Assembly (NCBI GenBank): GCA_035525875.1 | Contig: DATLDM010000103.1 | Span: 38,105 to 102,104, forward strand | DNA length: 64,000 nt | From: Aestuariivirga sp. | Lineage (GTDB): Bacteria; Pseudomonadota; Alphaproteobacteria; Rhizobiales; Aestuariivirgaceae | Direction of reading: 5' to 3' | Part shown: positions 1-64,000 of the stretch, one piece after another | Numbering within the stretch: position 1 is the stretch's first letter | Layout: every line of letters begins with the position of its first letter | Made by a program: the position numbers and the translations under genes | Notes under the pieces: model-generated | Databases searched by the model: none | What the model saw: the letters and a program-made list of their open reading frames with translations, nothing else | What the model was told of the DNA's origin: nothing

Positions 1-1375
<1,375 letters not shown>

Positions 1376-1406
1376 CTACATAGGATATAAAGAATTGAAA
1401 GGCAAG

Positions 1407-1781
1407 TCAGCTGGGGTAGAGTTGCCGGGCCATTTCATCAAATTCATTCACGGCGCGAACCAGTCCTGACAGGAGTTTCTTGCGCTTCGCCTCCTGCTCC
1501 GGGCCGTTGACCGGCTCCAGCTTTTTGGCCAGATCACCAATTTTGCAGGCGCCAATGGCAAGCGCCGATCCCTTCAGCGTATGGGTTGCAATGCGCCAGT
1601 CGGCACGCGAATCGAAATTCTGGAGGCGGTCCAGGATTGCCGGCAGTTGGGCAACAAACAGGCCGACGATCTCGCGCTCAAGCTCCGGGCTGTCCATGGT
1701 GTATTGCGCCAGGTGAGTCCGGTCAAAAATAACGGGGGCTGTTTTTATCCGCACCAATTTTCTTGCTGCCACTTGCGCCAC
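1407..1781 (-). CDS. Stand-alone Hpt (histidine phosphotransfer) domain protein
   Basis: FDRTHLAQYT...ELEREIVGLF...HTLKGSALAIGA; the HxLKGSA phospho-His motif. Confidence 0.85.
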   Translation of the reverse strand: MAQVAARKLVRIKTAPVIFDRTHLAQYTMDSPELEREIVGLFVAQLPAILDRLQNFDSRADWRIATHTLKGSALAIGACKIGDLAKKLEPVNGPEQEAKRKKLLSGLVRAVNEFDEMARQLYPS

Positions 1782-1884
1782 TACGCCGTCCCTGCTTCAT
1801 TTTGGAGCACCAAGCTCTGGGGGAGTTATAGGGTGCGAGCGTAAATGGGCAGTTTTCTGAATCGTTTCAATTCGATCCATAATT

Positions 1885-1954
1885 TTAACCAAACCTTTAA
1901 TTATACTTGCGGACAGCGGCAGAACGGGTTCTATCATGGTTACCAATAGGTTAA
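1885..1954. promoter_or_regulatory. Possible CtrA-like boxes in the Hpt / scaffold divergent promoter region
   Basis: TTAACC at 1885-1890 (TTAA-N8-TTAA at 1885-1900) and TTAC-N7-TTAA at 1940-1954, near the TTAA-N7-TTAA consensus; neither is perfect. Confidence 0.35.
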
Positions 1955-2088
1955 GGTAAGAGTCTTGGCGGGAGGGAATGGAAGGGGCCGGTCTGCATCG
2001 GAAACGCAGATTCTTTCATGAAATCAATCGTCTGCCGGCAGCCCGCAAGGCTGTTGGGCGTTTAAGTTAAGAATGTGGGTAAATCGTA

Positions 2089-5000
2089 ATGGCAAGTAAC
2101 ACGGTGGAAACGCGTCGCAGGGATAAGCGTTTGGCTGAACGGCAAGCAGAACTAAGACGCAGTCCATCCGCGGAAACCGCCTCTTTGCGCGGCCGCCCTG
2201 CCAACGAAAATGACCCCGGCTCCAGCTTGATGCTGGCAAGGCTTAACCGCCAGCCTTCTTATATGGCCTATTACGTGGCTTTCGTGCTGTCCCTGGCCTG
2301 GATATTCGGCTGGTCCATGCTGTACTCGGCCACCCTCTTCAACCAGCCAACCGATGAAACAGTCCGCTCTTTCGCCCTCCTGATTTTGCCCATCGGCATC
2401 ATGTGGGTCATGGCCTATTTCCTCTGGCGCGCCCAGCAGTTGCGCCAGGTTTCGGAAGTTCTGATGCAATCGGCCATGCGCCTGATTCGGCCCCAGGATA
2501 TTGCAACCGAAGGCCTCACTTCCATAGCTCAGGCGGTACGTTCGGAAGTTGATCTTCTCGTGGGCGGTGTTGAGCACGCCGTCCAGCGCGCCACGGTTCT
2601 GGAAGAAATTGTCCACAAGGAAATTTCCGCCATCGAACGCGCCTTCGGCGGCAATGAAGATCGTATCCGCACCTTGGTGACCGGCCTGGAAAACCAGCGC
2701 TCCGCCTTGCACCAGGCATCGCTCGTGGTTGGCAACGAATCGGCTCCCTTACTGGCGCGCCTCGAAATCAACACGCAGAATCTTGATAGCGTCGTCAACA
2801 GCGCCCAGTCCACCCTCGTCAGGTTTGAACAGGGCCTCAAGAATTCCACCACCGAACTCGCCCGCACCATTGATGAGGTCTCCGCCCGCGCCACAGTTGC
2901 CGGCAATGAAATCGGCGGACAGACCACGCAGATGGAACGCATGTCCGGCATGCTGGTGGGCGAGTTGCGCACCTTCTCGCAACACCTGCAGGAACAGATA
3001 CAAACGCTTTCGTCCGCTGCGGGACATCTCAATGCCGAAACCACGAACTTCGGCCGGAATGTGCAGGGCATGGAAAGCAATGTCACGCATCTGCTGGTAC
3101 AAAGCATGGACCAGATCAAGGCGCTCACCGCCGAAATGTCCGATGTGGTTCAAAGCTCCAGCGGAAACATCACCTATCACCTGAAGGCAACCTCAAGCGA
3201 AGTAGCCTCGCTCATCGAGCGCTCCGGCATTGATGCGGCCCAGCAGATTGAACTGAGCCGCGGCCGCGTAGATCAGGGGCTGCAGAATGTCGCCAAGGAT
3301 TACATGGACAAGGTGGCCCGCACCCATGGCGACCTCAAAGGCTACCTCGATCAGGCCGCGACGCAAATTGTCGTGGGCGTGGAAGATGCAACCCACAAAT
3401 TGTCGGATCGCTTGTCGTCAACCAATACTCAATTCCTGACTGGCTTGGACCAGACGGCGAACCAGCTCTTCACCCAGTTGAATGCCGCGGGCTCGGGCCT
3501 CGCCGGTAAGGTGGAGGAAACCACCAACCGCCTCTTCAGTGAAATCGGCCAGAAAGCCACCCAGATCAATTTGAAACTGGACGAAACTTCAACCGGTGTG
3601 TTCGACCGCCTCGACCTTCAGGCAAACTACGTCAACAGCCACATCGAGGAAACCGCATCGAAGCTTTATGGCAATCTCGACAGCCGTGCCAATGCCCTTG
3701 GAACGACCATTGAGAACAATGCCCTGCGCGTCTTTGATGCCATCGATGCGCAAAGCGAACACGTTACTAGCAAGCTCGGGGAAACCGCCGCTACCGTTGC
3801 GGCCAAAATTGATGACGCGACCAACTTTGTTCACACTCGCTTCGAGCAGGCAGACTCCAAGCTTGAGGAAACCGCAGCTTCCTTCGCAAGCCGCATCGAT
3901 CAAGCCACAAACTTTGTTCACACGCGCGTCGATCAGGCAAGCTCCAGCGTTGTCGGCCAACTGCAGGCAACCGGTTCAAACATCAATGACCTGCTGGTGA
4001 CAACCAGCGGCACCATTTCATCCCATCTCAAGGAAACCTCCGACATCGTTTCCCGCCAGATGCAGGATTCAGGCATTGCCCTGGCCCAGAACATCGAGAT
4101 TTCCAGCGGCCTGGTGACCGACAAGATGATTGGCGTATCCGGCGAATTCATCCAGAAAATGGGTGGCGCCCGGGACGACATGTTCAACTTCCTGTCGGAA
4201 ACCTCCGGCCAGATCACCTCGAAAATGGATGAAACCGCCGGACAGCTCTTCGCCCGTCTTGACGATACGTCCCTGTCGATCACCGGCAAGGTCACCACTG
4301 TTACCGAAAATCTCACCAGGAAACTCGATACCTCTTCGACCCAGCTCAACACGCTTCTGGAAACCACCGAAGAGCGGATCGGCTCTCAGCTTGACCAGGC
4401 TTCAACCGAGTTGACCGCCCTGTTCACCGCCAATACCAAGATGATGAGCGACCAGCTGGATCAGACCTCGACCGAGGTAACCAACACCTTCGCCGACACG
4501 GCTGTCCGCGTCGCCCGTCAGGTGCAGGACGCAAACGTTGTCATGACCCAGCGCTTGGAAAAAACTTCCACCGAGGTTGCCGAGCAATTGGCCAGCGCCG
4601 GCAATTCCATGTTCACGCGCATCGACTCCACCGCCCGCGAACTCGGCACGCGCTTCGACATCGCCACTGAAATCCTCGAAAAAGTCACCAGCGATGTTTC
4701 GGGCCGCATTTCCGGCACCGGCGCCAAGTTCGCGGAAATCCTCGATACGGCCAGCAGCCAGATGATCTCCGATCTCGGCAAGGCCAGCGACGCTTTCTCC
4801 GAGGGTTTGGGCCAAACCACGCTGCAGATCAGCGGACGCTTCGAGCAGGAAACTGGTCTGCTTGTTGGCCGCATCGACAAGGCGGTCAAGGAATTTGATA
4901 GCGCCACCTCGGCAACCAACAGCCAGCTTTCGGAAGCCCACCGCAAGTTCTCCAAGCATGTCGAAACGGCCAACACCTATCTGGCCGACCAGCTTTCGAC

Positions 5001-6276
5001 CGCTGCATCATCCATCGATGACCGCCTCGAAAGCATTTCGATGCAGCTCACCGGCAAGCTGGAAATGACCGGCAGCCGCATTTCGGACCGCCTGGAGGAT
5101 GTTTCGGTTCTCGTTGAAAAATCCATCGACAAGTTCAACGGTGAAATGGAAAATGTCCTTCTCAGCCGCAAGGTCGCGCTTGACAGCCTGATTGACGACG
5201 CATCCAAGCGCGCCCAGGAAATCGACGCGGTGATGACCAGCTACATGACCCTCATCGAGGATTCATTGGTGACAGCCGAAGCCCGCGCCAAGGACATCAG
5301 CCGCATCATCGCCGACCAGACCAATGTTGCCGTTGGAAATCTCGAGCAGGAAATTCGCAAGATGGAGGCAAGTTCGGGCGGGCAGATCACTCAGGCCTCG
5401 CGCGTGCTGCGTGAGCAGCATGAGCGCGCCATGGCCTCCATGAATGAAATGCTCTCGTCCACAGCCAGCGACTTCCAGCAAACGGCCCAGGACATGCGCA
5501 TGACGGCCCAGCAGGTAGTCAAGGATATCGACAGCGCGCGCAGCGATCTCAAGCGGGCAATCGTTGACCTGCCGGAAGAAACCCGGACCAACGCCGATGC
5601 CATGCGCAAGGTCGTGGCCGACCAGATTGCCGCCTTGAATACGCTGGCCGATGTCGTCAAGCGCCAGACGGGCATGACCGATTTGTCCGGACCCGGCACT
5701 GGCTACGCACCGCAGCGAAGTACGAGGGATCCCAGCCCGGGAAAATCTGAGGGCGCTACGTTCCTTGCTCCGCAATCGGGAACGTCAGGCGCCCTGAAAA
5801 AAGCCATGGAGCGGCTGGAAAACAAGGGTGCTTCGACCTCGTGGCGGGATGCGGCAATAGAGAGCCCGGGCAAGCCTCAGGCCAAGAAAGCGGCGGAAGG
5901 CAACGGCGTTCCGCGCGAAGTCGAAAGCCTGACCCACGAGCTGAACCGGGTGGCGCGCGATATTGTTGACGTGCTTGAGGATGGCCTGCCCGCCGAGCTT
6001 GAGAAGCGCTATAACAAGAATGAGCGGCATGTTTATACCCAGCGCCTCTATGAGGGCCGTGGCAAGCGCCTGCAAAAGAACATCGCAACACGCTATGAAA
6101 ATGACCGGCCCACGCGCAACCAGGTGGATAGTTACGTCAAGCTCTTCGAGCGCCTGCTTGATACCGTGGCCGAAGCGCCGCAGGGCAATCAGATGGTTGA
6201 AGCCTGCCTCATGTCGGAGTCCGGCAAGATCTATGTGATGCTGGCGGAAGCCTGCGGCCGCATTTCGCCAAGCTGA
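2089..6276 (+). CDS. Large membrane-anchored coiled-coil polar scaffold, GPR/RgsE/TipN-like (apolipoprotein-like helical repeats)
   Basis: 1395 aa; two N-terminal TM segments (YYVAFVLSLAWIFGWSMLY; FALLILPIGIMWVMAYFLW); ~1000 aa of amphipathic helical repeats; C-terminal YTQRLY...VDSYVKLFERLL...SESGKIYVMLAEACGR resembles the conserved end of this family. Confidence 0.75.
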   Translation: MASNTVETRRRDKRLAERQAELRRSPSAETASLRGRPANENDPGSSLMLARLNRQPSYMAYYVAFVLSLAWIFGWSMLYSATLFNQPTDETVRSFALLILPIGIMWVMAYFLWRAQQLRQVSEVLMQSAMRLIRPQDIATEGLTSIAQAVRSEVDLLVGGVEHAVQRATVLEEIVHKEISAIERAFGGNEDRIRTLVTGLENQRSALHQASLVVGNESAPLLARLEINTQNLDSVVNSAQSTLVRFEQGLKNSTTELARTIDEVSARATVAGNEIGGQTTQMERMSGMLVGELRTFSQHLQEQIQTLSSAAGHLNAETTNFGRNVQGMESNVTHLLVQSMDQIKALTAEMSDVVQSSSGNITYHLKATSSEVASLIERSGIDAAQQIELSRGRVDQGLQNVAKDYMDKVARTHGDLKGYLDQAATQIVVGVEDATHKLSDRLSSTNTQFLTGLDQTANQLFTQLNAAGSGLAGKVEETTNRLFSEIGQKATQINLKLDETSTGVFDRLDLQANYVNSHIEETASKLYGNLDSRANALGTTIENNALRVFDAIDAQSEHVTSKLGETAATVAAKIDDATNFVHTRFEQADSKLEETAASFASRIDQATNFVHTRVDQASSSVVGQLQATGSNINDLLVTTSGTISSHLKETSDIVSRQMQDSGIALAQNIEISSGLVTDKMIGVSGEFIQKMGGARDDMFNFLSETSGQITSKMDETAGQLFARLDDTSLSITGKVTTVTENLTRKLDTSSTQLNTLLETTEERIGSQLDQASTELTALFTANTKMMSDQLDQTSTEVTNTFADTAVRVARQVQDANVVMTQRLEKTSTEVAEQLASAGNSMFTRIDSTARELGTRFDIATEILEKVTSDVSGRISGTGAKFAEILDTASSQMISDLGKASDAFSEGLGQTTLQISGRFEQETGLLVGRIDKAVKEFDSATSATNSQLSEAHRKFSKHVETANTYLADQLSTAASSIDDRLESISMQLTGKLEMTGSRISDRLEDVSVLVEKSIDKFNGEMENVLLSRKVALDSLIDDASKRAQEIDAVMTSYMTLIEDSLVTAEARAKDISRIIADQTNVAVGNLEQEIRKMEASSGGQITQASRVLREQHERAMASMNEMLSSTASDFQQTAQDMRMTAQQVVKDIDSARSDLKRAIVDLPEETRTNADAMRKVVADQIAALNTLADVVKRQTGMTDLSGPGTGYAPQRSTRDPSPGKSEGATFLAPQSGTSGALKKAMERLENKGASTSWRDAAIESPGKPQAKKAAEGNGVPREVESLTHELNRVARDIVDVLEDGLPAELEKRYNKNERHVYTQRLYEGRGKRLQKNIATRYENDRPTRNQVDSYVKLFERLLDTVAEAPQGNQMVEACLMSESGKIYVMLAEACGRISPS

Positions 6277-6284
6277 CACGGCAC

Positions 6285-7265
6285 ATGCCTGTTCTTTCAA
6301 TCGCCCAAGAGAGCTGGCCCATTGCCGGAAGCTTCACCATCTCGCGCGGCAGCAAGACAGCGGCAGACGTGGTTGTCGTCACCTTGGAAGAAGAGGGCCA
6401 TCGGGGCCGCGGGGAGTGCGTGCCCTACCCCCGCTATAACGAAACCCTCGAACGAGTCGTGGCAAGCCTTGAAGCCGGACGCGCCGGAATTGAAGCCGGT
6501 TTCTCCCACACCGACGTGCCGCGTCTGGTAAAATCGCGGGCCGCGCAAAATGCCCTGGATTGCGCCCTCTGGGACCTGGAGGCCAAACGCGCCGGAAAGC
6601 CCGTTTGGCAACTGGCGCTGTTGCAACAGCCGAGGCCAATGACCACGGCCTACACCTTGAGCCTCGATACGCCGGAAGCCATGGCCAAGGCCGCAGCTGA
6701 AGCAAGCCACCGCCCGCTGTTAAAACTCAAGCTGGGCCGCGAAGGCGATGTTGAGCGTCTGCGCCTGATCCGCGCGGCAGCGCCCACCAGCCGCCTCATC
6801 GTCGATGCCAATGAGGGTTGGACTCCAGAAGAGCTCCCCCATCTTCTAAAAGCCTGCGCCGCCGTGGGTGTCGAACTCGTTGAGCAGCCGCTGCCCGCAG
6901 GCGATGACGAAGCGCTGCTTCGCATCACCCATGATGTCCCGGTATGCGCCGATGAATCGGCCCATGATCGCCGCAATCTGCACAAGCTCGTCGGCAAATA
7001 TGATGCCATCAACATCAAGCTCGACAAGACCGGGGGATTGACCGAGGCGCTTGCTCTCGCCCAAGCGGCAAAGGAATCGAATTTCAAGATCATGGTGGGC
7101 TGCATGCTGGCAACCTCCCTTGCCATGGCGCCGGCTATGCTTGTGGCTCAATTGGCCCACGTCATTGATCTCGACGGCGCCCTGCTCCTTGCCCGCGACC
7201 GAAACCCCGGCATTACCTTTGATGGCAGCCTTATGTACCCGCCGGAACCAGATCTTTGGGGCTGA
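6285..7265 (+). CDS. Enolase-superfamily dipeptide epimerase (L-Ala-D/L-Glu epimerase / N-acetyl-D-Glu racemase DgcA-like)
   Basis: FTISRGSK, GECVPYPRY, KLKLG, DANEGW, EQP, ADES, NIKLDKTGG, DLDG motifs. Confidence 0.9.
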   Translation: MPVLSIAQESWPIAGSFTISRGSKTAADVVVVTLEEEGHRGRGECVPYPRYNETLERVVASLEAGRAGIEAGFSHTDVPRLVKSRAAQNALDCALWDLEAKRAGKPVWQLALLQQPRPMTTAYTLSLDTPEAMAKAAAEASHRPLLKLKLGREGDVERLRLIRAAAPTSRLIVDANEGWTPEELPHLLKACAAVGVELVEQPLPAGDDEALLRITHDVPVCADESAHDRRNLHKLVGKYDAINIKLDKTGGLTEALALAQAAKESNFKIMVGCMLATSLAMAPAMLVAQLAHVIDLDGALLLARDRNPGITFDGSLMYPPEPDLWG

Positions 7266-8415
7266 CCCGCCGCAAGGCAAAGGCAAAGCTCAGGGCCACC
7301 AAAGACACTGCCGCCATCACCAGATAGGTTCCGCCCAAAAGCTGACCATACAGCATCCCCGATACGGCCATCATGCACGACATGGCGACACCGCCCGAAA
7401 ACGCTGCGTACAGCCCCTGCGCCGAATTGCGCAAACCCTGCGGCACCGTAAGCCGGATGTAATGCATGGTGCCCAGATGAACCATCGTAAAGGAAACGCC
7501 GTGCAGGCTTTGTAGAACAATGCTCACGCCAAGCCCGAAATCATGCGACATGAAAACCCAGCGCAGGAAGCCGCCGAAAATTCCGATCAGTATCAGGTTT
7601 ATCGCGCCGAAGCGCCTGACGAACGCATTGGAGAAGGCAGACACGCTCACTTCGGCAACAATGGAAATGGCCCAGAAGCTGCCAATCGTGAATTTATCAT
7701 AGCCCAGCCTGTCCCACTCCACCGGCCCGAAGGAATAGAGCATTCCATGGGTTGCCTGGCCTAGGCTCACGGCAACAGTGAAAATGACAAAGCTGCCCGT
7801 CATCAAAATCCCGAAGGCGTTGAAAATATTGGCGGGGCGTTCAGCGGACTGCAGCGGCCTGTCCAAATCGGGGTCAGGAGGGAGCAGAAACGCAATGAAA
7901 AACGAAACGCCCTGGGCCAGTGCAATGAGATAGATAAGGTTGTCGATGGGGATATAGAGCAGTAGCGCCCCAGCCCCGAGATTTCCCAGCAGAAAGCTTA
8001 TGGAGCCCCAAAGCCGCAGGCGCCCATAATCCAGCCCGTGGTGGGCGCTCCCATCAACACTGAAGCTCTCGGCCAGGGTAAAAATTGGCGCAATGCAAAC
8101 GGACGCGAGAATTGCGCTGGCGAGAATGGGGAAAAATCCAGAGGACAGCCCCAACAACAAATAGCCAAAAGCCGAAGCAAGGCTGAACAGGATGATAAGC
8201 CCGCGCCGATTGCGGTATAGGTCGGCAAAATAGGCGGCAACGGGAATGGCCACGAACCTGGCCGCCGTCATCCCGGCAATCACCAGCCCGATCTCGGCTA
8301 CCGTCAGCCCCTTGGCATGCAGCCAAAGCGGCAAAAATGGCAACTGCATGCCGAGGCCAATCGTGAGAAAAGCATAAAAAACTGAAAATCGAAGGCCGAA
8401 GATCCGTGCTGACAT
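7231..8415 (-). CDS. MFS transporter (HcaT / nucleoside:H+ symporter-like)
   Basis: About 12 hydrophobic segments; YGRLRLWGSISF and QSLHGVSF motifs. Start ATG 8415 preferred over 8460. 3' end overlaps the epimerase by 35 bp. Confidence 0.85.
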   Translation of the reverse strand: MSARIFGLRFSVFYAFLTIGLGMQLPFLPLWLHAKGLTVAEIGLVIAGMTAARFVAIPVAAYFADLYRNRRGLIILFSLASAFGYLLLGLSSGFFPILASAILASVCIAPIFTLAESFSVDGSAHHGLDYGRLRLWGSISFLLGNLGAGALLLYIPIDNLIYLIALAQGVSFFIAFLLPPDPDLDRPLQSAERPANIFNAFGILMTGSFVIFTVAVSLGQATHGMLYSFGPVEWDRLGYDKFTIGSFWAISIVAEVSVSAFSNAFVRRFGAINLILIGIFGGFLRWVFMSHDFGLGVSIVLQSLHGVSFTMVHLGTMHYIRLTVPQGLRNSAQGLYAAFSGGVAMSCMMAVSGMLYGQLLGGTYLVMAAVSLVALSFAFALRRVSPKDLVPAGT

Positions 8416-8525
8416 GATTCCCTGCAAGGCAAAATAAACCAAAACTTCACCACTTTCCACGATACTTGGCGCTGGTATGACCTGCGCGTATTGCGGGGCC
8501 GACGGAAAGTTTGTGGAGTTCGGGT

Positions 8526-9104
8526 ATGTCAGCGCAAAATGAGGGTTATCGGAACGAAAGTTTCGAAAGTCTGGAAGCGGCCGTCCTGGAAACCCAACGG
8601 GGACGCTGGTTTCTTGAGGAATATGCCCGGCGTCAGCGTTCGGCCGAAACCCTGGCCATCCTCGAAATCCTTAAAAAACTCGAAAATTCCATTACAAATT
8701 CCAGTTTCCTGCCGCCCTCCAAAAGCCTTGAGCCAGCCCCGGCCCTGAAAACCGAGCAGCTCAAGTTTTTCAAGCAGGACGAAGAAATATTTGTTGAACC
8801 CACCATCGCAGCACCTGCCCTTTCCGTTGTAAGCAGCCCGCCCAAAGTGGACATTACCCCGCCGCCCGAACCCAAGGGCGCAAAGCTTAAGATTCAACGC
8901 ATGCCATCTTCGGCAATTCCGGAATTCATAGCCGCAGAGCCAGAAAAGCCTGCGCCGACTGTCCCGGTGGAAGAGCCTAAAGCCAGCTTTGCGCCACAGC
9001 CTGCAGCGGAACCAAAGCAGCGGGTTGTCATCATTCGCCGGCCCGCCAGCGAGGCCGCTGAAATTCCACTGATGGAAGAAAAGTCGTCGGAAGCAGCCGC
9101 CTAG
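8526..9104 (+). CDS. Hypothetical protein with an alphaproteobacterial ETxRGRWFLxEYARR N-terminal motif and a Pro/Glu-rich tail
   Basis: FESLEAAVLETQRGRWFLEEYARRQRSAETLAIL followed by low-complexity P/E/A/K sequence. Confidence 0.65.
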   Translation: MSAQNEGYRNESFESLEAAVLETQRGRWFLEEYARRQRSAETLAILEILKKLENSITNSSFLPPSKSLEPAPALKTEQLKFFKQDEEIFVEPTIAAPALSVVSSPPKVDITPPPEPKGAKLKIQRMPSSAIPEFIAAEPEKPAPTVPVEEPKASFAPQPAAEPKQRVVIIRRPASEAAEIPLMEEKSSEAAA

Positions 9105-10087
9105 GCCTCCGTCAGGATATCGGCGAACAGGGCTGGGTCAACATTGCCGCCGGACAGGATGATGCCGATGTTCCTGCCCCTGGTCGGAACCTTTCCGCTC
9201 AGCACCGCCGCAAGCCCGGCCGCGCCCCCCGGTTCAACCACCAGCTTGAGTGATTCGAAGGCAAAGCGCACGGCGCGGCGAACCTCCGCCTCCGAAACAG
9301 CATAACCTTCCGCCAAACGTCCCTCGTTCATGGCAAAAGTCATTTCGCCAGGTTGCGGCGTAAGCAGCGCATCACAAATTGATCCGGAAGAACGCGGATT
9401 CTTCTCGCGTACGCCGGAGCGCAGTGACCGCGCATAATCATCAAAGCCCTCAGGCTCCACCGAATGCACTTTCGTCTTCGGTGATTTCTCTGAAAATGCC
9501 AAAGCAATGCCCGCCGTCAATCCACCGCCACTGCAATTGACCAGCATGTCATCAAGCACCACTCCACGGGCCTGAAGCGCGACGATAATCTCCAGGCCGC
9601 TGGTGCCCTGCCCCGCAATAATATCGGCATGTTCAAACGGCGGCACCAAAACCGCCCCGCGCTTTGCCACATAGCTGTTTGCGATCTCTTCGCGGCTTTC
9701 TGTGGCGCGGTCATAGGTCACGACCTCCGCGCCATAGGATTTGGTATTGGCCTTTTTAATCTCCGGCGTGTCTTCCGGCATGACGATGAGTGCCGAAATG
9801 CCGCGAAGCTGCGCCGCCGCGGCAACCCCTTGTGCGTGGTTTCCCGATGAATAGGCCACAACGCCGCCCTTGTTCACGGCCGGATCGAGTTTCGAAATGC
9901 AGTTCCAGGCGCCCCGGAATTTGAATGATCCCGTGCGCTGCAGGCATTCCGCCTTGATGAATACGCGCCCGCCTGCGAGGGCGTTCAGTTTTACATTTTC
10001 AACAAGGGGCGTGAGAACGGCCTCGCCCTTAATTCTTGTGGCGGCCAATTCAATGTCTGAAAACACTGGTAGGTCCTGAATTGCCAA
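9101..10087 (-). CDS. PLP-dependent threonine/serine dehydratase family protein
   Basis: KAECLQRTGSFKFRGA (PLP Lys), SSGNHAQG, GGGL, EPGGA, SGGNVD; TTG start with a GGAG RBS. Confidence 0.92.
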   Translation of the reverse strand: MAIQDLPVFSDIELAATRIKGEAVLTPLVENVKLNALAGGRVFIKAECLQRTGSFKFRGAWNCISKLDPAVNKGGVVAYSSGNHAQGVAAAAQLRGISALIVMPEDTPEIKKANTKSYGAEVVTYDRATESREEIANSYVAKRGAVLVPPFEHADIIAGQGTSGLEIIVALQARGVVLDDMLVNCSGGGLTAGIALAFSEKSPKTKVHSVEPEGFDDYARSLRSGVREKNPRSSGSICDALLTPQPGEMTFAMNEGRLAEGYAVSEAEVRRAVRFAFESLKLVVEPGGAAGLAAVLSGKVPTRGRNIGIILSGGNVDPALFADILTEA

Positions 10088-10193
10088 AATAACTCCTGCC
10101 TTTTCTGTCGCAAAATCGGGTGAACCTGCCGCCTGTATTGGTTCTTATGCCCAAAGGCTGTTAGAAATCAAAGGCCTGTTGAAAGGGAACCCA

Positions 10194-12242
10194 ATGGCCC
10201 GAGACCCCCGCTACGATATTCTCTTTGAACCCGTGAAAATTGGCCCCGTTACGGCGCGCAACCGCTTTTACCAGGTTCCCCACTGCAACGGCATGGGCTG
10301 GCGTGATCCCTCGGCTCTTGCCGCCATGCGCGGCATGAAGGCCGAAGGTGGCTGGGCCGTGGTTTGCACCGAAATGACCGAGATTCATCAGACGGCTGAC
10401 GTCGCCCCATACGTGGAACTGCGCCTGTGGAGCGATCAGGACATTCCCCTGCACTCCCGCATCGCGGAAAAAATCCATGAGCACGGTTCGTTGGCCGGCA
10501 TTGAATTGTGCCACTCCGGCTACACCTCATCAAATCTCTGGTCGCGCGAAATTCCCATGGCGCCCACCGCCATGCCAACTTCCAGTTCCTTCAATAGCCC
10601 GATCCAGGCCCGCACCATGGACAAGGAAGATATCAGGAATCTGCGCCGCGCCCACCGCGCCGCCGCGCTGCGCTCGCGCACCGCCGGCTATGATCTCGTC
10701 TATGTCTATGCCGGACATGGCCTGGGCATTTTCCAGCAGTTCCTGTCGCGCGCCACCAATATGCGGAGCGACGAATACGGCGGTTCCCTTGAAAACCGCG
10801 CCCGCCTGCTCCGCGAAGTGATCGAAGACACCAAGGAGGCGGTGGGCGACCGCTGTGCCGTTCCCGTCCGCATCGCCATGAATGAATTTCTCGGCCCCAA
10901 TGGCCTTGAGCCTGCGGAGGTGGAAGATGCCATTGGCCTGATGGCGGAACTGCCGGACCTTTGGGACCTGTCGCTCTCAAGCTGGGAAAAGGATTCGCAA
11001 ACCTCGCGTTTCTCCGAGGAAGGCTTTCAGGAACCCTACATCAAGGGCGTGAGAAAGCTGACCACCAAGCCGGTCGTCGGCGTTGGCCGCTATACCTCGC
11101 CCGACACCATGGTGCGGGTGATCAGGCAAGGCATCATGGACATGATCGGCGCGGCAAGGCCCTCCATCGCAGATCCTTTCCTGCCCAAAAAGATTGAGGA
11201 AGGCCGCCTCGACGACATCCGGGAATGCATTGGCTGCAATATCTGTGTGACCGGTGATTTCACCATGTCGCCCATCCGCTGCACCCAGAACCCGACCATG
11301 GGGGAGGAATGGCGGCGCGGCTGGCATCCCGAACGCATCCGCCCTGCCGGAAGCGTAAAGAATATCCTCATTGTCGGCGCAGGCCCGGCGGGCCTTGAAG
11401 CGGCCCGCGCCCTTGGAACGCGCGGCCACAAGGTAACTCTTGCCGATGCCCGAAGCGAGGCAGGCGGCCGCGTTGCGCTGGAGTGCCGGCTTCCCGGTCT
11501 TGCCGCCTGGGGCCGGGTGCGCGACTGGCGCCTTCTGCAAATAGCCAAGCTGCCCAATGTGGAACTTTATCTCGAAAGTGAAATGACCCCCGAAACCCTG
11601 GCGGAATTCGGCGCCGGTCACATCGTCATGGCGACCGGCTCAAGCTGGCGCAGGGATGGCGTGGCCCGCCACCATACAAGGCCCATTTCGATTGACGGGT
11701 CCGCCGATGTCTTGACGCCCGATGATATCCTGGCTGGCAAACGGCCCAAGGGCAAAAACCTCGTCATCTATGACGATGACCATTACTACATGGGCGGCGT
11801 CATCGCCGAACTGCTGCGCAAGGAAGACTATGCAGTGACGTTGGTTACGCCCTCCAGCCTTGTGTCCGCGTTTACCTACGCGTCTCTGGAACAACATGCG
11901 ATCCAAGCCGGTTTGCTGGAACTCGATGTTAAAATCGAAGCAAACGCGAGCCTGCAGGCCATTGCAGCCGATCACGTCACGCTGGGCTGTGTTTTCACCG
12001 GTCGTACCCGCGAACTCGAAGCAGGTTCCGTCGTTCTGGTCACCGCCAGAAATGTCACGGACCAACTGTTTCAATCTTCTGTGGAAAAAATAAATAATGT
12101 GGCCCGCATTGGCGATTGTTTTAGCCCCGGAACCATAGCCGCCGCCGTTCATTCCGGCCGCAAATTTGCTGAGGAATTCGGCTCTCCCCCTCTGGACTTC
12201 CTCGACCTGCCTTATCGCAGGGAAGTGATCGAACTATCTTAA
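10194..12242 (+). CDS. Histamine/trimethylamine dehydrogenase family iron-sulfur flavoprotein
   Basis: RNRFYQVPHC (Cys for 6-S-cysteinyl-FMN), KAEGGW, CIGCNIC...CTQN [4Fe-4S], GEEWRRGWHPE, GAGPAG ADP-binding motif. Confidence 0.9.
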   Translation: MARDPRYDILFEPVKIGPVTARNRFYQVPHCNGMGWRDPSALAAMRGMKAEGGWAVVCTEMTEIHQTADVAPYVELRLWSDQDIPLHSRIAEKIHEHGSLAGIELCHSGYTSSNLWSREIPMAPTAMPTSSSFNSPIQARTMDKEDIRNLRRAHRAAALRSRTAGYDLVYVYAGHGLGIFQQFLSRATNMRSDEYGGSLENRARLLREVIEDTKEAVGDRCAVPVRIAMNEFLGPNGLEPAEVEDAIGLMAELPDLWDLSLSSWEKDSQTSRFSEEGFQEPYIKGVRKLTTKPVVGVGRYTSPDTMVRVIRQGIMDMIGAARPSIADPFLPKKIEEGRLDDIRECIGCNICVTGDFTMSPIRCTQNPTMGEEWRRGWHPERIRPAGSVKNILIVGAGPAGLEAARALGTRGHKVTLADARSEAGGRVALECRLPGLAAWGRVRDWRLLQIAKLPNVELYLESEMTPETLAEFGAGHIVMATGSSWRRDGVARHHTRPISIDGSADVLTPDDILAGKRPKGKNLVIYDDDHYYMGGVIAELLRKEDYAVTLVTPSSLVSAFTYASLEQHAIQAGLLELDVKIEANASLQAIAADHVTLGCVFTGRTRELEAGSVVLVTARNVTDQLFQSSVEKINNVARIGDCFSPGTIAAAVHSGRKFAEEFGSPPLDFLDLPYRREVIELS

Positions 12243-12323
12243 TCAGGCCACAACTTTTTAATAGCGTCTTTACCCAGATCAGTGATTCTCTGTGCGTAGC
12301 TTCTCAGGTCTTGGGGTTTTGGG

Positions 12324-13601
12324 GTGTTTTCTCAGCTTTTTACGCGTCGTGCCTTCCTCGGTGCTGTCTCTCTGGCGGCTGCCGCCTCCGTGGCGCATGC
12401 CCAATCGGCTGAAATCACCGGCTCGATTACCTCTATCGCCCCCAAACTGGCCGTAGCCGGAAAGCTTGCAACGAGGACCGAGTTTCTGGCTGATCGCCAG
12501 GAAGCGGCCATGGTGAGCGCCGGATCAATTCGCGCCCTGGAAGGCGCCATTCAGTTGTACGAGGAATTCGTGGCTGGCGGCGGCTGGCCCAAGGTTGGCA
12601 AGGGCAAGCTCGAAAAAGACGTAAAGAGCGAGTTGGTCGTGACGCTGCGCCAGCGTCTCGTGGCCGAAGGCTATTTGCCTTTCGAGGATATGTTCGTGGA
12701 AGCTGCCGACGTCTTTGACGTCAATATCATCGAGGCGGTCAAATTCTTCCAAACCAGCCATGGCGTTGCCCCATCCGGCACTGTTGATGACCGCACCCGC
12801 GCCGAGCTTAACATCACGGCCCGCGCCAGGCTTCAAACCCTGCGTGAAAACTATCCCCGCGTCGGCGAATACGCCCTGGATTTGCACGAGCGCAACATTC
12901 TGGTGAACATCCCCTCCGCCCAGCTTGAAACCGTTGAATTCGGCAGGGTCCGTTCGCGCCACAACGTGGTTGTCGGAAAACGCGACAGGCCATCGCCGGC
13001 GCTCAAAAGCGTCGTCAGCGATATCAATTTCAATCCTTACTGGAACGCCCCGGCCTCCATCGTGCAAAAGGACCTGGTGCCCAAGTTCCTCAAGGATCCC
13101 ACAATTTTTGAGCAGATGAACATCCGGATTTTTGATGGCGTCGGCGGCCCTGAGATTGATCCCTATACGGTTGACTGGGTCAACACCGATCCCGAGCGCT
13201 ACCACTTCCGCCAGGAACCCGGCGAGGGCAACGCCCTGGCTACCATGAAAATCAACTTCGCCAATAGATACATGGTCTATATGCACGATACGCCGCACCG
13301 CGAACTGTTTGAAGTCAATGCGCGCTTCGAAAGCTCCGGCTGTGTCCGCGTTGACAAGGTCAGCGACGTCGTGAACTGGATCCTGGGCGGCCAGGACGGG
13401 ATTGACGCCACCGAAATCGAAATGATCACTGCCAGCCAGGAACGCTACGATGTGAAGGTGGCAAACCCGCCGGACGTGCGCTTCATGTATCTCACCGCTT
13501 GGGTTACCGAAGATGGCCGGATCAATTTCCGCCCCGATATCTATGGCCTCGATGGCAAGGGGTTTGTGCTGGGCCAACCCCGCGCCACCCGCGGTATATA
13601 G
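12324..13601 (+). CDS. L,D-transpeptidase (YcbB/LdtD type) with peptidoglycan-binding domain and Tat-like signal
   Basis: RRAFLG twin-arginine leader; AVKFFQTSHG PG-binding segment; NPYWNAP, YMHDTP...SSGCVRV catalytic motif. Confidence 0.9.
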   Translation: MFSQLFTRRAFLGAVSLAAAASVAHAQSAEITGSITSIAPKLAVAGKLATRTEFLADRQEAAMVSAGSIRALEGAIQLYEEFVAGGGWPKVGKGKLEKDVKSELVVTLRQRLVAEGYLPFEDMFVEAADVFDVNIIEAVKFFQTSHGVAPSGTVDDRTRAELNITARARLQTLRENYPRVGEYALDLHERNILVNIPSAQLETVEFGRVRSRHNVVVGKRDRPSPALKSVVSDINFNPYWNAPASIVQKDLVPKFLKDPTIFEQMNIRIFDGVGGPEIDPYTVDWVNTDPERYHFRQEPGEGNALATMKINFANRYMVYMHDTPHRELFEVNARFESSGCVRVDKVSDVVNWILGGQDGIDATEIEMITASQERYDVKVANPPDVRFMYLTAWVTEDGRINFRPDIYGLDGKGFVLGQPRATRGI

Positions 13602-13664
13602 CTTGTAACTGAGTTCTAAGAATGATTGCTTGTACCCCTTCTATGGGGTGAGTATCTGGCAATC

Positions 13665-14273
13665 ATGCCCCAGGATCTTTCATTTATTCATCGTTTTGAA
13701 CCCGGCACCTCAACCGCCGCACCCCTTCTCCTGCTCCATGGAACAGGCGGCGACGAAAATGACCTTCTGCCCTTGGGCAAAGCCCTGGCGCCGGATCGTG
13801 CGTTGCTATCGCCTCGCGGCAAGGTGCTCGAAAACGGCATGCCCCGCTTTTTCCGGCGCCTCGCCGAAGGCGTTTTCGACGAGCAGGACGTGATCAAGCG
13901 CGCCCATGAACTGGCCGATTTCATTGCCGAAGCCGGCAAGGCCTACAAGCTGGAAAAGCCTATTGCCGTTGGTTTTTCCAATGGGGCCAACATTGCCGCT
14001 GCCATTCTTCTGCTGCGGCCGGAGGCCCTGAGCGGAGCCATTCTGCTGCGTGCCATGGTGCCGCTTGCAAAGCCTCCGCAGGCCGAACTTGCGCAAACCC
14101 CGGTACTCATTGTCTCCGGCGCCAGTGATCCCATCATTCCCGCCAGCAATGCAAACCTGTTGGCCACCATGTTGAAGAACGCCCACGCCGATGTGCAGCA
14201 TGTAACGCTGCCAACCGGACATAACCTTACCCAGAATGACGCAACCCTCGCCACCAAATGGCTGAACCGATAG
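13665..14273 (+). CDS. Alpha/beta hydrolase (phospholipase/carboxylesterase, MhqD-like)
   Basis: [22 protein letters not shown] nucleophile elbow, GHNL. Confidence 0.88.
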
Positions 14274-14281
14274 GACACAAA

Positions 14282-15205
14282 ATGCAACTCAATGGCCTGC
14301 ACCACCTCACCGCCGTTACCGCCGATGCCCCCAGCAACCACAATTTCTATACGAAAACCCTGGGCCTCCGCATGGTGAAGAAAACCGTGAACCAGGATGA
14401 TACCTCGGCCTATCACCTGTTCTATGCCGACGGTCTGGGTTCGCCTGGCACCGATATTACCTTTTTCGATTGGCCCGTAGGCCGTGAACGCCGCGGCACC
14501 CATTCCATTGTTCGCACCGGCCTTCGCATCAAGGGCGAAGCCGCCTTCAAGTGGTGGGCCGATCATTTCAAGGCTCGCGGCGTTACAGCCGAAAAGGTTG
14601 TCGAAAGAGATGGCCGCCTTACCCTCGACTTCGAGGACTTCGAGGGCCAGCGCCTGAGCCTTGTCGATGATAATGGCACAGCCGAGAGCCACCCTTGGAA
14701 CGAAAGCTCCATTGCCGCTGAAAACCAGATTCGCGGCCTTGGTCCCATCACCCTCAGCGTGCCGGATTTGCGGCCAACCGAAGTGATCCTGACCACTGTC
14801 ATGAACATGACGAAGGCCCGTGAGTATGGAAACACCAGCGTGTTCAAGATGAACGGCTCCGGCCCCGTCTCCGAACTGCATGTCCGCGTTGACAAGGGCT
14901 TGCCGCCCGCCCAGCAGGGCGCCGGTTCGGTCCATCACGTGGCCTTCAACATTCCCTCGGTTGATTACGATGCTTGGGCTAGCCGCCTGAAGGAACTCCG
15001 CATTCCCAACAGCGGCCCGGTGGACCGCTTCTGGTTCAAAAGCCTCTATTTCCGCGAACCCAACGGCGTCCTCTTCGAACTCGCTACTGATGGTCCAGGC
15101 TTCGCCACCGACGAATCCCTGGAAAATCTCGGCAAGACCCTGTCCCTGCCGCCCTTCCTCGAAAACCGCCGGACCCAGATCGAAGCCGCATTGAAGCCGC
15201 TGTAG
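14282..15205 (+). CDS. Ring-cleaving dioxygenase / glyoxalase (MhqA/MhqO-like)
   Basis: [58 protein letters not shown]. Confidence 0.92.
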
Positions 15206-15210
15206 TTCCC

Positions 15211-15247
15211 TTCACCCCTCCCTCTTGAGGGAGGGGCTGGGGGTGGG
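15211..15247 (+). repeat. REP-like palindromic repeat, copy R1
   Basis: TTCACCCCTCCCTCTTGAGGGAGGGGCTGGGGGTGGG; perfect 10-bp stem CCCCTCCCTC/GAGGGAGGGG. Confidence 0.85.
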
Positions 15248-15718
15248 TGCAGGCCGCAACCGAGATCGGGAAGCTTCTTGCGCCTCCCTCCACAATTTAC
15301 GTCGCAGGTATTTTCGTGGCACCACGTGACTCCGTGCAAAACTCAGGTCCGGAGCCTCAACAATATCTTCCAAGCACCCTTCCAGCGCCGCAAGGATGGA
15401 GTCGCACACAGCTTCGCGTGCCTGCAGCACCGTGACCGAGGGCACACGTAGAATGGAATAACCCTCATTCAGCATGTGTGCATCGCGACGCATGTCATAT
15501 CCGCTCTCCACATGCTGGCTGCCATTGACTTCGACGAGAAGCATGCGCTCCCGGCAAGCAAAGTCCGCAAAATATGGACCAACTGGAAACTGCCGCGTGA
15601 ACTTGTAGCCACCGAGTTGGCGCGCTTTCAATACGTTCCATAGGCATTGCTCAGCCGGATTGGCAGTTTGCCGCATTGCCCGGGAGCGAAGTGTCGTCGG
15701 ATTAGTGTTGGCGCGCAT
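15212..15718 (-). CDS. DUF559 (Vsr-like) endonuclease domain protein
   Basis: MRQTANPAEQCLWNVLKARQLGGYKFTRQFPVGPYFADFAC...VEVNGSQH...RDAHM...GYSILR. Confidence 0.88.
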   Translation of the reverse strand: MRANTNPTTLRSRAMRQTANPAEQCLWNVLKARQLGGYKFTRQFPVGPYFADFACRERMLLVEVNGSQHVESGYDMRRDAHMLNEGYSILRVPSVTVLQAREAVCDSILAALEGCLEDIVEAPDLSFARSHVVPRKYLRRKLWREAQEASRSRLRPAPTPSPSLKREG

Positions 15719-15790
15719 GCTGTCCTCCCTGTTTCAACAAGGACGGGTATAAGGGTGGAATCCGTCTATGGTTTTGGGGACAATTTCAGC

Positions 15791-15824
15791 CCCACCCCTG
15801 CCCCTCCCCAAGGGGAGGGGTGAA
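15791..15824 (-). repeat. REP-like palindromic repeat, copy R2 (inverted)
   Basis: Reverse complement TTCACCCCTCCCCTTGGGGAGGGGCAGGGGTGGG; 9-bp stem. Confidence 0.85.
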
Positions 15825-15871
15825 AACGTAGAACACCCTTACCCAAGGGAAGGGATTACAGATCTTATTAC

Positions 15872-15905
15872 TTCACCCCTCCCTTGAGGGAGGGGCGGGG
15901 GTGGG
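15872..15905 (+). repeat. REP-like palindromic repeat, copy R3
   Basis: TTCACCCCTCCCTTGAGGGAGGGGCGGGGGTGGG; 9-bp stem; forms an inverted pair with R2. Confidence 0.85.
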
Positions 15906-15912
15906 CGAGGGC

Positions 15913-16938
15913 CTAAGGCAGATTATCCCGCATGAAGATGTCGATGCGGATGCGTTCCTGCGATTCAATCAGCGGCATCTTGTCGGCGTTGGCCATGAGC
16001 ACACGCACCGCGCTGCGCACCTCATGGCCCGCATCCTGATTGATAATCGCGTCGATCGAGCCGCGGATCAGCGCCCGGCGCGACAGGTCTGTAACCTCAT
16101 GGGCAATGAACACGATGTCCTTGGCGCGGCCCGCCGCCTCAAGGCCAGAAACAATGCCGCGCGTGCCGCCACCAACATTGTAGATGCCGATGAGATCGGG
16201 ATGCTCGGTCAAAAGTTGCCGCGTCATCTCCTCAATGCGGGCCCAGTCATCGCGCGATTCCCGCACCGGCAAAACGGCGAGATGGGAGTATTCATGCGCC
16301 ATCACCTGCTCGAAGCCAAACTGCCGCTCGATATGATCGCGCAGCGCCAGCGAACCCGCAAACACGCCAACCGTTCCCGTCATGCCGCGGAGAAATCGTC
16401 CCATGAGATTGGCCGCGGTACGCCCAGCAGAAGAGTTGTCGATACCGGCATAATGCTGGCGCTTCGACCCCGGCACATCGGACACCAGCGTCACTACCGT
16501 AATCCCGCGCGACACCAGCGCGTTGATGGCTTCGCGCACCGCCGGATGATCCAGCGCCACGACTGCAACCCCGTCCATAGCCTTGTCGATGGAATCAAGC
16601 GTTTGGGCCAGCAGTTCGCCGTCAAACACATCAACGCGCTTGACGATGATCGAAACCCGCTCGGCCTCCATGCGCTCCGTGGCAAGCCGCACCTCGTCGG
16701 CAATACGCATGAAAAACTCGCCGGTGCTCACCGGCAAGACAAAACAGAAGCGGTATTCCCGTGACCGCGCCAGCCGCGCCGCAATGCGGTCGGGCTGGTA
16801 ATTCAACTCGCGGATGGCGGCTTCGACCTTCGCGATGGTAGGGGCACGCACCCCCTGCCTGCGATTGAGCACCCGGTCGATGGTTGCAACACTCACCCCC
16901 GCAAGCCGCGCCACATCCTGAATCGTAAATTTCGCCAT
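15913..16938 (-). CDS. LacI family transcriptional regulator
   Basis: TIQDVARLAGVSVATIDRVLN HTH followed by a periplasmic-binding-protein-like sensor domain. Confidence 0.93.
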   Translation of the reverse strand: MAKFTIQDVARLAGVSVATIDRVLNRRQGVRAPTIAKVEAAIRELNYQPDRIAARLARSREYRFCFVLPVSTGEFFMRIADEVRLATERMEAERVSIIVKRVDVFDGELLAQTLDSIDKAMDGVAVVALDHPAVREAINALVSRGITVVTLVSDVPGSKRQHYAGIDNSSAGRTAANLMGRFLRGMTGTVGVFAGSLALRDHIERQFGFEQVMAHEYSHLAVLPVRESRDDWARIEEMTRQLLTEHPDLIGIYNVGGGTRGIVSGLEAAGRAKDIVFIAHEVTDLSRRALIRGSIDAIINQDAGHEVRSAVRVLMANADKMPLIESQERIRIDIFMRDNLP

Positions 16939-17073
16939 GGGGCTATCAAGCGCAGGGTCGGCAACTTGTCAAATTTCCGGTCCACCCCGGCTAGGCATTT
17001 GAACATTGTGCTTGACTAGAGGCAGTCACAAGGCTTCGATAAGAAAAAACAATTTCATTGAGATGGGGAGCCC

Positions 17074-18183
17074 ATGAAATCACGTGCCGCCATTGCCTTT
17101 GAAGCAGGCAAACCCCTTGAAATTGTTGAAGTTGATTTGGCCGGCCCCCAGGAGGGCGAGGTTCTGGTTGAAATCAAGGCCACCGGCATTTGCCACACCG
17201 ATGAATTCACCATTTCCGGCGCCGATCCCGAAGGCCTGTTTCCGGCCATCATGGGCCATGAGGGCGCGGGCGTCGTGGTGGAGGTCGGCAAGGGTGTGAC
17301 CTCGCTTGCCAAGGGCGACCATGTCATTCCACTTTACACGCCGGAATGCCGCGAATGTGAATATTGCCTGAATCCCAAAACCAACCTGTGCCAGAAAATC
17401 CGCACCACCCAGGGCAAGGGCTTGATGCCCGATGGCACCTCGCGCTTTTCCTACAAGGGCAAGATGGTGCATCACTACATGGGTTGCTCCACCTTCTCGA
17501 ATTACACGGTGCTTCCCGAAATCGCGTTGGCAAAGGTGCGCAAGGACGCGCCGTTCGACAAAATCTGCTACATAGGCTGCGGCGTCACCACCGGCGTAGG
17601 GGCTGTCATCAACACCGCCAAGGTCGAGATCGGCTCAACCGCAATCGTCTTCGGCCTCGGTGGCATTGGCCTCAATGTGATTCAAGGCCTGCGCCTTGCG
17701 GGCGCCAGCCAGATCGTCGGCGTTGATCTCAATGAGGAGCGTGCCACCTGGGGCAAGCGCTTCGGCATGACCCATTTTGTCAATCCGTCAAAGGTTGATG
17801 GCGATCTCGTGGCCCATCTCGTGGGCCTCACCAATGGCGGCGCCGATTACACCTTCGAATGCATCGGCAACGTGAAGGTGATGCGCATCGCCCTTGAAGC
17901 CGCCCACAAGGGCTGGGGTCAATCCATCATCATCGGCGTGGCCGGCGCCGGCCAGGAAATTTCTACCCGGCCCTTCCAGCTGGTCACCGGCAGGTCCTGG
18001 CGCGGCACTGCTTTTGGCGGCGCCCGTGGCCGCACTGATGTTCCTAAAATCGTTGACTGGTACATGAACGGCAAGATCGAGATTGATCCCATGATCACCC
18101 ACATCTTGCCGCTGGAGAAAATAAATTCCGCTTTCGATCTCATGCATGAAGGCAAGTCGATCCGTAGCGTTGTCGTGTTCTAG
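17074..18183 (+). CDS. frmA: S-(hydroxymethyl)glutathione dehydrogenase / class III alcohol dehydrogenase
   Basis: GICHTD, GHEGAG, CRECEYC...C Zn sites, [24 protein letters not shown]. Confidence 0.97.
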
Positions 18184-18208
18184 AATTAGAAACTGAGGGA
18201 GGACCACC

Positions 18209-18823
18209 ATGGCCAAGAAAGCCAAAACCAAAGCTGCCGCAAAGAAATCTAAGGCAATTTCCCTTCACCCCGCCATTGACAAGGGCGTGAAGGGCAAGGC
18301 CAAGGCGAAGTTTGCCGGCGGAACATTGACCTGCAAATGCGCAACCGATCCCGTAACCGTGAGCATTGGGGCGCAATCCGCCCATAATCACGCCTGCGGC
18401 TGCACCAAATGCTGGAAACCAGCCGGAGCCATATTCGCGGTTGTGGCCGTTGTTGGCCGCGACCATGTGAAGGTCACGGCAAACGGCGAGAAGCTGAAGA
18501 TCATTGATGCCAATGCGACCATCCAGCGCCATGCCTGCACCGGCTGCGGCGTTCACATGTATGGCCGCGTCGAGCGCACCTCGCACGGCTTCTATGGCCT
18601 CGATTTCATCCACACGGAGTTGTCCAAGGAAAAAGGCTGGTCGCCGCCGGAATTCGCGGCCTTCGTCTCGTCCGTCATCGAAAGCGGCACAAAGCCCGAA
18701 GCCATGCCGGCCATCCGCAAGCGCCTGAAACAGGTTGGCCTGCCGCCTTACGATTGCCTGTCGCCAGGGCTTATGGACTATCTCGCAACCCATGCGGCCA
18801 AGGCCTCCGGCGTCCTGAAATAA
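18209..18823 (+). CDS. gfa: Glutathione-dependent formaldehyde-activating enzyme (S-(hydroxymethyl)glutathione synthase)
   Basis: [45 protein letters not shown]. Confidence 0.95.
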
Positions 18824-18884
18824 CGGCCGGGCCGCGCAAGGCTTCTTATTTTAGACATAAATTCCCGTTGAGGTTTATGTTGGA

Positions 18885-20048
18885 ATGAAGGAGCTTTGCG
18901 TGGCCAGGTTATTCTTCTGTTTTTTAGTGGCCCTATGGTCCGCCTGCTCCGCTTCCAGCGCGGCAGAAAACCCGGCATTGTCCCCGCGCGGGGTCGCAAG
19001 GCTCATCACCGCCGCCGAAAAGAACGTCACGGATCCCCGGGGCTGGGCCGCTGATCTGCTCGATGTGCTGAAGCTCCACGATCTGCCCGCCAGCAAGGAA
19101 AACATCTGCGCTTCCATCGCCATCATTGACCAGGAATCAAGTTTCGTTGCCAATCCAGCCGTTGCCGGCCTCGGCGAGATTTCGGAAAAGGCCTTGCGCG
19201 CCAAGATGGACAAGGTGCCCGTTCTCGGGCGCCTTGCCCTTCGTTTTCTGGAAATTAAGCCAAGCCCCGCCGACAACTATCTGGCGCGCATCCGCGCCGC
19301 CCGCACCGAGCGCGATCTTGACCTTGTCTACCGCGCCATGGTGACGGACGCCGCCAAGCAATCCGGCCTTGGCCGGGTAATCAACAGTGGCCTGCTCAAC
19401 CGGCAGATCGACGGGCGCAACGAAATCGACACCATCGGCTCCATGCAGGTATCGGTCGATTTTGCCCTGGAGGTTGCCAAACAGCGGCGCTGGCTGCCCA
19501 TGTCGCTGGACGATGTTTACGCCCTGCGCGATGAACTCTACACCCGCCATGGCGGCATGTATTACGGCGTCCTCCTGCTGCTGGGTTACGAAACGGGTTA
19601 CGACCGCAAGCTCTATCGCTTTGCCGATTTCAACGCCGGCCGCTATTCAAGCCGCAATGCGGCAATCCAAAGCCAGATCGCCGAATTGAGCGGCAATGCC
19701 CTGGCCACCGATGGCGACCTGCTGCTCTATGATAAATCGGGAAAGGTGGGCGGTGGCGTCAGCAACACGGAAAAGGCTTTGCGAGCTGTCCTCAAAAGCT
19801 CCAATTTCGAATTGACTGACGAGGATATCCGCAAGGACCTGCTGCGCGAGAAGGACAATGACTTCGTGCAGACGCTGACCTACAGCGCGCTCCGGGCAAC
19901 TTACGAACAGGTGACCAAGAAGGAGCCGGCGTTTGCCATGGTCCCCAAAATTGCCCTGTCGAGTCCCAAGATCAGGAGCAAGATGACAACCCGCATTTTC
20001 GCTGAAAGCGTGGATCGGCGCTACCAGTCCTGCATGGCGCGGAAATGA
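18885..20048 (+). CDS. DUF1615 family protein (YaiW-like, exported)
   Basis: Hydrophobic leader; IIDQESSF, RTERDLD, TIGSMQVS, LYTRHGGMYYG, YRFADFNAGRYSSRNAA, SPKIRSKMTT. Confidence 0.8.
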   Translation: MKELCVARLFFCFLVALWSACSASSAAENPALSPRGVARLITAAEKNVTDPRGWAADLLDVLKLHDLPASKENICASIAIIDQESSFVANPAVAGLGEISEKALRAKMDKVPVLGRLALRFLEIKPSPADNYLARIRAARTERDLDLVYRAMVTDAAKQSGLGRVINSGLLNRQIDGRNEIDTIGSMQVSVDFALEVAKQRRWLPMSLDDVYALRDELYTRHGGMYYGVLLLLGYETGYDRKLYRFADFNAGRYSSRNAAIQSQIAELSGNALATDGDLLLYDKSGKVGGGVSNTEKALRAVLKSSNFELTDEDIRKDLLREKDNDFVQTLTYSALRATYEQVTKKEPAFAMVPKIALSSPKIRSKMTTRIFAESVDRRYQSCMARK

Positions 20049-20054
20049 CAGGCT

Positions 20055-20987
20055 TTAGCCTTTCTTCACCGCCACCACGTGTTTCCCGAACGCATCAGTT
20101 GCCATAAGTTTTTTGCAGCGCTCGAAGCGGTTGATCGAATAGGCCCAGAAATCATCCACCGGATTCTTGTTGGCATGCTGGATGAGGCCCCATAGCGTCC
20201 ATAGCAAATCGCACATGGCCTTGTAGATCACAAAACGCCCCCGCTCCGCTGGCGTCGGCGTGCCATCAAAATAGGCGGCGATCATCTCTTCTTCCTGCGC
20301 CGTGTTGAATTGCCCCTCAACCGCCAAATCGCCCAGATCCCACAGCGGATCATTCATTCCCGAATATTCCCAGTCCACAATCCACATGCGCTTGCCCGTA
20401 TCGAGAAAATTCTCGCACAGCGGGTCACAATGGCAGGCCACCAGCGGCAGCTTGTGCGCCGAGAGCGCGCGCCGGACTGATTCCGCGTCTTTCACCACCT
20501 CTGCATAGCCATCCGGCAGGGAAATATCCTTTGTCGCCAGGATTTTCAGGTAGTCGTCAATCATCGCAAAAAGCTCAAAGCGGAAATTGAACTTGGCGCC
20601 TGAAGAATGGAGCTTCTTGAACGCCTCGCCCGCCCGCTTTGGCGAACCTTCGCGGGCTTTGAAATTCTCCGGCGACATGGTGACGCCATGGTCCACAAAG
20701 CGGGTGACCATCACACCCGTTTTCTCATCGAAATGAACCACGTCAGGGCTTACCTTGGCCTTCGCCGCCTCCCGCGCTGCATGGGCCTCGTTCTTGCGGT
20801 TGATGTATTCCTCCGTGCCCTTGCCCGGAATGCGCAGCACATATTGCTCGCCGTTGAGACTCACGAAGAACACCAGGTTGGTCAGCCCGCCCAAGCGCCT
20901 CACCTCGACGTCCGTGTCATCAAGGCACCAGAAGAGCTGAATCTGTTTCAACGCCTCCCGCGCCAGGCCTATGCCCTGATCATCCAT
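20055..20987 (-). CDS. Choline/ethanolamine kinase family phosphotransferase
   Basis: RLGGLTNLVF, LRIPG, CHCDPLCENF (Brenner motif), VDWEYSGMNDPLWDLGDL. Confidence 0.9.
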   Translation of the reverse strand: MDDQGIGLAREALKQIQLFWCLDDTDVEVRRLGGLTNLVFFVSLNGEQYVLRIPGKGTEEYINRKNEAHAAREAAKAKVSPDVVHFDEKTGVMVTRFVDHGVTMSPENFKAREGSPKRAGEAFKKLHSSGAKFNFRFELFAMIDDYLKILATKDISLPDGYAEVVKDAESVRRALSAHKLPLVACHCDPLCENFLDTGKRMWIVDWEYSGMNDPLWDLGDLAVEGQFNTAQEEEMIAAYFDGTPTPAERGRFVIYKAMCDLLWTLWGLIQHANKNPVDDFWAYSINRFERCKKLMATDAFGKHVVAVKKG

Positions 20988-21082
20988 AGCCCGTTTTGCC
21001 TTTCGATAAATCCCATAAATAACAGATGCTTATATAGGTCTTCTGAATCACATTATGAAGATCAAAAAAGTGGCCTATCGGC

Positions 21083-23494
21083 TCACGCTTTCAGCCTTTC
21101 CATCTTCGCATCATAAAGGCAGCGTGGCCCGCGCGCGGCGTTGTGGGCTTTACCAAAGGCTTCGATGACGAATTCCTTCTGATCGGCAATCTCCATCGGA
21201 AGATAGCCAAATGCGATGGTCTTACCGAGTGTATGCCCATAGCCAACACTCGTGGTCGAACCCACAACTTTGCCACCGTGGAAAATGGCTTCACCACCAT
21301 GCAGCGGCGCAAAGCCATCAATTGTGAAGGAGCAGAGCTTTCGCCTCAGGCCCGCGGCCTTGATTTTCACCAGCGCCTCACGTCCGATAAAATCGCCCTT
21401 CTCCAGCGCCACGCAAAACCCCAATCCTGCTTCATACGGATTGTAGTCCGGTGAAATGTCGCCGGACCAGTAGAGATAACCCTTCTCCATGCGGCAACTG
21501 TCAATCGCCCGGTAGCCCGCATTGGCCATGCCATGGGCCGCGCCCGCGGCCCACAACGTATCATAAACATGGGCGCTAAACTCCTGGGGAATGTAAAGCT
21601 CGTAACCAAGTTCGCCCACATAGCCCACGCGCACCGCCAGCACCGTTGCTTGACCCATCTCAATCCGTCGCACCCCGAAAAACGGAAGTGCTGCATTGGA
21701 AATATCCGAATCCGTCACCGATTGCAGGATGTCCCGCGAACGCGGCCCGCAGATATTGATCACCGCCATAGCGTTCGTGACCTCGCGGATCTGCACCGAG
21801 GACGGCAGATGCTTCGTCACCCAGCCGCTGTCGCGCACCCCGAAGCCAGAACCCGTGATCAGATAGAAATGCTCAGGGCCTACATGAACCAGCGTCACAT
21901 CCGCCTCGATACCGCCCTTCTCGTTGCAAAGCTGCGAGTAAACCGCTTTCCCCGGCGGGCCTGAAAGATCATTGGCCGCAATCCGCTGCAACGCCGCCTC
22001 GGTTCCAGCCCCCGAAATCTCAAATTTCGCAAACGACGTCTGGTCAATCAGCACGGCGCGTTCGCGGATGGCGCGGCATTCTTCAGCCACGTGAGAAAAC
22101 CAGTTCGGCTTGTCTTCAAAGGACGGAACATCAACCGGTTTAACACCCGCCGGGGCAAACCAGTTCGGCCGCTCCCAGCCCGCCCGCGAGCCAAACACCG
22201 CGCCGGCCCGTTTCAAGGTCTCATGCAGCGGCGAAAGCCTTAAGTTGCGCCCCGCCTGAGTTTCCTCAAGCGGCCAATGCACCTTGTAATAGGCCGCATA
22301 GGCTTCAATCGCCCGTGCCTCCAGATAACGCGGCTGCGCATGAACCCCACTGAACCGCCTCACATCGAAAGGCCAGAGGTCCATGCCCGCGTCGCCATGC
22401 AAAATCATGTTGGCCATCGCAAGGCCCGCCCCGCCCGATGCCGCAATGCCCGCCGTGAAGCCGCAGGCCACATAGAAATTATCAAGCTCCGGCGCCAGCC
22501 CCATGATCGGCTCGCCATCGGCCGAAACCGGAATGGGACCATTGATCACCGTCTGAATGCCCGTCTCGTTAAGCACCGGCAGGCGCTCTGATGCGGGCAA
22601 TGCAAAAAGCTCTAACCGCTCCATGTTGGGCGCAAATAGCTCCCGGCCAAAATCAAGTGGTGGAAGCCCACGATGGAAGCCGCGCGAGCCTTCTTCCCAG
22701 CCGCCAATGGCAAAGGAACCCGTATCAGGCTTCAGGTAGAAATTCTTGTCCGGATCGCGCAGCGTCGTAAGCCCCGCATCAAGCGACAGGGTTTTCTCCG
22801 TAAGAAAGTATTGGTGCTCCACGATGCCCGCCGCAAGCGCTACACCTGCCATGTTACCCACCCGCTTGGCCCAGAGCCCGGCACAGTTCACCAGGATGTC
22901 ACAGGCGATATTGCCCTTGTTGGTGACAACCCCAAGCGCCCGCCTCCCCTCAAGCACGATCTCCTCGACGCAAACCCGTTCCTCGATCCTCACCCCATAG
23001 GCCCGCGCCCCCTTGGCATAGGCCATGGTCAGCGAATAGGGATCGATATAACCGTCTCCCGGAATATAGGCGGCCCCCTCTATGCCATCGGTAGTGATAT
23101 AGGGAAAAAGCTTCTTGGCCTCAGCCGCCGACAGCGATTGGCACTCAACCCCAAAGCTCTTGGCTTGCCCCATGGACCGTTGAATTTCGCTCCACCGCGC
23201 CGCACTTGAAGCAAGGCGCAGCGATCCCACTTTCTTCCATGAAATGTGTTGTCCCGTTTCCGCTTCCAGCCGGTCGAACACCGCTACGGAATTCTGCATC
23301 AATCGCGTCAGGTTTTTCTTGCCGCGCAGCTGGCCCACAAGCCCCGCCGCATGCCAGGTGCAGCCCTCGGTGAGCTGGGCCTTTTCAACCAGCAAAACCT
23401 CCTTCGCCCCGTCTCGCCCCAAGTGATAGGCCAATGATGTGCCGATGGCCCCGCCGCCAATAATCAGTATACGGACGTGTTTATCCCAGTTCAT
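21083..23494 (-). CDS. GcvT-family FAD-dependent oxidoreductase (dimethylglycine/sarcosine dehydrogenase-like)
   Basis: IIGGGAIG, TWHAAGLVG, GWERPNWF, DQTSFAKF, YVGELGYEL, RMEKGY; FAD domain plus THF-binding T-protein domain. Confidence 0.92.
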   Translation of the reverse strand: MNWDKHVRILIIGGGAIGTSLAYHLGRDGAKEVLLVEKAQLTEGCTWHAAGLVGQLRGKKNLTRLMQNSVAVFDRLEAETGQHISWKKVGSLRLASSAARWSEIQRSMGQAKSFGVECQSLSAAEAKKLFPYITTDGIEGAAYIPGDGYIDPYSLTMAYAKGARAYGVRIEERVCVEEIVLEGRRALGVVTNKGNIACDILVNCAGLWAKRVGNMAGVALAAGIVEHQYFLTEKTLSLDAGLTTLRDPDKNFYLKPDTGSFAIGGWEEGSRGFHRGLPPLDFGRELFAPNMERLELFALPASERLPVLNETGIQTVINGPIPVSADGEPIMGLAPELDNFYVACGFTAGIAASGGAGLAMANMILHGDAGMDLWPFDVRRFSGVHAQPRYLEARAIEAYAAYYKVHWPLEETQAGRNLRLSPLHETLKRAGAVFGSRAGWERPNWFAPAGVKPVDVPSFEDKPNWFSHVAEECRAIRERAVLIDQTSFAKFEISGAGTEAALQRIAANDLSGPPGKAVYSQLCNEKGGIEADVTLVHVGPEHFYLITGSGFGVRDSGWVTKHLPSSVQIREVTNAMAVINICGPRSRDILQSVTDSDISNAALPFFGVRRIEMGQATVLAVRVGYVGELGYELYIPQEFSAHVYDTLWAAGAAHGMANAGYRAIDSCRMEKGYLYWSGDISPDYNPYEAGLGFCVALEKGDFIGREALVKIKAAGLRRKLCSFTIDGFAPLHGGEAIFHGGKVVGSTTSVGYGHTLGKTIAFGYLPMEIADQKEFVIEAFGKAHNAARGPRCLYDAKMERLKA

Positions 23495-25938
23495 GATTTC
23501 ACGCGTTGATTCAAACTGTCATATATTGGCTGCAAGTGTATGTTTGCCCTCACGATTTCCTTGGCCACCACAAGCTCGTAACGGCCAGCTTCGAGATAGG
23601 CCTCGTCAACCCCATCAGCATTTCGCACATAACCAAAGCCCACCGGTTTTCCAATCGTGTAGCCATAGCCGCCGCTGGTGAGATAGCCCGCAAACGCGCC
23701 GTTGCGCAGGATTGTTTCCCGCCCCGAAAGCACGATGTCCTCGCGCTCCGTAGTGAAGCCCGCCAGCATTTTTGTGAGCGGCGCTTGCGCAATTTTTTCA
23801 ATCGCCTCGCGGCCCAAAAACCCTTGGTTGCTTTTCATCTTTACTGCCCAGCCCAGCCCCGCATGCAGCGGTGTGTCGTTGGGCGTAATGTCGGAGCTCC
23901 AGGCCCGGTAGCCCTTCTCAAGCCGCAGTGATTCCAGCGCCCGGTAGCCCACAGGCGCAATGCCATGCTGCTTGCCCGCCGCCATCAAGGCATCGAACAC
24001 CTCGCCCGTGACGGCAATGGGCATGTGCAGCTCCCAGCCCAGCTCGCCCACATAGGTCACGCGCAGCGCCCGCACCCCTTGGCCCGCGATCTCAATTTCG
24101 TGCGCCTCGCCGAATTTGAACGCCGCATTCGACATATCAGCTTTTGTTACAGCTTGAATCACTGCCCGCGACTTCGGCCCCATGACCGAAAGCGTCCCAT
24201 ACTGTTCGGTGATGTCGGTCAGCTTCGCCTCAAGCCCCGGCTTGAAGTGATCCTCGATCCAGGCAAAGTCATGGGTCCGGAAGCCAGTGCCGGTCACGAT
24301 GTAGAAATGATCCTCCGCCAGCCGCGCTACCGTCAGGTCGCACTCGATGCCGCCGCGCGAATTCAGCATCTGCGTATAGGTGAGCTTGCCCACTGGCCGC
24401 GCCACGTTATTGGCGCAAATCCAGCCCAGCGCCTCCTCCGCGTCTTTCCCCCGCAACTCATACTTGGCAAAGGACGACTGGTCGAACACGCCCACCCGCT
24501 CACGCACGCAGCGGTGCTCCTCGCCCACCGCCGCAAACCAGTTCTGCCGGCCCATGGTGTAAATGTCGCGCGCCTCTTCGCCTGCGGGCGCAAACCAGTT
24601 GGGCCGTTCCCAGCCCAGCTTCGACCCAAAGCAGGCGTTGAGTTTTTTCAAGCGGTCATAAAGTGGCGACACAATGCGCGGCCTCCCCGATTGATATTCC
24701 TCGTGGGGAAAACCGATGGTGTAATGCTTGCCATAGGCTTCAAGCGTGCGTTCTGAAGTCCAGGTGCGGTCCTTGTGCAAATCCGAGAAGCGGCGGATAT
24801 CAACCACCCATAAATCCATGGGCGCTTCATCCCGCGCAACCCAGTCAGCCAATACCCAGCCTGCCCCGCCGCCAGAGGCAATGCCAAAAGCATTGAAGCC
24901 TGCGCCTACATAAAAGTTTTTTAGCTCCGGTGCCGCGCCCAAAATAAAGTTGCCATCCGGCGTAAAACTTTCCGGCCCGTGGATCATTTTCTTGATGCCG
25001 GTATTTTCAAGCGCCGGCACGCGCACCAGCGCTTCGGTCATGTGCTGCTCGAAATGATCCCAGTCATCTTCAAATAATTGGAATTCGAAATTGTCGGGCA
25101 CATCCTCTTGCGTCCAGGCAATGGGGTTCGGCTCATAGCCGCCGAACACCAGCCCGCCCACCTCCTCCTTGAAATAGGTGCGCCGGTCCGGATCGCGGAT
25201 GGTCGCCGCATCAGCCGCAAGCCCCGCCACCTTTTCGGTAATCACATATTGATGTTTCACCGGCTGCAGCGGAACGCTCACCCCAGCCATGGCCCCAATC
25301 TGCCTCGCCCATTGCCCGCCGCAATTCACCACCTTCTCGCAAACAATCTTGCCTTGAGTGGTGTTCACGGCAATCACGCGGCCATCCTTGATATCAAACG
25401 AGGTCACCCGCGCCCCTTCAATAAGCTTCGCGCCATGCATGCGGGCACCCTTGGCAAGCGATTGCGCAATGTCGGAAGGTGAAGCCTGCCCGTCTGTCGG
25501 CAGGAATGAGGCGCCGACCAGATCGTCAATGTTGAGCAGCGGCCACATCTTCTTCACCTCGGCAGGCGAAAGCAGATGCATCTCCATGCCGAAACTCTGC
25601 GCCGTGGTGGCCAGCCTTTTGTATTCAATCCAGCGGTATTCATTGTTGGCCAGCCGCAGGCAGCCCGTCATTTTCCAGCCCGTGGCAAGCCCCGTCTCCG
25701 CATCGAGCTTCTTGTAAAGCTCCACCGAATATTTCAGCACCTGTGTAATTGACGCAGAAGAACGCAACTGCCCGACGAGTCCTGCTGCATGCCAGGTGGA
25801 ACCGGACGTGAGTTTGTTCTGCTCAAGCAGAACCGCATTCAATTTGTGGTCCTTCGCCAGATGATACGCCGTCGAGCAGCCGATAATGCCGCCGCCGATA
25901 ACCACGACATCCGCCTGGGTGGGAAAATTCTGTGTCAT
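23491..25938 (-). CDS. GcvT-family FAD-dependent oxidoreductase (dimethylglycine/sarcosine dehydrogenase-like), second paralogue
   Basis: VIGGGIIG, GSTWHAAGLVG, GPESFTPD, GWERPNWF, YVGELGWEL, RLEKGY. Confidence 0.92.
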   Translation of the reverse strand: MTQNFPTQADVVVIGGGIIGCSTAYHLAKDHKLNAVLLEQNKLTSGSTWHAAGLVGQLRSSASITQVLKYSVELYKKLDAETGLATGWKMTGCLRLANNEYRWIEYKRLATTAQSFGMEMHLLSPAEVKKMWPLLNIDDLVGASFLPTDGQASPSDIAQSLAKGARMHGAKLIEGARVTSFDIKDGRVIAVNTTQGKIVCEKVVNCGGQWARQIGAMAGVSVPLQPVKHQYVITEKVAGLAADAATIRDPDRRTYFKEEVGGLVFGGYEPNPIAWTQEDVPDNFEFQLFEDDWDHFEQHMTEALVRVPALENTGIKKMIHGPESFTPDGNFILGAAPELKNFYVGAGFNAFGIASGGGAGWVLADWVARDEAPMDLWVVDIRRFSDLHKDRTWTSERTLEAYGKHYTIGFPHEEYQSGRPRIVSPLYDRLKKLNACFGSKLGWERPNWFAPAGEEARDIYTMGRQNWFAAVGEEHRCVRERVGVFDQSSFAKYELRGKDAEEALGWICANNVARPVGKLTYTQMLNSRGGIECDLTVARLAEDHFYIVTGTGFRTHDFAWIEDHFKPGLEAKLTDITEQYGTLSVMGPKSRAVIQAVTKADMSNAAFKFGEAHEIEIAGQGVRALRVTYVGELGWELHMPIAVTGEVFDALMAAGKQHGIAPVGYRALESLRLEKGYRAWSSDITPNDTPLHAGLGWAVKMKSNQGFLGREAIEKIAQAPLTKMLAGFTTEREDIVLSGRETILRNGAFAGYLTSGGYGYTIGKPVGFGYVRNADGVDEAYLEAGRYELVVAKEIVRANIHLQPIYDSLNQRVKS

Positions 25939-26816
25939 GTCTTTCCAAACTTTGCATTGAAATCTGCCAGCATGTTCTCATAACGCCCGAGATATTCGCG
26001 GGCGTAAGCCACATAATCCACACCCGGCGCATTGAGATGAATTTCCGAAACCATGCCCCACACGGCTTCGCGCAAAGCACTGGCGGTTTTCATCGCGTAA
26101 AACGAACGCAATAACGCCTGGTCAGGCGCGCGCTCGAAATAACGCGTCAGCAAATCCTTCTCCGCCTGTTCGGTAAATTGATTGTTGGAAGCGATATTGG
26201 CGAGATCGAACATCGCCGTGCCGAAGCCGCCATATTCCCAGTCAATCAGCCACAGCCGTTTTCCATCATCCATGAAATTTGTCGGCAGCAGGTCGTGATG
26301 GCCGAAAATAATCGGCAGCGGCACCTGCGCTTTTTCCAATCGCTCCACTTGCGCCATCCAGCGCGGAATGTCGGGCACATGACGGTGCTTCCCGGCGGTG
26401 ATGGTGTGGGCGTAATCGCGCAGCACATGGAACACCCAGAAAATATTGGCGCGGCCCGAAATGCGCTTGCCCATTTCCTTGTGGCAGCGCTTCACAATAT
26501 CGACGCAAGGCCCGGCGTTCTCCCGCACATTAGCCTCCCCATAGGTGCGCGCCTCAATAAAGCGCACCACCATGATGCCGGGTTCCGTATAGACAACCTC
26601 CGGCGACAGCCCCGCCTCAAACGCAGCTTGGCTCGCGATGACTTCCGCCTCGCGGAACACATGGTGGAAGGGATAATCCTCGCCGACCCGGGCCACAAAT
26701 TTGCCGGTTCGGTCCTCAACCGTGAAACTGGCGTTGCTCACGCCCCCCTTGAGCGGAACTAACTCAATAGGCCCTGTCCAGCACGGCAGTCCCCGAACCC
26801 TGTCTTCTGCAGGCAT
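25935..26816 (-). CDS. Choline/ethanolamine kinase family phosphotransferase, second paralogue
   Basis: LKGGVSNASF, GHHDLLPTNF, IDWEYGGFG...FDLANI. Confidence 0.9.
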   Translation of the reverse strand: MPAEDRVRGLPCWTGPIELVPLKGGVSNASFTVEDRTGKFVARVGEDYPFHHVFREAEVIASQAAFEAGLSPEVVYTEPGIMVVRFIEARTYGEANVRENAGPCVDIVKRCHKEMGKRISGRANIFWVFHVLRDYAHTITAGKHRHVPDIPRWMAQVERLEKAQVPLPIIFGHHDLLPTNFMDDGKRLWLIDWEYGGFGTAMFDLANIASNNQFTEQAEKDLLTRYFERAPDQALLRSFYAMKTASALREAVWGMVSEIHLNAPGVDYVAYAREYLGRYENMLADFNAKFGKT

Positions 26817-26969
26817 GTGGCCTTCTCCCTTCCCCGAAATGAAGCCTTTTGAAGCTCGGAGGTCAACTGCGATGTTGCTTTATGTGGCAATTCTGAATCA
26901 TTTGTGTGGTTTAATGACCGAAATATCAACATAATTGCCAAAAACCACAAAGTGTGGTCAAAACCGTCC

Positions 26970-27740
26970 ATGGCCACCGGACTCAGCAAGCGCCAAACCC
27001 AGATTCTCAGCCTCGTCCGCGAGCAGGGAACCTGCTCCGTCGCCGATTTGGCCAAGGCCTTGGACGTTTCCTTTGAAACCGTCCGCCGCGATATCAAGCC
27101 CCTGGTCGACTCCCGCGAGGTCTCGCGCCGTCATGGCTCCATCGCTCTGCCCCATGAATTGGGCGAAGCCCCGTTCGAGCGCCGCCTCCGCGAGCATTTC
27201 GCCGCCAAGCGCGCCATCGCGCGCCGCGCCGCACGGCTGATCGAGGATGGCGACAGCCTGATGCTCGACACCGGCACCACCACCAGCATTTTCGCCCGCG
27301 AACTCCTCAAAAAACGCAATCTCACCGTTGTCACGAACTCCTCCGATATCGCCCGCACTCTGGCCACCGTGAACGGCAACCGGGTTTATATGGCAGGCGG
27401 CGAATTGAACGGCTCCAATGGCGCGGCCTTTGGCCCATCCGCCATCGCCTTTGCCGCAAGCTTCCATGTCCGCCACGCCATCATCTCGATTGGCGCGCTG
27501 GATGCGGACTTTGGCCCCTCCGACAGCTATCTCGCCGAAGCCGAATTTGCCCGCATGGTGCTGTCGCGCGGCGAAACGCGCGTGATGCTGTCCGATGCTT
27601 CGAAATTCGGCCGCACCGCGCTGATCAAGGTCTGCGACTTCAAGGACCTCAATCGCCTCATTACCGATGCCATTCCCGATGCTAAGCTTGCCGCCGTGCT
27701 GCAGGAGGCTGGCGTCAGCGTGAATGTTGTGGCGCGTTGA
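26970..27740 (+). CDS. DeoR/GlpR family transcriptional regulator
   Basis: SVADLAKALDVSFETVRRDI HTH; AKRAIA, LDTGTTT, VVTNS, DASKFG. Confidence 0.93.
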   Translation: MATGLSKRQTQILSLVREQGTCSVADLAKALDVSFETVRRDIKPLVDSREVSRRHGSIALPHELGEAPFERRLREHFAAKRAIARRAARLIEDGDSLMLDTGTTTSIFARELLKKRNLTVVTNSSDIARTLATVNGNRVYMAGGELNGSNGAAFGPSAIAFAASFHVRHAIISIGALDADFGPSDSYLAEAEFARMVLSRGETRVMLSDASKFGRTALIKVCDFKDLNRLITDAIPDAKLAAVLQEAGVSVNVVAR

Positions 27741-27847
27741 TAAATGCCGCAGGGCAGCCATGAATTATGTATAGAAAGAAATAAGCCGGTTGACCAAAAC
27801 GCATGGAACAGGCCAAACTGGCGCGGGAACTCAAAAACAGGTGAATA

Positions 27848-28708
27848 ATGCGATACGAAGCACCGGAAACACTTAAATCGGCCGTCACGATGCTGGCCAA
27901 GGAAAAGGGCCTGGCCTTTGTCCTCGCGGGAGGAACGGACCTGCTGGTCAAAATGAAAGGCGGCTTCCTGGAGCCTGACCTAGTCGTTGATATCAAGCGC
28001 ATCAAGGGTGTCTTTGACATCACCAAATCCGCCACCGGATTCAAGATCGGCGCCGCCGTTCCGGGAGTTGCTCTCGGTGAACATGCAGCCCTGGTGAAAG
28101 CCTGGCCCGGCATCGTTGAAGGGGCAAATCTCATCGGCTCCAAGCAGGTGCAGGGCCGCTGCACCATGGTCGGCAATCTGTGCAACGGTTCGCCCGCTGC
28201 TGATGGCGTGCCGGCCCTCATTGCCGCCAATGCCAAGGTTGTGATTTCCGGCCCCAAGGGCAAGCGCACCATTCCGGTCGAACAGGTTCCGGTGTCGCCG
28301 GGTCGCATTTCGCTCAAGAAGGGCGAGATCATCGAAGCCATTCTGCTGCCCAAGCGCCCGGCAAATTCCAGCGATGCCTATCTGCGTTTCATTCCACGCA
28401 CCGAAATGGATATCGCCGTGGTCAGCGCCGCCGTCAATCTTACGCTTGATGGCAAGGGCACGATCAAGGATGCCCGCGTTGTTTTGGGCGCGGTCGCTCC
28501 AACGATCATCGTGGTCCCCGCCGCCGCAAAAGCCCTGATCGGCTCGAAGCTTGATGCCGCGGCGCTGGCGAAACTCGCCGCCGCCTGCTCCGCCGCCTGC
28601 AAGCCCATTGATGACAAGCGCGGCACCATCGAATTCAGAACCAAGGTTGCCGGCGTCCTTGCGCGCCGCGCCGCAGAAATCGCGTACAAGCGCGCAGGAG
28701 GAAAATAA
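27848..28708 (+). CDS. Molybdenum hydroxylase FAD-binding (medium) subunit
   Basis: LAGGTDL, TMVGNLCNGSPAAD, PIDDKRGT. Confidence 0.92.
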   Translation: MRYEAPETLKSAVTMLAKEKGLAFVLAGGTDLLVKMKGGFLEPDLVVDIKRIKGVFDITKSATGFKIGAAVPGVALGEHAALVKAWPGIVEGANLIGSKQVQGRCTMVGNLCNGSPAADGVPALIAANAKVVISGPKGKRTIPVEQVPVSPGRISLKKGEIIEAILLPKRPANSSDAYLRFIPRTEMDIAVVSAAVNLTLDGKGTIKDARVVLGAVAPTIIVVPAAAKALIGSKLDAAALAKLAAACSAACKPIDDKRGTIEFRTKVAGVLARRAAEIAYKRAGGK

Positions 28709-29184
28709 TGTCTGGCGTTCACGTAACCACTACCATTAACGGGGATGCCGTTGAGTTCGTCTGCAATGCCGATGAGCCGCTGCTCGACGTGCTGCGCAAC
28801 CGTTTGGGCATGACCGGCGCCAAGGAAGGCTGCGGCACTGGGGATTGCGGCGCCTGCAGCGTCACCATCAATGGCCGCCTCGTCTGCTCCTGCCTCGTGC
28901 TCGGCGCTGAAATCCAGGGCGCCAAGGTTGGAACCATCGAAGGCATGGCCAAGGGCGACAAGCTTCATCCCCTGCAGCAAAACTTCATCTCCCATGCCGC
29001 CCTTCAATGTGGCATTTGCACCCCGGGCTTTTTGATCGCGGCCAAGGCGCTGCTCGACAAGAACCCGGATCCTTCCGAAGAGGAAATCCGCTTTGGCCTG
29101 GCCGGCAATCTCTGCCGCTGCACCGGCTACGATAAAATTGTTCGCGCCGTTCAGGCCACCGCAAAAGAAATGAGAGGAGCTTAA
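28708..29184 (+). CDS. Molybdenum hydroxylase 2x[2Fe-2S] (small) subunit
   Basis: KEGCGTGDCGACSV, QCGICTPG, GNLCRCTGY. Confidence 0.95.
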   Translation: MSGVHVTTTINGDAVEFVCNADEPLLDVLRNRLGMTGAKEGCGTGDCGACSVTINGRLVCSCLVLGAEIQGAKVGTIEGMAKGDKLHPLQQNFISHAALQCGICTPGFLIAAKALLDKNPDPSEEEIRFGLAGNLCRCTGYDKIVRAVQATAKEMRGA

Positions 29185-29185
29185 C

Positions 29186-31447
29186 ATGCCACTCGACACA
29201 AACTTCACCAACCAGAAATTCAAACAGGTCGGAACACGGCCCCTGCGCCCCGATGGCGTGGACAAGGTCACCGGCCGCGCCAAATATGGTGCTGACTACA
29301 ACGCACCGGGCCAGCTCATCGCCCTCGTCTTGCGTTCGCCCCATGCGCACGCCAGGATCAAGAAGATCGACACCTCGAAGGCTGAAAAACTTGCCGGCGT
29401 AAAAGCCATCATCACCAGCGCTGATCTTCCCGATCTCACCGCCGGTGACCGCGGCATGCGTGACATGCTGGAAAACTGCATGGCCCGCAAAAAGGTTCTC
29501 TATGACGGCCACGCCGTTGCCGCCGTTGCCGCCATTGATCAAACCACGGCCCGCAAGGCGCTGAAACTCATTCAGGTCGACTATGAGATTCTGCCCCATG
29601 TCACTGATCTTGATGAAGCCCTGAAGCCCTCGGCTCCGGTCATTCACAACGACATCTTCACCGAAGGCGTTGAGCCAAAGCCCACCAAGCCTTCCAATAA
29701 CAACAAGCGCGCCAGCTTCGGCCACGGCGACATTGAGCAGGGCTTCAAGGATGCCGACGTCATCGTCGAACACACCTACAAGACCGAGCAGACGCACCAG
29801 GGCTATATCGAGCCCCACGCCTGCGTGGCTAACGTCAGCCCCGATGGCCAGGGCGAACTGTGGGTCTGCACCCAGGGCCACTTCGTCTACCGCAACCAGT
29901 GCGCCGCCCTTCTTGGCATGGATATTTCCAAGCTGCGCGTCACCGCCTCCGAAATCGGCGGCGGCTTCGGCGGCAAAACCCACATCTGGACCGAGCCTTT
30001 GGCCCTTGCCCTTTCGCGCAAGGCCAACCGTCCGGTGAAGCTCACCATGAGCCGCGAGGAAGTGTTCCGCTGCTCGGGTCCGACAAGCTCAACTTCCATC
30101 GACATGAAAATCGGTGCGAAGCGCGACGGCACCATCACCGCTGCCCATGGCGTGCTCCGCTATCACGGCGGCGCTTTCCCCGCCACCTGGGCCGAGTTCG
30201 GCGCCATGACGGCCTTTGCCTGCTACGATCTGAAGAACGTCAAGAGCGAAAGCATCGAGGTCATTGTCAACCGCCCGAAGACAGCCGCCTACCGCGCGCC
30301 GTCGGCTCCCATGGCCGCCTTCGCCGTGGAAAGCGCCATTGATGAGCTGGCCAAGAAGATCGGCATGGATGCGGTTGAACTCCGCATCAGGAATGCCGCC
30401 AAGCAGGGCACCAAAAGCTCCTATGGCCCGGTTTATGGCCCCATCGGCATTGGCGCTACGCTTGAAGCGGCAAAGAACCATGCGCACATGAAAGCACCGC
30501 TCGGCAAGAACCAGGGACGCGGCATGGCCTGCGGCTTCTGGTTCAACTTCGGCGGCCAGACCTGCTGCGACATCAACGTCACCCCCGATGGCACGGTCAC
30601 CGTGGCCGTGGGTACCATCGACGTCGGCGGCTCGCGCGCCTCCATCGGCCTGATGGCGGCGGAAGAGCTGGGTCTTCCCTATGAAAACGTCCGCGTGGTG
30701 ATTGCCGATACCTCCTCGCTCGGCCACAACGACATGACCGACGGCAGCCGCGGCACCTTCTCCACCGGCCTTGCCACCATCGCCGCCGCCCGCAACTGCA
30801 TCAAGGTACTGTGCGCCCGCGCCGCGAAGATGTGGGACATTCCGGAAGACGCCGTCGTCTGGGAAGATGGCCACGCCAAGCCTGCCGGCACCAACGCAGG
30901 CAATTTCCCGCCGCTCTCCATCAAGGAAATCGCAGCGGCCGCCGGCAACACCGGCGGGCCGATCGCCGGCCACAATGAACTGGTGGCCGATGGCGCCGGC
31001 GTTTCCTTCGCCACGCACATCTGCGATATCGAGGTCGACCCGGAAACGGGCCGCTCCACCGTCAAGCGCTACACGGTTATCCAGGATGCGGGCAAAGCCA
31101 TTCATCCCAGCTATGTCGAAGGCCAGTACCAGGGCGGCGCCGCCCAGGGCATTGGCTGGGCCCTGAACGAGGAATATATCTACGGCAAGGATGGCCGCCT
31201 GCAGAACGCGGGCTTCCTCGATTACCGCATCCCGGTCTGCTCGGACCTGCCCTTCATTGATACGATGATCCTGGAAATTCCCAACCCCAACCACCCCTAT
31301 GGCGTGCGCGGCGTCGGCGAAACCTCCATCGTGCCGCCGCTTGCAGCGGTGGCCAACGCCATGTCGAACGCCGTCGGCATCCGCATGACGCATATCCCCA
31401 TGTCGCCGCCCCGCGTGCTCAAGGCGATCAGCGCCCGCAAGCACTAG
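29186..31447 (+). CDS. Xanthine dehydrogenase-family molybdopterin-binding (large) subunit, substrate unknown
   Basis: DKVTGRAKY, HQGYIEPH, IGGGFGGK, AYRAPS, GQYQGGAAQGIG, RGVGE (catalytic Glu). Confidence 0.92.
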   Translation: MPLDTNFTNQKFKQVGTRPLRPDGVDKVTGRAKYGADYNAPGQLIALVLRSPHAHARIKKIDTSKAEKLAGVKAIITSADLPDLTAGDRGMRDMLENCMARKKVLYDGHAVAAVAAIDQTTARKALKLIQVDYEILPHVTDLDEALKPSAPVIHNDIFTEGVEPKPTKPSNNNKRASFGHGDIEQGFKDADVIVEHTYKTEQTHQGYIEPHACVANVSPDGQGELWVCTQGHFVYRNQCAALLGMDISKLRVTASEIGGGFGGKTHIWTEPLALALSRKANRPVKLTMSREEVFRCSGPTSSTSIDMKIGAKRDGTITAAHGVLRYHGGAFPATWAEFGAMTAFACYDLKNVKSESIEVIVNRPKTAAYRAPSAPMAAFAVESAIDELAKKIGMDAVELRIRNAAKQGTKSSYGPVYGPIGIGATLEAAKNHAHMKAPLGKNQGRGMACGFWFNFGGQTCCDINVTPDGTVTVAVGTIDVGGSRASIGLMAAEELGLPYENVRVVIADTSSLGHNDMTDGSRGTFSTGLATIAAARNCIKVLCARAAKMWDIPEDAVVWEDGHAKPAGTNAGNFPPLSIKEIAAAAGNTGGPIAGHNELVADGAGVSFATHICDIEVDPETGRSTVKRYTVIQDAGKAIHPSYVEGQYQGGAAQGIGWALNEEYIYGKDGRLQNAGFLDYRIPVCSDLPFIDTMILEIPNPNHPYGVRGVGETSIVPPLAAVANAMSNAVGIRMTHIPMSPPRVLKAISARKH

Positions 31448-31451
31448 TCCC

Positions 31452-31697
31452 GTGGCGGAAGTCCACCTCTGGGGAGCGCTCCGGCCAATCGTTGGCGGAG
31501 CGCTTTCCGTTTCGGTGGAAGCAAAAAACATCCGCGAGCTTTTCAAGATGCTGGCCGAGCAATATCCCGCCATCGAGCCCCACCTGCAACGCGGCATCGC
31601 CGTCTCCATCAACGGCAAAATCTACCGCGACACCTGGGACCAGGCATTGCCGCCGGATGCCGAAATCTACCTCCTGCCCCGCATTCCGGGTGGATGA
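31452..31697 (+). CDS. MoaD/ThiS family sulfur carrier
   Basis: 81 aa beta-grasp-like protein ending IPGG (C-terminal GG); GTG start 4 bp after the large-subunit stop. Confidence 0.85.
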   Translation: MAEVHLWGALRPIVGGALSVSVEAKNIRELFKMLAEQYPAIEPHLQRGIAVSINGKIYRDTWDQALPPDAEIYLLPRIPGG

Positions 31698-31699
31698 AT

Positions 31700-32632
31700 T
31701 CACATCGAGGTTTCGGCCGTGTTTTTCCTGGAACCGAACCTCTGGGCATAGAGCCACGTAAATTCGGCGCCCAACAAAAAAATCTGGGCCGAGTAGTAAA
31801 CCCACAGCACCATGGCGATCACGGTTCCTGCCGCTCCAAATCCCGAGACCACCCCGGTCTTGCCAATGTAGAAGCCAATCAGAAACTTTCCCAAATTAAA
31901 AAGCAATGCGGTGAATACGGCTCCGATGATCACGTCGCCCCAAGCCACCGAAACGCGGGGAAGTAGTTTAAACAACATCGCGAATAGGCCCGTGATTATG
32001 ATGAAGCTGACAGCGAAGTTGATCGCCTGCCAGGCTATTTCCAGCTCATCGGATCGCGTAATCCATAAGGATTGCAGCGCCGATATAAAGGCGCTGATAG
32101 TGAGGGAGACTAAAAGGAGAAATGCCACCGCCAAAAGCATGCCAAATGTAAGAATGCGGCGGCGCAGCAAATACCAGATGCCCGCTTGATACTCTTTCAC
32201 CGGCGTTTGCCAAATGCGGTCCATCGCCCCCTGCAATTCGGCGAACACTCCCGTTGCTCCGAAAATCATGAAAAACAGGCCGACAAATGTTGCGAGGAAG
32301 CCTTCAGCCGGCCGGCGGGCACTTTGGACAAGACCCTGCAAGGCAGTCGCCCCTTCTGCCCCCAGCAAACTGCGCGCTTGGGAATAAACTTGCCCCTGTG
32401 CGGCATCCGCCCCAAAGAAAAAACCTGCTATTGCCATCGTGATTATGAGCAGCGGAGCAATGGAAAAAATTGTGTAGAAAGCGATAGCGGCACCCATGCT
32501 TGCTGCACTGTCCGTGTTCCACGCTATTCCTGCGTCTTTTAGCAAGCGCAGCATTTCTTTCAGACCAAGCCGCGCAACTTTCGTCTCCCGGGAGGCTGGA
32601 TTGTGAACTTTTGCGTGAGGTTTTAGCACCAT
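31700..32632 (-). CDS. YihY/virulence factor BrkB family membrane protein
   Basis: GAAIAFYTIFSIAPLL, GATGVFAELQGAMDRIW, WGDVIIGA, FGAAGTVIAMVLWVYYSAQIFLLGAEF. Confidence 0.9.
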   Translation of the reverse strand: MVLKPHAKVHNPASRETKVARLGLKEMLRLLKDAGIAWNTDSAASMGAAIAFYTIFSIAPLLIITMAIAGFFFGADAAQGQVYSQARSLLGAEGATALQGLVQSARRPAEGFLATFVGLFFMIFGATGVFAELQGAMDRIWQTPVKEYQAGIWYLLRRRILTFGMLLAVAFLLLVSLTISAFISALQSLWITRSDELEIAWQAINFAVSFIIITGLFAMLFKLLPRVSVAWGDVIIGAVFTALLFNLGKFLIGFYIGKTGVVSGFGAAGTVIAMVLWVYYSAQIFLLGAEFTWLYAQRFGSRKNTAETSM

Positions 32633-32729
32633 CGGATTTCCCGCGTTAAGTGGACGACCCCTATTCCAACTCACATACCACAGCGCGGGTTCCAATCTCC
32701 ATCCAGCCGTGGAGGTGACGGCCTTCAAA

Positions 32730-32819
32730 TTCTGTCACCCCGACGCAAGTCGGGGCCCAGACTTTCAATCAACACGCATGCGTCACGTCTGGGTCCCGGC
32801 TTTCGCCGGGATGACAGAA
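32730..32819. repeat. REPIN/MITE-like element: two inverted 33-bp arms, each with an internal hairpin
   Basis: Left arm TTCTGTCACCCCGACGCAAGTCGGGGCCCAGAC; right arm (reverse complement) TTCTGTCATCCCGGCGAAAGCCGGGACCCAGAC; 24-bp spacer. Confidence 0.85.
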
Positions 32820-32861
32820 GTGCGTAGTTGTCAAATTAGTCCGTATACAGATGTTTTTTCT

Positions 32862-33542
32862 TCAGCTTGTGTCGAGTTTCTCGGCCTCCCAGGCGAGCCA
32901 GTGGCAGTTGGCGAGGATTTCATCGACCTTGTGAGTGGGCTTCCTGCGGTGGCCGGGCGGCTGGCCGGGACGGAGCGGCGATTTGAACGTCGGAGTTTTG
33001 GAGTTCTTCCGCCTGACCCGCCAGCGGGTCATGCGTTTGGCCTGGCGCGGCAGATCATCGAGCGCCAGCTTGAGAGCCTGGAGCCTGCGGGCAAGGCGCT
33101 GGGCATTGACCAAGCCATCGGGCGGCGGCGGGGGAACGGCGACAGGCTGTGGGGCCGACACCAGGGTATCATACGGGAAGACATGGATGCGCGGAGGATT
33201 CTTCATGTACTTTACCCGGCGCTGGCGCAGTTCCGGGAAATCTTTCCGTGTATCGAAAAGCTTGAAGGAGGGAACCGTATTCCCGCCACCCTTTCCGATC
33301 TTGAGTCCCTTGGGCATGGGACGGGAAGGCACAACCTTCACCACAAGGCCCCGCGCCGCGATGACAATAAGGCGGCGCACGGCGGATTCGGCAGGCCTGA
33401 GCACCCGCAGCACGGCCCGGTGCAGGGGCGGTGGAATCCGTCCCACCGTGGCGTCACCATCAAGTCCCAGCATAGCGAACAGGGCCGCAATTATACCCTG
33501 GAGCGCTTCGCTGTTGCGTTTGATAACCAAGTCCCAGTTCAT
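32862..33542 (-). CDS. Basic hypothetical protein (MNWDLVIKRNSEAL... type)
   Basis: 226 aa, Arg/Lys/Pro-rich; own promoter and RBS; LHRAVLRVLRPAESAVRRLIVIAAR, LQALKLALDDLPRQAKR and PLRPGQPPG...DTS resemble a rhizobial hypothetical family (recall). Confidence 0.75.
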   Translation of the reverse strand: MNWDLVIKRNSEALQGIIAALFAMLGLDGDATVGRIPPPLHRAVLRVLRPAESAVRRLIVIAARGLVVKVVPSRPMPKGLKIGKGGGNTVPSFKLFDTRKDFPELRQRRVKYMKNPPRIHVFPYDTLVSAPQPVAVPPPPPDGLVNAQRLARRLQALKLALDDLPRQAKRMTRWRVRRKNSKTPTFKSPLRPGQPPGHRRKPTHKVDEILANCHWLAWEAEKLDTS

Positions 33543-33556
33543 GTGCTTTCCCGCCA

Positions 33557-33602
33557 GAATAAAACAGGAACATAAATGGCATATTAGGAATATAGTGTCA
33601 AG
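33557..33602 (-). promoter_or_regulatory. Sigma70-type promoter with an overlapping LexA (SOS)-like box
   Basis: Minus strand: CTTGAC (33602-33597) - 17 nt - CCATTT (33579-33574), then GTTC-N7-ATTC (33571-33557), 14 nt upstream of ATG. Confidence 0.6.
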
Positions 33603-33619
33603 GGTATTTATTCACATTT

Positions 33620-34171
33620 TTACCTGTCACTTGAATGGCCCAAATCCAGAGCCGGGGCGATATTTCCCCTCAATAGCACTGCAATCCAACCCGTCAGGGT
33701 GGCCACCAAAACGGGATAGGCAAAGAATGGAAGCGGTTGCGACAATGGCGGGATCTGGGCGCCGGCGAAAATGAGGCATGCCGTCCATGCGAACAGGATT
33801 GCCGCTGCAGCTCCGAGAAGCCGCACAATAATTGGAAACACGCGCGGCGCGCTGATCAGTACAAGTCCGGCGGCCCAAAGTCCCACTCCGGCGCCGAATG
33901 ACGGCGTGCTGGCCGCCAACTCCATTGCCGAACCGGAAACCACAAGGCTTTCTCCGATTGCAAAAACCAGAAAACCGGCTGCCACGAATTCATGTCCCAT
34001 TCTGGAGAACCAGAGTGTCAGCAGCGAACACGCAATGATCAGCGCGATGCCATCGATGCCCCACACCAAACCGCGCAGGGAGTCCGATGGCGCGAACGTC
34101 CCCGCAAGGCCCAGCACCCCGCCAACGCCAAGCCCGATCGAAGCCAGAACCTTAATCTGTTTATCGTTCAT
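33620..34171 (-). CDS. Hypothetical integral membrane protein
   Basis: 183 aa with about 6 hydrophobic segments. Confidence 0.7.
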   Translation of the reverse strand: MNDKQIKVLASIGLGVGGVLGLAGTFAPSDSLRGLVWGIDGIALIIACSLLTLWFSRMGHEFVAAGFLVFAIGESLVVSGSAMELAASTPSFGAGVGLWAAGLVLISAPRVFPIIVRLLGAAAAILFAWTACLIFAGAQIPPLSQPLPFFAYPVLVATLTGWIAVLLRGNIAPALDLGHSSDR

Positions 34172-34215
34172 TTTTTGACCCTAAATCAAAACTCGCTTTT
34201 CCCAACAATAGAGCC

Positions 34216-34773
34216 TCAAGCAGCCGGCGCGTAACGCAACAACGTCACGCCCTGGGGAAGGCTTTCCGTGCCGAGCGGCGTCAACGCCAGCGACAGGCCG
34301 GACTCGAAGTATGGCTTGCCGCCGCCCAGCACGACCGGGTGCATGTAGAGCCGGTACTCGTCGATGAGATTTACCCGTGCAAGATGCGCCGCAAGTTCGG
34401 CGCCGGCCACGCTGATATAGCCTTCCGTTTTCAGCTTGAGAGAACTGACCACGTTCTCAACATCGCCGTTCATCAGCTTGGCATTGGGGCCTACCTCGCG
34501 AAGCGTCGTCGAAAACACGATCTTCGGGGTCTTTTGCCAGGCGCGGGCAAAATCCCGCTCGACCTCCGAAGCGCTGGTCTCCCGCTCCGGGCTGTCCCAG
34601 AAGCGCATCGCCTCATACATCCGGCGGCCGCAGAGCTCCATCGAGGTCTGCTTCATCATCTCGTTGAAATGCCGGTGCAGGTCTGCATCGGGCACCGGCA
34701 AGCCAATGTCTCCGTCCGGCCCGGCGATGTAGCCGTCCAGCGACACCATCATGGAATAGACGATCCGGGCCAT
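34216..34773 (-). CDS. Dihydrofolate reductase / RibD C-terminal domain family protein
   Basis: SMMVSLDGYIAGP, GRRMYE, PKIVFSTTL, IDEYRLYMHPVVLGGGKPYF. Confidence 0.9.
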   Translation of the reverse strand: MARIVYSMMVSLDGYIAGPDGDIGLPVPDADLHRHFNEMMKQTSMELCGRRMYEAMRFWDSPERETSASEVERDFARAWQKTPKIVFSTTLREVGPNAKLMNGDVENVVSSLKLKTEGYISVAGAELAAHLARVNLIDEYRLYMHPVVLGGGKPYFESGLSLALTPLGTESLPQGVTLLRYAPAA

Positions 34774-35703
34774 CTAGCTTCCCTTCGCCATCATCGCCTC
34801 GATCTCGGCCCGCATCGGCATCGAGGGCGCGGTTCCTGCCTTGGTCACCGAGAGCGCCGCGCAGGCGCAGGCAAAGCGCATGGCGTCGACCGGTGCGCGC
34901 CCCTCGCCGATGGCCACCGCAAAGGCCCCGTTGAAGGCATCGCCCGCCCCCGTGGTTTCAACTACCTTCACCTTGTAACTGGGCACATGCACCGATTGCG
35001 TGGCGTTGTGCAGCAGCGCGCCGTTGGAGCCCAATGTGATGAGCGCGTTCCTGGCGCCAAGCTTCAGCAAGCCGTCGCCCGCCTTGCGCGCATCGTCAAC
35101 CGTGTTGACGGGAACCCCGGTGATCTCCGCCGCCTCGGTTTCATTGGGCGTCACATAATCGCAGAGCCCATAGATCGCCGTATCGATTTTTGCCGCGGGC
35201 GCCGGATTGAAGATCGTGGTCACGCCGTGTTTGCGCGCCAGTTCCAGCCCGCGCCGGCTGGCAGCCACCGCCGTTTCAAGCTGCGTGACCAAAACCTTTG
35301 CCCCTGAGATCGCTTTCTCCGCCAGGTTCACGTCATCTGCGGTGAGCGTGCCCGCCGCCCCCGCCTCGACGATGATGGCGTTGTCGCCCGTCTCGCTCGA
35401 TACGAAAATGAAGGCGGCCCCCGTCGGCACCGAATCCGAAATCATCACCTGCGAGGTGTCGATGCCGTCGGCGGCCCAGGTCTTGAGCGCGATATCGCCA
35501 AACGAGTCGCGGCCAAGCTTGGCGATGAAGCTCACATCGCCTCCCGCCCTTGCCGCCGCCACCGATTGGTTTGATCCCTTGCCGCCCGGCCCCATGGCAA
35601 AGCCCTGGCCCAGCAGCGTTTCGCCCATCACCGGCAGGCGCTTGGCCCGGAACGCGAGATCCGCCACGAAGATTCCGAGAATGGCAATGCGCGGTTTGCT
35701 CAT
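34774..35703 (-). CDS. rbsK: Ribokinase (PfkB family)
   Basis: GPGGKGSNQSVAAARAG, PTGAAFI, FNPAP, TPNETEA, DTTGAGD-like ETTGAGDAFNG; ATGA overlap with the upstream gene. Confidence 0.9.
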   Translation of the reverse strand: MSKPRIAILGIFVADLAFRAKRLPVMGETLLGQGFAMGPGGKGSNQSVAAARAGGDVSFIAKLGRDSFGDIALKTWAADGIDTSQVMISDSVPTGAAFIFVSSETGDNAIIVEAGAAGTLTADDVNLAEKAISGAKVLVTQLETAVAASRRGLELARKHGVTTIFNPAPAAKIDTAIYGLCDYVTPNETEAAEITGVPVNTVDDARKAGDGLLKLGARNALITLGSNGALLHNATQSVHVPSYKVKVVETTGAGDAFNGAFAVAIGEGRAPVDAMRFACACAALSVTKAGTAPSMPMRAEIEAMMAKGS

Positions 35704-36152
35704 GGCGCGTCCGGAGGGATGACGCCTTTCTTGAATACGAAGCAGCCATAAAAGCGCCGCTCCCCCGTCTGGATCACGCAATAGGCCTTCTTGGCTTTCT
35801 CATAGAATGCAAAGCGTTCGATGGAGCCCATGGGCCAGGATTTTCCCTCGGCCTTGTCGATCTCCACCTGCACTTCCGCCTGCACCGGCGGAACCTCATT
35901 GGGCTTGCCGACAATTTCCATGCGCTCTGCCGGCTTGTCGACAAAGCTGTCGAGCGGCATGACGGAAAGTACGGCACGCGCCACGCGGGCAGCGCTCGCG
36001 TCGATGCGCAGCAATTGGCCAAGCACCGTTTCGTGTGCCACCGAATCCGCCGGAAAATTGGTATCGCAAATGATGAGCTCATCGCCATGTCCCATGGATC
36101 GCAGCGCATAGAGAACATCGGCATTGAGAAGCGGATCAATTGATTTCAGCAA
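35700..36152 (-). CDS. RbsD/FucU family sugar mutarotase/pyranase
   Basis: MLKSIDPLL, MGHGDELIICDTNFPA, ERFAFYE, TGERRFYGC. Confidence 0.92.
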   Translation of the reverse strand: MLKSIDPLLNADVLYALRSMGHGDELIICDTNFPADSVAHETVLGQLLRIDASAARVARAVLSVMPLDSFVDKPAERMEIVGKPNEVPPVQAEVQVEIDKAEGKSWPMGSIERFAFYEKAKKAYCVIQTGERRFYGCFVFKKGVIPPDAP

Positions 36153-36194
36153 GATGTTCTCCCATGTTTGTTTTAGAGCATTTGAACCATAAAT

Positions 36195-36659
36195 TTACGG
36201 CAGGTCCAATCTTATTTCATCGATCAAAACTTCCTCGAGATTGGCGCCCGGCCCTCTCCGGTCCACAACCAGAAAGCGGCTATCGGCATCAAGTACCAGA
36301 AGCGGATGATGCCAGGCATTGCGGGCATAATTGATGCCCTGGCGGCCCGTGGCCGAAAAGGCGCGGAAGCTGGCGCGGTCCGTGGGATCCCCGCACACCA
36401 GAACCAGCCACGGCCGGTCCTGCAGCGGATAAAAAATCTGGCTGCCCAGCGGGTGCCGTTCCATCAGCGTGATCGCAATGGGCCGCGGCCGCGGGTTGGC
36501 AACGACGATGCTGATGTTGACCGCCTCGGCATCGACCGAGGCCAGATCATTGAAGCGCTCGGCGAACCCCTGATTGATCGGAAAATGCTGCGCACCATCA
36601 ATTTCAATGACCTCGCCGAACGGCGCGAAGCCCGCCTTGGTCAGCGCCTGGATTTTCAT
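36195..36659 (-). CDS. allA: Ureidoglycolate lyase
   Basis: LTKAGFAPFGEVI, MERHPLGSQ, QGINYARNAWHHPL, VVDRRGPGANLEE. Confidence 0.92.
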   Translation of the reverse strand: MKIQALTKAGFAPFGEVIEIDGAQHFPINQGFAERFNDLASVDAEAVNISIVVANPRPRPIAITLMERHPLGSQIFYPLQDRPWLVLVCGDPTDRASFRAFSATGRQGINYARNAWHHPLLVLDADSRFLVVDRRGPGANLEEVLIDEIRLDLP

Positions 36660-37483
36660 TTGCCGCCGAGCTTCATGTGGCGGTTCACGTCCTTGTAGAG
36701 CAGGTAGCGGAACGGCCCCGGCCCGCCCGCGTAGCAGGCCTGCGGGCAGAAAGCGCGCAGCCACATGTAGTCGCCCGCCTCCACCTCGACCCAGTCCTGG
36801 TTGAGCCGGTAAACCGCCTTGCCCTCCAGAATATAAAGCCCATGCTCCATCACATGGGTTTCGGCGAACGGGATGACGCCCCCCGGCTGGAAAGTGACGA
36901 TGGTCACATGCATGTCATGGCGCAGGTCGTCGAGGCTGACAAACCGCGTCGTCGCCCACACGCCATTGGTGTCCGGCATCGCAATGGGCGCGATATCCTT
37001 TTCATTCGCCACGAAGGCCTCGGGAACATCGAGCCCGTCCACAAAGTCATAAGCCTTGCGGATCCAATGGAACTTGACTGATTTCCCGCTCTTGTTCCGC
37101 ACGCTCCACTTCGCCCCCGGTGGAATATACGCATAACCGCCGGGCTGCATCACATGGACCTTGCCGGAAAGCGTCAGGCTCAACTCCCCTTCCACTACAA
37201 ACAGCACACATTCCGCCTTTGCATCGGGCTCCGGTTTATCACTGCCGCCGTCCGGCTTCACGTCCATGATGTATTGCGAAAATGTTTCGGCAAATCCCGA
37301 CAGGGGCCGCGACAGCACCCAGGCCCGCGTCTTCTCCCAAAAAGGAAAGTAGCTCACCGTGATATCGCGCAGCACGCCTTTGGGGATCACCGCATAGGCT
37401 TCCGTGAACACGGCGCGATCCGTGAGCAATGCGGCTTGCGGCGGCAATCCGCCCTGGGGTGCGTAATAGGTGCGGTTGGTCAT
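36656..37483 (-). CDS. allE: (S)-ureidoglycine aminohydrolase / bifunctional allantoicase (cupin)
   Basis: RAVFTEAYAVIP, SRPLSGFAETFSQY, ETHVMEHG, WLRAFCPQACYAGG, YLLYKDVNRH. Confidence 0.93.
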   Translation of the reverse strand: MTNRTYYAPQGGLPPQAALLTDRAVFTEAYAVIPKGVLRDITVSYFPFWEKTRAWVLSRPLSGFAETFSQYIMDVKPDGGSDKPEPDAKAECVLFVVEGELSLTLSGKVHVMQPGGYAYIPPGAKWSVRNKSGKSVKFHWIRKAYDFVDGLDVPEAFVANEKDIAPIAMPDTNGVWATTRFVSLDDLRHDMHVTIVTFQPGGVIPFAETHVMEHGLYILEGKAVYRLNQDWVEVEAGDYMWLRAFCPQACYAGGPGPFRYLLYKDVNRHMKLGGK

Positions 37484-37491
37484 GTCTTGTC

Positions 37492-38778
37492 CTATCCTAT
37501 GTACACGGCGCGGAAATCATTGACGTTGGTCAGCGTCGGCCCGGTGATGATCTGGTCGCCCAGCTTCTCAAAAAATCCATGCCCGTCATTATTGGCAAGC
37601 GAGGCCCAGGGATCAATCCCCAAAGCGCGGGCCCGCGAAAGCGTATCTGGCGTAATAAAAGCCCCCGCCACTTCGCGCGCCCCATCAACCCCGTCCGTAT
37701 CAGCCGCAAGCGCCATGATCTTCTCGGCCCCGTCAAGCTTGAGCGCCAGCGCCAGGAGAAATTCCACATTGCGCCCGCCAGCCCCGCTGCCCCGCACCGT
37801 CACCGTTGTCTCACCCCCCGAGATCAAAACGCAAGGTGCCGGCAAGGGTTGCCCGAAACGCCGCGATTGCAAGGCAATGCCCGCCATCACAAAGCCCACC
37901 TCGCGCGCCTCGCCTTCAATGGAATCGCCCAGAATAAGCGGTGTGATGCCAGCCTTGCGCGCGATGGCGGCCGCCGCCTCAAGCGATTTCTGCGGCGAGG
38001 CAATGAGTTTTGTTTCGACGCCTGCAAGCCGCGGATCACCGGGTTTCGGCGTTTCATCAACGGCCTGCTTGAGATGGCGGATGACAGCGGGCGGCGCATC
38101 GATATGATACTTTGCAATAATGGCGCGGGCCTGCGCGAATGTCGTGGGATCAGCCACCGTGGGGCCGGAGCCAACCGCGGCGAGATCATCACCCGGCACA
38201 TCGGAAATCACCAGGCTCACCACCCGCGCCGGATGCGCTGCCGCCGCAAGCCTGCCGCCCTTGATGGCCGAGAGATGCTTGCGCACGCAATTCATTTCCG
38301 AAATCGGCGCGCCACTCTTAAGCAGCGCCCGGTTGACGGCGCGCTTTTCCTCCACCGAAATCCCTTCCGCCGGAAGGCTGAGCAGTGCCGAACCGCCGCC
38401 GGAAATAAGTGCAATGACGAGATCATCCTTGGTGAGCCCCTTCACCATGGCCAGCATCCGCCGCGCCCCGTTGGTGCCCGCATCATCGGGAACCGGATGG
38501 GCCGCTTCAACAATTTCAATCTGTTTGCAGGGAACGGCATGGCCATAGCGCGTGACGATCAGGCCCGAGAGCGGGCCGTTCCAGGATTTTTCAAGCACCT
38601 GCGCCATGGCCGCCGAAGCCTTGCCCGTGCCGACAACAATCGTTCGGCCCTTCGGTTTTGCCGGCAGGTTCTGCGGCACGCATTGATCCGGCATCGCCGC
38701 CGCCACTGCGGCGTCAAACATGGTCCGCAGCAATTTGCGCGTGGCATCTGGTGCCATGGCATCAACGCTCTTGGTCAC
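37492..38778 (-). CDS. Glycerate 2-kinase (MOFRL/TtuD family)
   Basis: VVGTGKASAAMA, AAHPVPD, ISGGGSAL, RKHLSAIKGG, GGETTV, GGRNVEF, TLTNVNDFR. Confidence 0.93.
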   Translation of the reverse strand: MTKSVDAMAPDATRKLLRTMFDAAVAAAMPDQCVPQNLPAKPKGRTIVVGTGKASAAMAQVLEKSWNGPLSGLIVTRYGHAVPCKQIEIVEAAHPVPDDAGTNGARRMLAMVKGLTKDDLVIALISGGGSALLSLPAEGISVEEKRAVNRALLKSGAPISEMNCVRKHLSAIKGGRLAAAAHPARVVSLVISDVPGDDLAAVGSGPTVADPTTFAQARAIIAKYHIDAPPAVIRHLKQAVDETPKPGDPRLAGVETKLIASPQKSLEAAAAIARKAGITPLILGDSIEGEAREVGFVMAGIALQSRRFGQPLPAPCVLISGGETTVTVRGSGAGGRNVEFLLALALKLDGAEKIMALAADTDGVDGAREVAGAFITPDTLSRARALGIDPWASLANNDGHGFFEKLGDQIITGPTLTNVNDFRAVYIG

Positions 38779-39554
38779 GAATTCATCAACTTCATCCAGC
38801 CCAGGCCTTCAACTGTCGTGCCCTTCGGCTTGTACTCGCAGCCAACCCAGCCGCCATAACCCAGTGAATCAATCAGCTTGAAGATATAGGGATAGTTGAT
38901 CTCGCCCGTGCCTGGTTCATGCCGCCCCGGATTGTCGGCAATCTGGATATGGCCGATGCGCGGCATGAGTTTTTTCAGCGTTGCCCCAAGCTCACCCTCC
39001 ATGCGCTGCATGTGATAAACATCATACTGGAATTTGAGATTGTCGGAGCCCACGTCATCCATGATTTCAACCGCCTCTTTCGAACGGTTTAGGAAAAATC
39101 CCGGAATGTCATGGAAGTTGATGGCCTCGGCGATGAGCAGGATGTTTTCTTTTTTGAAGGCCTTGGCCGCGAAGGCAAGGTTGGAAACCAGTGTGGTGTA
39201 GCCGGTGCGCCGCGACACATCGCTGGGCAGAATGCCCGCCAGGCAATTCACCGTGGGGCAGCCCAGCGCCTTGGCATAATCAATGGCCGTGCCGACACTG
39301 TCCTGAAACTCGCCCACCCTGTCCGGCAGGCAGCCAAGGCCGCGCTCGCCCGGCTCCCAGTTTCCCGCCGGAAGGTTGAACAGAACCTGCTTCAAATTGT
39401 TCTTCTGCAGAAGCTCAGCCACCTGCTCCTTGGGATAGGCATAGGGCCCCACATACTCCACTGCGGCAAAGCCCGCCTTTGCCGCCGCCGGAAAGCGCTC
39501 GAGGAAATCATGCTCGGGAAACAGCATGGAAAGATTGGCGCTGAATTTTGGCAT
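38775..39554 (-). CDS. hyi: Hydroxypyruvate isomerase
   Basis: MPKFSANLSMLF, LFNLPAGNW, EAINFHDIPG, DVYHMQ, HIQIADNPGRHEPGTGEINY, GCEY. Confidence 0.93.
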   Translation of the reverse strand: MPKFSANLSMLFPEHDFLERFPAAAKAGFAAVEYVGPYAYPKEQVAELLQKNNLKQVLFNLPAGNWEPGERGLGCLPDRVGEFQDSVGTAIDYAKALGCPTVNCLAGILPSDVSRRTGYTTLVSNLAFAAKAFKKENILLIAEAINFHDIPGFFLNRSKEAVEIMDDVGSDNLKFQYDVYHMQRMEGELGATLKKLMPRIGHIQIADNPGRHEPGTGEINYPYIFKLIDSLGYGGWVGCEYKPKGTTVEGLGWMKLMNS

Positions 39555-39646
39555 CAGGAAATCTCCGAAGTCGAATGGTGCAGGTGCGCCCGAAAAAGCC
39601 CTGACATCATCGATATAGCTTCCAAGGCAACACCTGTCGATTCCCC

Positions 39647-39729
39647 CTAAACCGGGAAGGTCCTATGCCAATGCCGGGCGATATCAACGCGCCGGGCGAT
39701 CCAGACCTTGTCATGGGATTGCACATAAT
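39647..39729 (-). pseudogene. Displaced puuE 3' end (attR-like remnant)
   Basis: Minus-strand translation YVQSHDKVWIARRVDIARHWHRTFPV* parallels the current puuE end YVQSHDKVWIARRIDIARHWYENFPG*. Confidence 0.85.
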
Positions 39730-39900
39730 AGTGCCACCAGCTTCAGATACCTTAGTTCCAGCCGACAGTCGGCCTTCATACCCTCATGCGCAACGACGCA
39801 ACAGCACTGGCCCGCCGCTTCGTCGAGTTCCCAAGGCGTTAAGATTCTTGACTGAATCGCGTAGGCACCCCTTTCTCTGCCAAAATCGCCAAATCGGGCA

Positions 39901-39936
39901 TTGCAAATACTGTAGCCTATGAGCTACAATAGCTCA
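39901..39936 (+). promoter_or_regulatory. Island promoter with overlapping palindromic operators
   Basis: TTGCAA (39901-39906) - N18 - TACAAT (39925-39930); TGTAGC-N6-GCTACA at 39911-39928 and TGAGCTA-N3-TAGCTCA at 39920-39936. Confidence 0.6.
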
Positions 39937-39944
39937 CACAGCAA

Positions 39945-40542
39945 GTGGATTTAATTGTGATCAAACTCAATCCTCAGAAAATCGAAGGAAGATGGAAATC
40001 CGGCATTGCTTTGGACTTTCATACGACCAGCAGTACACCAATTGGCTACAATGAATTCGGGCACATGCAATTTGATACTGTAAGGCCCGAAATTGCTGAA
40101 CTACTTTATCAGCTCAAATCTCGGCAGAATCTAGCAGTGGCGCCACAAATCATTGAGGCGGCTGCAGCATTCCTCAGTACACCGATCAAAGTTTGACCTA
40201 ATAGTACCGGTACCGCCCTCGGCTGCGCGCGCAATTCAACCCGTTCTTGTCTTAGCAAATGGCATTGGCGCAGCGATCAGCGTGCCTGTCGTCAATTGTG
40301 TCACCACCACGCGAGCAACCGCACAGCTAAAGAACATAACCGAACCTGAAAAAAGAAAAGAACTAGTTGAGGGGCTCTACGTAATTGATGCCAGTAAAAC
40401 CGTTGGCAAAAGGATTCTGCTATTCGATGACCTATTTAGGTCGGGCACAACTATGAACGAGATTACAGACGTGTTACTGGCTCAAGGTCAAACGACCAGC
40501 GTAAGCGCTCTCACAATAACAAAGACAAGGAGCAACAAATGA
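39945..40542 (+). pseudogene. ComF-like phosphoribosyltransferase, split by a frameshift near 40170-40196
   Basis: ORF 39945-40196 (IALDFHT...ELLYQLK) continues in the +1 frame as KFDLIVPVPPS...QLK...ILLFDDLFRSGTT (PRPP-binding loop)...TKTRS. Confidence 0.85.
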
Positions 40543-41408
40543 ACACCGTTTTTATAGGCGGTTCACGAAATATTTCGCGATTAACCGCTCAGGTCAGGGA
40601 ACGTTTGAATACTGTTATTGAGAAAGGTCATCAAGTCATCGTCGGAGACGCTAACGGTGCCGACAAGGCAGTACAAAAACTTTTGATGGAAGCCGCCTAC
40701 GACAAAGTGACTGTTTTCTGCTCTGGGAACCATCCTAGAAACAATATTGGTCACTGGAATACTCGAAATGTTACGCCACCAAAAGGTGTTCGAGGGTTTG
40801 AGTTTTATGCAGCCAAAGACCGCGAGATGGCAAGAGAGGCCGATTTTGGACTAATGATTTGGGATAGCAAAAGTGCAGGTACAGTTTTAAATGTTTTGCG
40901 TTTGGTACGTAGGGGCAAGATTGCCGTCCTCATAAATGTACCCGATAAGTCAACTACTACAGTCAAGACGGAAACAAACTGGCAAGATTTTTTGGCAAAA
41001 TGTAGTCCATCGCTGAGAGCCGATATTAAGGAGCGAGCAACGAAGGACGAATGGAAATTTTTGACTGCCGACATGCAAGCAAACTTGTTTGAAACTCATG
41101 ATCTATCAATCTTGGGTACAAATAAAGACCCGTCAACTAGCTCACCAGAAGAAGAATTAGCAGTCGAAATAAATGCAGCACTGGATTCAGGGGACTCTGG
41201 CTCATTTGTCGATGCGCTTGGCAACATAGCACGCGCACGTGGCATGACCCAAGTCGCAAAGGAAACCGGTTTAGCGCGTGAAAGTTTGTACCGCTCATTA
41301 GGTAGCGGGGGCAATCCAGAATTCGCTACAGTGCTTAAGATCCTGGCTGCCTTGGGGCTACGACTAGAAGCGCGAAAGACGCGCGAAAGTCGATCCGCAA
41401 AACTCTGA
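40539..41408 (+). CDS. SLOG (YspA/DprA-like) domain fused to a C-terminal HI1420-like addiction-antidote HTH
   Basis: N-terminus VFIGGSR...IVGDANGADKAVQ...KDREMAREADFGLMIWDSKSAGT; C-terminus ALGNIARARGMTQVAKETGLARESLYRSLGSGGNPEFATVLKILAALGLRL; ATGA-type overlap with the PRTase stop. Confidence 0.8.
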   Translation: MNTVFIGGSRNISRLTAQVRERLNTVIEKGHQVIVGDANGADKAVQKLLMEAAYDKVTVFCSGNHPRNNIGHWNTRNVTPPKGVRGFEFYAAKDREMAREADFGLMIWDSKSAGTVLNVLRLVRRGKIAVLINVPDKSTTTVKTETNWQDFLAKCSPSLRADIKERATKDEWKFLTADMQANLFETHDLSILGTNKDPSTSSPEEELAVEINAALDSGDSGSFVDALGNIARARGMTQVAKETGLARESLYRSLGSGGNPEFATVLKILAALGLRLEARKTRESRSAKL

Positions 41409-41452
41409 AATGAATCCAAAATTGCGGAATCTCGGCTTTAAGCAAGCTTCCG

Positions 41453-42346
41453 CTAGCCGGGAAAATTCTCGTACCAATGCCGGGCGATATCAATGCGCCG
41501 GGCGATCCAGACCTTGTCATGGGATTGCACATAATCGAGGAATTTCGCCAGCCCCTGTGCGCGGCCGGGGCGGCCGGCAAGGCGGCAATGCAGCCCTATC
41601 GACATCATTTTTGGCGAGCCGCGCTTTCCTTCCTCATACAGGCAATCGAAGGAGTCCTTCAGATACTGGTAGAAATGCTCGCCCGTATTGAAGCCCTGCG
41701 GCATGGCAAAGCGCATGTCATTGGCATCCAACGTATAGGGAATGACCAGATGCTTCTCCACCCAATAGGGCAGCTCATCCGCATAGGAATCCGATGAATA
41801 AAGAAAGCCGCCCTCATGCCTGATAAGGCGCTGGGTGTTCATCGAGCAGCGCCCCGTGTACCAGCCCAGCGGGCGCTCGCCGGTCACCTCCTTATGGATG
41901 CGGATGGCATCCTGGATGTGCCGCCACTCTTCGTCTTCCGGCATATCCTTGTAGTCAATCCACTTGAGGCCATGGCTGGCAACTTCCCAGCCCGCCTCGA
42001 TCATGGCGCGCGTCTGCTCCGGCGAGCGCTGCAGGGCGGTGGCCACGCCATAAATCGTCAGCGGAATCTTGCGCCCCGTGAACAGGCGCCACAGCCGCCA
42101 GAAACCAGCCCGCGCCCCATATTCATAAACCGATTCCATGTTCCAGTTGCGCTGCCCCGGCCAGGCAACCGCCCCGACGGTTTCAGAGAGAAAAGCTTCC
42201 GAGGCCGCATCGCCATGGAGAATGTTGTTCTCGCCGCCCTCTTCGTAGTTCAGCACGAACTGCACGGCTATGCGCGCTCCGTCCGGCCATTTCGGGTCCG
42301 GAATGGCTAAGGCGTAGCCCTTCAGGTCACGCGGATAATCGGTCAT
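41453..42346 (-). CDS. puuE: Allantoinase PuuE (polysaccharide deacetylase fold)
   Basis: YPRDLKGY, QFVLNYEEGGEN, ESVYEYGARAGFWR, WEVASHGLKW, YTLDANDMRF, GLHCRLAGRPGR. Confidence 0.96.
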   Translation of the reverse strand: MTDYPRDLKGYALAIPDPKWPDGARIAVQFVLNYEEGGENNILHGDAASEAFLSETVGAVAWPGQRNWNMESVYEYGARAGFWRLWRLFTGRKIPLTIYGVATALQRSPEQTRAMIEAGWEVASHGLKWIDYKDMPEDEEWRHIQDAIRIHKEVTGERPLGWYTGRCSMNTQRLIRHEGGFLYSSDSYADELPYWVEKHLVIPYTLDANDMRFAMPQGFNTGEHFYQYLKDSFDCLYEEGKRGSPKMMSIGLHCRLAGRPGRAQGLAKFLDYVQSHDKVWIARRIDIARHWYENFPG

Positions 42347-43619
42347 GAACTTTTTCTCCCGCCACATAGGTAGCACGAATGGCCCTGTCATCGCCCAGTA
42401 TCATCAGGGCGAACAGCATGTCCTCCAGCGATTGCGACAGCTCCTGCCGCGCCGCCAGAACCGGCGTCGCCCGCTGGTCCAGCACCACGATATCCGCGTA
42501 TTTGCCCGTCTCCAGCGCCCCGATTTCATGATCAAGCCGCAGGCGCTCCGCATTGCCACGCGTGGCCATCCGGAAGAGTTCCAGCGCCGCTGGCTTGTAG
42601 CCCGTGAGCATCTGAACCTTGTAGGCCTCGCCAAGGGTTGCCAGCATGGAATACGTGGTGCCGCCGCCCACATCGGTTGCCAGCGCAACGGGAACGGGCC
42701 GTTCCTTCTTGCCCAAATGCTTCATCGCCATCAACCCGGAACCCAGAAAATTATTCGACGTGGGGCAATGGGCGATGGTCGCCCCCGCCTCATGCAGCCG
42801 CTGGCATTCGTTCTCCGACAAATGAACTCCATGGGCAAATATGCCGTGATCATTCACCAGTCCGAAGCGCTCGTACACCGCTGTGTAATCCCGGTCATTA
42901 GGAAACAGCGACTTGATCCAGGCAATTTCGCCCGGGCTTTCCGAAAGATGCGTCTGCATCAGGGCATCGGGATAGGATTTGAGAAGCTCGCCAGAAACCT
43001 TTAACTGCGCCTCGGTTGAGGTAATCGCAAAGCGCGGCGAAATGGCATAGCGCAAACGCCCGTTGCCATGCCACGTTTGATAAAGCGCCTCGGAATCCTT
43101 GGCCCCGGTTGTCGCATCATCATGCACTGCCGGCAACGCATTGCGGTCCATCATCGTCTTGCCGGTCACCAGCGCCATCCCGCGCAACTGCGCTTCGCCA
43201 AACAACGCATCGGCACAGGTCTTGTGGACCGAGCAGAAGGCCATGGCTGCCGTCGTGCCATTTGCAAACAGGCTTTGCAAGAAAGTCTTGGCATTCACCC
43301 TGGCGTAGTCGGCATCGGCATAGCGCGCCTCTTCCGGAAAGGTAAAGCGGGTCAGCCAGTCCAACAAATCCTTGCCTGGGGCCGCGAGCATGCGAAGCTG
43401 GGGGAAATGAATATGCGCGTCAATGAAACCCGCCATGACGATATTGTCGCCATAATCATCCGTTGCAAGGCCCTGGAAATTTCGCGGCAGCAGCGTGAGC
43501 GGCCCGCTCCACAAAATTGTTCCGTCATCGCCAATGACAACTCCGCCTTTGCTTTCATGGGTGACCTCATGATGCGTCTTGCCGAAATTCAGGGTTTGCC
43601 CGCGAACAAGTTTTGTCAT
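42327..43619 (-). CDS. guaD: Guanine deaminase
   Basis: GFIDAHIHFPQ, LLDWLTRFTFPEE, YAISPRFA, QTHLSES, HCPTSNNFLGSG, ATDVGGG. Confidence 0.95.
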   Translation of the reverse strand: MTKLVRGQTLNFGKTHHEVTHESKGGVVIGDDGTILWSGPLTLLPRNFQGLATDDYGDNIVMAGFIDAHIHFPQLRMLAAPGKDLLDWLTRFTFPEEARYADADYARVNAKTFLQSLFANGTTAAMAFCSVHKTCADALFGEAQLRGMALVTGKTMMDRNALPAVHDDATTGAKDSEALYQTWHGNGRLRYAISPRFAITSTEAQLKVSGELLKSYPDALMQTHLSESPGEIAWIKSLFPNDRDYTAVYERFGLVNDHGIFAHGVHLSENECQRLHEAGATIAHCPTSNNFLGSGLMAMKHLGKKERPVPVALATDVGGGTTYSMLATLGEAYKVQMLTGYKPAALELFRMATRGNAERLRLDHEIGALETGKYADIVVLDQRATPVLAARQELSQSLEDMLFALMILGDDRAIRATYVAGEKVHDRLSA

Positions 43620-44113
43620 GGGGCGACGCGGTCCTCGATGCGGAAGCGGAAGATGCGGCACACCTGGTCCAGCGCCATGGCGAACTCGTCCTCCTTGGAA
43701 TGATTCACCCGCTCGGCGAAACTCGAGAGGATTTGCTGCTTGGTGGCCCCCTTCACCGCAAAGATAAAGGGAAAATCAAACTTGGATTTATAAAGCTCGT
43801 TGAGATGGGTGAAGCGCGCAAACTCTTCGGCAGTCAGCGCGCCCAAACCCGCTTGCGCCTGCTCATGGGCAGAATCATCGGTAAGCTTTGCCTTGCTCGC
43901 CAGATCGGGATGCGCCCGGATCAAGGCCAACTGCGCCGTTTCCGATGCGGAATGAACCGCCTCGTGAAAAGCCCTGATCATGGATTCCCGCGACACAAAG
44001 GGCCTGTCGCCCGCTGCATTGCGCGCCACCCAGGGCGAATGCTCCGCCACATCGCCAAAGGTTTTTTCAAATTCCGTGGAACTTAGCGCGTTCACCTGCT
44101 GAATTGTTTTCAT
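43616..44113 (-). CDS. uraD: OHCU decarboxylase
   Basis: FGDVAEHSPWVA, LIRAHPDLA, EQAQAGL, YKSKFDFPFIFAVKG, RIFRFRI; ATGA overlap with the puuD stop. Confidence 0.93.
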   Translation of the reverse strand: MKTIQQVNALSSTEFEKTFGDVAEHSPWVARNAAGDRPFVSRESMIRAFHEAVHSASETAQLALIRAHPDLASKAKLTDDSAHEQAQAGLGALTAEEFARFTHLNELYKSKFDFPFIFAVKGATKQQILSSFAERVNHSKEDEFAMALDQVCRIFRFRIEDRVAP

Positions 44114-46188
44114 TGCGTGTTTATCCATGCCCCCAGCTTCGCCCGTTCTTCGGCCATCATGCCCGTCTTGTTGCCAAGCGGCATGGCCTTGTTCTTCACC
44201 GCCTGCATTTCAATCTGCTGCGCATAGCGCTTCAATTCGTCCAGTGTTTCCAGCGCAATTCCCTTCGGCGCCGTCTTGATCGTGGCATCGCTTGGCGTTT
44301 GCGCATGGCAGGAAGTGCAGCGCGTCTTGACGATTATCAGCGCCTCTTCATCCCCGACGGTGCCGGAATAAGTTGGAGTTGCCGCCGGTTCCGTGAACCA
44401 CAGGGCCGCGGCCAGCGCCCCGCTGATGATCGGAATGGTCCAGGCAATTTGCGCAATTGGGTCACCCACTTCAAGGCGGACAAGAAAGTGGCGCAGCGCC
44501 GCACCGCCGACAACAATCAGGCCAACCAATATCCATGCATGCATATGCTCGGTGATCATCGGATAGTGGTTGCTGATCATCATCAGGAGAACCGGCAGCG
44601 TGAGATAGGTGTTGTGCAGCGAGCGCTGCTTGCCCGTGATGCCAAAGCTTGGATCGGGGGCTTCGCCGCGCAGCAGCGCCTGGGTGGTTTTCTTCTGGTT
44701 CGGAATGATCACCATGAAAACATTGGCCGCCATGATCGTGCCGATGAAGGAACCTACATGGATCAGCGCCCCGCGCCCCGAAAACACCTGGGTAAAGCCA
44801 TAGGCCGCAGCGAGGATAAGCAGGGCCACGCAGAAGGCGAGAAGCTCCGGCTTCCGCACGAGGGCCGAGCGGCACATCAGGTCATAGATGATCCAGCCCG
44901 CGACAAGGCTTGCAACGGATATACCGATGGCCTGCCATGGCGTAAGCACCAGCACATCCTGGGAAATCAGATAGGTACTGGCATTGAGATAATACTGCAC
45001 GATGAGCAGCAGGAAACCCGTGGCCCAGGTGAGATAAGCCTCCCATTTGAACCAGATGAGATCACCGGGCAGCTGGGCCGGAGCCACCAGATATTTCTGC
45101 ACATTGTAAAAGCCACCGCCGTGAACTTCCCAGGCTTCTCCCGAAACACCGGCTGGCAGGCCTTCCCGCTTGCGCAGGGAAAAATCCAGCGCCACAAAAT
45201 AGAAGCTCGTGCCGATCCAGGCGATGCCGGCAATCATGTGGCCCCAGCGCAGCAGCAGGTTCCACCAGTCTTCATCGAGCGGACCGGCACCCGTCAGCCA
45301 GAAGGCGAGGCCCAACGCCAGAAATATGACCGGGAGGGTCCAGGCAATTTTGTTCAACGGATCGCCTACTTCATGGCGCACCAGGAAATGCCGCAGCGCC
45401 ACCCCGCCCACAATGATGAGCCCTGCAAGAAGCCACGCCTGCGGATGATCGGTGAGCATCGCATAATGGTTTGAAACCATCATCACCAGCACCGGCAGGG
45501 TCAGATAGGTATTATGCAAGGAGCGTTGCTTGCCGGTTGCGCCAAAGGCGGGATCGGGCGTTTCGCCGCGGATCAGCGCCACGGTAATCTTGCGCTGGTT
45601 GGGAATGATCACCGCGAACACATTGGCCGCCATCAAGGTGCCGATGAATATGCCGATATGGATGAAAGCCCCGCGGCCGGAATAGACTTGGGTGTAGCCA
45701 TAGGAGGCTGCCATGATCAGTACGAAAACCAGGCCAGCCAAGAGCTGCGGTTGAGACACCGCAAACCGGCGGCACAGAAAATCATAGGCGATCCAGCCCG
45801 CCGCAAGGCTGCCCAGCGAGATCGAAATCGCCTGCCAAGGCAGCAGGGATAACACAGCCGGATCAATCAGATAGGACCCAGCGTTAACGTAATACTGTAA
45901 GCAGAGAAGCAGAAATCCCGTGACCCAGGTGAGATACGCTTCCCACTTGAACCAGATCAGGTCTTCGGGGAGTTTGGGCGGCGCGCTCAGGTATTTGCGG
46001 ACGTTATAAAAGCCGCCGCCGTGAATTTCCCACGCCTCGCCCGAAACGCCTTCCGGCAGGCCCGCCGGTTTCTTCAAGGAAAAGTCCAGCGCCACGAAAT
46101 AGAACGACGTGCCAATCCACGCGATGCCGGCAATCATGTGCCCCCAGCGAGCAAGCAAATTCAGCCATTCTATTACAAACGGATCCAT
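44110..46188 (-). CDS. puuD: Urate hydroxylase/oxidase PuuD with a tandemly duplicated membrane (DUF989) domain and one C-terminal cytochrome c
   Basis: RWGHMIAGIAWIGTSFYFVALDFSL, WFKWEAYLTW, GKQRSLHNTYLTLPVL and SNHY each occur twice, 300 aa apart; a single CTSCH heme motif; lies within the purine cluster. Confidence 0.9.
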   Translation of the reverse strand: MDPFVIEWLNLLARWGHMIAGIAWIGTSFYFVALDFSLKKPAGLPEGVSGEAWEIHGGGFYNVRKYLSAPPKLPEDLIWFKWEAYLTWVTGFLLLCLQYYVNAGSYLIDPAVLSLLPWQAISISLGSLAAGWIAYDFLCRRFAVSQPQLLAGLVFVLIMAASYGYTQVYSGRGAFIHIGIFIGTLMAANVFAVIIPNQRKITVALIRGETPDPAFGATGKQRSLHNTYLTLPVLVMMVSNHYAMLTDHPQAWLLAGLIIVGGVALRHFLVRHEVGDPLNKIAWTLPVIFLALGLAFWLTGAGPLDEDWWNLLLRWGHMIAGIAWIGTSFYFVALDFSLRKREGLPAGVSGEAWEVHGGGFYNVQKYLVAPAQLPGDLIWFKWEAYLTWATGFLLLIVQYYLNASTYLISQDVLVLTPWQAIGISVASLVAGWIIYDLMCRSALVRKPELLAFCVALLILAAAYGFTQVFSGRGALIHVGSFIGTIMAANVFMVIIPNQKKTTQALLRGEAPDPSFGITGKQRSLHNTYLTLPVLLMMISNHYPMITEHMHAWILVGLIVVGGAALRHFLVRLEVGDPIAQIAWTIPIISGALAAALWFTEPAATPTYSGTVGDEEALIIVKTRCTSCHAQTPSDATIKTAPKGIALETLDELKRYAQQIEMQAVKNKAMPLGNKTGMMAEERAKLGAWINTQ
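44392..46188 (-). repeat. Intragenic tandem duplication, 900-bp unit (boundaries approximate)
   Basis: The TGG-GGN codons of RWG are at 46146-46141 and 45246-45241; copies differ at synonymous positions. Confidence 0.9.
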
Positions 46189-46197
46189 CAAGGCTCC

Positions 46198-46233
46198 AAA
46201 AAGTTGCCGGATATCATGTGCTGATACCCGGCA
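46198..46233 (-). terminator. Probable Rho-independent terminator downstream of the BMP gene
   Basis: Minus strand UGCCGGGUAUCA-GCACA-UGAUAUCCGGCA (12-bp stem with one GU pair) followed by ACUUUUU. Confidence 0.6.
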
Positions 46234-46251
46234 TCTGATGTCTGATCCCTG

Positions 46252-47319
46252 TTATTGCGGCAACTTATCGTCAACGCCCTTCACGTACCAATTCATTCCC
46301 AGAATATCGCCATCGGGAAGCGGCTTGCCGGCTTCGCCGGCAACCGTGCCGTCCTGCCTGGTGATGGGTCCGGTGAACGGATGAAGCGTGCCGGCCGTGA
46401 TGGCGGCCTGCGTCTCGGTGGCCATCTTGGCCACGTCATCAGGCATGTTGGCGTAAGGGGCCATCGTTACCGCGCCTTCGGCCATGCCCTCCCAGGATTG
46501 CGTTGAGGTCCACGTTCCATCCATGGCAGCCTTGACGCGTTTCACATAGTAAGGCCCCCAGCTGTCAACAATTGCCGTGAGTTGTGCCTTGGGGGCAAAG
46601 GCCATCATGTCTGAGCTCTGGCCAAAGCCGAACTTGCCCTGTTCCTGGGCAATCTGCAGGGGCGCGGTGGAGTCCGTGTGCTGGACCATGATATCCGCGC
46701 CCTGGCTCAACAGAACCTTGGCCGCATCGGCTTCCTTGCCTGGGTCAAACCAGGTGTTCACCCAAACGATCTTCACCTTGAAATCCGGATTGACCGTCTG
46801 CGCCCCCAGCATGAAAGCGTTGATGCCGGAAACAACTTCCGGAATGGGGAAGGAAACGATGTAGCCCGCCGTTCCGGTTTTTGACATCTTGGCGGCAATC
46901 TGGCCGATCACGTAGCGGCCCTCGTGGAACTTCGCATTGTAGGTCGCCACATTGGCGGCGGTCTTGTAGCCCGTCGCATGCTCGAACTTCACGTCCGGAA
47001 ATTTGGCGGCGACCTTGATGGTCGGATCCATGAAACCGAAGGAGGTGGTGAAAATCAGCTTGCAGCCGTCACGCGCCAGGCGCTCGATGGTACGGTCGGC
47101 ATCGGGTTCGGGGACATTTTCAACATAAACCGTCTCAACCTTGTCGCCCAGTTCCTTTTCAACATCCTTGCGGCCAACATCGTGCTGGTAGGTGTAGCCG
47201 CCATCGCCCACCGGGCCCACATAAACCCAGCAGGCCTTGTATTTTTCTGCCAGCGAGGCCGTTGTCCCCAGCCCCAGCGCAACCGCCGCCATTGCGGCTG
47301 TCATCAATAATTTCTTCAT
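46252..47319 (-). CDS. BMP family ABC transporter substrate-binding protein (purine/nucleoside)
   Basis: Signal peptide; VYVGPVGDGGYTYQH, IFTTSFGFMDPT, GINAFMLGA, WFDPGKEADAA, QHTDS. Confidence 0.93.
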   Translation of the reverse strand: MKKLLMTAAMAAVALGLGTTASLAEKYKACWVYVGPVGDGGYTYQHDVGRKDVEKELGDKVETVYVENVPEPDADRTIERLARDGCKLIFTTSFGFMDPTIKVAAKFPDVKFEHATGYKTAANVATYNAKFHEGRYVIGQIAAKMSKTGTAGYIVSFPIPEVVSGINAFMLGAQTVNPDFKVKIVWVNTWFDPGKEADAAKVLLSQGADIMVQHTDSTAPLQIAQEQGKFGFGQSSDMMAFAPKAQLTAIVDSWGPYYVKRVKAAMDGTWTSTQSWEGMAEGAVTMAPYANMPDDVAKMATETQAAITAGTLHPFTGPITRQDGTVAGEAGKPLPDGDILGMNWYVKGVDDKLPQ

Positions 47320-47401
47320 GTTCTATCTCCCTGTTATTCTGTTCATTCTGCGGCTTTGTTCGACGTGACCCTGTCCGCCGCGTGGCAGGGCCGGTTGCTG
47401 A

Positions 47402-48277
47402 CTATCTATCAGGCACAAAAGATTGGGCAAGGCAAGCCGGTGTATTGGCCTGCGTCAGCCGCTTGTTTCCGGAAATGATCACCAGCGCGATTACTGTTAC
47501 AAGATAAGGCAGTGCCGAAAGGAATTGCGAAGGGATGCCAAGCCCCATGGACTGGACGACAAAGCCCAGAATGGACACCGCGCCGAAAAGATAGGCTCCC
47601 ACCAGCGTGCGCAGGGGCCGCCAGGATGCAAAAACCACAAGGGCAAGCGCAATCCAGCCCCGCCCCGCCGTCATATTCTCGATCCACTGCGGCGTATAGG
47701 CAAGCGACAGGTAACCCCCCGCAAGGCCCGCGCAGGCCCCGCCAAACATCACGCTGAGATAGCGCAGCGCAATGACCCGGTAACCCAGCGCATGCGCCGA
47801 ATTATGGCTGTTGCCGACCGCCCGGATCACCAGCCCGATCTTGGTTTTGAACAGCAAATAGGCCACCCCCGCCGTGAGAATGAAGGAAAACGGCACCAGC
47901 GCGTCGATGCCGAAAAGCGTGGGCATCTTAAGGCCGGGCTGGCCCACAAAGGCCTCGCCGATCAGGCCGGAAAGGCCAAGCCCCAGAAGGGTGAGCGCCA
48001 GCCCCGCCGCCACCTGATTGGCCACCAGGGTGAGCGTGAGAAATCCAAACAGCGCCGACATGGCAATGCCCGCGAGGATGGCGGCAACCGCCCCCAGCAA
48101 GGTCGATCCCGTGAGGAAGGCCACCGCAAAGCCCGCCACCGCCCCCATCACCATCATGCCTTCAACACCCAGATTGAGCACCCCTGAACGCTCGACGACC
48201 AGCTCGCCCATAGCGGCAAGCAGCAGCGGCGTTGCGGCGGCAATGATGGTGAGCAAAACTGCAAAGCTCTGGTCCAT
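47402..48277 (-). CDS. ABC transporter permease (nucleoside type)
   Basis: ERSGVLNLGVEGMM, AGRGWIALALVVF, ALPYLVT. Confidence 0.93.
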   Translation of the reverse strand: MDQSFAVLLTIIAAATPLLLAAMGELVVERSGVLNLGVEGMMVMGAVAGFAVAFLTGSTLLGAVAAILAGIAMSALFGFLTLTLVANQVAAGLALTLLGLGLSGLIGEAFVGQPGLKMPTLFGIDALVPFSFILTAGVAYLLFKTKIGLVIRAVGNSHNSAHALGYRVIALRYLSVMFGGACAGLAGGYLSLAYTPQWIENMTAGRGWIALALVVFASWRPLRTLVGAYLFGAVSILGFVVQSMGLGIPSQFLSALPYLVTVIALVIISGNKRLTQANTPACLAQSFVPDR

Positions 48278-48281
48278 CCCC

Positions 48282-49364
48282 CTACTCCGCCGCCTTGAGC
48301 GCGCCTATGCGGCCCATCTCGAATTTGATCCGGTAGAGAATAAGCGTGTCGCAGGACAGGATGAAGAACAGCAGGATGCCCTGAAACACCTTGGCGATCT
48401 TGTCGGAAATTCCCAGCGTTACCTGTGCTGCCTCGCCGCCGATGTAGCTCAGCGCCAGCAGCAATCCGGCAAACAAAACCCCAAGCGGATTGAGGCGGCC
48501 AAGGAAGGCCACGATGATCGCCGCAAACCCATAGCCGGGGGATATTTGCGGCTGCAGCTTGCCGATTACGCTGGCGACTTCGCAAATCCCCGCAAGCCCC
48601 GCAAGTCCTCCTGACAGCAGGAAGCAGAGCATCACCATCCTGTCCCGTGAAAATCCGGCAAACCGCCCGGCGCGCGGCGCGTTGCCCGTAACCTTGATCT
48701 CAAATCCGATGAGCGTCCTGGCCATGACAAAGGCAAGGGCGGCACAGGCAAGCAGCGCGAAAAGTGCTCCGAGATGGATGGTTCCGCCAAAGGTTGGAAG
48801 CAATTGCCAGCCGGCAAAAGTTTTTGTGACCGGAAAATTATACCCTTGCGGATCGCGCCACGGCCCGCGCACCAGCCAATCGAGAAAAAGTCCCGCCACA
48901 TAAACCAGCATGAGCGATGTCAGGATTTCATTGGCATTGAAACGTGTTTTGAGCAGGCCCGGAATGGCCCCATAAAGCGCCCCTCCAACCGTTCCCATGA
49001 TGAGCATGACAACAAGGATTGAAGGGTCCTGCCAGTCCGGAAACATGACCGGTGCAATGCTGCCGGCAATGGCCCCCATGGTCAGTTGCCCCTCGGCCCC
49101 AATGTTCCAGACATTGGCCATGTAACAAACCGCTAGCCCAACGCCGATGAGAACGAGCGGCGCGGCCTTGACGACCAACTGCTCAACCGACCAAAGCTGC
49201 GTGAGGGGTTCAACAAAATAAACATAAAGCCCCTCGAGCGGATTGAAGCCGCGCAAGGCGAAGATCAGTCCGCCGGCAATGAGCGTCAGCAGCAGCGCCA
49301 GAAACGGCGAGGCAATGGCAAAGAATGGCGAGCGGTCGGCCCGCTTCTCAAGAATGAGCCGCAT
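48282..49364 (-). CDS. ABC transporter permease (nucleoside type)
   Basis: WNIGAEGQ, NEILTSLML, PGYGFAAIIVAFLGRLNP. Confidence 0.93.
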   Translation of the reverse strand: MRLILEKRADRSPFFAIASPFLALLLTLIAGGLIFALRGFNPLEGLYVYFVEPLTQLWSVEQLVVKAAPLVLIGVGLAVCYMANVWNIGAEGQLTMGAIAGSIAPVMFPDWQDPSILVVMLIMGTVGGALYGAIPGLLKTRFNANEILTSLMLVYVAGLFLDWLVRGPWRDPQGYNFPVTKTFAGWQLLPTFGGTIHLGALFALLACAALAFVMARTLIGFEIKVTGNAPRAGRFAGFSRDRMVMLCFLLSGGLAGLAGICEVASVIGKLQPQISPGYGFAAIIVAFLGRLNPLGVLFAGLLLALSYIGGEAAQVTLGISDKIAKVFQGILLFFILSCDTLILYRIKFEMGRIGALKAAE

Positions 49365-50889
49365 GAGGCGTCTCCTTCTCGTGCGAACCGGCCATCATCA
49401 GGCCGATTTTTTCCGCCGTCATTTCATGGGCAGGGTGCGCCTCGGAAAGCTGCCCGCGGGAAATCACCGCAATGCGGTCAGCCAGTTCGAAAATTTCGTC
49501 CAAATCCTGGCTGATCACGACAACCGCCGAGCCCGAACGCGCAAGATCGATAAGCGCCTGGCGAATTGTTGCCGCAGCACCCGCGTCAACGCCCCAGGTC
49601 GGCTGGTTGACAACCAGCACCTTCGGCTGGCGGTCCAACTCGCGCCCCACCACAAATTTTTGCAGGTTGCCGCCGGACAGCGACCGGGCTTCCGGGTCAG
49701 GCTTGCCCATGCGCACATCGTAGGTTTTGATCACCCGATCGGAGATGGAGTGCGCCTTGCCGCGATTCAGCAGCCCTTTTTCCGCCAGCGACGCATCATC
49801 CGAATGCCGCGTGAGCACAACATTTTCAGATAACGGAAAGACCGGGACCGCGCCATGGCCAAGACGCTCCTCTGGCACAAAAGCGGCCCCCATCCTGCGG
49901 CGTGCGGTCACCCCGATGGCGCCGCACGAGGCGCCATCGATTGAAACCGCATTGCCATTGGACAGGGGCCGTTCCCCGGAAATCGCATCGAAGAGTTCCG
50001 ATTGGCCATTGCCCGCAACCCCGGCAATGGCAATGACTTCACCGCCACGCACCTCAAGATTGATATTCTTAAGCTCGACCGCGAAAGGCCCATCGGCATC
50101 GAGGCTGGCATCCTTCAGCGAGAAGCGCACCGCGCCGTCCCGCGGCGCCTTGGCGGCGCGCACCGTGTGAATATCGCCGCCCACCATGAGCCTGGCGAGA
50201 CTGGCCGCTGTTTCCTCGCGCGGATCACAGGAGGCAACCACCTTGCCGTGGCGCAGGATCGTCGCCCAATGGCACAGGCGCTTCACTTCCTCCAGCCGAT
50301 GCGAAATATAAAGCACCGAACAGCCCTCGCTTGCCAAAAGCCGCAAGGTGAGAAAAAGCAGGTCCGCTTCCTGCGGTGTCAGAACCGCCGTCGGCTCGTC
50401 AAGGATCAGCAGCTTGGGTTCCTGCATCAGGCAGCGCAGGATTTCAATGCGTTGGCGCTCGCCCACCGATAGGTCCGCCACCGTGGCCTTAGGGTTCAGC
50501 GGCAGGCCGTATTCATCCGAATAAAAATCCACCTTCTTGGAAAGCGCATCGAGATCGAATTTTCCGGGCATGGCCAGGGAAATGTTCTCGACGACAGTCA
50601 GGGCTTCAAACAGCGAGAAATGCTGGAACACCATGCCGATGCCAAGCTTGCGCGCCGCATTGGGATTGGGAATGACCACCTCCTGGCCTTTCCACTTGAT
50701 CGTTCCGGAGGTGGGTTGCAGCGAGCCGTAGAGCATTTTGACAAGGGTGGATTTACCGGCCCCGTTTTCCCCCAGAAGGGCATGGATCTGGCCGGGCGCC
50801 ACCTGCAGGGTGACACCGTCATTGGCCCGCAACGTGCCGAACACTTTGACGATGTCGATGGCCTCAAGCAGGTATTCCGGTGCCGTCAT
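49348..50889 (-). CDS. ABC transporter ATP-binding protein (two NBDs, CUT2 type)
   Basis: GENGAGKST, LSVGERQRIEI, LILDEPT, LSGGNLQK, PTWGVD. Confidence 0.96.
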   Translation of the reverse strand: MTAPEYLLEAIDIVKVFGTLRANDGVTLQVAPGQIHALLGENGAGKSTLVKMLYGSLQPTSGTIKWKGQEVVIPNPNAARKLGIGMVFQHFSLFEALTVVENISLAMPGKFDLDALSKKVDFYSDEYGLPLNPKATVADLSVGERQRIEILRCLMQEPKLLILDEPTAVLTPQEADLLFLTLRLLASEGCSVLYISHRLEEVKRLCHWATILRHGKVVASCDPREETAASLARLMVGGDIHTVRAAKAPRDGAVRFSLKDASLDADGPFAVELKNINLEVRGGEVIAIAGVAGNGQSELFDAISGERPLSNGNAVSIDGASCGAIGVTARRRMGAAFVPEERLGHGAVPVFPLSENVVLTRHSDDASLAEKGLLNRGKAHSISDRVIKTYDVRMGKPDPEARSLSGGNLQKFVVGRELDRQPKVLVVNQPTWGVDAGAAATIRQALIDLARSGSAVVVISQDLDEIFELADRIAVISRGQLSEAHPAHEMTAEKIGLMMAGSHEKETPHAAHS

Positions 50890-51821
50890 GACGCGCGTCT
50901 CCCCGCGCCGACTTTATCCAAACGCAAGGCCTCCGCGAGTGGCGATTCAGCGCATCTCATGACTTCGTCGCGTTCGAGAAGCTGGACCGCCGTTGCCGCC
51001 GCAATTGCCGAGGGGTGCTTGGATTTTATGCTGGAAATGCCAATAGGGCAGACCAGTTCTTCGATCCGGCTTTCCGCGACACCAGCCTCGCGCAGCCGCT
51101 TGCTGAACCTTGCCCGTTTGGTGGCGCTGCCGATCAGGCCCGCATAGGCGAATCTTGGACTGCGCAACACCGCATCAATGATTTCGAGGTCAAGTGGATG
51201 GCTATGAGTCATCACCAGCGCAAAACTGCCGGGAGGTGCATCCGCGATCTCGCCAGCGGGATTTTCGCTTTGAATGGTAACCACATTGGAAGGCACGGCC
51301 GCAGGAAAAGCCCCTTCGCGGGGATCAATCCAGATGACGTCAAACGGCAGTGGCGCGAGCGCCAGGATAAGTGCGCGGCCCACATGCCCCGCCCCGAAGA
51401 GATAGAGCTTGCGGATGCTGTCGCCAAACTGCTCGCAGAAATCCGGCGCCAGAATACGCCCCGTGACCGCAAACAAGCCGGTCTCTTCCCGAGCCGCAAA
51501 TTCCTTTGCTACGACCACGTCTTCGCGCGCAAACACTTCCGTCACCAGTTCCACCCGCCCGCCGCAGCATTGCCCGAGGTCAGGTCCGAGCGAATGGACG
51601 CTCAACTTGTGCTGTGTCGGCTTGCCGAGCAGGGCCTGCGCCTTGGCAATGGCCTGCCATTCCAGTGTGCCGCCGCCAATGGTCCCATGAAATCCCAATG
51701 GTGTGACGACAATGCGGGCGCCCGCTTCCCGTGGCGTGGACCCTTCAACCCTGACAACCGAAATCATGGCGCAGGTGCCATGCGCGTCCAGTGCCTTGGC
51801 GACATGGGCCCAGACCTTCAT
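50886..51821 (-). CDS. xdhC: Xanthine dehydrogenase accessory protein
   Basis: GSTPREAGA, GTIGGGTLE, LGQCCGG, LFGAGHVG, MTHSHPLD, GLIGSATKR, CPIG. Confidence 0.95.
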   Translation of the reverse strand: MKVWAHVAKALDAHGTCAMISVVRVEGSTPREAGARIVVTPLGFHGTIGGGTLEWQAIAKAQALLGKPTQHKLSVHSLGPDLGQCCGGRVELVTEVFAREDVVVAKEFAAREETGLFAVTGRILAPDFCEQFGDSIRKLYLFGAGHVGRALILALAPLPFDVIWIDPREGAFPAAVPSNVVTIQSENPAGEIADAPPGSFALVMTHSHPLDLEIIDAVLRSPRFAYAGLIGSATKRARFSKRLREAGVAESRIEELVCPIGISSIKSKHPSAIAAATAVQLLERDEVMRCAESPLAEALRLDKVGAGRRAS

Positions 51822-54130
51822 GCCTGCATCCCCTTCACCGCCCGCAAAATAGCCTCCGGCGTTGCCGGCACTGCAAGCTTTGGAATAACGCCGGGCTTCA
51901 GGCTGCCGACCGCATCGGCAATGGCGCACCATACGGAGATCGGCAGCATCAGCGGCGGCTCGCCCACCGCCTTGGAACGGTAAATCGAATCCGCCGGGTT
52001 CCCGCCGCTTTCATAAAGCTTCACCCTGAAATCGGCCGGCACATCCGAGGCGCAGGGTATTTTGTAAGTGGACGGCGCATGGGTGCGCAGACGACCCTTC
52101 TCGTCAAATACCAGTTCCTCGGTGGTAAGCCAGCCCATGCCTTGCACGAAACCACCTTCAATTTGCCCCATGTCAATGGCGGGATTGAGCGAGCGCCCCA
52201 CATCATGGAGAATATCAACCCGGTCCACCCGCATTTCCCCAGTCATCGTATCGATGGTCACTTCCGAGCAGGATGCGCCATAGGCGAAATAGAAAAATGG
52301 ATTGCCGCGCCCATTGGGCCGGTCCCAGGTGATCTTCGGCGTTGAATAGAAGCCCGTGGAGGACAGCGACACCCGCCCGCCATGCACCTTCTTGGCGAGC
52401 TCGCCGAAGGAAATGCGCTGGTTGCCGATCAACACCTGGCCCTTTTCAAATTTGATGCGCGACTTCGCGACCTTCCATTCCTTCGCCGCGAAATCGATCA
52501 TGCGGGTTTTGATGGCCGACGCCGCGATCTTTGCCGCCATGCCGTTCAGGTCCGAGCCCGATGACGCTGCCGTTGGCGAGGTGTTGGGAACCTTGCCGGT
52601 GGTCGTAGCTGTGATGCGCACCATGTCCGCCGAGATGCCGAACACTTCCGCCACGACCTGGGCGACCTTGATATAGAGCCCCTGCCCCATTTCGGTGCCG
52701 CCATGGTTGAGATGCACTGAACCATCCGTATAGACATGGACAAGGGCGCCCGCCTGATTGAGATGGGTGAGTGTAAACGAAATGCCGAACTTGACCGGCG
52801 TGAGCGCAATACCCTTTTTCAGAACCGTACTCTGCCGGTTAAAGGCCGTGATCTTCTTCCGCCGCGCGCGGTAACTGCTGGATTTCTCCAGCGCCTCGAT
52901 AACCTCAAGAGCAATATTGTCTTCAATCTTTTGCCGGTAGGGCGTCACATCGCGCCCGCGCCCATAGAGATTGCGCTTGCGCACATCAAGCGGATCAAGC
53001 CCCGTTTCAACGGCAATCGCATCCATCACCCGCTCGGCAAACATCATGCCCTGCGGTCCGCCAAAGCCCCGGAACGCCGTATTGGAAACTGTATTGGTGC
53101 GAAGCCGCCGCGACTTGATATGATAGGTGGGATAGAAATAGGCATTGTCCGCATGGAACATCGTGCGGTCGCACACGCCTTGCGAAAGGTCCGCCGAGTA
53201 ACCGCAGCGCGCCAGAAAATCCACGTCGACGGCCGTCAGGCGCGCCGTATCGTCATAACCAATCTTGTAATCGATGCGAAAGTCATGGCGCTTGCCCGTC
53301 ATGATCATGTCCTGGTCGCGGTCCAGCCGGCACTTGGCCGGGCGCCCCGTGACATGGGCGGCAAGCGCCGCCAAGGCCGCCCATTGCGCCGCCTGGCTTT
53401 CCTTGCCGCCGAAAGCCCCGCCCATGCGCCGGCATTCGCACGTCACCATGGCATCGGGAACCTTGAGCATCTTGGCAATGCAATGCTGAACCTCGGTTGG
53501 ATGTTGCGTGGAAGAATAGACGGTCATGCCGCCTTTTTCCTCGGGCATGGCCAAGGCAACTTGCCCTTCAATATAGAAATGCTCCTGCCCGCCCACATGG
53601 AAACTCTCTGAAATCACATGGGGCGCTGCCTTGAGCGCTTTTCCCACATCGCCGTGAGTGAAGGCATATTCCGGCACCACATCCCGGGTGCCCATGGCCA
53701 GCGCGTCTTCCACCGTTACCGCCGGGGGCATCGCAGCCACATCAATCTTCGCCAGCCGCGCCGCGCGCCGCGCAATTTCCCGCGTCTCGGCAACCACGGC
53801 AAAAACCACCTGGCCATGAAATTCGATCACGCCTTCCGCAAAGATCGGATCATCGCCAAGGGCCGGGCTGCAATCATTGACACCGGGAATATCTTGCGCC
53901 GTCAGCACCGCCACAACGCCGGGAAAGGCGCGGACCGCATCAAAGTCAAGGCCGGTAATTTTCCCGCACGCATCGCTGGGGGCGTAACCCGGCTCGACGT
54001 GCAGTGTGCCATCGGGTTCGCGCATGTCATCGATGTAGACAGCCGTTCCCTGAACATGCAGCGCGGCGCTGTCATGGGCGAGTGCCAAGCCAACCGTTTC
54101 TGTTTCAAGGATGCGGGCCCGCACATTCAT
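51818..54130 (-). CDS. xdhB: Xanthine dehydrogenase molybdopterin subunit
   Basis: GGQEHFY, STQHPTEVQ, RRMGGAFGGKESQ, AFRGFGGPQG, SPTAASSGSDLNG, SKAVGEPP. Confidence 0.97.
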   Translation of the reverse strand: MNVRARILETETVGLALAHDSAALHVQGTAVYIDDMREPDGTLHVEPGYAPSDACGKITGLDFDAVRAFPGVVAVLTAQDIPGVNDCSPALGDDPIFAEGVIEFHGQVVFAVVAETREIARRAARLAKIDVAAMPPAVTVEDALAMGTRDVVPEYAFTHGDVGKALKAAPHVISESFHVGGQEHFYIEGQVALAMPEEKGGMTVYSSTQHPTEVQHCIAKMLKVPDAMVTCECRRMGGAFGGKESQAAQWAALAALAAHVTGRPAKCRLDRDQDMIMTGKRHDFRIDYKIGYDDTARLTAVDVDFLARCGYSADLSQGVCDRTMFHADNAYFYPTYHIKSRRLRTNTVSNTAFRGFGGPQGMMFAERVMDAIAVETGLDPLDVRKRNLYGRGRDVTPYRQKIEDNIALEVIEALEKSSSYRARRKKITAFNRQSTVLKKGIALTPVKFGISFTLTHLNQAGALVHVYTDGSVHLNHGGTEMGQGLYIKVAQVVAEVFGISADMVRITATTTGKVPNTSPTAASSGSDLNGMAAKIAASAIKTRMIDFAAKEWKVAKSRIKFEKGQVLIGNQRISFGELAKKVHGGRVSLSSTGFYSTPKITWDRPNGRGNPFFYFAYGASCSEVTIDTMTGEMRVDRVDILHDVGRSLNPAIDMGQIEGGFVQGMGWLTTEELVFDEKGRLRTHAPSTYKIPCASDVPADFRVKLYESGGNPADSIYRSKAVGEPPLMLPISVWCAIADAVGSLKPGVIPKLAVPATPEAILRAVKGMQA

Positions 54131-54131
54131 C

Positions 54132-55604
54132 TCAGGCGGCCTCCCCACGAAGCCCAACCACGCGCGTTGCCGCCGAATGCCCCGAAGCAACTTCCATCAG
54201 GGCCTTGCGAAGCAGGGCGCGGGCCGCAACCAGCCGGTATTCCGCCGAGGCCCGCATATCGCCAATGGGTTGGTAATCCTCCGCCATCGCCAAAATCGCC
54301 CGCTCCCAATTCTGCGGCGCGTCAAGCGAAACGCCGCGCAGCGCCGCGTCGGTTTTCACCGCCCGCTTCGGCGTTGCCGCCATGCCGCCAAAGGCAATGC
54401 GTGCAGATGCGATTGTGCGCCCCTCAAGCTTGAACTTGAAGGCGCCCATGACCGCCGAAATATCCTGGTCAAACCGCTTGGTCAGCTTGAAGGCGCGAAA
54501 CGCTTCATTGGCCTTGAGCTTCGGAACATCAATGCGCCAGACCAATTCGCCGGCGCCGCGGTCCTGCTTGCCATAGGCAACAAAGAAATCTTCTAGCGGC
54601 AGAAACCGTTTGTTTCTGCCCTGGCGGAGATGAAGCGTTGCGCCCAGAGCGATCAGCATCGGCGGGCTGTCGCCAATGGGCGACCCGTTGGCGATATTGC
54701 CGCCAACGGTTCCGGAAGCGCGCACCTGCTTGGCTCCGATCCGGCGGATCACTTCGCCGATATCGGGATCAATGGCGGCGAGAAACGCTTCAGCGCTGGA
54801 ATAGGTAGCCGCGGCCCCAATGGAAACATGCGGGCCTTCGTCGGTGATTTTATCCAGCCCCTTGGTCCGGCCGATATGAATGATTTTCGGCAGGGTTCGA
54901 AGCTGCTTGGTGACCCACAGCCCCACGTCCGTGGCACCCGCAACAACCGTGGCATCGGGATGATCTGCGTAAAGCCTGGTGAGTGCCTCCTCATGGTAAG
55001 GTGCTGCAAAGAAAGTGCTGGTATCGCCCATAAAAACATCTGCAGCGTCATTAAGCGCTGCCAATTGAACCGCAGTTGCCCTGGCCGCTGCCACCCAGGC
55101 ATCGGCTGGTTTGCCCGTGCAGGATTTCGCCGCCGCATCCACAATCGGGCGGTAGCCCGTGCAGCGGCACAGGTTACCCGCGATATGATCAACGATCTCC
55201 TGCCGCGTGGGCTTCTTGCCCGCGTGATAAAGCGTGAACAGGGACATGACGAAACCCGGCGTGCAGAAGCCGCATTGCGAGGCGTGATTGTCGACAAAGG
55301 CCTTCTGCACCGGATGCAATTTTCCGCCGATGGCCAGATCGTCAACGGTGACCAACTCCTTGCCGTCAATCTGGCCCAGCAGAAGAATGCAGGCATTGAC
55401 CGGTTCATAGACCACGCGGTCATTTTCAAGTGAACCCAGCGCTACGGTGCAGGCGCCGCAGTCGCCTTCGTTGCACCCCTCTTTGGTCCCTTTGGATTTT
55501 TCCTCAAGGCGCAGATAATCCAGCAGCGTGCGCGTGGGCGAGATGGAGGAAAGTTCCACCACCTGTCCCCGGCGCAAAAAGCGAATTGTCTGGCGTGTCA
55601 TCAT
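54132..55604 (-). CDS. xdhA: Xanthine dehydrogenase FeS/FAD subunit
   Basis: GTKEGCNEGDCGAC, SQCGFCTPG, GNLCRCTGY, AGATDVGLW, GNIANGSPIGD, KRFDQDIS. Confidence 0.97.
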   Translation of the reverse strand: MMTRQTIRFLRRGQVVELSSISPTRTLLDYLRLEEKSKGTKEGCNEGDCGACTVALGSLENDRVVYEPVNACILLLGQIDGKELVTVDDLAIGGKLHPVQKAFVDNHASQCGFCTPGFVMSLFTLYHAGKKPTRQEIVDHIAGNLCRCTGYRPIVDAAAKSCTGKPADAWVAAARATAVQLAALNDAADVFMGDTSTFFAAPYHEEALTRLYADHPDATVVAGATDVGLWVTKQLRTLPKIIHIGRTKGLDKITDEGPHVSIGAAATYSSAEAFLAAIDPDIGEVIRRIGAKQVRASGTVGGNIANGSPIGDSPPMLIALGATLHLRQGRNKRFLPLEDFFVAYGKQDRGAGELVWRIDVPKLKANEAFRAFKLTKRFDQDISAVMGAFKFKLEGRTIASARIAFGGMAATPKRAVKTDAALRGVSLDAPQNWERAILAMAEDYQPIGDMRASAEYRLVAARALLRKALMEVASGHSAATRVVGLRGEAA

Positions 55605-55608
55605 GCCC

Positions 55609-55959
55609 CTAGCTTCCCCGATAGGTTGAATAGCCATAAGGCGAGAGCAGCAAGGGCACATGATAATGCTGCGATGAATTGGCAATGCCGAACCGGATGG
55701 GAATCACATCAAGGAAGGCGGGCTCGTCAAGCTTCACGCCACTCGCCTTGAGATAAGCCCCCGCATGAAACCTGAGTTCATAGGTGCCGGTCTTGAAATC
55801 ATCGCCTTCGAGAATGGGGCCATCAACCCGGCCATCCCGATTGGTGCTGACCGACTTGATAAGCTCCGGCGTTGCGGCCAGCGACCACAATTCTATCTTC
55901 AGCCCGGCGGCAGGCTTGCCTGAACTTGTATCGAGGACGTGCGTCGTAAGACGGCCCAT
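55609..55959 (-). CDS. uraH: 5-hydroxyisourate hydrolase (transthyretin-like)
   Basis: [32 protein letters not shown]. Confidence 0.97.
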
Positions 55960-56016
55960 GCATTTCCCCTGTAAAACTCATTAAAAGCCGCTCTTTGTGG
56001 CGGATTTAGATTTTTT

Positions 56017-56033
56017 AACAGATTCTCACTGTT
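56017..56033. promoter_or_regulatory. Candidate operator upstream of the purine operon
   Basis: AACAG-N7-CTGTT inverted repeat in the AT-rich lysR-uraH gap. Confidence 0.3.
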
Positions 56034-56066
56034 CTAAAAGGAATAAAAAAAGCACATCAACAATCT

Positions 56067-57005
56067 CTATTTTCGCACATCGAAAATCCGTGGAAGCCGT
56101 TGCTTGGCAAGCTCCAGAAACGCCCCCGCCGCCGTTTTCCGGTCAAGCCCCGGGCGATGCACGAGGGTAACCCGGCTGGGGGCCAGCTTGCGGTCAGAAA
56201 GCGGTATGAAAACCAGACTTTTTTCGGCAACGTCCCGCTCAATGCCAAACAGCGTTTGAAAGGCAATGCAGCCGCCATCCCGCGCCAGGGCCGCTATCAC
56301 CCGCAAGGAATTGCATTCAAACAGGCGGTCCCGCCGCACCGTTCGCGCCCCCAGGGCCCGGTCCAGGATGTGGCGGATGCTGAGTTCGCGCGCCGGCCAG
56401 GCAACCGGGTATTCCAGGCATTGCGCCAAAGTTAGGGATTTCGATTTGGCGAGCGGATGGGTGGGCGCCATGGTCGCCCCCAAGGCAATGACTCGCTCGA
56501 ACTCAACCGTCAAGCCGTCAAGCGCCGAGGGATTGAAGGCCACGCCCACATCGGCTTCACGCTCACGCACCAGTTCCGTCACCGTGTCGGAACCGGCAAC
56601 CGTGATGGACGCCTGCACGCCGGGGAATTTCCGTGAGAAGGCGATCAGCAAATCAGGCAAAAACGTGATCGAAAGGCTTTCCACCACCGCGATGTTCACC
56701 CGCCCGCGCGTAATGCCCTTCAAACGGGCCAGCAGATCAATCGTGCCTTCATGGGTCTGGTTCGCCGCTTGCAGGCCGCGCAGCAGCTCAACCCCCGCTT
56801 CGGTCAGGGCAAGGCTGCGCGTGTGGCGCTCAAACAGGGCAATTCCCAATTGCGCTTCAAGAAGCCCGACCTGCCGGCTGATGGCCGAGGCCGCCACGTT
56901 GAGCTGGCGCGAAGCGGCCCGCACCGAACCAAGTGTGGCCACCGCAACAAAGTGACGGTAGCCCGTGGCAAGATGTGAATCCGATAAAAGCACAGCAGGG
57001 AACAT
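56067..57005 (-). CDS. LysR family transcriptional regulator
   Basis: HFVAVATLGSVRAASRQLNVAASAISRQV...LFERH...LTEAG HTH. True start at ATG 57005; the 511-aa ORF-track version overlaps hydantoinase A. Confidence 0.92.
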   Translation of the reverse strand: MFPAVLLSDSHLATGYRHFVAVATLGSVRAASRQLNVAASAISRQVGLLEAQLGIALFERHTRSLALTEAGVELLRGLQAANQTHEGTIDLLARLKGITRGRVNIAVVESLSITFLPDLLIAFSRKFPGVQASITVAGSDTVTELVREREADVGVAFNPSALDGLTVEFERVIALGATMAPTHPLAKSKSLTLAQCLEYPVAWPARELSIRHILDRALGARTVRRDRLFECNSLRVIAALARDGGCIAFQTLFGIERDVAEKSLVFIPLSDRKLAPSRVTLVHRPGLDRKTAAGAFLELAKQRLPRIFDVRK

Positions 57006-57089
57006 TGCGGCCACTGTTCTGGCCCTGTCAACCCAGCCATGTTCGAAGGCCCTAGGCTTTGTGTGCGCGCAATAGTAGGTATCTCGGCC

Positions 57090-59168
57090 ATGAGCAAAGC
57101 CATCAAACTCGCCGCCGATATTGGCGGCACCTTCACCGATATTGTCCTTGAAGCAGGAGCCAAGCGCTGGAGCGGCAAGGTTCTGACCACGACACAGGCG
57201 CCGGAGCTTGGTGTCATCGAGGGCATCGGTCTTGTCCTCGAACAATCCGGGATAAAACCGGCCGACATCGGCGTATTCATTCACGGCACCACCCTTGCCA
57301 CCAATGCGCTTATCGAGCGCAAGGGTGCCAAAACCGCCTTCATCACTACCAAGGGCTTCCGCGATATTCTCGAGCAGGGCTATGAAAAGCGCTTCGATCA
57401 CTATGACCTGATGATTGACCGCTCGGTGCCGCTGGTGCCACGGACCCTGCGCTTCACGGTTGAGGAGCGCCTGTCCGCCGATGGCGACGTTCTGCTGCCG
57501 CTCGATGAATCCGCCTTGCAAAGTCTGGCGCAGCAGTTGCGCGACGAAAATGTGAAGGCCGTGGCCATCGGCTTTCTCCATGCCTATGCCCATGATGGCC
57601 ACGAGCGCCGGGTGCGCGAAATCCTTTCCGCTGCTTTGCCCAAGGACGTAACCATCTGCATCTCCAGCGAAGTGGCGCCGGAATTCCGCGAGTTCGAGCG
57701 TTTTTCGACGGTTGTGGCCAACGCCTATGTGCGGCCGCTCATGGCGGGTTACCTACACCGCCTGCGCGACCAGTTGCGCGGTATGAAAATGGATTGCCCA
57801 CTCTTCCTCATGATGTCCGGCGGCGGACTCACCACCTTGGAAACAGCGGCGCGCTTCCCTATCCGCCTGGTTGAATCGGGCCCGGCAGGCGGCGCCATCC
57901 TTGCTTCCGAAATTGCTGCCGAATGCGCCCTGCCCGAAGTCGTCTCCTTCGACATGGGTGGCACCACCGCCAAGATTTGCCTGCTCACCAATGGCGAACC
58001 CGAGCGCGCCCGCAAGTTTGAAATCGCCCGCGCCTACCGCGACATGAAGGGCTCCGGCATTCCAGTCCGCATCCCAGTCATTGAAATGGTGGAGATCGGC
58101 GCCGGAGGAGGCTCCATTGCCCGCGTCGACAAATTGAACCGTATTACCGTGGGACCCGACAGTGCCGGCTCAACCCCCGGCCCCGTCTGCTATGGCCGCG
58201 GCGGCACCGAACCCGCCGTCACCGACGCCAATCTGGCGCTGGGCAAAATCGATCCCGCCTATTTTGCCGGCGGCAAGATCAAGCTTGATGAAGCCAGCGC
58301 CAAGGCCGCCTTACAAAAGGCCATTGGCAATCCATTGGGCCTCAAGGATTTCTGGCCGGCGGCGGGCGTCACTGAAATCGTCGAGGAAAACATGGCCAAT
58401 GCGGCGCGCGTCCATGCCATCGAGCGCGGCCGCGACATCGCCGCCTGCACCATGATTGCCTTCGGCGGCGGCGCTCCGCTGCATGCCTGCCGGCTTGCCG
58501 AAAAAGTCGGCGTGAAAACCATCATCGTGCCCATGGGGGCGGGCGTTGGCTCTGCCATCGGCTTCCTCCGCGCCCCCATCGCCTATGAAGTCACGCGCAG
58601 CGCCGCGGTCTCGCTTGATGCCTTCAATGCAAAAACCGTGAACACCCTGCTGCACCACATGACAAACGATGCCCGCGCCGTGGTGGAGCCCGCGCTCGGC
58701 AAAACCAAGGCCACGGTGCAGATCATCGCCGACTGCCGCTATGTCGGCCAGGGCCATGAAATCCGAGTAATGGTTCCAGTGAAGACACTAAGTGATGCCG
58801 ACGGCAAAAAGCTCAAGGCTGCGTTCGAGGCCCAATATGAACAGGTTTATGGGCTTCGCATTCCCAATCAGGAGGCAGAAGCCATCACCTGGTCGGTCAC
58901 CGTTTCGTCAATTGCAAAGAAGCCAAAGCGGGCCGCGAAAACCTCCGCTAAATCCACGCCAAAGCCCAGAAGCAAGCGGCTGATCTACGATCCCGCCCTG
59001 GGCAAACAAGTCATGGTGCCCGTCTATTGGCGTTTCGACATGAAGCCCGGGGCCACATTCAAAGGCCCGGCAATTATCGCCGAGGATGAAACCTCAACTA
59101 TCGTGGGCGCCAATTTCAAAGCGAAGATCAACAGCCTGGGCTACATCATTCTGGAGCAATCGAAATGA
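57090..59168 (+). CDS. Hydantoinase/oxoprolinase subunit A
   Basis: DIGGTFTD, HGTTLATNAL, ESGPAGG, DMGGTTAK, GAGGGSIA, GPDSAGSTPGP, FGGGAPLH. Confidence 0.95.
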   Translation: MSKAIKLAADIGGTFTDIVLEAGAKRWSGKVLTTTQAPELGVIEGIGLVLEQSGIKPADIGVFIHGTTLATNALIERKGAKTAFITTKGFRDILEQGYEKRFDHYDLMIDRSVPLVPRTLRFTVEERLSADGDVLLPLDESALQSLAQQLRDENVKAVAIGFLHAYAHDGHERRVREILSAALPKDVTICISSEVAPEFREFERFSTVVANAYVRPLMAGYLHRLRDQLRGMKMDCPLFLMMSGGGLTTLETAARFPIRLVESGPAGGAILASEIAAECALPEVVSFDMGGTTAKICLLTNGEPERARKFEIARAYRDMKGSGIPVRIPVIEMVEIGAGGGSIARVDKLNRITVGPDSAGSTPGPVCYGRGGTEPAVTDANLALGKIDPAYFAGGKIKLDEASAKAALQKAIGNPLGLKDFWPAAGVTEIVEENMANAARVHAIERGRDIAACTMIAFGGGAPLHACRLAEKVGVKTIIVPMGAGVGSAIGFLRAPIAYEVTRSAAVSLDAFNAKTVNTLLHHMTNDARAVVEPALGKTKATVQIIADCRYVGQGHEIRVMVPVKTLSDADGKKLKAAFEAQYEQVYGLRIPNQEAEAITWSVTVSSIAKKPKRAAKTSAKSTPKPRSKRLIYDPALGKQVMVPVYWRFDMKPGATFKGPAIIAEDETSTIVGANFKAKINSLGYIILEQSK

Positions 59169-60835
59169 GCAAGTCGGCCCTTGAAGCCATTCGCACCCAG
59201 GTCATGTGGAACCGCCTGATCGCCGTTGTCGAAGAACAGGCGCAATCGCTGCTGCGCTCGGCCTTCGGCACCATCACCCGCGAGGCGGGCGACCTCTCAG
59301 CCGGCGTCTATAACGCCGAAGGCCACATGATCGCCCAGGCCATGACCGGAACCCCGGGCCACGTAAACACCATGGCCACCGCCGTGGGCCATTTCTTCAA
59401 GCACTACCCTCAATCCACCATGAAGCCCGGTGACGTCTATGTGACCAATGATCCATGGCTCGGCACCGGCCATCTCTTCGATTACGTGATGATGACGCCA
59501 GTGTTCCTTGGTAAAAAGCTCGTCGCATTTTTCGCCAGCACCTGCCACGTGATTGACGTGGGCGGCGTCGGCATGTCGGCCAAGGCCAATTCTTCCTTCG
59601 AGGAAGGAACCCTCATTCCCCATTTGAAAATGCGTAAAGAGGGCAAGATCAATGAGGAGCTGCTCGCGGTGATCCTCGCCAATTCGCGCAATCCCGTTGA
59701 GGTGCGCGGCGATCTTCTTTCGTTGGTGAGCGCCAACGATACGGGCGCACGCCGGTTGATCGAGATGATGACAGAGTTCAAGCTCACAAGTCTGGAGCCG
59801 CTGGCCAAACACATTCTCACCACCTCGGAAAAAGGCGCGCGCGAAGCCATCAAATCGATGCCGGAAGGCGAATGGTCATACGAAATGCCGCTTGACGGCT
59901 ATGAGGGCCCGATCACCCTCAGGTCAAAACTTACCATCAGGAACGGCAAGATCACCATTGACTATACGGGCTCATCAGCCGCGTCCATTTTCGGCATCAA
60001 TTCCCCCCGCACCTATACCCACGCCTATTCCGTCTTCGGCCTCAAGGCGGTGATCGCGCCGCATGTGCCCAACAACATCGGCTCGCTCTCCTGCTTTGAT
60101 CTCATAACAGTGGCGGGCACTTGCGTTGATCCCATCAGGCCCTCGCCCGTCACCGCGCGTCATGTCACCGGCCAGATGCTGGCTGACGCGGTGTTCGGTT
60201 GCCTGGCGCAGGCGCTGCCGGGAAAAGTGCAGGCGGAAAGCGCCGGCTCCATCTGGATTCTCGGATTGAACAGCGCCCATGGCCGCGTGCCCGCCCATGA
60301 AACGGCGAAAGCGAAAGAGTTCGGCGTGATCAGCATCGCGCTCGGCGGCATCGGTGGCAGGCCGGGCAAGGATGGCCTGGCCACCACCGCCTTCCCCTCC
60401 GGCATCGGCGCCATCCCGATCGAAGTCACCGAAAACCAGTGCCCGCTTTATTTTAAGCGCAAGGAATATCTGATGGACAGCGCCGGCGCCGGCGAATGGC
60501 GCGGCGGGCTTTCGCAGACAATCGAAATCGCCAACCGCGAAAAAGCCCCCTTCACCATTTCCGCCGCAACCTTCGACCGCATCAAAAACCCGGCCAAGGG
60601 GCGGCATGGCGGCGGCTCCGGCGTGAAAGGCGTGGCGCGCTTGGGCTCGGGCAAAGCAATCCCCGACAAGGGTATCCATGTCATCCCGACCGGCGACAGC
60701 CTCGTCGTCGAACTCCCCGGCGGCGGCGGCTTCGGCGATCCCAAATCGCGGACACGGGTCCTGGTCGAGGCCGACGTAAAGGCCGGGGTCGTGAGCCCGG
60801 AATCGGCGAAAGAAGATTATTTTCTTGAAAAATAA
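59165..60835 (+). CDS. Hydantoinase B/oxoprolinase subunit
   Basis: REAGDLSAG, NDPWLGTGHLFD, HVIDVGG, EEG, PGGGGFGDP; ATGA overlap with subunit A. Confidence 0.95.
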   Translation: MSKSALEAIRTQVMWNRLIAVVEEQAQSLLRSAFGTITREAGDLSAGVYNAEGHMIAQAMTGTPGHVNTMATAVGHFFKHYPQSTMKPGDVYVTNDPWLGTGHLFDYVMMTPVFLGKKLVAFFASTCHVIDVGGVGMSAKANSSFEEGTLIPHLKMRKEGKINEELLAVILANSRNPVEVRGDLLSLVSANDTGARRLIEMMTEFKLTSLEPLAKHILTTSEKGAREAIKSMPEGEWSYEMPLDGYEGPITLRSKLTIRNGKITIDYTGSSAASIFGINSPRTYTHAYSVFGLKAVIAPHVPNNIGSLSCFDLITVAGTCVDPIRPSPVTARHVTGQMLADAVFGCLAQALPGKVQAESAGSIWILGLNSAHGRVPAHETAKAKEFGVISIALGGIGGRPGKDGLATTAFPSGIGAIPIEVTENQCPLYFKRKEYLMDSAGAGEWRGGLSQTIEIANREKAPFTISAATFDRIKNPAKGRHGGGSGVKGVARLGSGKAIPDKGIHVIPTGDSLVVELPGGGGFGDPKSRTRVLVEADVKAGVVSPESAKEDYFLEK

Positions 60836-60846
60836 TTCCTCGGCTC

Positions 60847-62103
60847 TCAAGCCCCCACTGTCACCCCCGCATCGTCCGGCACCTTTTCGATCGCCGGCAA
60901 TGCCTCGCCCCGCAGCGTCGCTTCAAAGGCCCGCAGGCGCTTGTAGATCGAGATCAGATCGACAATCGTGGTCCAAGAATTGACCAGATATTGAAACGAC
61001 GAACGCACTTGCCTGAAGGCATGCAGAATCCGCTCCATCGTGCCGAGTGTTATTTTTGCTGCCACGATTGTGGGCGCCAGTACGATGAAAGGAAATATAT
61101 TGTCGGTCTGCAGATAGAAAAATCGTCCGATATTGAAATACATGTAATTGAAATAGAGCCGGAAGTAGTTGGCGCGCACTGCGGCGAAGAGCTCTGCCAC
61201 GGTTTGTGGCTGGGCCCGGGTTCCGTCATCCTCGGCGTAGACCAGTTCCTTGCGATAGGCTGCCTCGACCCGCTGGTTGCGGAACTCCAGCCCTGGCAGC
61301 CTGATGCCGATGAGCGCCAGGAAACCCGTGCCAAAGAGCGACCAGACAATGGCGATGACAACCAGCGCATTGGGAATGTGGCCGATCAGCGGAAGTTCGG
61401 TGACATTGGCCGAGAGTTGCATAAGCACTGGAAGAAAGGCAATGAGCGTCATCACCGAATCGATAAGATTGACGCCCAGAACTTCCATGGTGGTCGAAAA
61501 GCGCATGGTGTCTTCCTGCACGCGCTGCGAGGCGCCCTCGATGGAGCGCAGCCGCGGCCAGTTGGCCATGTAGTAATCATTCATCGCAGTGCGCCAGCGG
61601 AAGATATAATGGCTGACAAAAAACCGGGTGAGCACGGCAACAAAAACCGCGACCATGGCAATTCCGGCGAAGGTGGCGAGCTGGCCATAGAATTGCACAA
61701 GTGTCACCTGCCCCGGCGCCGTAAGTGCTTTCTGGACCAAATCATAAAACGGCCCATACCAGGCATTGACGGCAACACTCACCTGCACCTGAAAATACGT
61801 GGTGAAGATGATGAGCGCCGAACCCAGGATGGACCAGCGCGCCCACCTGTGCGGCGCGTACCATTCCCAGAAACCGGCAAAGAGCGCCACGGCCACCGTA
61901 AAATAGATGTAAAACCAGATGAAGGGGCGCGAGAGGAAGACAAAGACGCTCGCCCCCCTGGTCGGATCGTCGGGTGCAGGCAAAAGGCCCAGCGCCGTGC
62001 CCATGCTGTCGCCCGCATAATACCAGAGCAGGATCATGGCGATTGTCCATAGCGCGGTGGACCAGAAGAACAGTTTTGGTGTGGGGAAAAAGGAAACAAA
62101 CAT
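60847..62103 (-). CDS. bacA: Peptide antibiotic transporter SbmA/BacA
   Basis: [98 protein letters not shown]. Confidence 0.93.
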
Positions 62104-62310
62104 GGCCTTGGCCTTTCTGCGCTGGGTGTCATGCGAAGGGTTACCGCAATTTCGGAAAGCCCGCGACTGAACAGTTTGCGTCATGAATCGTTAGACCATG
62201 CATCGTTCAGTATCCAAAAGTTCCATGCCTGGCAGTCAAATAAAGGTGAATTGTACCGCAATTGCCCGTCCTTTAGGTTTCCCCCAGGCGGAAAACCAAA
62301 GGAGAAAAAC

Positions 62311-62967
62311 ATGCGGAATTTAAATATCCTGGCCCTCTTCGTGCCCGTAGCCCTCACCCTAACCGTGGCACCGGCAGCCTTCGCCCAAGACACAAAAATG
62401 GGATTCTTCGTCACCAGCGCCGGCTCCGGCAAGGGCGCCGATCTTGGTGGCCTCGACGGGGCCGACAAGCATTGCCAGACCCTTGCCGAAGCAGCGGGGT
62501 CCACCGGGCAAACCTGGCGCGCCTATCTCTCGACGCAAGGCGATGGCGCGGTGAATGCCAAGGACCGTATCGGTGCGGGGCCGTGGGCCAATGCAAAGGG
62601 CGAGGTGATCGCCAAGGATGTGGCGGAACTTCACGGCACCAACAATCTCACCAAGGCCACCGCCCTTACTGAAAAAGGCGAAGTGGTGAACGGCCGTGGC
62701 GATACGCCCAACATGCATGACATTCTCACGGGCACCCAGTCGGACGGGACGGCATTTGCTGCAGGAGAAGACCGCACCTGCGGCAACTGGACCCTGAGCG
62801 GAGCCGAAGGCGCCGTGATGCTGGGTCATAGCGACCGCACTGGCCTTGATGACTCGGCTCCCGCCAAGTCATGGAACACCTCGCACCCCTCGCGCGGCGG
62901 CTGCAGCCAGGATGCCTTGAAAGGCACGGGCGGCAATGGACTTTTCTATTGTTTCGCCGCGAATTGA
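62311..62967 (+). CDS. Exported lectin-like (endostatin/DUF1554-like) protein
   Basis: GGAG RBS; signal peptide ending AFA; FFVTS...GADLGGLDGADKHCQTLA...WRAYLS...ARDRIG-like KDRIGAGPW...CGNWT...LFYCFA. Confidence 0.75.
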   Translation: MRNLNILALFVPVALTLTVAPAAFAQDTKMGFFVTSAGSGKGADLGGLDGADKHCQTLAEAAGSTGQTWRAYLSTQGDGAVNAKDRIGAGPWANAKGEVIAKDVAELHGTNNLTKATALTEKGEVVNGRGDTPNMHDILTGTQSDGTAFAAGEDRTCGNWTLSGAEGAVMLGHSDRTGLDDSAPAKSWNTSHPSRGGCSQDALKGTGGNGLFYCFAAN

Positions 62968-63110
62968 ACCCGGCTGGCGGTGGCCGGAGCACTCTCCGGC
63001 CCCGCTCAAAAGCCCTGTTAAATTCTCCCCCTCCCATCTTGCAACGCCCGGATTTACCGTTACAGTGAGGAATAATAGTTTCCGTTCGTGAATAATTCCG
63101 GGAGATGTAG

Positions 63111-64000
63111 ATGGCATTGAGTTGGAGATTTTCGGTTCTGGGGGACCGCCACCGCGCTTTGGGTTCAAAGCTTGAAGACTGGTCCGGCATGGGCACGGCC
63201 TGGACTTATGACAAGGACATTTACGCCGAGCACATCGCGGTGCGCACCAAAGCGGGCCTTATGGATGTGTCCGGTCTCAAGAAGGTGCATCTCGTGGGGC
63301 CGCATGCCATTAACGTGCTGGAATACATCACCACCCGCGACATGACCAAGATCTATCCCGGCCGCTCGGTCTATGCCTGCATGCTGAATGACCGCGGGCA
63401 TTTCACCGATGACTGCATCGTCTACCGCACCGGGCCGAATTCCTGGATGCTGGTCCACGGCTCGGGTTCCGGCCATGAGGAAGTGGTGAAGCAGTCGCTG
63501 GGCCGCAATGTGGCCGTGCTGTTTGACGATGACCTCCATGATCTCTCGCTGCAGGGCCCGCTGGCCGTTGATTTCCTGGCCAAGCACGTGCCCGGCATCC
63601 GCGACCTGAAATATTTCCACCATATGCAGACCACGCTTTTTGGCGCACCCGTGATGATCTCGCGCACCGGCTATACCGGCGAGCGCGGCTACGAGCTTTT
63701 CGTGCGGGGCCAAGATGCGCCGAAGATCTGGGATACGATTTTGGCGGAAGGCAAGTCCATGGGCATCATCCCCGTGTGCTTCAGCGTGCTCGACATGCTG
63801 CGGGTGGAAAGCTACCTGCTGTTCTACCCTTACGACAATTCGCAGATGTATCCCTTCGCCAATGAACAGCCCGGCGATTCACTTTGGGAACTGGGCCTCG
63901 ACTTCACCGTGAGCCCCGGCAAGACCGGCTTCCGCGGCGCCGAGGAACACGCGCGGCTCAAAGGCAAGGAGCGCTTCAAGATATTCGGCCTTTTGATCGA
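63111..64000 (+). CDS. GcvT-like aminomethyltransferase (THF-binding; DmmD-like), runs off the window
   Basis: Manual translation from ATG 63111: MALSWRFSVLGDRHRALGSKLEDWSGMGTAWTYDKD...RTKAGLMDVSGLKK...SRTGYTGERGYEL...RVESYL; absent from the ORF track because truncated. Confidence 0.85.
   Translation, partial: MALSWRFSVLGDRHRALGSKLEDWSGMGTAWTYDKDIYAEHIAVRTKAGLMDVSGLKKVHLVGPHAINVLEYITTRDMTKIYPGRSVYACMLNDRGHFTDDCIVYRTGPNSWMLVHGSGSGHEEVVKQSLGRNVAVLFDDDLHDLSLQGPLAVDFLAKHVPGIRDLKYFHHMQTTLFGAPVMISRTGYTGERGYELFVRGQDAPKIWDTILAEGKSMGIIPVCFSVLDMLRVESYLLFYPYDNSQMYPFANEQPGDSLWELGLDFTVSPGKTGFRGAEEHARLKGKERFKIFGLLI

Follow-up and report, generated by a model that had tools for sequence, protein, structure and literature searches.

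The window analysed here is a 64-kb stretch of the genome of Aestuariivirga sp. (contig DATLDM010000103.1), and the feature under study occupies positions 15206-15912 of it. At this position, a DUF559 gene has a gene for a glyoxalase-fold protein and a gene for a LacI regulator as its immediate neighbours, and it is bracketed by three copies of a short structured repeat (R1, R2, and R3) and a degenerate hairpin, all of which lie where the initial annotation had placed them (Table 1). As annotated, 5 nt separate the glyoxalase stop codon from R1. R3 likewise adjoins the lacI stop codon, with a gap of 6 nt instead of the 7 previously given. The DUF559 reading frame was also correctly described as running through R1, i.e., the reverse complement of that repeat supplies its final 12 codons (...PTPSPSLKREG*).

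Table 1. Positions of the DUF559 gene, its repeats, and the neighbouring stop codons in the window.
Feature	Position	Strand	Description
Glyoxalase stop codon	15203-15205		TAG
R1	15211-15249	+	Triplex-motif repeat at the 3' end of the DUF559 gene, right-hand cassette end; blocks in order: TTCA, CCCCTCCCTC, TT, GAGGGAGGGG, CTG, GGGGTGGGTG
R1, Y block	15215-15224		
R1, loop	15225-15226		
R1, R block	15227-15236		
R1, linker	15237-15239		
R1, mirror third block	15240-15249		
DUF559 ORF	15212-15718	-	168 aa; PF04480, E 2.4e-27
Leader	15719-15789	-	71 nt, from R2 to the ATG; GGGAGGA ribosome-binding site
R2	15790-15824	-	Triplex-motif repeat, left-hand cassette end, inverted relative to R1; blocks on the gene strand: TTCA, CCCCTCCCC, TT, GGGGAGGGG, CA, GGGGTGGGG
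Degenerate hairpin	15836-15854		CCCTTACCCAAGGGAAGGG, in the spacer between R3 and R2
R3	15872-15906	+	Triplex-motif repeat, in direct orientation with R1; blocks in order: TTCA, CCCCTCCCT, TG, AGGGAGGGG, CG, GGGGTGGGC
LacI stop codon	15913-15915		

The three repeats are 35-39 nt long, with first loops of 2 nt at full stem length and linkers of 2-3 nt, and their stems (10, 9, and 9 bp) vary in length while pairing is kept, in agreement with the initial annotation. The tail ..GGGGTGGG forms a third block that mirrors the purine arm, its T standing in register with the A of that arm, and the triad matches amount to 10/10 in R1, 9/9 in R2, and 8/9 in R3; in R2, the third block is oriented toward the DUF559 gene. 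Across repeat families the blocks show a three-way covariation in which the third block takes part as well. Judged by its sequence, the third-block mirror in R1-R3 is the signature of a predicted intrastrand purine-motif triplex. The ends of the repeats read TTCA and TGAA, no GTAG or CGTC tag is present at the ends of R1-R3, and the terminal inverted repeats of the cassette measure 11 bp. A scan of positions 15000-16100 against Rfam returned no known RNA family, only sub-threshold miRNA-like matches to the long hairpin described below, and a consensus scan for promoters and terminators found no sigma-70 promoter and no T-run after the repeat stems.

R3 and R2 together constitute an inverted doublet (arms of 34 nt, 88% complementarity, 47-nt spacer) that is REPIN-like and folds into a long hairpin, with a dG of -42.7 kcal/mol and a z of -7.5 when Watson-Crick folding only is considered. 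The degenerate hairpin in the spacer is probably a decayed repeat copy, and R3 may itself be the relic of a neighbouring cassette copy, since at a related locus (L113, whose contig is also that of L002) a partial second copy of the gene's 3' end stands in front of the R3 equivalent. The pattern CACCCCTCCC-N(0-8)-GGGAGGGG has three matches in the window, all of them at this feature, versus 0 in each of 100 shuffles. Further motif copies were not found in the rest of the 64-kb window, nor were solo copies of this repeat family found in the ~100 kb of flanking sequence examined at five loci in close relatives. The lack is uninformative, because even in E. coli only 23 triplex motifs occur in 4.6 Mb (PMC4666352), i.e., one per 200 kb, a density at which the DNA sampled here should yield no additional copy. 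The initial annotation had regarded the repeats as REP-like hairpins belonging to the DUF559 gene itself; by their block layout, they are instead assigned to the already described class of G/C-rich intrastrand-triplex motifs known as BoxC, PIT, or TMECO (PMC4666352).

The DUF559 protein is composed of the domain proper (residues 9-113), a conserved basic C-terminal extension (114-155), and the tail encoded by R1 (156-168). In Pfam, the ORF matches DUF559 and MTES_1575 only, with no PF03852 (Vsr) match listed, and in NCBIfam only the YcjD model, under its cut-off. Neither Pfam nor NCBIfam detects a transposase domain in the cassette, PADLOC reports no defence-system model at the locus, and no C5-cytosine methyltransferase gene adjoins the cassette among its immediate neighbours, which were those scanned. 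The protein matches 3hrl (NGO0050) at the sequence level (E 8.6e-16) as well as in fold (TM 0.85), and its fold further matches I-Bth0305I (3r3p; TM 0.76-0.77, E 6e-4), to which no sequence similarity is detectable, and weakly Vsr (1vsr; TM 0.53, E 0.07). The fold is that of a Vsr-like PD-(D/E)XK endonuclease. The substitution rates (dN/dS 0.13 for the domain; 0.28 was also obtained) indicate purifying selection on the gene. The second repeat is likewise conserved: among seven loci, R2 has a mean pairwise identity of 94%, equal to that of codon positions 1 and 2, versus 80% for the leader or adjacent spacer and for third codon positions. Residue 65 is N in the window's copy versus Asp in 112 of 115 homologues (D65N), a substitution by which this copy may be catalytically weakened, and the copies at three related loci (L116, L144, and L145) are pseudogenes; activity in the window's lineage is therefore doubtful.

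The junction between the LacI and glyoxalase genes was found in three states, which are intermixed on the LacI tree, namely, I) empty, with overlapping stop codons and nothing between them (L152, L161, and L162); II) occupied by the cassette (L003, L113-L116, L144, and L145); and III) occupied by solo triplex-motif doublets of other families without the gene (L146-L149). The whole block from R3 to R1 is, on this comparison of sequences, an insertion that was absent from the ancestral junction, and in the window it is old and vertically inherited. Relatives with a repeat and no gene at this site, which the initial annotation had envisaged, do exist (L146-L149), with the qualification that their repeats are of other families. 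At a second locus (L001), which belongs to another genome, the cassette lies between different flanking genes and encodes a protein that is 88% identical; homology starts and stops at the outer edges of R2 and R1, the R2-gene-R1 unit being bounded there by TCACCCCTCCC...GGGAGGGGTGA. The earlier proposal that the repeats delimit the cassette is borne out by these edges, gene and repeats forming one inserted unit. A target-site duplication was not found at the junctions of the window or of L001.

Insertions were also seen in other surroundings, e.g., the unit interrupts a DUF1156 methylase gene in Synechocystis B12 that is intact in homologues, and at another locus the insertion lies antisense within an hpa gene cluster. 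A plasmid megablast of the locus gave no match, and no excision or circle joints appeared in sequencing runs, which comprised soil metagenome contigs only and no RNA. In such contigs, R1-like sequence has a high summed depth with unrelated flanks and is not assignable to the genome of the window.

Gene-plus-repeat pairing was observed at 45 of the 47 DUF559 loci examined, which span five phyla (42/44 among the scored loci). Among the related loci, 33/34 have a triplex motif at most 300 nt from the gene, a density 78 times that of the flanks. The detector recovered a motif at 9/10 loci of an independent sample drawn from 10 genera and 4 phyla, at 19 to 49 times the flank density, the third-block criterion having a false-positive rate of 3.7% on random flanks; the tenth locus, from Pseudanabaena, carries a homopolymer variant that was recognised by eye. 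The loci of NGO0050 and ycjD each have a triplex motif as well, and in Mesorhizobium-type hairpins the third block is present behind a mini-hairpin linker of 12-22 nt. Single genomes can hold several cognate pairs: Sphingomonas parapaucimobilis has three DUF559 paralogues within conserved gene clusters (at yqeY/dnaG, pntAA/pntAB, and sufB/sufC), each flanked on both sides by its own, different repeat family, and L135 has two paralogues and two repeat families. The DUF559-repeat association in other genomes on which the initial annotation had staked its reading is, with such cognate pairs included, very strong across phyla.

A repeat stands upstream of almost every DUF559 gene examined, and inverted repeats flank the gene here (R2 on the minus and R1 on the plus strand), at L001, and in most other lineages. 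In the window's clade, R2 is located at a fixed 83 nt upstream of the gene, and across lineages the orientation and distance of the gene-proximal repeat vary. A fixed orientation of this repeat was considered and rejected, as both orientations occur. Dispersed solo copies with matching stems are present in loci of other lineages, and solo doublets were found in L121, L131, L134, L135, L146-L148, L208, and L209. Congruence of repeat family with DUF559 protein similarity was not evident across taxa. No DUF559 relatives were found in viral contigs; the loose hairpin pattern has at least 109 matches in them, mostly chance hairpins, the three-block motif is complete in 14 of the matches, and no DUF559 gene lies near any of these. 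The matches indicate that scanning a genome would require a stricter pattern than this one and that motifs also occur on their own.

In E. coli K-12, TMECO no. 9 is situated ~167 nt downstream of ycjD, the only DUF559 gene checked in this strain and, as we assume, the single one that it has. All 37 sampled ycjD-positive E. coli chromosomes have 16-30 matching places each (a proxy for motif copies), and 12 of the 22 ycjD-negative chromosomes have at most 7; some ycjD-negative strains, e.g., O157:H7, still have 10-23, and the correlation is confounded by phylogeny. In Tables S1 and S7 of Holder et al. (PMC4666352), strains that presumably belong to phylogroups A, B1, and C have 19-30 repeats and strains that presumably belong to B2 have 1-2, and ycjD is carried by A, B1, and C and missing from B2 (PMC12817139). 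The triplex-motif loci are hypervariable in E. coli, and ycjD is named only as a neighbour, in a supplementary table (PMC4666352). At one E. coli site, ycjD is reported to alternate with the eef operon (PMC12817139).

The best reading of the locus, to which we assign a probability of roughly 0.5, is a compact inserted cassette in which a Vsr-like DUF559 gene lies between inverted triplex motifs and encodes a nuclease that would act on these repeats, i.e., a REP/RAYT-like (or RAYT/REPIN-like) system run by a Vsr-like nuclease. The nuclease would recognise the folded repeat, be it as a hairpin, a triplex, or a G4, and would nick beside it, and the repair or copying of the nicked site would then lead to the spread of repeat-bounded segments. 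Under such a scheme, the gene-bearing unit would represent the autonomous form and the solo repeat doublets the non-autonomous form, and the whole would be a functional analogue of RAYT/REPIN in which both the nuclease fold and the DNA structure are different. A wider proposal, which we put forward tentatively and at somewhat less than even odds, is that DUF559 proteins, YcjD and NGO0050 among them, supply the missing enzymatic activity by which the BoxC/PIT/triplex-motif repeats are created, moved, or maintained across bacteria; a nuclease-repeat partnership comparable to REPIN/RAYT would then have evolved independently a second time, in which a Vsr-like PD-(D/E)XK protein reads triplex, hairpin, or G4 and the cassette is still able to insert between or within genes.

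The varying orientation, the missing target-site duplication, the gene-less viral motifs, the ycjD-negative E. coli with 10-23 places and the phylogenetic confounding of that correlation, the repair-type behaviour of VsrA, the lack of solo copies of this repeat family in the sampled DNA, and the N65 residue and pseudogene copies in the window's lineage were counted as points against the main reading. Part of the evidence would also suit a free-standing homing endonuclease that cleaves the allele lacking the gene, at the insertion point or close to it, whereupon recombinational repair copies the cassette in; the motifs would then be accessory (insulators, homology arms, or a split recognition site) and not dispersed by the enzyme. 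We consider this unlikely, in spite of a fold that is nearest, after NGO0050, to the catalytic domain of I-Bth0305I, a locus at which close relatives differ in having or lacking the cassette, with clean boundaries, insertions between packed conserved genes (sufB/sufC, pntAA/pntAB), antisense in the hpa cluster, and inside the methylase gene, and one E. coli site at which ycjD alternates with the eef operon. Homing does not explain why the same genomes have solo doublets of the same families at other places, nor why E. coli has 23 copies and one gene; moreover, free-standing homing genes are not known to carry conserved terminal repeats, and the resemblance to I-Bth0305I does not extend to detectable sequence similarity. 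The arrival of the repeats together with the gene at repeat-less sites (the empty L152 junction, the methylase gene uninterrupted in homologues) speaks against another alternative, namely an ordinary solitary repair nuclease of the Caulobacter VsrA type, often horizontally transferred, for which the motifs would merely be recombination-prone landing DNA and the association a by-product of instability. Such an account could draw on VsrA being a DUF559 protein tied to a cytosine methyltransferase and the SOS response, on the hypervariability of the E. coli loci, and on purifying selection that resembles that of a host gene. It is quite improbable given that the same family stands on both flanks of each gene and different families accompany paralogues in one genome, that the pairing holds at nearly all scored loci, and that the window's cassette has no adjoining methyltransferase gene.

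The conservation of R2 at the level of coding sequence, its constant distance from the gene in the window's clade, and the occurrence of a repeat upstream of almost every DUF559 gene could alternatively reflect cis-acting expression elements that move with the gene, with transcription or translation gated by a structured element that lies 25-120 nt upstream, and with a 3' stabiliser or terminator. The hairpin part could indeed form in RNA; however, purine-motif triplexes are not formed in RNA according to the introduction of PMC4666352, and yet the third block co-varies. PIT elements, according to the summary in PMC4666352, showed neither promoter nor terminator activity in E. coli, the stems are not followed by a T-run, and orientation and distance differ between lineages. 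Solo copies far from any DUF559 gene are also left unexplained, and a role of this kind appears very improbable.

Repeats of the BoxC/PIT/triplex-motif type have been on record since the 1990s, and hundreds of bacterial genomes contain them; BoxC and PIT elements were reportedly treated by Bachellier et al. and by Hoyne & Maher (2000, 2002), and we know of no origin, function, or mobilising enzyme for these repeats. DUF559, in turn, is a family that comprises a very large number of uncharacterised nucleases and has members in model organisms. This family may be the enzyme behind the repeats, and the cognate pairing across phyla provides a testable function for both repeat and nuclease. If the proposed reading is true, a second class of nuclease-repeat symbiosis would exist beside RAYT/REPIN, together with a natural protein for the recognition of triplex or G4 DNA. 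The pairing also accounts for small DUF559 ORFs that break up conserved operons and mislead annotation; ORFs that read into repeats gain tails such as PTPSPSLKREG.

Compared with known systems, the window's cassette differs from an insertion sequence or MITE in having neither a transposase nor target-site duplications. I-Bth0305I (PDB 3r3p), a Vsr-like homing endonuclease and the nearest characterised fold, is similar in being encoded by a small nuclease gene of the selfish type with presence/absence polymorphism, whereas it resides in a group I intron, has extra DNA-binding domains, and lacks flanking repeats. E. coli YcjD, N. gonorrhoeae NGO0050 (PDB 3hrl), and Caulobacter VsrA share the Pfam family PF04480 with the window's protein, which is set apart from them by a C-terminal extension of 55 residues. 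VsrA is a proposed mismatch-repair nuclease tied to a cytosine methyltransferase and the SOS response (PMC12907096), and no paper was found that links the repeats to YcjD, NGO0050, VsrA, or any DUF559 protein.

The BoxC/PIT/TMECO triplex motifs, as covered by Holder et al. 2015 (PMC4666352), have the same architecture as R1-R3, in which a pyrimidine block is followed by a loop, a purine block, a linker of 2-3 nt, and a G/T block that mirrors the purine one, T facing A, so that the E. coli motif CCCTCTCCC..GGGAGAGGG TTA GGGTGAGGG parallels CCCCTCCCC TT GGGGAGGGG CA GGGGTGGGG of the window. R1-R3 fall within the stem length of 6-15 nt and the loop length of 1-6 nt given there for ITxF (PMC4666352). 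Motifs of this class are intergenic and dispersed in many copies, inverted doublets are common, and loci differ between strains; in the window, the three copies fall within 700 bp. The G-rich strand doubles as a G-quadruplex motif (PMC5100583). In sequence, the blocks are not alike (CCCCTCCC in the window versus CCCTCTCCC), and the window's copies bound a gene, R1 overlapping its 3' end, whereas no associated enzyme is reported for the described motifs ('never found ... transposases or integrases'; PMC4666352).

REPIN-RAYT systems, which consist of REP doublets and a single-copy IS200-like Y1 transposase (PMC3116915, PMC3337134), resemble the cassette in several respects: a single nuclease gene has a short structured repeat in inverted orientation on either side of it, inverted doublets of the repeat exist as well, the paralogues of a genome are matched to different repeat families, and inheritance is mostly vertical with occasional decay. 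They differ in that the nuclease here has a Vsr-like PD-(D/E)XK fold and not that of an HUH/Y1 (IS200/IS605-like) transposase, and in that the repeat is a three-block motif capable of forming a triplex or G4, in contrast to the simple REP hairpin, one end of which carries a GTAG or CGTC tag (PMC3733652). In addition, copy numbers are in the tens and not in the hundreds, and the gene-plus-repeat unit appears to be mobile, whereas RAYTs are regarded as immobile.

The DUF559 ORF of the window is placed between convergent genes for a glyoxalase-fold protein and a LacI-family regulator, and has a second, weak Pfam match to REase_MTES_1575. The initial annotation described this gene as bracketed by three repeats (R1, R2 and R3) and a degenerate hairpin, and it was right in all details. 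R1 starts 5 nt past the glyoxalase stop, and the end of R3 lies 6 nt ahead of the LacI stop; the core repeat pattern has three matches in the window vs 0 in 100 shuffles; and the reverse complement of R1 supplies the final ORF codons, PTPSPSLKREG*. No further motif copies or other C-tract/G-tract hairpins were found in the whole 64 kb. On one soil-metagenome contig (run X4), 83 nt are missing at window 15833-15917, a variant without R3 that resembles the comparison loci L003 and L144.

Features of the window locus and of the comparison loci (positions refer to the window or to the named locus)
Feature	Locus	Position	Strand	Remark
Glyoxalase-fold protein gene	window	14258-15205	+	convergent with LacI-family gene
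DUF559 ORF, 507 nt	window	15212-15718	-	Pfam PF04480, E 2.4e-27
R1	window	15211-15249	+	triplex-motif copy
R2	window	15790-15824	-	triplex-motif copy
Degenerate hairpin	window	15836-15854		
R3	window	15872-15906	+	triplex-motif copy
LacI-family regulator gene	window	15913-16938	-	convergent with glyoxalase-fold gene
Gene-free palindromic element	L146	3080-3230		
Gene-free palindromic element	L147	3835-4010		same kind as L148
Gene-free palindromic element	L148	1170-1330		same kind as L147
Gene-free palindromic element	L149	1360-1515		
S. parapaucimobilis YK209 paralogue	L214	9830-10430		
S. parapaucimobilis YK209 paralogue	L220	1440-1910		
S. parapaucimobilis YK209 paralogue	L221	1420-1880		

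The window repeats consist of a pyrimidine block, CCCCTCCC[C/T], a 2-nt loop, the complement of that block (GGGGAGGGG or [A/G]AGGGAGGGG) and, 2-3 nt further on, a third block, GGGGTGGGG, which mirrors the purine block with T opposite A. Triads match at 10/10 positions in R1, 9/9 in R2 and 8/9 in R3, and the three blocks covary across repeat families. Judged from sequence, this is the architecture of intrastrand purine-motif triplex elements, named in E. coli BoxC first, PIT elements next, and TMECO triplex motifs last. For the motif as it occurs in E. coli, a text search pointed to Holder et al. 2015 (PMC4666352), where 23 copies in K-12, presence in >260 genomes, triplex formation in vitro, a strictly intergenic location and surroundings that vary strongly between strains are reported, and explicitly no transposase or integrase in association. 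The G-rich strand of the same motif has been described as a G-quadruplex/hairpin switch (PMC5100583). In the window, R3 pairs with R2 as an inverted doublet with a long-hairpin fold (dG -42.7 kcal/mol, z -7.5).

A genome scan with the homologue alignment gave 31 loci from Aestuariivirga-like MAGs, Phyllobacteriaceae, Sphingomonas and one Saprospiraceae genome; all 31 carry a hairpin, pyrimidine block first, 25-190 nt ahead of the DUF559 gene, and many a second one at or past its 3' end. With a detector in which the third block is obligatory, a triplex motif was found ≤300 nt from the gene in 33 of 34 loci, at a density of 1.94 per kb near the gene vs 0.025 per kb across 568 kb of flanking sequence (78-fold). 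Because many of these related loci share ancestry, an independent sample was drawn by tblastn from plasmid and chromid records of Sinorhizobium, Azospirillum, Shinella, Qipengyuania, Sphingomonas, Methylobacterium, Neisseria, Deinococcus, Synechocystis and Pseudanabaena. The detector was positive at nine of these ten loci (19-49-fold enrichment), and the tenth, Pseudanabaena, carries a homopolymer version, CCCCCC AGAATT GGGGGG CTA GGGGGG, on both sides. The co-occurrence of DUF559 genes and repeats across genomes, raised in the initial annotation, is found in both samples. Solo doublets in the flanks have the same stem sequence as the copies beside the DUF559 gene of that locus.

Motif arrays and additional copies were also observed. 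In N. gonorrhoeae, NGO0050 lies between tandem arrays of ~280-nt repeats (L215 790-3050, 10480-11190), each with two triplex motifs, CTCTCTCCC..GGGAGAGAG TTA GAGAGAGGG. Two viral contigs (L060 6520-6720, L065 7090-7470) contain tandem arrays with a 175-nt period and a full triplex motif, CACCCCTCCCCTTCAGGGGAGGGGACGGGGGTGGGGG, per unit; no DUF559 gene was found on either contig. In soil metagenomes holding the locus, the summed contig depth of R1-like sequence (window 15208-15251) is 169 (run X1) and 448 (run X3), that of the neighbouring genes about 21 and 5; the flanks of the R1-like contigs are unrelated, so the communities contain many further copies, whether in this genome or in others.

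Paralogues of one genome carry different repeat families. Sphingomonas parapaucimobilis YK209 has three DUF559 paralogues, each inside a conserved gene cluster (yqeY|dnaG, pntAA|pntAB, sufB|sufC) and each with its own distinct triplex-motif family on both flanks. Locus L135 likewise holds two paralogues and two families, the second gene (1690-2110) being on the opposite strand at a distance of 8 kb, with the family CCCTCCCC and a mini-hairpin linker. On a plasmid of Deinococcus sp. NW-56 (L210 19930-20400), a 112-aa DUF559 gene lies amid the hpa (4-hydroxyphenylacetate) cluster in antisense orientation, preceded at 18 nt by a triplex motif and followed by a degenerate one. On Synechocystis sp. 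B12 plasmid CP101712.1 (L211 19648-20700), a repeat-DUF559-repeat unit with outward-facing third blocks splits a DUF1156/N6_N4 DNA methylase gene, taking the place of a variable ~35-residue linker; the methylase homologues of Planktothrix, Geminocystis, Nostoc and Calothrix are uninterrupted. These cases show that the repeats move along with the DUF559 gene, and that the gene is not merely placed where generic genome repeats pile up.

The LacI/glyoxalase junction has served repeatedly as an insertion site. Metagenomes scanned with the LacI protein yielded 63 orthologous loci, and junction states were compared among close relatives (LacI 94-99% identical). The DUF559 cassette is present in L144, L145, L003 and L113-L116; gene-free palindromic elements of ~130 nt and three kinds stand in L146, L147/L148 and L149; and the junction is wholly empty, with overlapping stop codons, in L152 and the more distant L161 and L162. 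The gene-free site in relatives suggested by the initial annotation was found, but at least the elements of L146 and L147/L148, solo doublets of the triplex motif, come from families other than the window's and have the third block behind a mini-hairpin linker. Cassette, solo and empty states are intermixed on a neighbour-joining LacI tree (single gene, no support values). The 88% identical homologue P0010 (locus L001) has entirely different flanking genes, also convergent, for an Asp/Arg hydroxylase and a BKACE enzyme. Similarity between window and L001 is confined within the outer edges of R2 and R1 (TCACCCCTCCC ... GGGAGGGGTGA); directly outside R2 it is 42%, i.e., random, and no target-site duplication was found in this comparison. 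The cassette is an insertion that has moved. In L113 (9790-9880), part of the gene's 3' end is repeated ahead of the R3 equivalent, which suggests a former tandem or neighbouring copy.

Selection was measured on seven cassette copies. The domain has a dN/dS of 0.13, the C-terminal extension one of 0.28. R2 has a mean identity of 94%, the level of first and second codon positions, while the adjacent leader and third codon positions have 80%; where repeat copies differ, they do so in loops and linkers. Loss of 2 nt from the R1 loop rewrites the protein tail from SLKREG to SLKGGVE, so the tail arises as a side effect of constraint that acts on the repeat as DNA. Pseudogene copies at the same junction (L116 2789-3295, L144 3494-3997, L145 1211-1714) have two in-frame stops and changes at E63 and H69, and their flanking repeats are still intact. 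Codon 65 of the window gene (15524-15526), in the VEVDG motif, encodes Asn through a single G-to-A change (VEVNGSQH); Asp, probably metal-binding, occurs here in 112 of 115 homologues (VE[VIL]DG..H), and Asn in two others, P0027 and P0037.

In E. coli K-12, TMECO no. 9 lies ~167 nt downstream of the stop of ycjD, the sole DUF559 gene examined in this strain and presumably its only one. Between the two stands a partial ycjD 3'-end duplicate (L207 11195-11420) of the same kind as in L113, and ycjD's own 3' end contains a decayed motif. Holder Table S2 lists ycjD without comment, and the strain table gives 1-30 motifs per strain (PMC4666352); the sapF-fabI interval of phylogroups A, B1 and C contains ycjD, that of the others the eef operon (PMC12817139). 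In an evenly spaced sample of 59 E. coli chromosomes, all 37 ycjD-positive ones have 16-30 matching places; 12 of the 22 negative ones have ≤7 and the other 10 have 10-23. With the phylogroups that we take the tabulated strains to have, counts are 19-30 in A/B1/C, 11-15 in D/E, 6-7 in F and 1-2 in B2. This trend, confounded by phylogeny, fits ycjD dependence with slow decay after loss, and ycjD is not required for motif persistence.

The closest solved sequence relative of the window protein is 3hrl (NGO0050; E 8.6e-16), which is also the best structural match of its AlphaFold model (pLDDT 78.8; TM 0.85). The catalytic domain of the homing endonuclease I-Bth0305I comes second (TM 0.76, E 6e-4), and a pure homing endonuclease with accessory repeats would account for part of the data. 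E. coli Vsr ranks third (TM 0.53), and Caulobacter VsrA, a DUF559 protein, triggers the SOS response if the cytosine methylation that partners it is absent (PMC12907096); part of the data would likewise follow from a VsrA-type repair nuclease hitch-hiking at unstable triplex sites, or from repeats that serve as expression elements. However, all three leave unexplained the combination of two-sided cognate flanking, co-arrival at repeat-free sites and solo copies. PADLOC gave no match for the protein.

The DUF559 nuclease gene and its cognate triplex-motif repeats form a conserved, selected and occasionally mobile unit, and solo doublets of the same families occur elsewhere. In the best-supported mechanism, which is inferred, the folded repeat would be the substrate of the nuclease, whose action would drive copying of the repeat-bounded DNA. 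No literature that connects DUF559, Vsr-like proteins or ycjD with BoxC/PIT/TM repeats was found, subscription-only literature being outside the search. Of the REP-like system with a Vsr-like nuclease first proposed, the layout and the non-Y1 fold stand, but the repeats fit the BoxC/PIT/TMECO triplex class. The unit is similar in layout to RAYT/REPIN, whereas its nuclease fold and DNA structure are unlike those of that system.

Follow-up and report, generated by a model that had tools for sequence, protein, structure and literature searches.

A ShosTA/PsyrTA-like toxin–antitoxin cassette at the 3' end of puuE, most likely carried on a recombined piece of a relative's chromosome

Introduction

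Small defence and toxin–antitoxin (TA) cassettes are scattered in chromosomes without mobility genes, and the route by which they arrived is mostly inferred. Genomic islands and CIMEs are placed by tyrosine recombinases at the 3' ends of genes, usually tRNA or tmRNA genes. Homology-facilitated illegitimate recombination (HFIR) is known from S. pneumoniae, A. baylyi, and P. stutzeri. In conjugation experiments with E. coli, linear DNA that was homologous at one end mostly re-circularised and then integrated by a single crossover, which duplicated 109–950 bp of the homologous locus (PMC3240628).

Here, we describe a locus in a 64,000-nucleotide stretch of DNA (the window) assembled from a soil metagenome (run X1). 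Judging from the sequence, a 1.8-kb piece of a relative's chromosome with a TA cassette has most likely recombined into the last codons of puuE, the gene for allantoinase. In other words, recombination routes that are already known would have acted here in nature, with a new ShosTA-like variant as their cargo. Like Campbell-type integration and HFIR, it involves one homologous exchange and one illegitimate microhomology joint, needs no dedicated recombinase, and duplicates the homologous segment (109–950 bp in the experiments, 105 nt in L081, another copy of the insertion, and 216 nt in L105, a separate cassette locus). It differs in that the puuE case is natural, fixed, and inferred from sequence, and in that its homologous segment is short and diverged.

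The locus also resembles C-terminal displacement in Rhs/CdiA proteins and effector–immunity displacement in the Vibrio cholerae T6SS (PMC5361080). In these systems, a new 3' end and downstream genes arrive by exchange via a conserved upstream gene segment, and the old 3' end is orphaned downstream. However, the replaced end of puuE is only about 7 codons long and belongs to a metabolic enzyme, with no functional diversification. The cargo has no relation to the gene that it interrupts, and no cognate immunity gene accompanies the displaced stub. The locus shares with genomic islands and CIMEs the direct repeats around foreign DNA at a gene 3' end and a rebuilt coding end, but the puuE insert has no integrase or conserved core, its repeat length varies between copies, it contains a fragment of a donor neighbour gene, and its cargo occurs elsewhere without repeats. 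Likewise, core-genome defence hotspots such as the cDHS of P. aeruginosa hold defence or TA cargo between core genes without MGE genes, and transfer of cDHS via flanking homology has been proposed (PMC10250203). Ordinary double-crossover exchange is scarless, whereas the puuE locus keeps a scar made of the displaced end and a donor neighbour stub.

The puuE–hyi locus

The features of the locus are collected in Table 1. The direct repeat is 62 nt long and 61/62 identical, the single mismatch being C39688 versus T41494, and weaker similarity extends it to 86 nt (39644–39729 versus 41450–41535, 86%). This repeat is far beyond chance, because all other repeats within the surrounding 7 kb are at most 32 nt long and at most 80% identical. 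Between the copies lie 1,744 nt with a GC content of 43–51%, compared with 55–64% in the flanks, and the cargo is read from the strand opposite to puuE and hyi. A search of the window found no tRNA or tmRNA, and the insert region had no match in Rfam.

Table 1. Features of the puuE–hyi locus (window positions; a final "-stop" marks the end of the protein)
Feature	Position	Strand	Basis
hyi (hydroxypyruvate isomerase)	38775..39554	-	TIGR03234, 370.6 bits (cut-off 353.45)
Displaced, probably ancestral puuE 3' end, 83 nt, ...HWHRTFPV-stop; includes the left 62-nt repeat copy (39668–39729)	39647..39729	-	near-identical to L001–L005 empty sites
LysR', decayed 3' end of a LysR-family gene of the putative donor, TAA stop included	39730..39842	+	tblastn
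Cassette promoter TTGCAA-N18-TACAAT	39901..39931	+	conserved ahead of the cassette in five further genomic contexts
Putative PRTase toxin gene (PsyrT/ShosT-like), pseudogene in the window	39945..40542	+	PADLOC
ShosA-like putative antitoxin/regulator gene, 289 aa	40539..41408	+	Pfam, TIGR02684, fold match
Active puuE (allantoinase PuuE), 312 aa, ends HWYENFPG-stop	41453..42391	-	TIGR03212 and relatives
Putatively donor-derived tail of active puuE, gives ...YENFPG-stop	41453..41494	-	alignment of puuE 3' ends
Right copy of the 62-nt direct repeat, within active puuE	41474..41535	.	repeat search

The active PuuE scores 526.6 bits against NCBIfam TIGR03212 (cut-off 424.6) over residues 19–311 of 312. 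It therefore passes the equivalog cut-off over its full length, replaced end included. It is 93–94% identical in amino acids to PuuE of the five closest relatives (L001–L005). The displaced fragment lies 92 nt ahead of hyi. A preliminary description of this DNA had proposed that puuE is interrupted near its 3' end and now takes its C-terminus from inserted DNA, and the repeats together with the type of the tail bear this out. Its repeat of 62 bp with 61 matches was found again at the positions in Table 1, as were the two different protein ends on the minus strand, the displaced one followed by hyi, and the roughly 1.7 kb of oppositely transcribed DNA between the repeats with no integrase.

What did the locus look like before the insertion? 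In L001–L005, puuE ends in HWH(R/S)TFP(V/A)-stop and hyi, the gene directly after it, follows ~95 nt later. This is the empty site that the preliminary description had expected in relatives. The sequence nearly matches the displaced copy and spacer of the window, and none of the five puuE loci carries cassette remnants. These comparisons support the displaced copy as the ancestral end of puuE.

The locus is dimorphic within the clade. Loci in which puuE is directly followed by hyi are called type I here, and those in which puuE and a LysR gene are convergent are called type II. For example, puuE in L006, L009, and L013 faces a LysR gene that is followed by gcl and hyi. The 2.8-kb gaps between puuE and hyi in these three loci were considered as larger islands and rejected, since they contain LysR and glyoxylate carboligase genes, which are metabolic and not of MGE origin. 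The content of these gaps later led to the identification of the LysR' stub in the window. The body of the window puuE is 90–93% identical to type I alleles and 82–85% to type II alleles, and the window hyi is 80–82% identical to type II hyi. The puuE body and both flanks are 88–93% identical to L001–L005, equally on both sides of the insert, as expected if the recipient was a type I genome.

Composition of the insert

The insert is bounded by chromosomal genes of the putative donor, one of which is homologous to the target. At one end, active puuE has a tail of the "NFP" type found in L006–L014 and L059 in the alignment of puuE 3' ends. The donor tail comprises the last 20 nt and the stop codon and reaches upstream at least to the mismatch T41494. 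The informative puuE sites at -19, -14, -13, and -10 are type II, and those from -30 upstream are type I. The A that the tail has at the repeat mismatch is shared with L009, L012, and L059 in the alignment, as read by eye.

At the other end lies LysR', to which a tblastn search with the LysR protein of L006 aligned (window 39762–39839; 73% over 26 aa, E 3e-7). A LysR gene elsewhere in the window (56067–57602) was rejected as the source of LysR'. A LysR' stub at one end and an NFP-type tail at the other are the two flanks of a type II puuE–LysR intergenic site. Thus, their presence argues that the insert is a contiguous chunk of donor chromosome and not an element with ends of its own.

Separate assemblies of two further runs gave the insertion architecture as well (L081 and L082), there with diverged repeats, and both represent an older state in which the 105-nt copies abut about 60 codons of LysR'. 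The L081 copy is less decayed, retains those roughly 60 codons, and has repeats of 103–105 nt that are only 82–86% identical and show no conserved core. Its joint between the displaced puuE fragment and LysR' is a single illegitimate one and falls within an imperfect microhomology, GGAAT..TTT.CAG, that is found in both parent genes. Comparison with L081 indicates that the repeat boundary in the window (ATTATG) was made by a secondary deletion of ~72 nt.

The toxin–antitoxin cassette

Besides these fragments, the coding content of the insert consists of a PRTase pseudogene and a ShosA-like gene only, and no integrase is present. In the window, the toxin gene starts with GTG rather than ATG, and the loss of 2 nt after 40178 breaks it into ORFs 39945–40196 and 40153–40542. 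The two missing bases are present in reads of X2 (TC) and X3 (AC), and L081 has an intact toxin of 199 aa. PADLOC assigned the window fragment to PsyrT (7e-17) and ShosT (3e-5), and the intact L081 toxin to the same two profiles (3e-17 and 3e-6). The cassette toxin has a PRTase domain of the ShosT/PsyrT type, and matched the PDB by sequence only weakly, to generic phosphoribosyltransferases.

The partner protein is predicted to have an N-terminal DprA/SLOG-like Rossmann domain, a disordered linker (176–201), and a C-terminal HI1420-type HTH "antidote" domain. It matches PF21716 (2e-24) and TIGR02684, and weakly PF02481 (DNA_processg_A; E 0.003). PADLOC returned no model for it at E<=1, hence no match to ShosA or PsyrA. 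It also had no significant match in the PDB by sequence, so a fold search was needed. With an AF2 model (pLDDT 83), the top PDB structure was ShosA (8zva; E 6e-5, TM 0.38), followed by DprA structures. The protein has 2557 homologues, and more than 2,500 of them bear only the name "addiction module antidote protein".

A palindrome, TGTAGC...GCTACA, overlaps the cassette promoter and is probably the operator for the HTH domain. A search for conserved cassette termini, inverted repeats, and attC-like structures found only the promoter/operator to be conserved.

By sequence and predicted fold, the cassette appears to be a new minimal variant of a ShosTA/PsyrTA-like TA or anti-phage system. As in ShosTA/PsyrTA (PMC11961720, PMC12961424), a PRTase toxin is paired with a partner with which it overlaps translationally. 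This partner is putatively DprA-like, and ShosA is the structure closest to it. However, ShosT is a 424-aa protein of hydrolase and PRTase (PMC11961720), and the 195–199-aa cassette toxin has neither this full architecture nor that of PsyrT, for it lacks the N-terminal hydrolase of the former and the RecQ helicase of the latter and covers only the C-terminal part of the PsyrT profile (positions 545–687 of 689). The partner is also different, being a short DprA/SLOG-like domain without SAM that is fused to an HI1420-type HTH.

The cassette at other loci and two analogous scars

The same two-gene cassette was found at dozens of unrelated loci. Flanking repeats were absent from 50 of the 53 loci tested and were seen only at the puuE site and in L105. 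In L105, gene A is followed by the cassette and a 300-nt fragment of gene B (B'), which is joined to a 216-nt fragment of A (A') that precedes a GST gene and B. The joint between B' and A' is again a single illegitimate one, at a CCA(A) microhomology. From its sequence, L105 is an independent analogue with the same X-cassette-Y'-X' scar.

A second analogue, as read from its gene order, is found at puuE itself. In a second clade, TA modules lie immediately beyond the 3' end of puuE, and one such locus, L071, has a 42-nt repeat. There, puuE is followed by higBA and an antidote remnant, which abuts a 42-nt puuE fragment. As in the window, the inserts of L105 and L071 are bounded by donor chromosomal genes, one of them homologous to the target.

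A proposed route by one homologous crossover

The reading we favour, at a probability of roughly one half, is that a circularised donor fragment integrated by one homologous crossover, without an integrase or att site. The donor would be a related lineage of Hyphomicrobiales with a type II locus, in which a ShosTA-like cassette lay between convergent puuE and LysR, and the recipient, a type I genome, would have acquired about 1.9 kb of its chromosome. The fragment would have comprised roughly the last 105 nt of puuE, the cassette, and about the last 60 codons of LysR, and may have been delivered by transformation, GTA, or transduction. Its ends would have been joined illegitimately at a short microhomology patch to form a circle, whose 105-nt puuE piece then underwent a single homologous (RecA-type, Campbell-like) crossover with the recipient puuE. 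The product would be an intact puuE with the last codons of the donor, then the cassette, the LysR stub, and the displaced puuE end before hyi. In other words, a single Campbell-like crossover yields all three features of the locus automatically. Later, the window lineage would have lost about 72 nt across the joint between puuE' and LysR', and its toxin gene would have gained the 2-nt frameshift. The near-identity of the puuE copies in the window may be due to gene conversion or to a crossover close to the tail.

Support for the single crossover comes from the empty sites of L001–L005 with their match to the displaced copy, from insert ends that appear to be both flanks of one donor intergenic site, and from the L105 and L071 analogues together with the finding of no recombinase. 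The E. coli experiments offer a precedent. The insertion, the empty site, the make-up of the insert, the joint, and the parallel cases are seen in the sequences themselves, and what we infer is the circular intermediate, the dependence on RecA, and the direction of transfer. Several points stand against this route. A crossover in about 105 nt of diverged sequence would be inefficient. None of the 80 puuE loci and 95 cassette loci searched had an intact donor arrangement (LysR–cassette–puuE). A circular form was likewise not seen, in a search that for run X1 covered about half of the Logan contigs, among which the cargo unitig did not occur. An X3 contig with a joint from 41552 to 39762, which goes back 1791 positions, was considered as an excised circle or tandem form and rejected, because the displaced puuE' (105 nt) of L081, which directly abuts LysR', reproduces it. 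Finally, upstream of -105, scattered positions of active puuE in L081 show type II-like states. They are few and rest on few informative sites, and a mirror-image course of events fits them slightly better.

In this mirror-image HFIR, a type II ancestor would already have had the cassette between puuE and LysR. A linear type I fragment (the last 105 nt of puuE, spacer, and hyi) would have recombined homologously in or beyond hyi, and its free end would have been joined illegitimately inside LysR, deleting most of LysR and gcl. The "active" C-terminus would then be native and the "displaced" copy foreign. We consider this somewhat unlikely. It does produce the same final structure with a single illegitimate joint plus a single homologous exchange, HFIR classically couples an insertion to a deletion (PMC3240628; model in PMC5361080), and both locus types exist in the clade. 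However, the window puuE body sides with type I alleles, L002–L005 are equally similar to the window on either side of the insert, and no imported block begins at the displaced copy. A discontinuity in type I similarity on the hyi side, which this course predicts, was not clearly seen. Furthermore, the two types share only about 80% identity in hyi, the homologous anchor of this course, and the scars beside an accessory cassette in three independent cases (window/L081, L105, and L071) would be left unexplained.

A further alternative concerns timing rather than mechanism. The arrangement could be ancestral to the whole type I clade and have been lost secondarily in L001–L005, either because the direct repeats recombined with each other or through homologous exchange for an empty allele. 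A deletion between the repeats would regenerate a seemingly pristine empty site. In hyi, about the same distance separates the window, L081, L001, and L002 from one another, and the cargo (92% identity between window and L081) is as diverged as the flanks (about 93%). The equal divergence indicates that the event is old and that its direction cannot be read from recency. Yet all five relatives have the HW-H-(R/S)-TFP tail and none has cassette remnants, and one gain in the common ancestor of the window and L081 is more parsimonious than several losses, which makes this timing unlikely.

The preliminary description had read the repeats as attL and attR of site-specific integration at puuE. In this reading, a decayed or trans-mobilised (CIME-like) element would target the 3' end of puuE and carry the replacement end in its attP. 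Direct repeats do flank foreign low-GC DNA at a gene 3' end with a reconstituted coding sequence, an empty site exists in relatives, and the second clade has TA modules, one with a 42-nt repeat, at the same place. Nevertheless, this reading is very unlikely and largely refuted by the sequence comparisons. Integrase and transposase Pfam families were absent from the 30 large ORFs of the window. They were also absent from the 25 commonest of 101 Pfam families among 132 ORFs downstream of puuE in L003–L080, a survey of common families in which single occurrences may be missed. The larger integrase-bearing elements that the description had suggested at puuE were thus not found among the families common in 80 relatives, and the 2.8-kb gaps hold metabolic genes. 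In place of element-own ends, the insert has a LysR 3' fragment and an NFP-type puuE tail. The repeats of the older L081 copy show no conserved core, and the repeat boundary in the window is secondary. L071 duplicates only the last 42 nt, whereas the window crossover lies upstream of about -41, so the two events cannot share a core. The absence of repeats from most cassette loci also argues against an att site.

A more active role of the cassette, with its ComF-like PRTase and DprA-like partner, is highly improbable. In this role, the DprA-like protein, as a putative ssDNA-binding protein, would help to load RecA and promote homologous integration of DNA circles bearing the cassette, making it a recombinase-less "homology-hitchhiking" mobile unit. 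If true, it would account for two independent occurrences of the X-cassette-Y'-X' scar (window/L081 and L105) in 53 loci of the family, and for the presence of the cassette at dozens of unrelated intergenic sites without MGE genes.

The chance of an assembly artefact, a chimeric join at the repeated puuE segment, which the preliminary description had named as fatal to its reading, is practically negligible: the window does come from a soil metagenome and Logan unitigs break exactly at a 41-nt exact repeat, but L081 and L082 show the same architecture in independent assemblies with diverged repeats, the 62-nt repeat is shorter than a read, and related cargo reads occur in four further metagenomes (X2–X5). 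A transposon or IS insertion was rejected, as there is no transposase and no inverted-repeat pair at the insert ends, and the duplication, unlike a target-site duplication, is 62–105 nt long with copies from different lineages.

Implications

The puuE locus and its two analogues keep a readable scar, namely a foreign-tailed gene, the cargo, a donor neighbour stub, and a displaced native end. Such a scar speaks for integration of a small, probably circularised chromosomal fragment by homology rather than by a site-specific route. It also advises caution, as direct repeats at a gene 3' end with a reconstituted coding sequence are insufficient evidence of att sites. Furthermore, the locus highlights a large family, a putative minimal ShosTA/PsyrTA-like system whose partner protein has no match in PADLOC. 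The X-cargo-Y'-X' pattern is directly searchable and could reveal how frequently accessory genes enter chromosomes by this route.

An insertion at the 3' end of puuE

The puuE gene of the Aestuariivirga sp. window lies in a neighborhood whose genes are all devoted to purine or allantoin catabolism (guanine deaminase, OHCU decarboxylase, ureidoglycine aminohydrolase, glycerate kinase, and xanthine dehydrogenase), and its product clears the curated threshold of the PuuE equivalog model by a wide margin. The preliminary description of a 62-nt direct repeat, two different puuE ends, hyi, and cargo on the opposite strand proved accurate. The similarity around the repeat continues, in weaker form, to 86 nt, and no further repeat within the surrounding 7 kb is longer than 32 nt or more than 80% identical. 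The 1,744 nt between the repeats have a GC content of 43-51%, compared to 55-64% in the flanks, and are transcribed from the strand opposite to puuE. There is no tRNA or tmRNA in the window and no Rfam match in the region.

Features of the puuE locus and its surroundings (window positions)
Feature	Position	Strand	Remarks
1395-aa ORF	2089-6276	+	Pfam matches limited to apolipoprotein-like amphipathic helical repeats
hyi	38775-39554	-	TIGR03234 above cut-off
Displaced copy of last 83 nt of puuE	39647-39729	-	ends ...HWHRTFPV*; 92 nt upstream of hyi
62-nt direct repeat	39668-39729 and 41474-41535		single mismatch, C39688 vs T41494
LysR', decayed 3' end of LysR gene	39730-39842	+	includes stop codon; found by tblastn with LysR of L006
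Cassette promoter	39901-39930 (39901-39931 with overlapping palindrome)		TTGCAA-N18-TACAAT
Gene 2, ShosA-like	40539-41408	+	289 aa; overlaps gene 1 stop codon
puuE, active	41453-42391	-	ends HWYENFPG*; TIGR03212 526.6 bits, cut-off 424.6
Membrane protein, 693 aa	44110-46191	-	downstream of OHCU decarboxylase gene; internal tandem duplication

The two halves of the 693-aa membrane protein share about 72% DNA identity, and each contains the motif WGHMIAGIAWIGTSFYFVALDFSL. This internal duplication is found in relatives too.

A scan of one genome per species yielded 80 puuE loci, all from Hyphomicrobiales and Aestuariivirga-like MAGs. In the five closest relatives (L001-L005; 93-94% amino acid identity), puuE ends in HWH(R/S)TFP(V/A)* and hyi starts ~95 nt later, which is the empty site that had been predicted. 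The nucleotide sequence of L001 is a near match to the displaced puuE copy of the window together with its spacer. These observations indicate that the ancestral end is the displaced one, the active tail having arrived with the inserted DNA. In other words, sequence comparison identifies the window locus as an insertion. The five relatives may never have had the insert, or may have lost it.

The same architecture was assembled in Logan contigs of two other metagenome runs (L081 and L082), and four further metagenomes contain cargo reads that are near-identical or related. The arrangement is not an assembly artefact, a possibility raised in the preliminary description. The cargo divergence between the window and L081 (92%) equals the flank divergence (about 93%), and the insertion event is therefore old. 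The window's own Logan unitig is 1825 nt long (39700-41524) and is bounded exactly by a 41-nt exact repeat. A striking share of the public contigs in the homologue list of the ShosA-like gene are just 1.7-2.0 kb long; elsewhere, such short contigs are probably due to assemblies breaking at flanks that vary between strains.

The insert as a piece of donor chromosome

This clade has two forms of the allantoin locus, as seen when window positions 36000-46000 were compared with L006, L009, and L013. In the window and L001-L005, puuE is directly followed by hyi (type I), whereas in L006, L009, and L013 the order is puuE-LysR-gcl-hyi, with the LysR gene directly adjoining puuE downstream and convergent to it (type II). 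No gcl is present in the 64-kb window. L009 shares about 89-90% identity with the window in its flanks but only 85% in puuE and 80% in hyi, which gives the entire block the look of a divergent allele.

The LysR of L006 matched the window at 39762-39839 (73% over 26 aa, E 3e-7). The puuE tail carried by the insert (..NFP..) is likewise of the type found in lineages with a convergent LysR. The insert thus consists of a puuE tail, a cassette, and a LysR stub. Tail and stub are what borders a single intergenic site on either side in a type II genome, which makes the insert a contiguous chunk of donor chromosome rather than an element with ends of its own.

The active puuE copy is of recipient type to about -30 (nt from the stop) and of donor type only from about -41/-19 to the stop, and the intervening 20 nt are conserved across nearly all lineages. 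Most of the repeat identity in the window is not an att core. L081 represents an older state, in which a displaced puuE copy of 105 nt abuts about 60 codons of LysR'. Its two puuE copies are just 82-86% identical and have no conserved core. The puuE'|LysR' joint of L081 lies inside an imperfect patch, GGAAT..TTT.CAG, found in both parent genes, and looks illegitimate. The sharp ATTATG boundary in the window results from a later ~72-nt deletion across this joint.

The repeats had initially been taken for the attL and attR of a site-specific element with a new attB. The LysR fragment in the insert, the lack of a conserved core in L081, and the secondary boundary argue against this reading. The insert has no integrase domain, as first noted, and no transposase domain, and neither was found in 30 large ORFs of the window. 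Integrases and transposases are likewise absent from the common families downstream of puuE in relatives. The cassette occurs at many unrelated sites (for example between ppx and rnd, and beside rpsD, an aminotransferase gene, or a TetR gene) with no mobility genes nearby. Among 53 loci tested, direct repeats flank it only in L081/L082 and L105. The resemblance to tRNA-type islands is superficial, and the evidence does not support a novel attB.

A minimal ShosTA/PsyrTA-like cassette

The insert carries a two-gene operon whose promoter is overlapped by a palindrome, TGTAGC..GCTACA, probably an autoregulatory operator of the HTH domain described below. Promoter and palindrome are kept in every genomic context examined (the window, L081, L083, L084, L091, and L093). 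Gene 1 encodes a 199-aa phosphoribosyltransferase (PRTase), whose intact L081 version matches PsyrT (3e-17) and ShosT (3e-6) in PADLOC. The window copy is broken by a 2-nt deletion after 40178 (CAGT--ACAC vs CAGTTCACAC), and the two bases are present in L081 and in reads of two further metagenomes (X2 and X3). This frameshift could be a real inactivation of the toxin or an assembly error. The ShosA-like gene is intact despite the frameshift (40178/40179).

The C-terminus of the gene 2 protein is an HI1420-type "antidote" HTH (PF21716, 2e-24; TIGR02684). The best fold match of its N-terminal Rossmann domain (AlphaFold model, pLDDT 83) is E. coli ShosA (8zva; E 6e-5), followed by DprA structures. 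No PADLOC model, ShosA and PsyrA included, matched this protein. Canonical ShosT is a 424-aa protein with hydrolase and PRTase domains, and canonical ShosA combines SAM and DprA domains (PMC11961720). By architecture the cassette, with its 199-aa toxin and HTH-fused partner, is not a member of ShosTA/PsyrTA, and these differences make it a minimal variant resembling them. The ShosA-like family has 2,557 homologues, named solely "addiction module antidote protein", in Rhizobium, Bradyrhizobium, Xanthomonas, Halomonas, and other hosts. The PRTase and ShosA-like genes were strictly linked in about 90 fetched loci.

Similar scars at other loci

The same cassette occurs in L105, an unrelated locus, in the order protease gene A - PRTase - shosA-like - B' | A' - GST - B (2258-7579). 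B' corresponds to the final 300 nt of an epimerase gene whose full copy lies 1.6 kb away (94% identity), and A' to the final 216 nt of the protease gene (94%); both genes are also present at full length. The B'|A' joint shows CCA(A) microhomology. This architecture, X-cassette-Y'-X', is the same as puuE-cassette-LysR'-puuE'-hyi.

Toxin-antitoxin modules turn over directly 3' of puuE in a second Hyphomicrobiales clade. In L071 (10900-11640), puuE is followed by higB, higA, and a 19-codon remnant of an HI1420-type antidote gene, which abuts a 42-nt copy of the puuE end and a terminator. L077 has the same higBA and a disrupted antidote gene, without the puuE duplication. Directly after the puuE stop, L068 and L069 carry a Gp49-like killer with an HI1420 antidote, and L072 an antidote fragment. 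The L071 duplication covers the last 42 nt only and the exchange in the window took place upstream of that stretch, which excludes a recombination core common to both events.

Proposed route of insertion

Each of the three scars calls for a single illegitimate joint (Y'|X') together with a single homologous exchange. In the simplest route, a donor fragment with one end within X and the other within Y would be circularised by end-joining, and the circle would integrate through one RecA-type crossover in its X segment. In E. coli given linear DNA with one homologous end, re-circularisation followed by a single crossover was the dominant outcome; the molecules were partly degraded before re-circularising, and 109-950 bp of the homologous locus were duplicated (PMC3240628).

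The main rival is a mirror-image event (HFIR), in which a type II recipient already bearing the cassette received a type I puuE'-spacer-hyi fragment that joined illegitimately inside LysR. L081 has a few type II-like states upstream of -105, where informative sites are few. However, the puuE body of the window is 90-93% identical to type I and 82-85% to type II alleles, and the two sides of the insert resemble L002-L005 to the same degree, without any imported block. For these two reasons insertion into a type I genome is favoured, on modest evidence. Among 80 puuE loci and 95 cassette loci, none had the donor arrangement, in which the cassette would sit between puuE and a full-length LysR gene. 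More speculatively, the cassette's DprA-like protein might promote homologous integration of the cassette itself, an idea weakened by the same kind of scar at a higBA module.

Relation to known systems

The puuE insertion works like the C-terminal displacement of Rhs, CdiA, and T6SS loci, for which HFIR has been proposed (PMC5361080), and like laboratory Campbell integrations. Defence cargo in core-genome hotspots is thought to move via flanking homology (PMC10250203); the puuE insertion fits such transfer, and here the scar records the route. The insertion is real and neatly documented, and its novelty is modest. What is new is a natural example, with two analogues, of a recombination scar that can be searched for, and a minimal, widespread ShosTA/PsyrTA-like cassette in which an HTH is fused to a partner protein that no PADLOC model matches.

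Follow-up and report, generated by a model that had tools for sequence, protein, structure and literature searches.

Two overlapping genes, encoding a PRTase and a partner protein, are the sole cargo of a 1.7-kb, low-GC islet in the Aestuariivirga sp. window, the 64,000-nt stretch of DNA that was analysed. The features of the locus are as follows:

39644-39729: left direct-repeat copy (attL-like), a displaced duplicate of the puuE 3' end, whose minus strand reads ...DKVWIARRVDIARHWHRTFPV and then a stop
39730-41449: islet body of 1720 nt, which holds nothing but the two genes and their promoter/operator (ORF list, composition)
39901-39930, plus strand: sigma-70-like promoter with -35 TTGCAA (39901-39906), an 18-nt spacer and -10 TACAAT (39925-39930), from a consensus scan
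39911-39928: putative operator, an 18-bp palindrome (TGTAGCC-TATG-AGCTACA) over the promoter spacer and -10
39945-40542, plus strand: PRTase ('toxin') pseudogene with a GTG start and a 2-nt deletion after 40178, the PRPP-binding loop LLFDDLFRSGTT being otherwise intact
40539-40964, plus strand: SLOG (Rossmannoid) domain of the partner, residues 1-142, with motifs GGSR, GDANGADK, RNN, KDR and WDxKSxGT (AF2 and Foldseek)
40971-41090, plus strand: helical module of the partner, residues 145-184, W..FL..CS..LR.D...RAT..EW (AF2, alignment)
41145-41408, plus strand: HigA-type HTH (dnstrm_HI1420) of the partner with the C-terminal tail to the stop, residues 203-289 (PF21716, TIGR02684)
41450-41535: right direct-repeat copy (attR-like), which now serves as the 3' end of puuE (minus-strand ORF 41453-42391)

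The composition of the islet body sets it apart, with a GC content of 47% versus 58-60% in the flanks. The two copies of the 86-nt direct repeat are identical at 74 of 86 positions (86%), and at 62 of 66 in their inner part. No integrase was found in the 1720-nt body between them, and neither a tRNA scan nor an Rfam scan of the islet gave a match. The pair had been described in the original prediction as the only cargo of an island, and this description is correct. The islet is also found at the hyi|puuE site in two other loci (L090 and L091), with about 91% identity, and the insertion sites of the module vary from locus to locus. A search for an empty hyi|puuE site on plasmids returned distant puuE matches only. 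In the window, a purine-catabolism cluster surrounds the islet.

The reading frame of the PRTase lies in two pieces, ORFs 39945-40196 and 40153-40542, bearing PVPPS and LLFDDLFRSGTT. The sister islet L090, which is 91% identical and occupies the same hyi|puuE site, reads AGT TCA CAC in frame and keeps a 199-aa ORF intact. A soil-metagenome contig (X2) equals the window over 40057-40205, save for a 'TC' inserted behind 40178. Judged from sequence, a 2-nt deletion after 40178 disrupts the window PRTase. With its toxin gene a pseudogene, the module as found therefore cannot act as a defence system. Programmed frameshifting was rejected because PRTase frameshifts at other loci differ in position and near-identical alleles read in frame. 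A candidate PRTase-SLOG fusion protein (P0271) was discarded as well, being a frameshifted PRTase that reads through into its partner.

The ComF-like PRTase named in the prediction, with its PVPPS, its LLFDDLFRSGTT loop and its frameshift, was recovered in full. The window PRTase matches Pfam Pribosyltran (7e-5), NCBIfam ComF (1e-9) and the PADLOC models of PsyrT (7e-17) and ShosT (2.6e-5); intact homologous PRTases match the latter two at 1e-15 to 1e-18 and 1e-6 to 1e-9, respectively. Family members are single-domain proteins of 195-199 aa with a small N-terminal beta-meander. In their alignment D173, D174, R177, S178, G179, T181 and PVPPS are invariant, and this invariant DD/RSGT loop together with PVPPS suggests that the enzyme features are under selection. 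Foldseek matches to an AF2 model of a PRTase homologue (pLDDT 86) were the PurF PRTase domain, HpComF and ShosT (8zvd/8zvc), and among the listed matches H. pylori ComF (7p0h) had the top query-normalised TM-score, 0.55. Although the family shares the PVPPS and DD-loop motifs with ComFC/ComF and is labelled 'ComF family protein' by NCBI, it differs from ComF in several respects. The window PRTase scores 38.7 bits against TIGR00201, the cut-off of which is 233.55; it possesses no N-terminal zinc finger, residues 1-80 being without Cys; and it has no competence gene context.

The partner gene (40539-41408) encodes 289 aa and overlaps the PRTase stop by 4 nt (ATGA). Its AF2 model has a pLDDT of 82.5 overall and above 90 over residues 1-140. 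In a Foldseek search of the PDB, the best match to this model was ShosA (8zva; E 5.6e-5, with 17% identity over about 147 columns and a TM of about 0.37 over the whole model), followed by DprA (4ljk, 5mll, 3maj), the SLOG domains of TRPM2/4/5/8, the LOG-like YvdD (1t35) and the ThsA SLOG domain (7uxs). The N-terminus is thus predicted to have a SLOG-type Rossmannoid fold, its nearest structures being SLOG members. At the level of sequence, the window partner scored 17.1 bits against Pfam DprA (PF02481), below the gathering threshold of 29.6. Among 150 partner relatives, weak DprA matches were found in 8 and weak YAcAr (PF10686) matches in 5, with no match to other SLOG Pfam models. PDB sequence searches with partner SLOG profiles gave no significant match, and the link to ShosA and DprA is by fold only. 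The N-terminus had been called SLOG/YspA-like, which the predicted fold and the weak YAcAr (YspA) matches back. It had also been called a non-DprA SLOG domain; this holds at the level of sequence families but not by fold, for which the closest solved structures are those of ShosA and DprA.

Long and short forms of the partner alike retain the helical module behind the SLOG domain, as seen in the alignment and in short-form ORF tails. Behind this module comes a disordered linker (residues 176-202, from AF2 secondary structure and pLDDT). The C-terminal HTH matches PF21716 at 2e-24 over residues 204-278 (85.7 bits versus a cut-off of 27) and TIGR02684 at 2.9e-27 (94.7 bits versus 53.7), so that the predicted HI1420-type antidote HTH lies above both curated cut-offs. 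A search of PDB sequences with the partner profile gave a weak match to HigA (6af3) and otherwise chance matches. Other SLOG relatives have antitoxin-type tails (HTH_37 or YhfG) or are joined to Abi_alpha, HEPN_AbiU2 or NADAR domains. The HTH fusion forms one branch of the family.

We then consider the regulatory region. Among 83 unique homologous upstream regions, the family operator consensus is TGTARCC-N4-GGYTACA, placed inside a TTGCCC-17 nt-TACAnT promoter. The palindrome is present upstream of the PRTase in 76 of 83 loci with an HTH partner versus 3 of 24 with an HTH-less one (Fisher p=1.9e-13). HTH-class loci without it include five (L045, L046, L053, L055 and L064) in which the HTH is degenerate or diverged. 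A conserved putative operator that co-varies with the HTH now backs the built-in autorepressor of the original prediction. The coupling of nucleotide or PRPP sensing to autoregulation that it also proposed is a conjecture.

The pair is conserved and widespread, with 510 matching stretches in a one-genome-per-species collection. The 4-nt overlap between PRTase and partner is found in most of 80 genome loci and 80 metagenome loci; the same pair with the same overlap in most of 160 independent loci is therefore more than chance. Loci with the conserved PRTase-partner order include those with HTH-less partners (hhalign probability 100%). The spread is patchy across many phyla, carriers being soil and plant-associated Proteobacteria, Acidobacteriota, Binatia and members of other phyla. 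Fourteen plasmids carry a full-length copy. In a Sphingomonas locus the module resides on an ICE, whereas CBASS and VapC adjoin it on a Brucella anthropi plasmid and RM, PIN and Zeta genes in Xanthomonas. Neighbours in an occurrence list, which is not an enrichment, of 150 ORFs from 18 loci were GajB, CBASS cyclase/TIR/2TM/HORMA/TRIP13, PifA, type I RM, SoFic, AbiLi, RmrA and mad2. Across all these loci the module is found on plasmids and ICEs and beside CBASS, Gabija, RM and other TA genes; its neighbourhoods are mobile elements and defence islands. A phage collection gave matches to the HTH alone and none to the rest of the partner, and IMG/VR contained 7 short-form loci, 4 of them with the PRTase.

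The two genes do not decay equally. Of the 74 loci whose partner is intact, 52 have an intact PRTase, 6 a frameshifted one and 12 a truncated one, and 4 have none; in about 27% of partner-anchored loci the PRTase counts as degraded. Conversely, the SLOG domain of the partner is intact in 56 of 57 loci with an intact PRTase. This asymmetry is significant by Fisher's test (p=5e-5 when 20 count as degraded and two borderline truncations are set aside, and 1e-5 with all 22) in a comparison that spans two collections, genomes versus metagenomes, with different anchor patterns. More frequent degradation of the PRTase (22/74) than loss of the partner (1/57) is the polarity expected of a toxin and its antitoxin, and supports the roles that had been assigned to the two genes.

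How is the pair related to systems already known? ShosTA, from E. coli APEC O1 (PMC11961720, PMC12961424), and PsyrTA each combine a PRTase toxin with a DprA-like antitoxin and are validated defence TA systems (bioRxiv 10.1101/2022.05.11.491447; PMC11961720). Like ShosTA, the window family has two genes, a PRTase with an acidic DD PRPP loop, a DprA-like SLOG Rossmannoid partner and a location in defence islands; the toxicity of ShosT requires the DD pair equivalent to D173/D174 (PMC11961720). However, ShosT has 424 aa and an N-terminal pyrophosphatase-like hydrolase domain (PMC11961720), in contrast to the single-domain PRTase of 195-199 aa. ShosA consists of a SAM domain and a large nine-stranded DprA domain and lacks an HTH, whereas the window partner is composed of a SLOG domain of about 140 aa, the helical module and the HigA-type HTH. 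No SAM domain was present in the AF2 model of the partner, and full-length partners gave no match to PADLOC ShosA at E<=0.1.

Similarly, the DprA-like antitoxin of PsyrTA/RqlHI and the match to the PsyrT model are points of likeness, but the large RecQ-like helicase region of PsyrT is missing from the window-family PRTase (about 197 aa), which matches only positions ~540-687 of the 689 in the model. The PsyrA model was matched by neither the window partner nor P0022 or P0079; the best value, 0.02, came from a distant short-form relative. Filing the pair under ShosTA or PsyrTA was rejected, as PADLOC gives no ShosA or PsyrA call, and PADLOC v2 (2023) does not call the pair at all. Because it lacks the defining features of both named systems, we regard the pair as a separate variant. 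The predicted ShosTA-like PRTase-SLOG conflict module thus proved related to these systems through the PsyrT/ShosT matches of its PRTase and the ShosA structure closest to its partner. From sequence and models, the pair reads as a remote relative of ShosTA and PsyrTA, both of them anti-phage systems, the homology of the partner being by fold.

Two further comparisons bear on novelty. The C-terminal 75 residues of the partner are a dnstrm_HI1420 HTH, and the putative palindromic operator lies inside its own promoter, as in the HigBA-like type II TA system HI1419/HI1420. Yet no RelE/HigB-type toxin belongs to the window family: its HTH follows a SLOG domain within one fused protein, and a PRTase gene occupies the place upstream of the partner, both in the window and in related loci. 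The strict gene pairing, the conflict contexts and a GxD signature (G40-A-D42) in the partner also recall the pairs of PRTases with YpsA/YspA-clade SLOG genes, the general form of which the Aravind group has already noted (PMC6459960). That description mentions neither an HTH fusion nor an operator, although the PRTase-linked branch that it notes could be the same as the window family. NADAR and DUF4326 fusions of partner relatives resemble those described for YAcAr (PMC7824862), although the Pfam YAcAr model was matched by only a few relatives, and always below threshold. YpsA (2NX2) was not among the top 50 Foldseek matches to the partner model. We found no paper on the pair and no experiment on the PRTase-SLOG family. 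The architecture had been put forward as one not known to be described; this may stand for the pair itself but not for the general PRTase and YpsA-like SLOG pairing, and because the latter was already noted (PMC6459960) the novelty is that of a variant, not of a new kind.

Cumulatively, we consider it likely that the locus holds a degenerate copy of a two-gene TA-like module that is widespread, autoregulated and probably of the abortive-infection type, with a PRTase effector, a SLOG neutraliser and an HTH repressor. We infer the toxicity, neutralisation, DNA binding and phage defence of the module, as well as its mode of neutralisation. In the intact form, one sigma-70 promoter would transcribe both genes, and the ATGA overlap would couple their translation. 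The product of the first gene would be a type I PRTase, ComF-like and of a single domain, which uses PRPP and inhibits growth as the effector, as ShosT and PsyrT do. The partner would neutralise it via the N-terminal SLOG domain, while its HigA-type HTH would repress the operon by binding TGTARCC-N4-GGYTACA, the palindrome that covers the -10 and spacer of the operon's promoter. Loss or turnover of the partner may free the PRTase and derepress the operon, and phage shut-off of host expression would cause such a loss. Proteolytic cleavage could part the SLOG domain from the HTH at the disordered linker that joins them. In the window, an orphan antidote, intact and presumably self-repressed, would be left on an integrase-less 1.7-kb islet at the puuE 3' end. 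ShosA acts without binding ShosT, via ssDNA and RecA (PMC11961720, PMC12961424); the analogy is therefore silent on how the much smaller SLOG domain neutralises the PRTase.

Four other readings were weighed against this explanation. In a classical type II system, the partner would directly bind and block the PRTase, and the complex would tune repression at the operator (conditional cooperativity). Membership of the partner HTH in the HigA/HI1420 type II antitoxin family, translational coupling through the 4-nt overlap, a putative operator inside the promoter and a disordered linker typical of labile antitoxins all point this way. By contrast, toxin and antitoxin do not interact in ShosTA, the sole characterised relative (PMC11961720). 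Moreover, partners of about 170-210 aa without an HTH occur in 21 of 57 PRTase-anchored loci (about 40%), and being so common they indicate that the core function does not need the HTH. We regard direct blocking as possible but doubtful.

A second reading is an enzyme/anti-enzyme pair of the DarTG type, in which the PRTase would phosphoribosylate a nucleobase, free or in DNA/RNA, a SLOG hydrolase or glycosidase would remove or destroy the adduct, and the HTH would only set expression. It is a sub-variant of the preferred explanation, from which it differs in the mode of neutralisation. We know of an acceptor for no TA-type PRTase. Among about 150 SLOG representatives at <=50% identity, D37, D42, Q46, R67, N68, N69, K93, D94, D109 and S112 are near-invariant. 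This polar constellation is kept in stand-alone as well as NADAR-, DUF4326-, DUF488- and Abi-fused forms, which suggests a ligand or catalytic pocket and not a PRTase-specific interface. The catalytic motif of the LOG family is PGGxGTxxE, with its Glu. The corresponding partner stretch reads WD(S/G)KSxGTxxN, so that the position which we take to be that of the catalytic Glu is held by the invariant N118, and this speaks against a LOG-like enzyme. On the other hand, LOG-clade SLOG enzymes cut base-ribose-5'-phosphate bonds, the kind that a PRTase makes (PMC9503650), and the NADAR/DUF4326 fusions match the ADP-ribose and nucleotide-processing contexts of YAcAr SLOG domains (PMC7824862). However, the nearest structures, ShosA and DprA, are non-catalytic DNA binders, and ShosT was found to bind PRPP yet none of the purines that were tried (PMC11961720). 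Adduct removal is thus an unlikely mode.

Less likely still is a ShosA-like type IV system, with a SLOG domain that would bind ssDNA or recruit RecA and repair replication damage from PRTase-disturbed purine metabolism. It would agree with ShosA and DprA being the best structural matches of the partner, and neutralisation by ShosA needs ssDNA binding and RecA contact (PMC12961424). The partner domain of about 140 residues is nevertheless without the SAM domain and extended nine-stranded sheet of ShosA (PMC11961720), and no significant match was found between the partner and DprA or ShosA sequence models. Finally, a housekeeping or regulatory nucleotide-salvage pair outside any conflict, or a dead and functionless remnant here, might be read from the frameshifted PRTase, from an islet inside a purine-catabolism cluster that could hint at a metabolic link and from databases calling the first gene just ComF-family or amidophosphoribosyltransferase-like, but is very improbable given the patchy spread over many phyla, the low-GC, repeat-bounded islet and varying insertion sites, the presence of the module on plasmids and ICEs beside defence genes, the fused HTH of antitoxin type and a decay pattern that is a toxin's, the window remnant being not wholly dead because its partner ORF is intact, as are the promoter and operator.

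Returning to the preferred TA-like module, a more elaborate form of it may be put forward as a long shot. The SLOG domain, far from being a passive antitoxin, might recognise or destroy a phosphoribosylated PRTase product in a DarT/DarG-like cycle of reversible base phosphoribosylation, and the HTH might make transcription respond to that product; the whole might travel as a recombinase-less cassette of ~1.4-1.8 kb and leave 55-86 nt of a host gene's 3' end in duplicate.

ShosTA, PsyrTA and some retrons have PRTase toxins, a class of effector that was recognised recently. The window family appears to be a stripped-down PRTase toxin system, with a PRTase domain alone and a SLOG domain of ~140 aa alone, and a system this small should lend itself to studying what a TA-type PRTase modifies and how a SLOG domain counteracts it. 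The conserved putative operator offers a regulatory circuit ready for testing. Databases now label the PRTase 'ComF family protein' or amidophosphoribosyltransferase-like and the partner 'addiction module antidote protein'; added to PADLOC or DefenseFinder, the family would annotate hundreds of loci that are currently read as 'ComF family protein / addiction module antidote protein'.

A small foreign islet, delimited by a direct repeat and by its GC content, lies between hyi and puuE in the window. It comprises the following features, listed with the flanking genes.

38775-39554, hyi, adjoined by the left repeat copy, which is a displaced alternative puuE 3' end
39644-41535, the islet
39644-39729 and 41450-41535, direct repeat of 86 nt, 74/86 identical
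39901-39906, -35 element TTGCAA
39911-39928, putative operator TGTAGCCTATGAGCTACA
39925-39930, -10 element TACAAT
39945-40196 and 40153-40542, plus strand, the PRTase as two ORFs, together a type I phosphoribosyltransferase of ~199 aa
40539-41408, plus strand, the partner gene (289 aa), starting inside the PRTase stop codon (ATGA)
41453-42391, minus strand, puuE, whose present 3' end is the right repeat copy

The islet interior (1720 nt) has 47% GC against a background of 58-60%. It holds one promoter and two overlapping plus-strand genes and nothing else, as the original observation of a sole island cargo had it; the ORF list contained no integrase, and scans for tRNA and Rfam families found none in the islet. 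The window originates from a soil metagenome. A purine/ureide catabolism cluster surrounds the islet (35700-46191), whose genes we take, by resemblance of their translations and without a search, to be ureidoglycolate lyase-like, ureidoglycine aminohydrolase-like, glycerate kinase, hydroxypyruvate isomerase, puuE, guanine deaminase and OHCU decarboxylase. By the same resemblance, it includes a membrane protein of 693 aa (44110-46191, minus strand) that contains an internal duplication and, at the C-terminus, a CxxCH motif. The position of a PRPP-using gene beside purine genes is probably an insertion-site coincidence.

The PRTase ORFs carry PVPPS and LLFDDLFRSGTT and match Pfam Pribosyltran (7e-5) and NCBIfam ComF (1e-9, far under the ComF cut-off), as well as the PADLOC models PsyrT (7e-17, confined to the model's C-terminal PRTase region) and ShosT (2.6e-5). 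At E<=1e-3 the family comprises 632 proteins of 195-197 aa, annotated 'ComF family protein', and their alignment reveals invariant PRPP-loop residues. Structures that match the AF2 model of a homologue (pLDDT 86) include the PurF PRTase domain, H. pylori ComF (TMq 0.55) and ShosT. Alignment with intact homologues placed the break of the window PRTase between FLS and HRSKFD. Here the window reads AGT--ACAC, whereas L090/L091, a sister islet that is 91% identical at the same hyi|puuE site and has an intact 199-aa PRTase ORF, reads AGT TCA CAC. A contig of another soil run is identical to the window across 40057-40205 except for 'TC' inserted behind 40178. Because both are in frame, the window copy would have become a pseudogene very recently through the loss of 2 nt; an error in the assembly is the other possibility. 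No contig spanning the islet was recovered from the source run, about half of which was read.

The AF2 model of the partner (overall pLDDT 82.5) has four parts.

Residues 1-142, Rossmannoid domain, pLDDT above 90
Residues 145-184, conserved helical module
Residues 176-202, disordered linker
Residues 203-271, HTH

The HTH is a dnstrm_HI1420 domain (HigA-type antidote), well over both curated cut-offs. The N-terminal domain had no significant sequence-family match (DprA, 17 bits versus a cut-off of 29.6), and its profile matched no PDB sequence. By fold, it comes closest in the PDB to ShosA (8zva, E 5.6e-5), then to DprA, TRPM SLOG domains, LOG-like YvdD and the ThsA SLOG. As these fold matches to SLOG members come without a sequence-family match, it is a SLOG domain of a family that lacks its own Pfam model. 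Weak DprA matches were found in 8 of 150 relatives of the domain. Weak YAcAr (YspA) matches occurred in 5/150, so the proposed 'SLOG/YspA-like' label was fair, with ShosA and DprA still the nearest solved structures.

The PRTase and its partner are a conserved unit. Full-length partners were confirmed in 510 stretches of a collection with one genome per species, spanning Alpha-, Beta- and Gammaproteobacteria, Acidobacteriota, Binatia, Myxococcota, Verrucomicrobiota, Planctomycetota and other groups. Most of 80 genome loci have the PRTase directly before the partner, overlapping it by the same 4 nt; in 80 PRTase-anchored metagenome loci the partner comes next wherever the contig permits. The same PRTase family is also paired with short partners that have no HTH (hhalign probability 100%). 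Two loci (L116:3052-5390 and L117:1694-4032) carry the module in tandem duplication: a PRTase with a fragmented partner, then another PRTase that is more divergent and whose short partner is intact.

The best-supported reading, which we consider likely, is an autoregulated module in which the PRTase would be the toxin and the SLOG partner its antidote. With these roles, the toxin can be lost alone and the antidote cannot. In the partner-anchored set, 74 loci keep an intact partner: 52 of them have an intact PRTase, 6 a frameshifted one (at differing positions between loci), 12 a truncated one and 4 none. In the PRTase-anchored set, 57 loci keep an intact PRTase, and 56 of these have a partner with an intact SLOG domain (35 with HTH, 21 short). 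Comparison of PRTase degradation (20-22/74) with SLOG loss (1/57), in two sets from different collections with different anchor motifs, gave a Fisher p of 5e-5 with 20 degraded PRTases (two borderline truncations set aside) and 1e-5 with 22, which supports the predicted toxin/antitoxin polarity. Further PRTase decay is seen in the window copy and in the homologous protein P0271, an apparent PRTase-SLOG 'fusion' that is in reality a PRTase whose frameshift lets it run on into the partner.

A strikingly conserved palindrome, TGTARCC-N4-GGYTACA, lies upstream of the PRTase start. Counted with up to 2 mismatches, it is present in 76/83 loci whose partner has an HTH versus 3/24 with an HTH-less partner (Fisher p = 1.9e-13). 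HTH-class loci without it include L045, L046, L053, L055 and L064, all of which have a degenerate or diverged HTH. Alignment of 83 unique sites gives the consensus CCTTGCCCATC-TGTAGCC-CATA-GGTTACA-nT, in which the promoter has a -35 TTGCCC, a 17-nt spacer and a -10 TACAnT that falls within the palindrome's right arm. Because the palindrome covers the spacer and the -10 and comes and goes with the HTH, there is strong comparative evidence that the partner would repress its own promoter through this predicted operator, in agreement with the 'built-in autorepressor' originally proposed. The window module appears to be an orphan, with its putative toxin dead and its antidote, promoter and putative operator intact. 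A second palindrome, TGAGCTA-CAA-TAGCTCA (39921-39937), shares bases with the -10 and with the right arm of the family operator. The sister islet L090 has almost the same sequence, with one mismatch in an arm, but the family consensus does not include it.

The module is also the sole cargo at L012:2084-3994, L062:5201-6673, L030, L052 and L100. These islets and that of the window are tiny, of lower GC and without a recombinase; 1.4-1.8 kb of DNA lies between direct repeats of 55-86 nt of host sequence, which in the window and L012 is a host-gene 3' end, the host gene being different in each. They look like cis-mobilisable att-bounded elements. In X3, a soil metagenome run other than the source, one contig joins window 41552 to 39762 via the repeat (islet right end to left part, back 1791), which may reflect excision as a circle, a tandem copy or misassembly at the repeat.

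Other copies lie beside an XcyI RM system, resolvase, AAA_13, PIN and Zeta toxins and integrated-plasmid remnants in Xanthomonas citri, within an ICE (relaxase, coupling protein, integrase) in Sphingomonas, and directly adjoining a CBASS operon, ImmA/IrrE and VapC on a Brucella anthropi plasmid. Strong PADLOC matches among 150 neighbour ORFs of 18 loci were GajB, PifA, type I RM, SoFic, AbiLi, RmrA, mad2 and CBASS (cyclases with TIR, 2TM, HORMA, TRIP13 and SAVED). Taken as raw occurrences, these neighbourhoods fit a defence or addiction module. Full-length copies were found on 14 plasmids and, in a phage collection search, in no cultured phage; IMG/VR held 7 short-form loci, 4 with the PRTase. 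A conjugative Mesorhizobium plasmid (NZ_AP023244.1) carries a short-form SLOG gene (L173:5001-5537, 178 aa) on its own, with no PRTase upstream; next to it are a DUF2493 gene and a RES-Xre toxin-antitoxin pair. Its role may be that of an orphan antidote or of an anti-defence gene, and similar solo copies occur on other Mesorhizobium and Aminobacter plasmids.

ShosTA and PsyrTA are validated anti-phage systems; in both, the toxin is a PRTase and the antitoxin is DprA-like (PMC11961720; PMC12961424; bioRxiv 10.1101/2022.05.11.491447). The present pair is alike in outline but lacks the defining features of both: the PRTase has neither the pyrophosphatase-like domain of ShosT nor the RecQ-like region of PsyrT, and the partner has no SAM domain and no large DprA domain, both of which ShosA has, and matched neither the ShosA nor the PsyrA model of PADLOC. 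It has, in addition, a type II antitoxin HTH and a putative operator, which ShosTA and PsyrTA do not. A literature search found no paper on the PRTase + SLOG-HTH architecture. A paper from the Aravind group mentions in passing that genes for YpsA-clade SLOG proteins are strictly paired with PRTase genes (PMC6459960), a branch that may or may not be the present family. The observation was confirmed, and its original interpretation was largely right.

There are three candidate modes of action for the antidote. Neutralisation of the PRTase by direct binding (type II) is a tentative possibility. Library-wide, phmmer with the SLOG domain gave 1616 clusters at 50% identity, most of them stand-alone proteins of ~185 aa. 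Others are fused to antitoxin-type tails (dnstrm_HI1420, HTH_37 or YhfG), to abortive-infection domains (Abi_alpha or HEPN_AbiU2) or to ADP-ribose/nucleotide-processing domains (NADAR, DUF4326 or DUF488-N3a); fusions of the latter two kinds are P0255, P0258, P0357, P0387 and P0388. The NADAR and DUF4326 fusions, and a polar pocket invariant across all fusion contexts, would suit a SLOG domain that destroys or senses the PRTase product, but the catalytic Glu of LOG is absent, and we regard this as unlikely. ShosA-like ssDNA/RecA repair by the SLOG domain is quite improbable. The fusions to Abi_alpha, HEPN_AbiU2, NADAR, DUF4326 and DUF488-N3a suggest that the SLOG domain is a versatile sensor or antidote common to several conflict systems.
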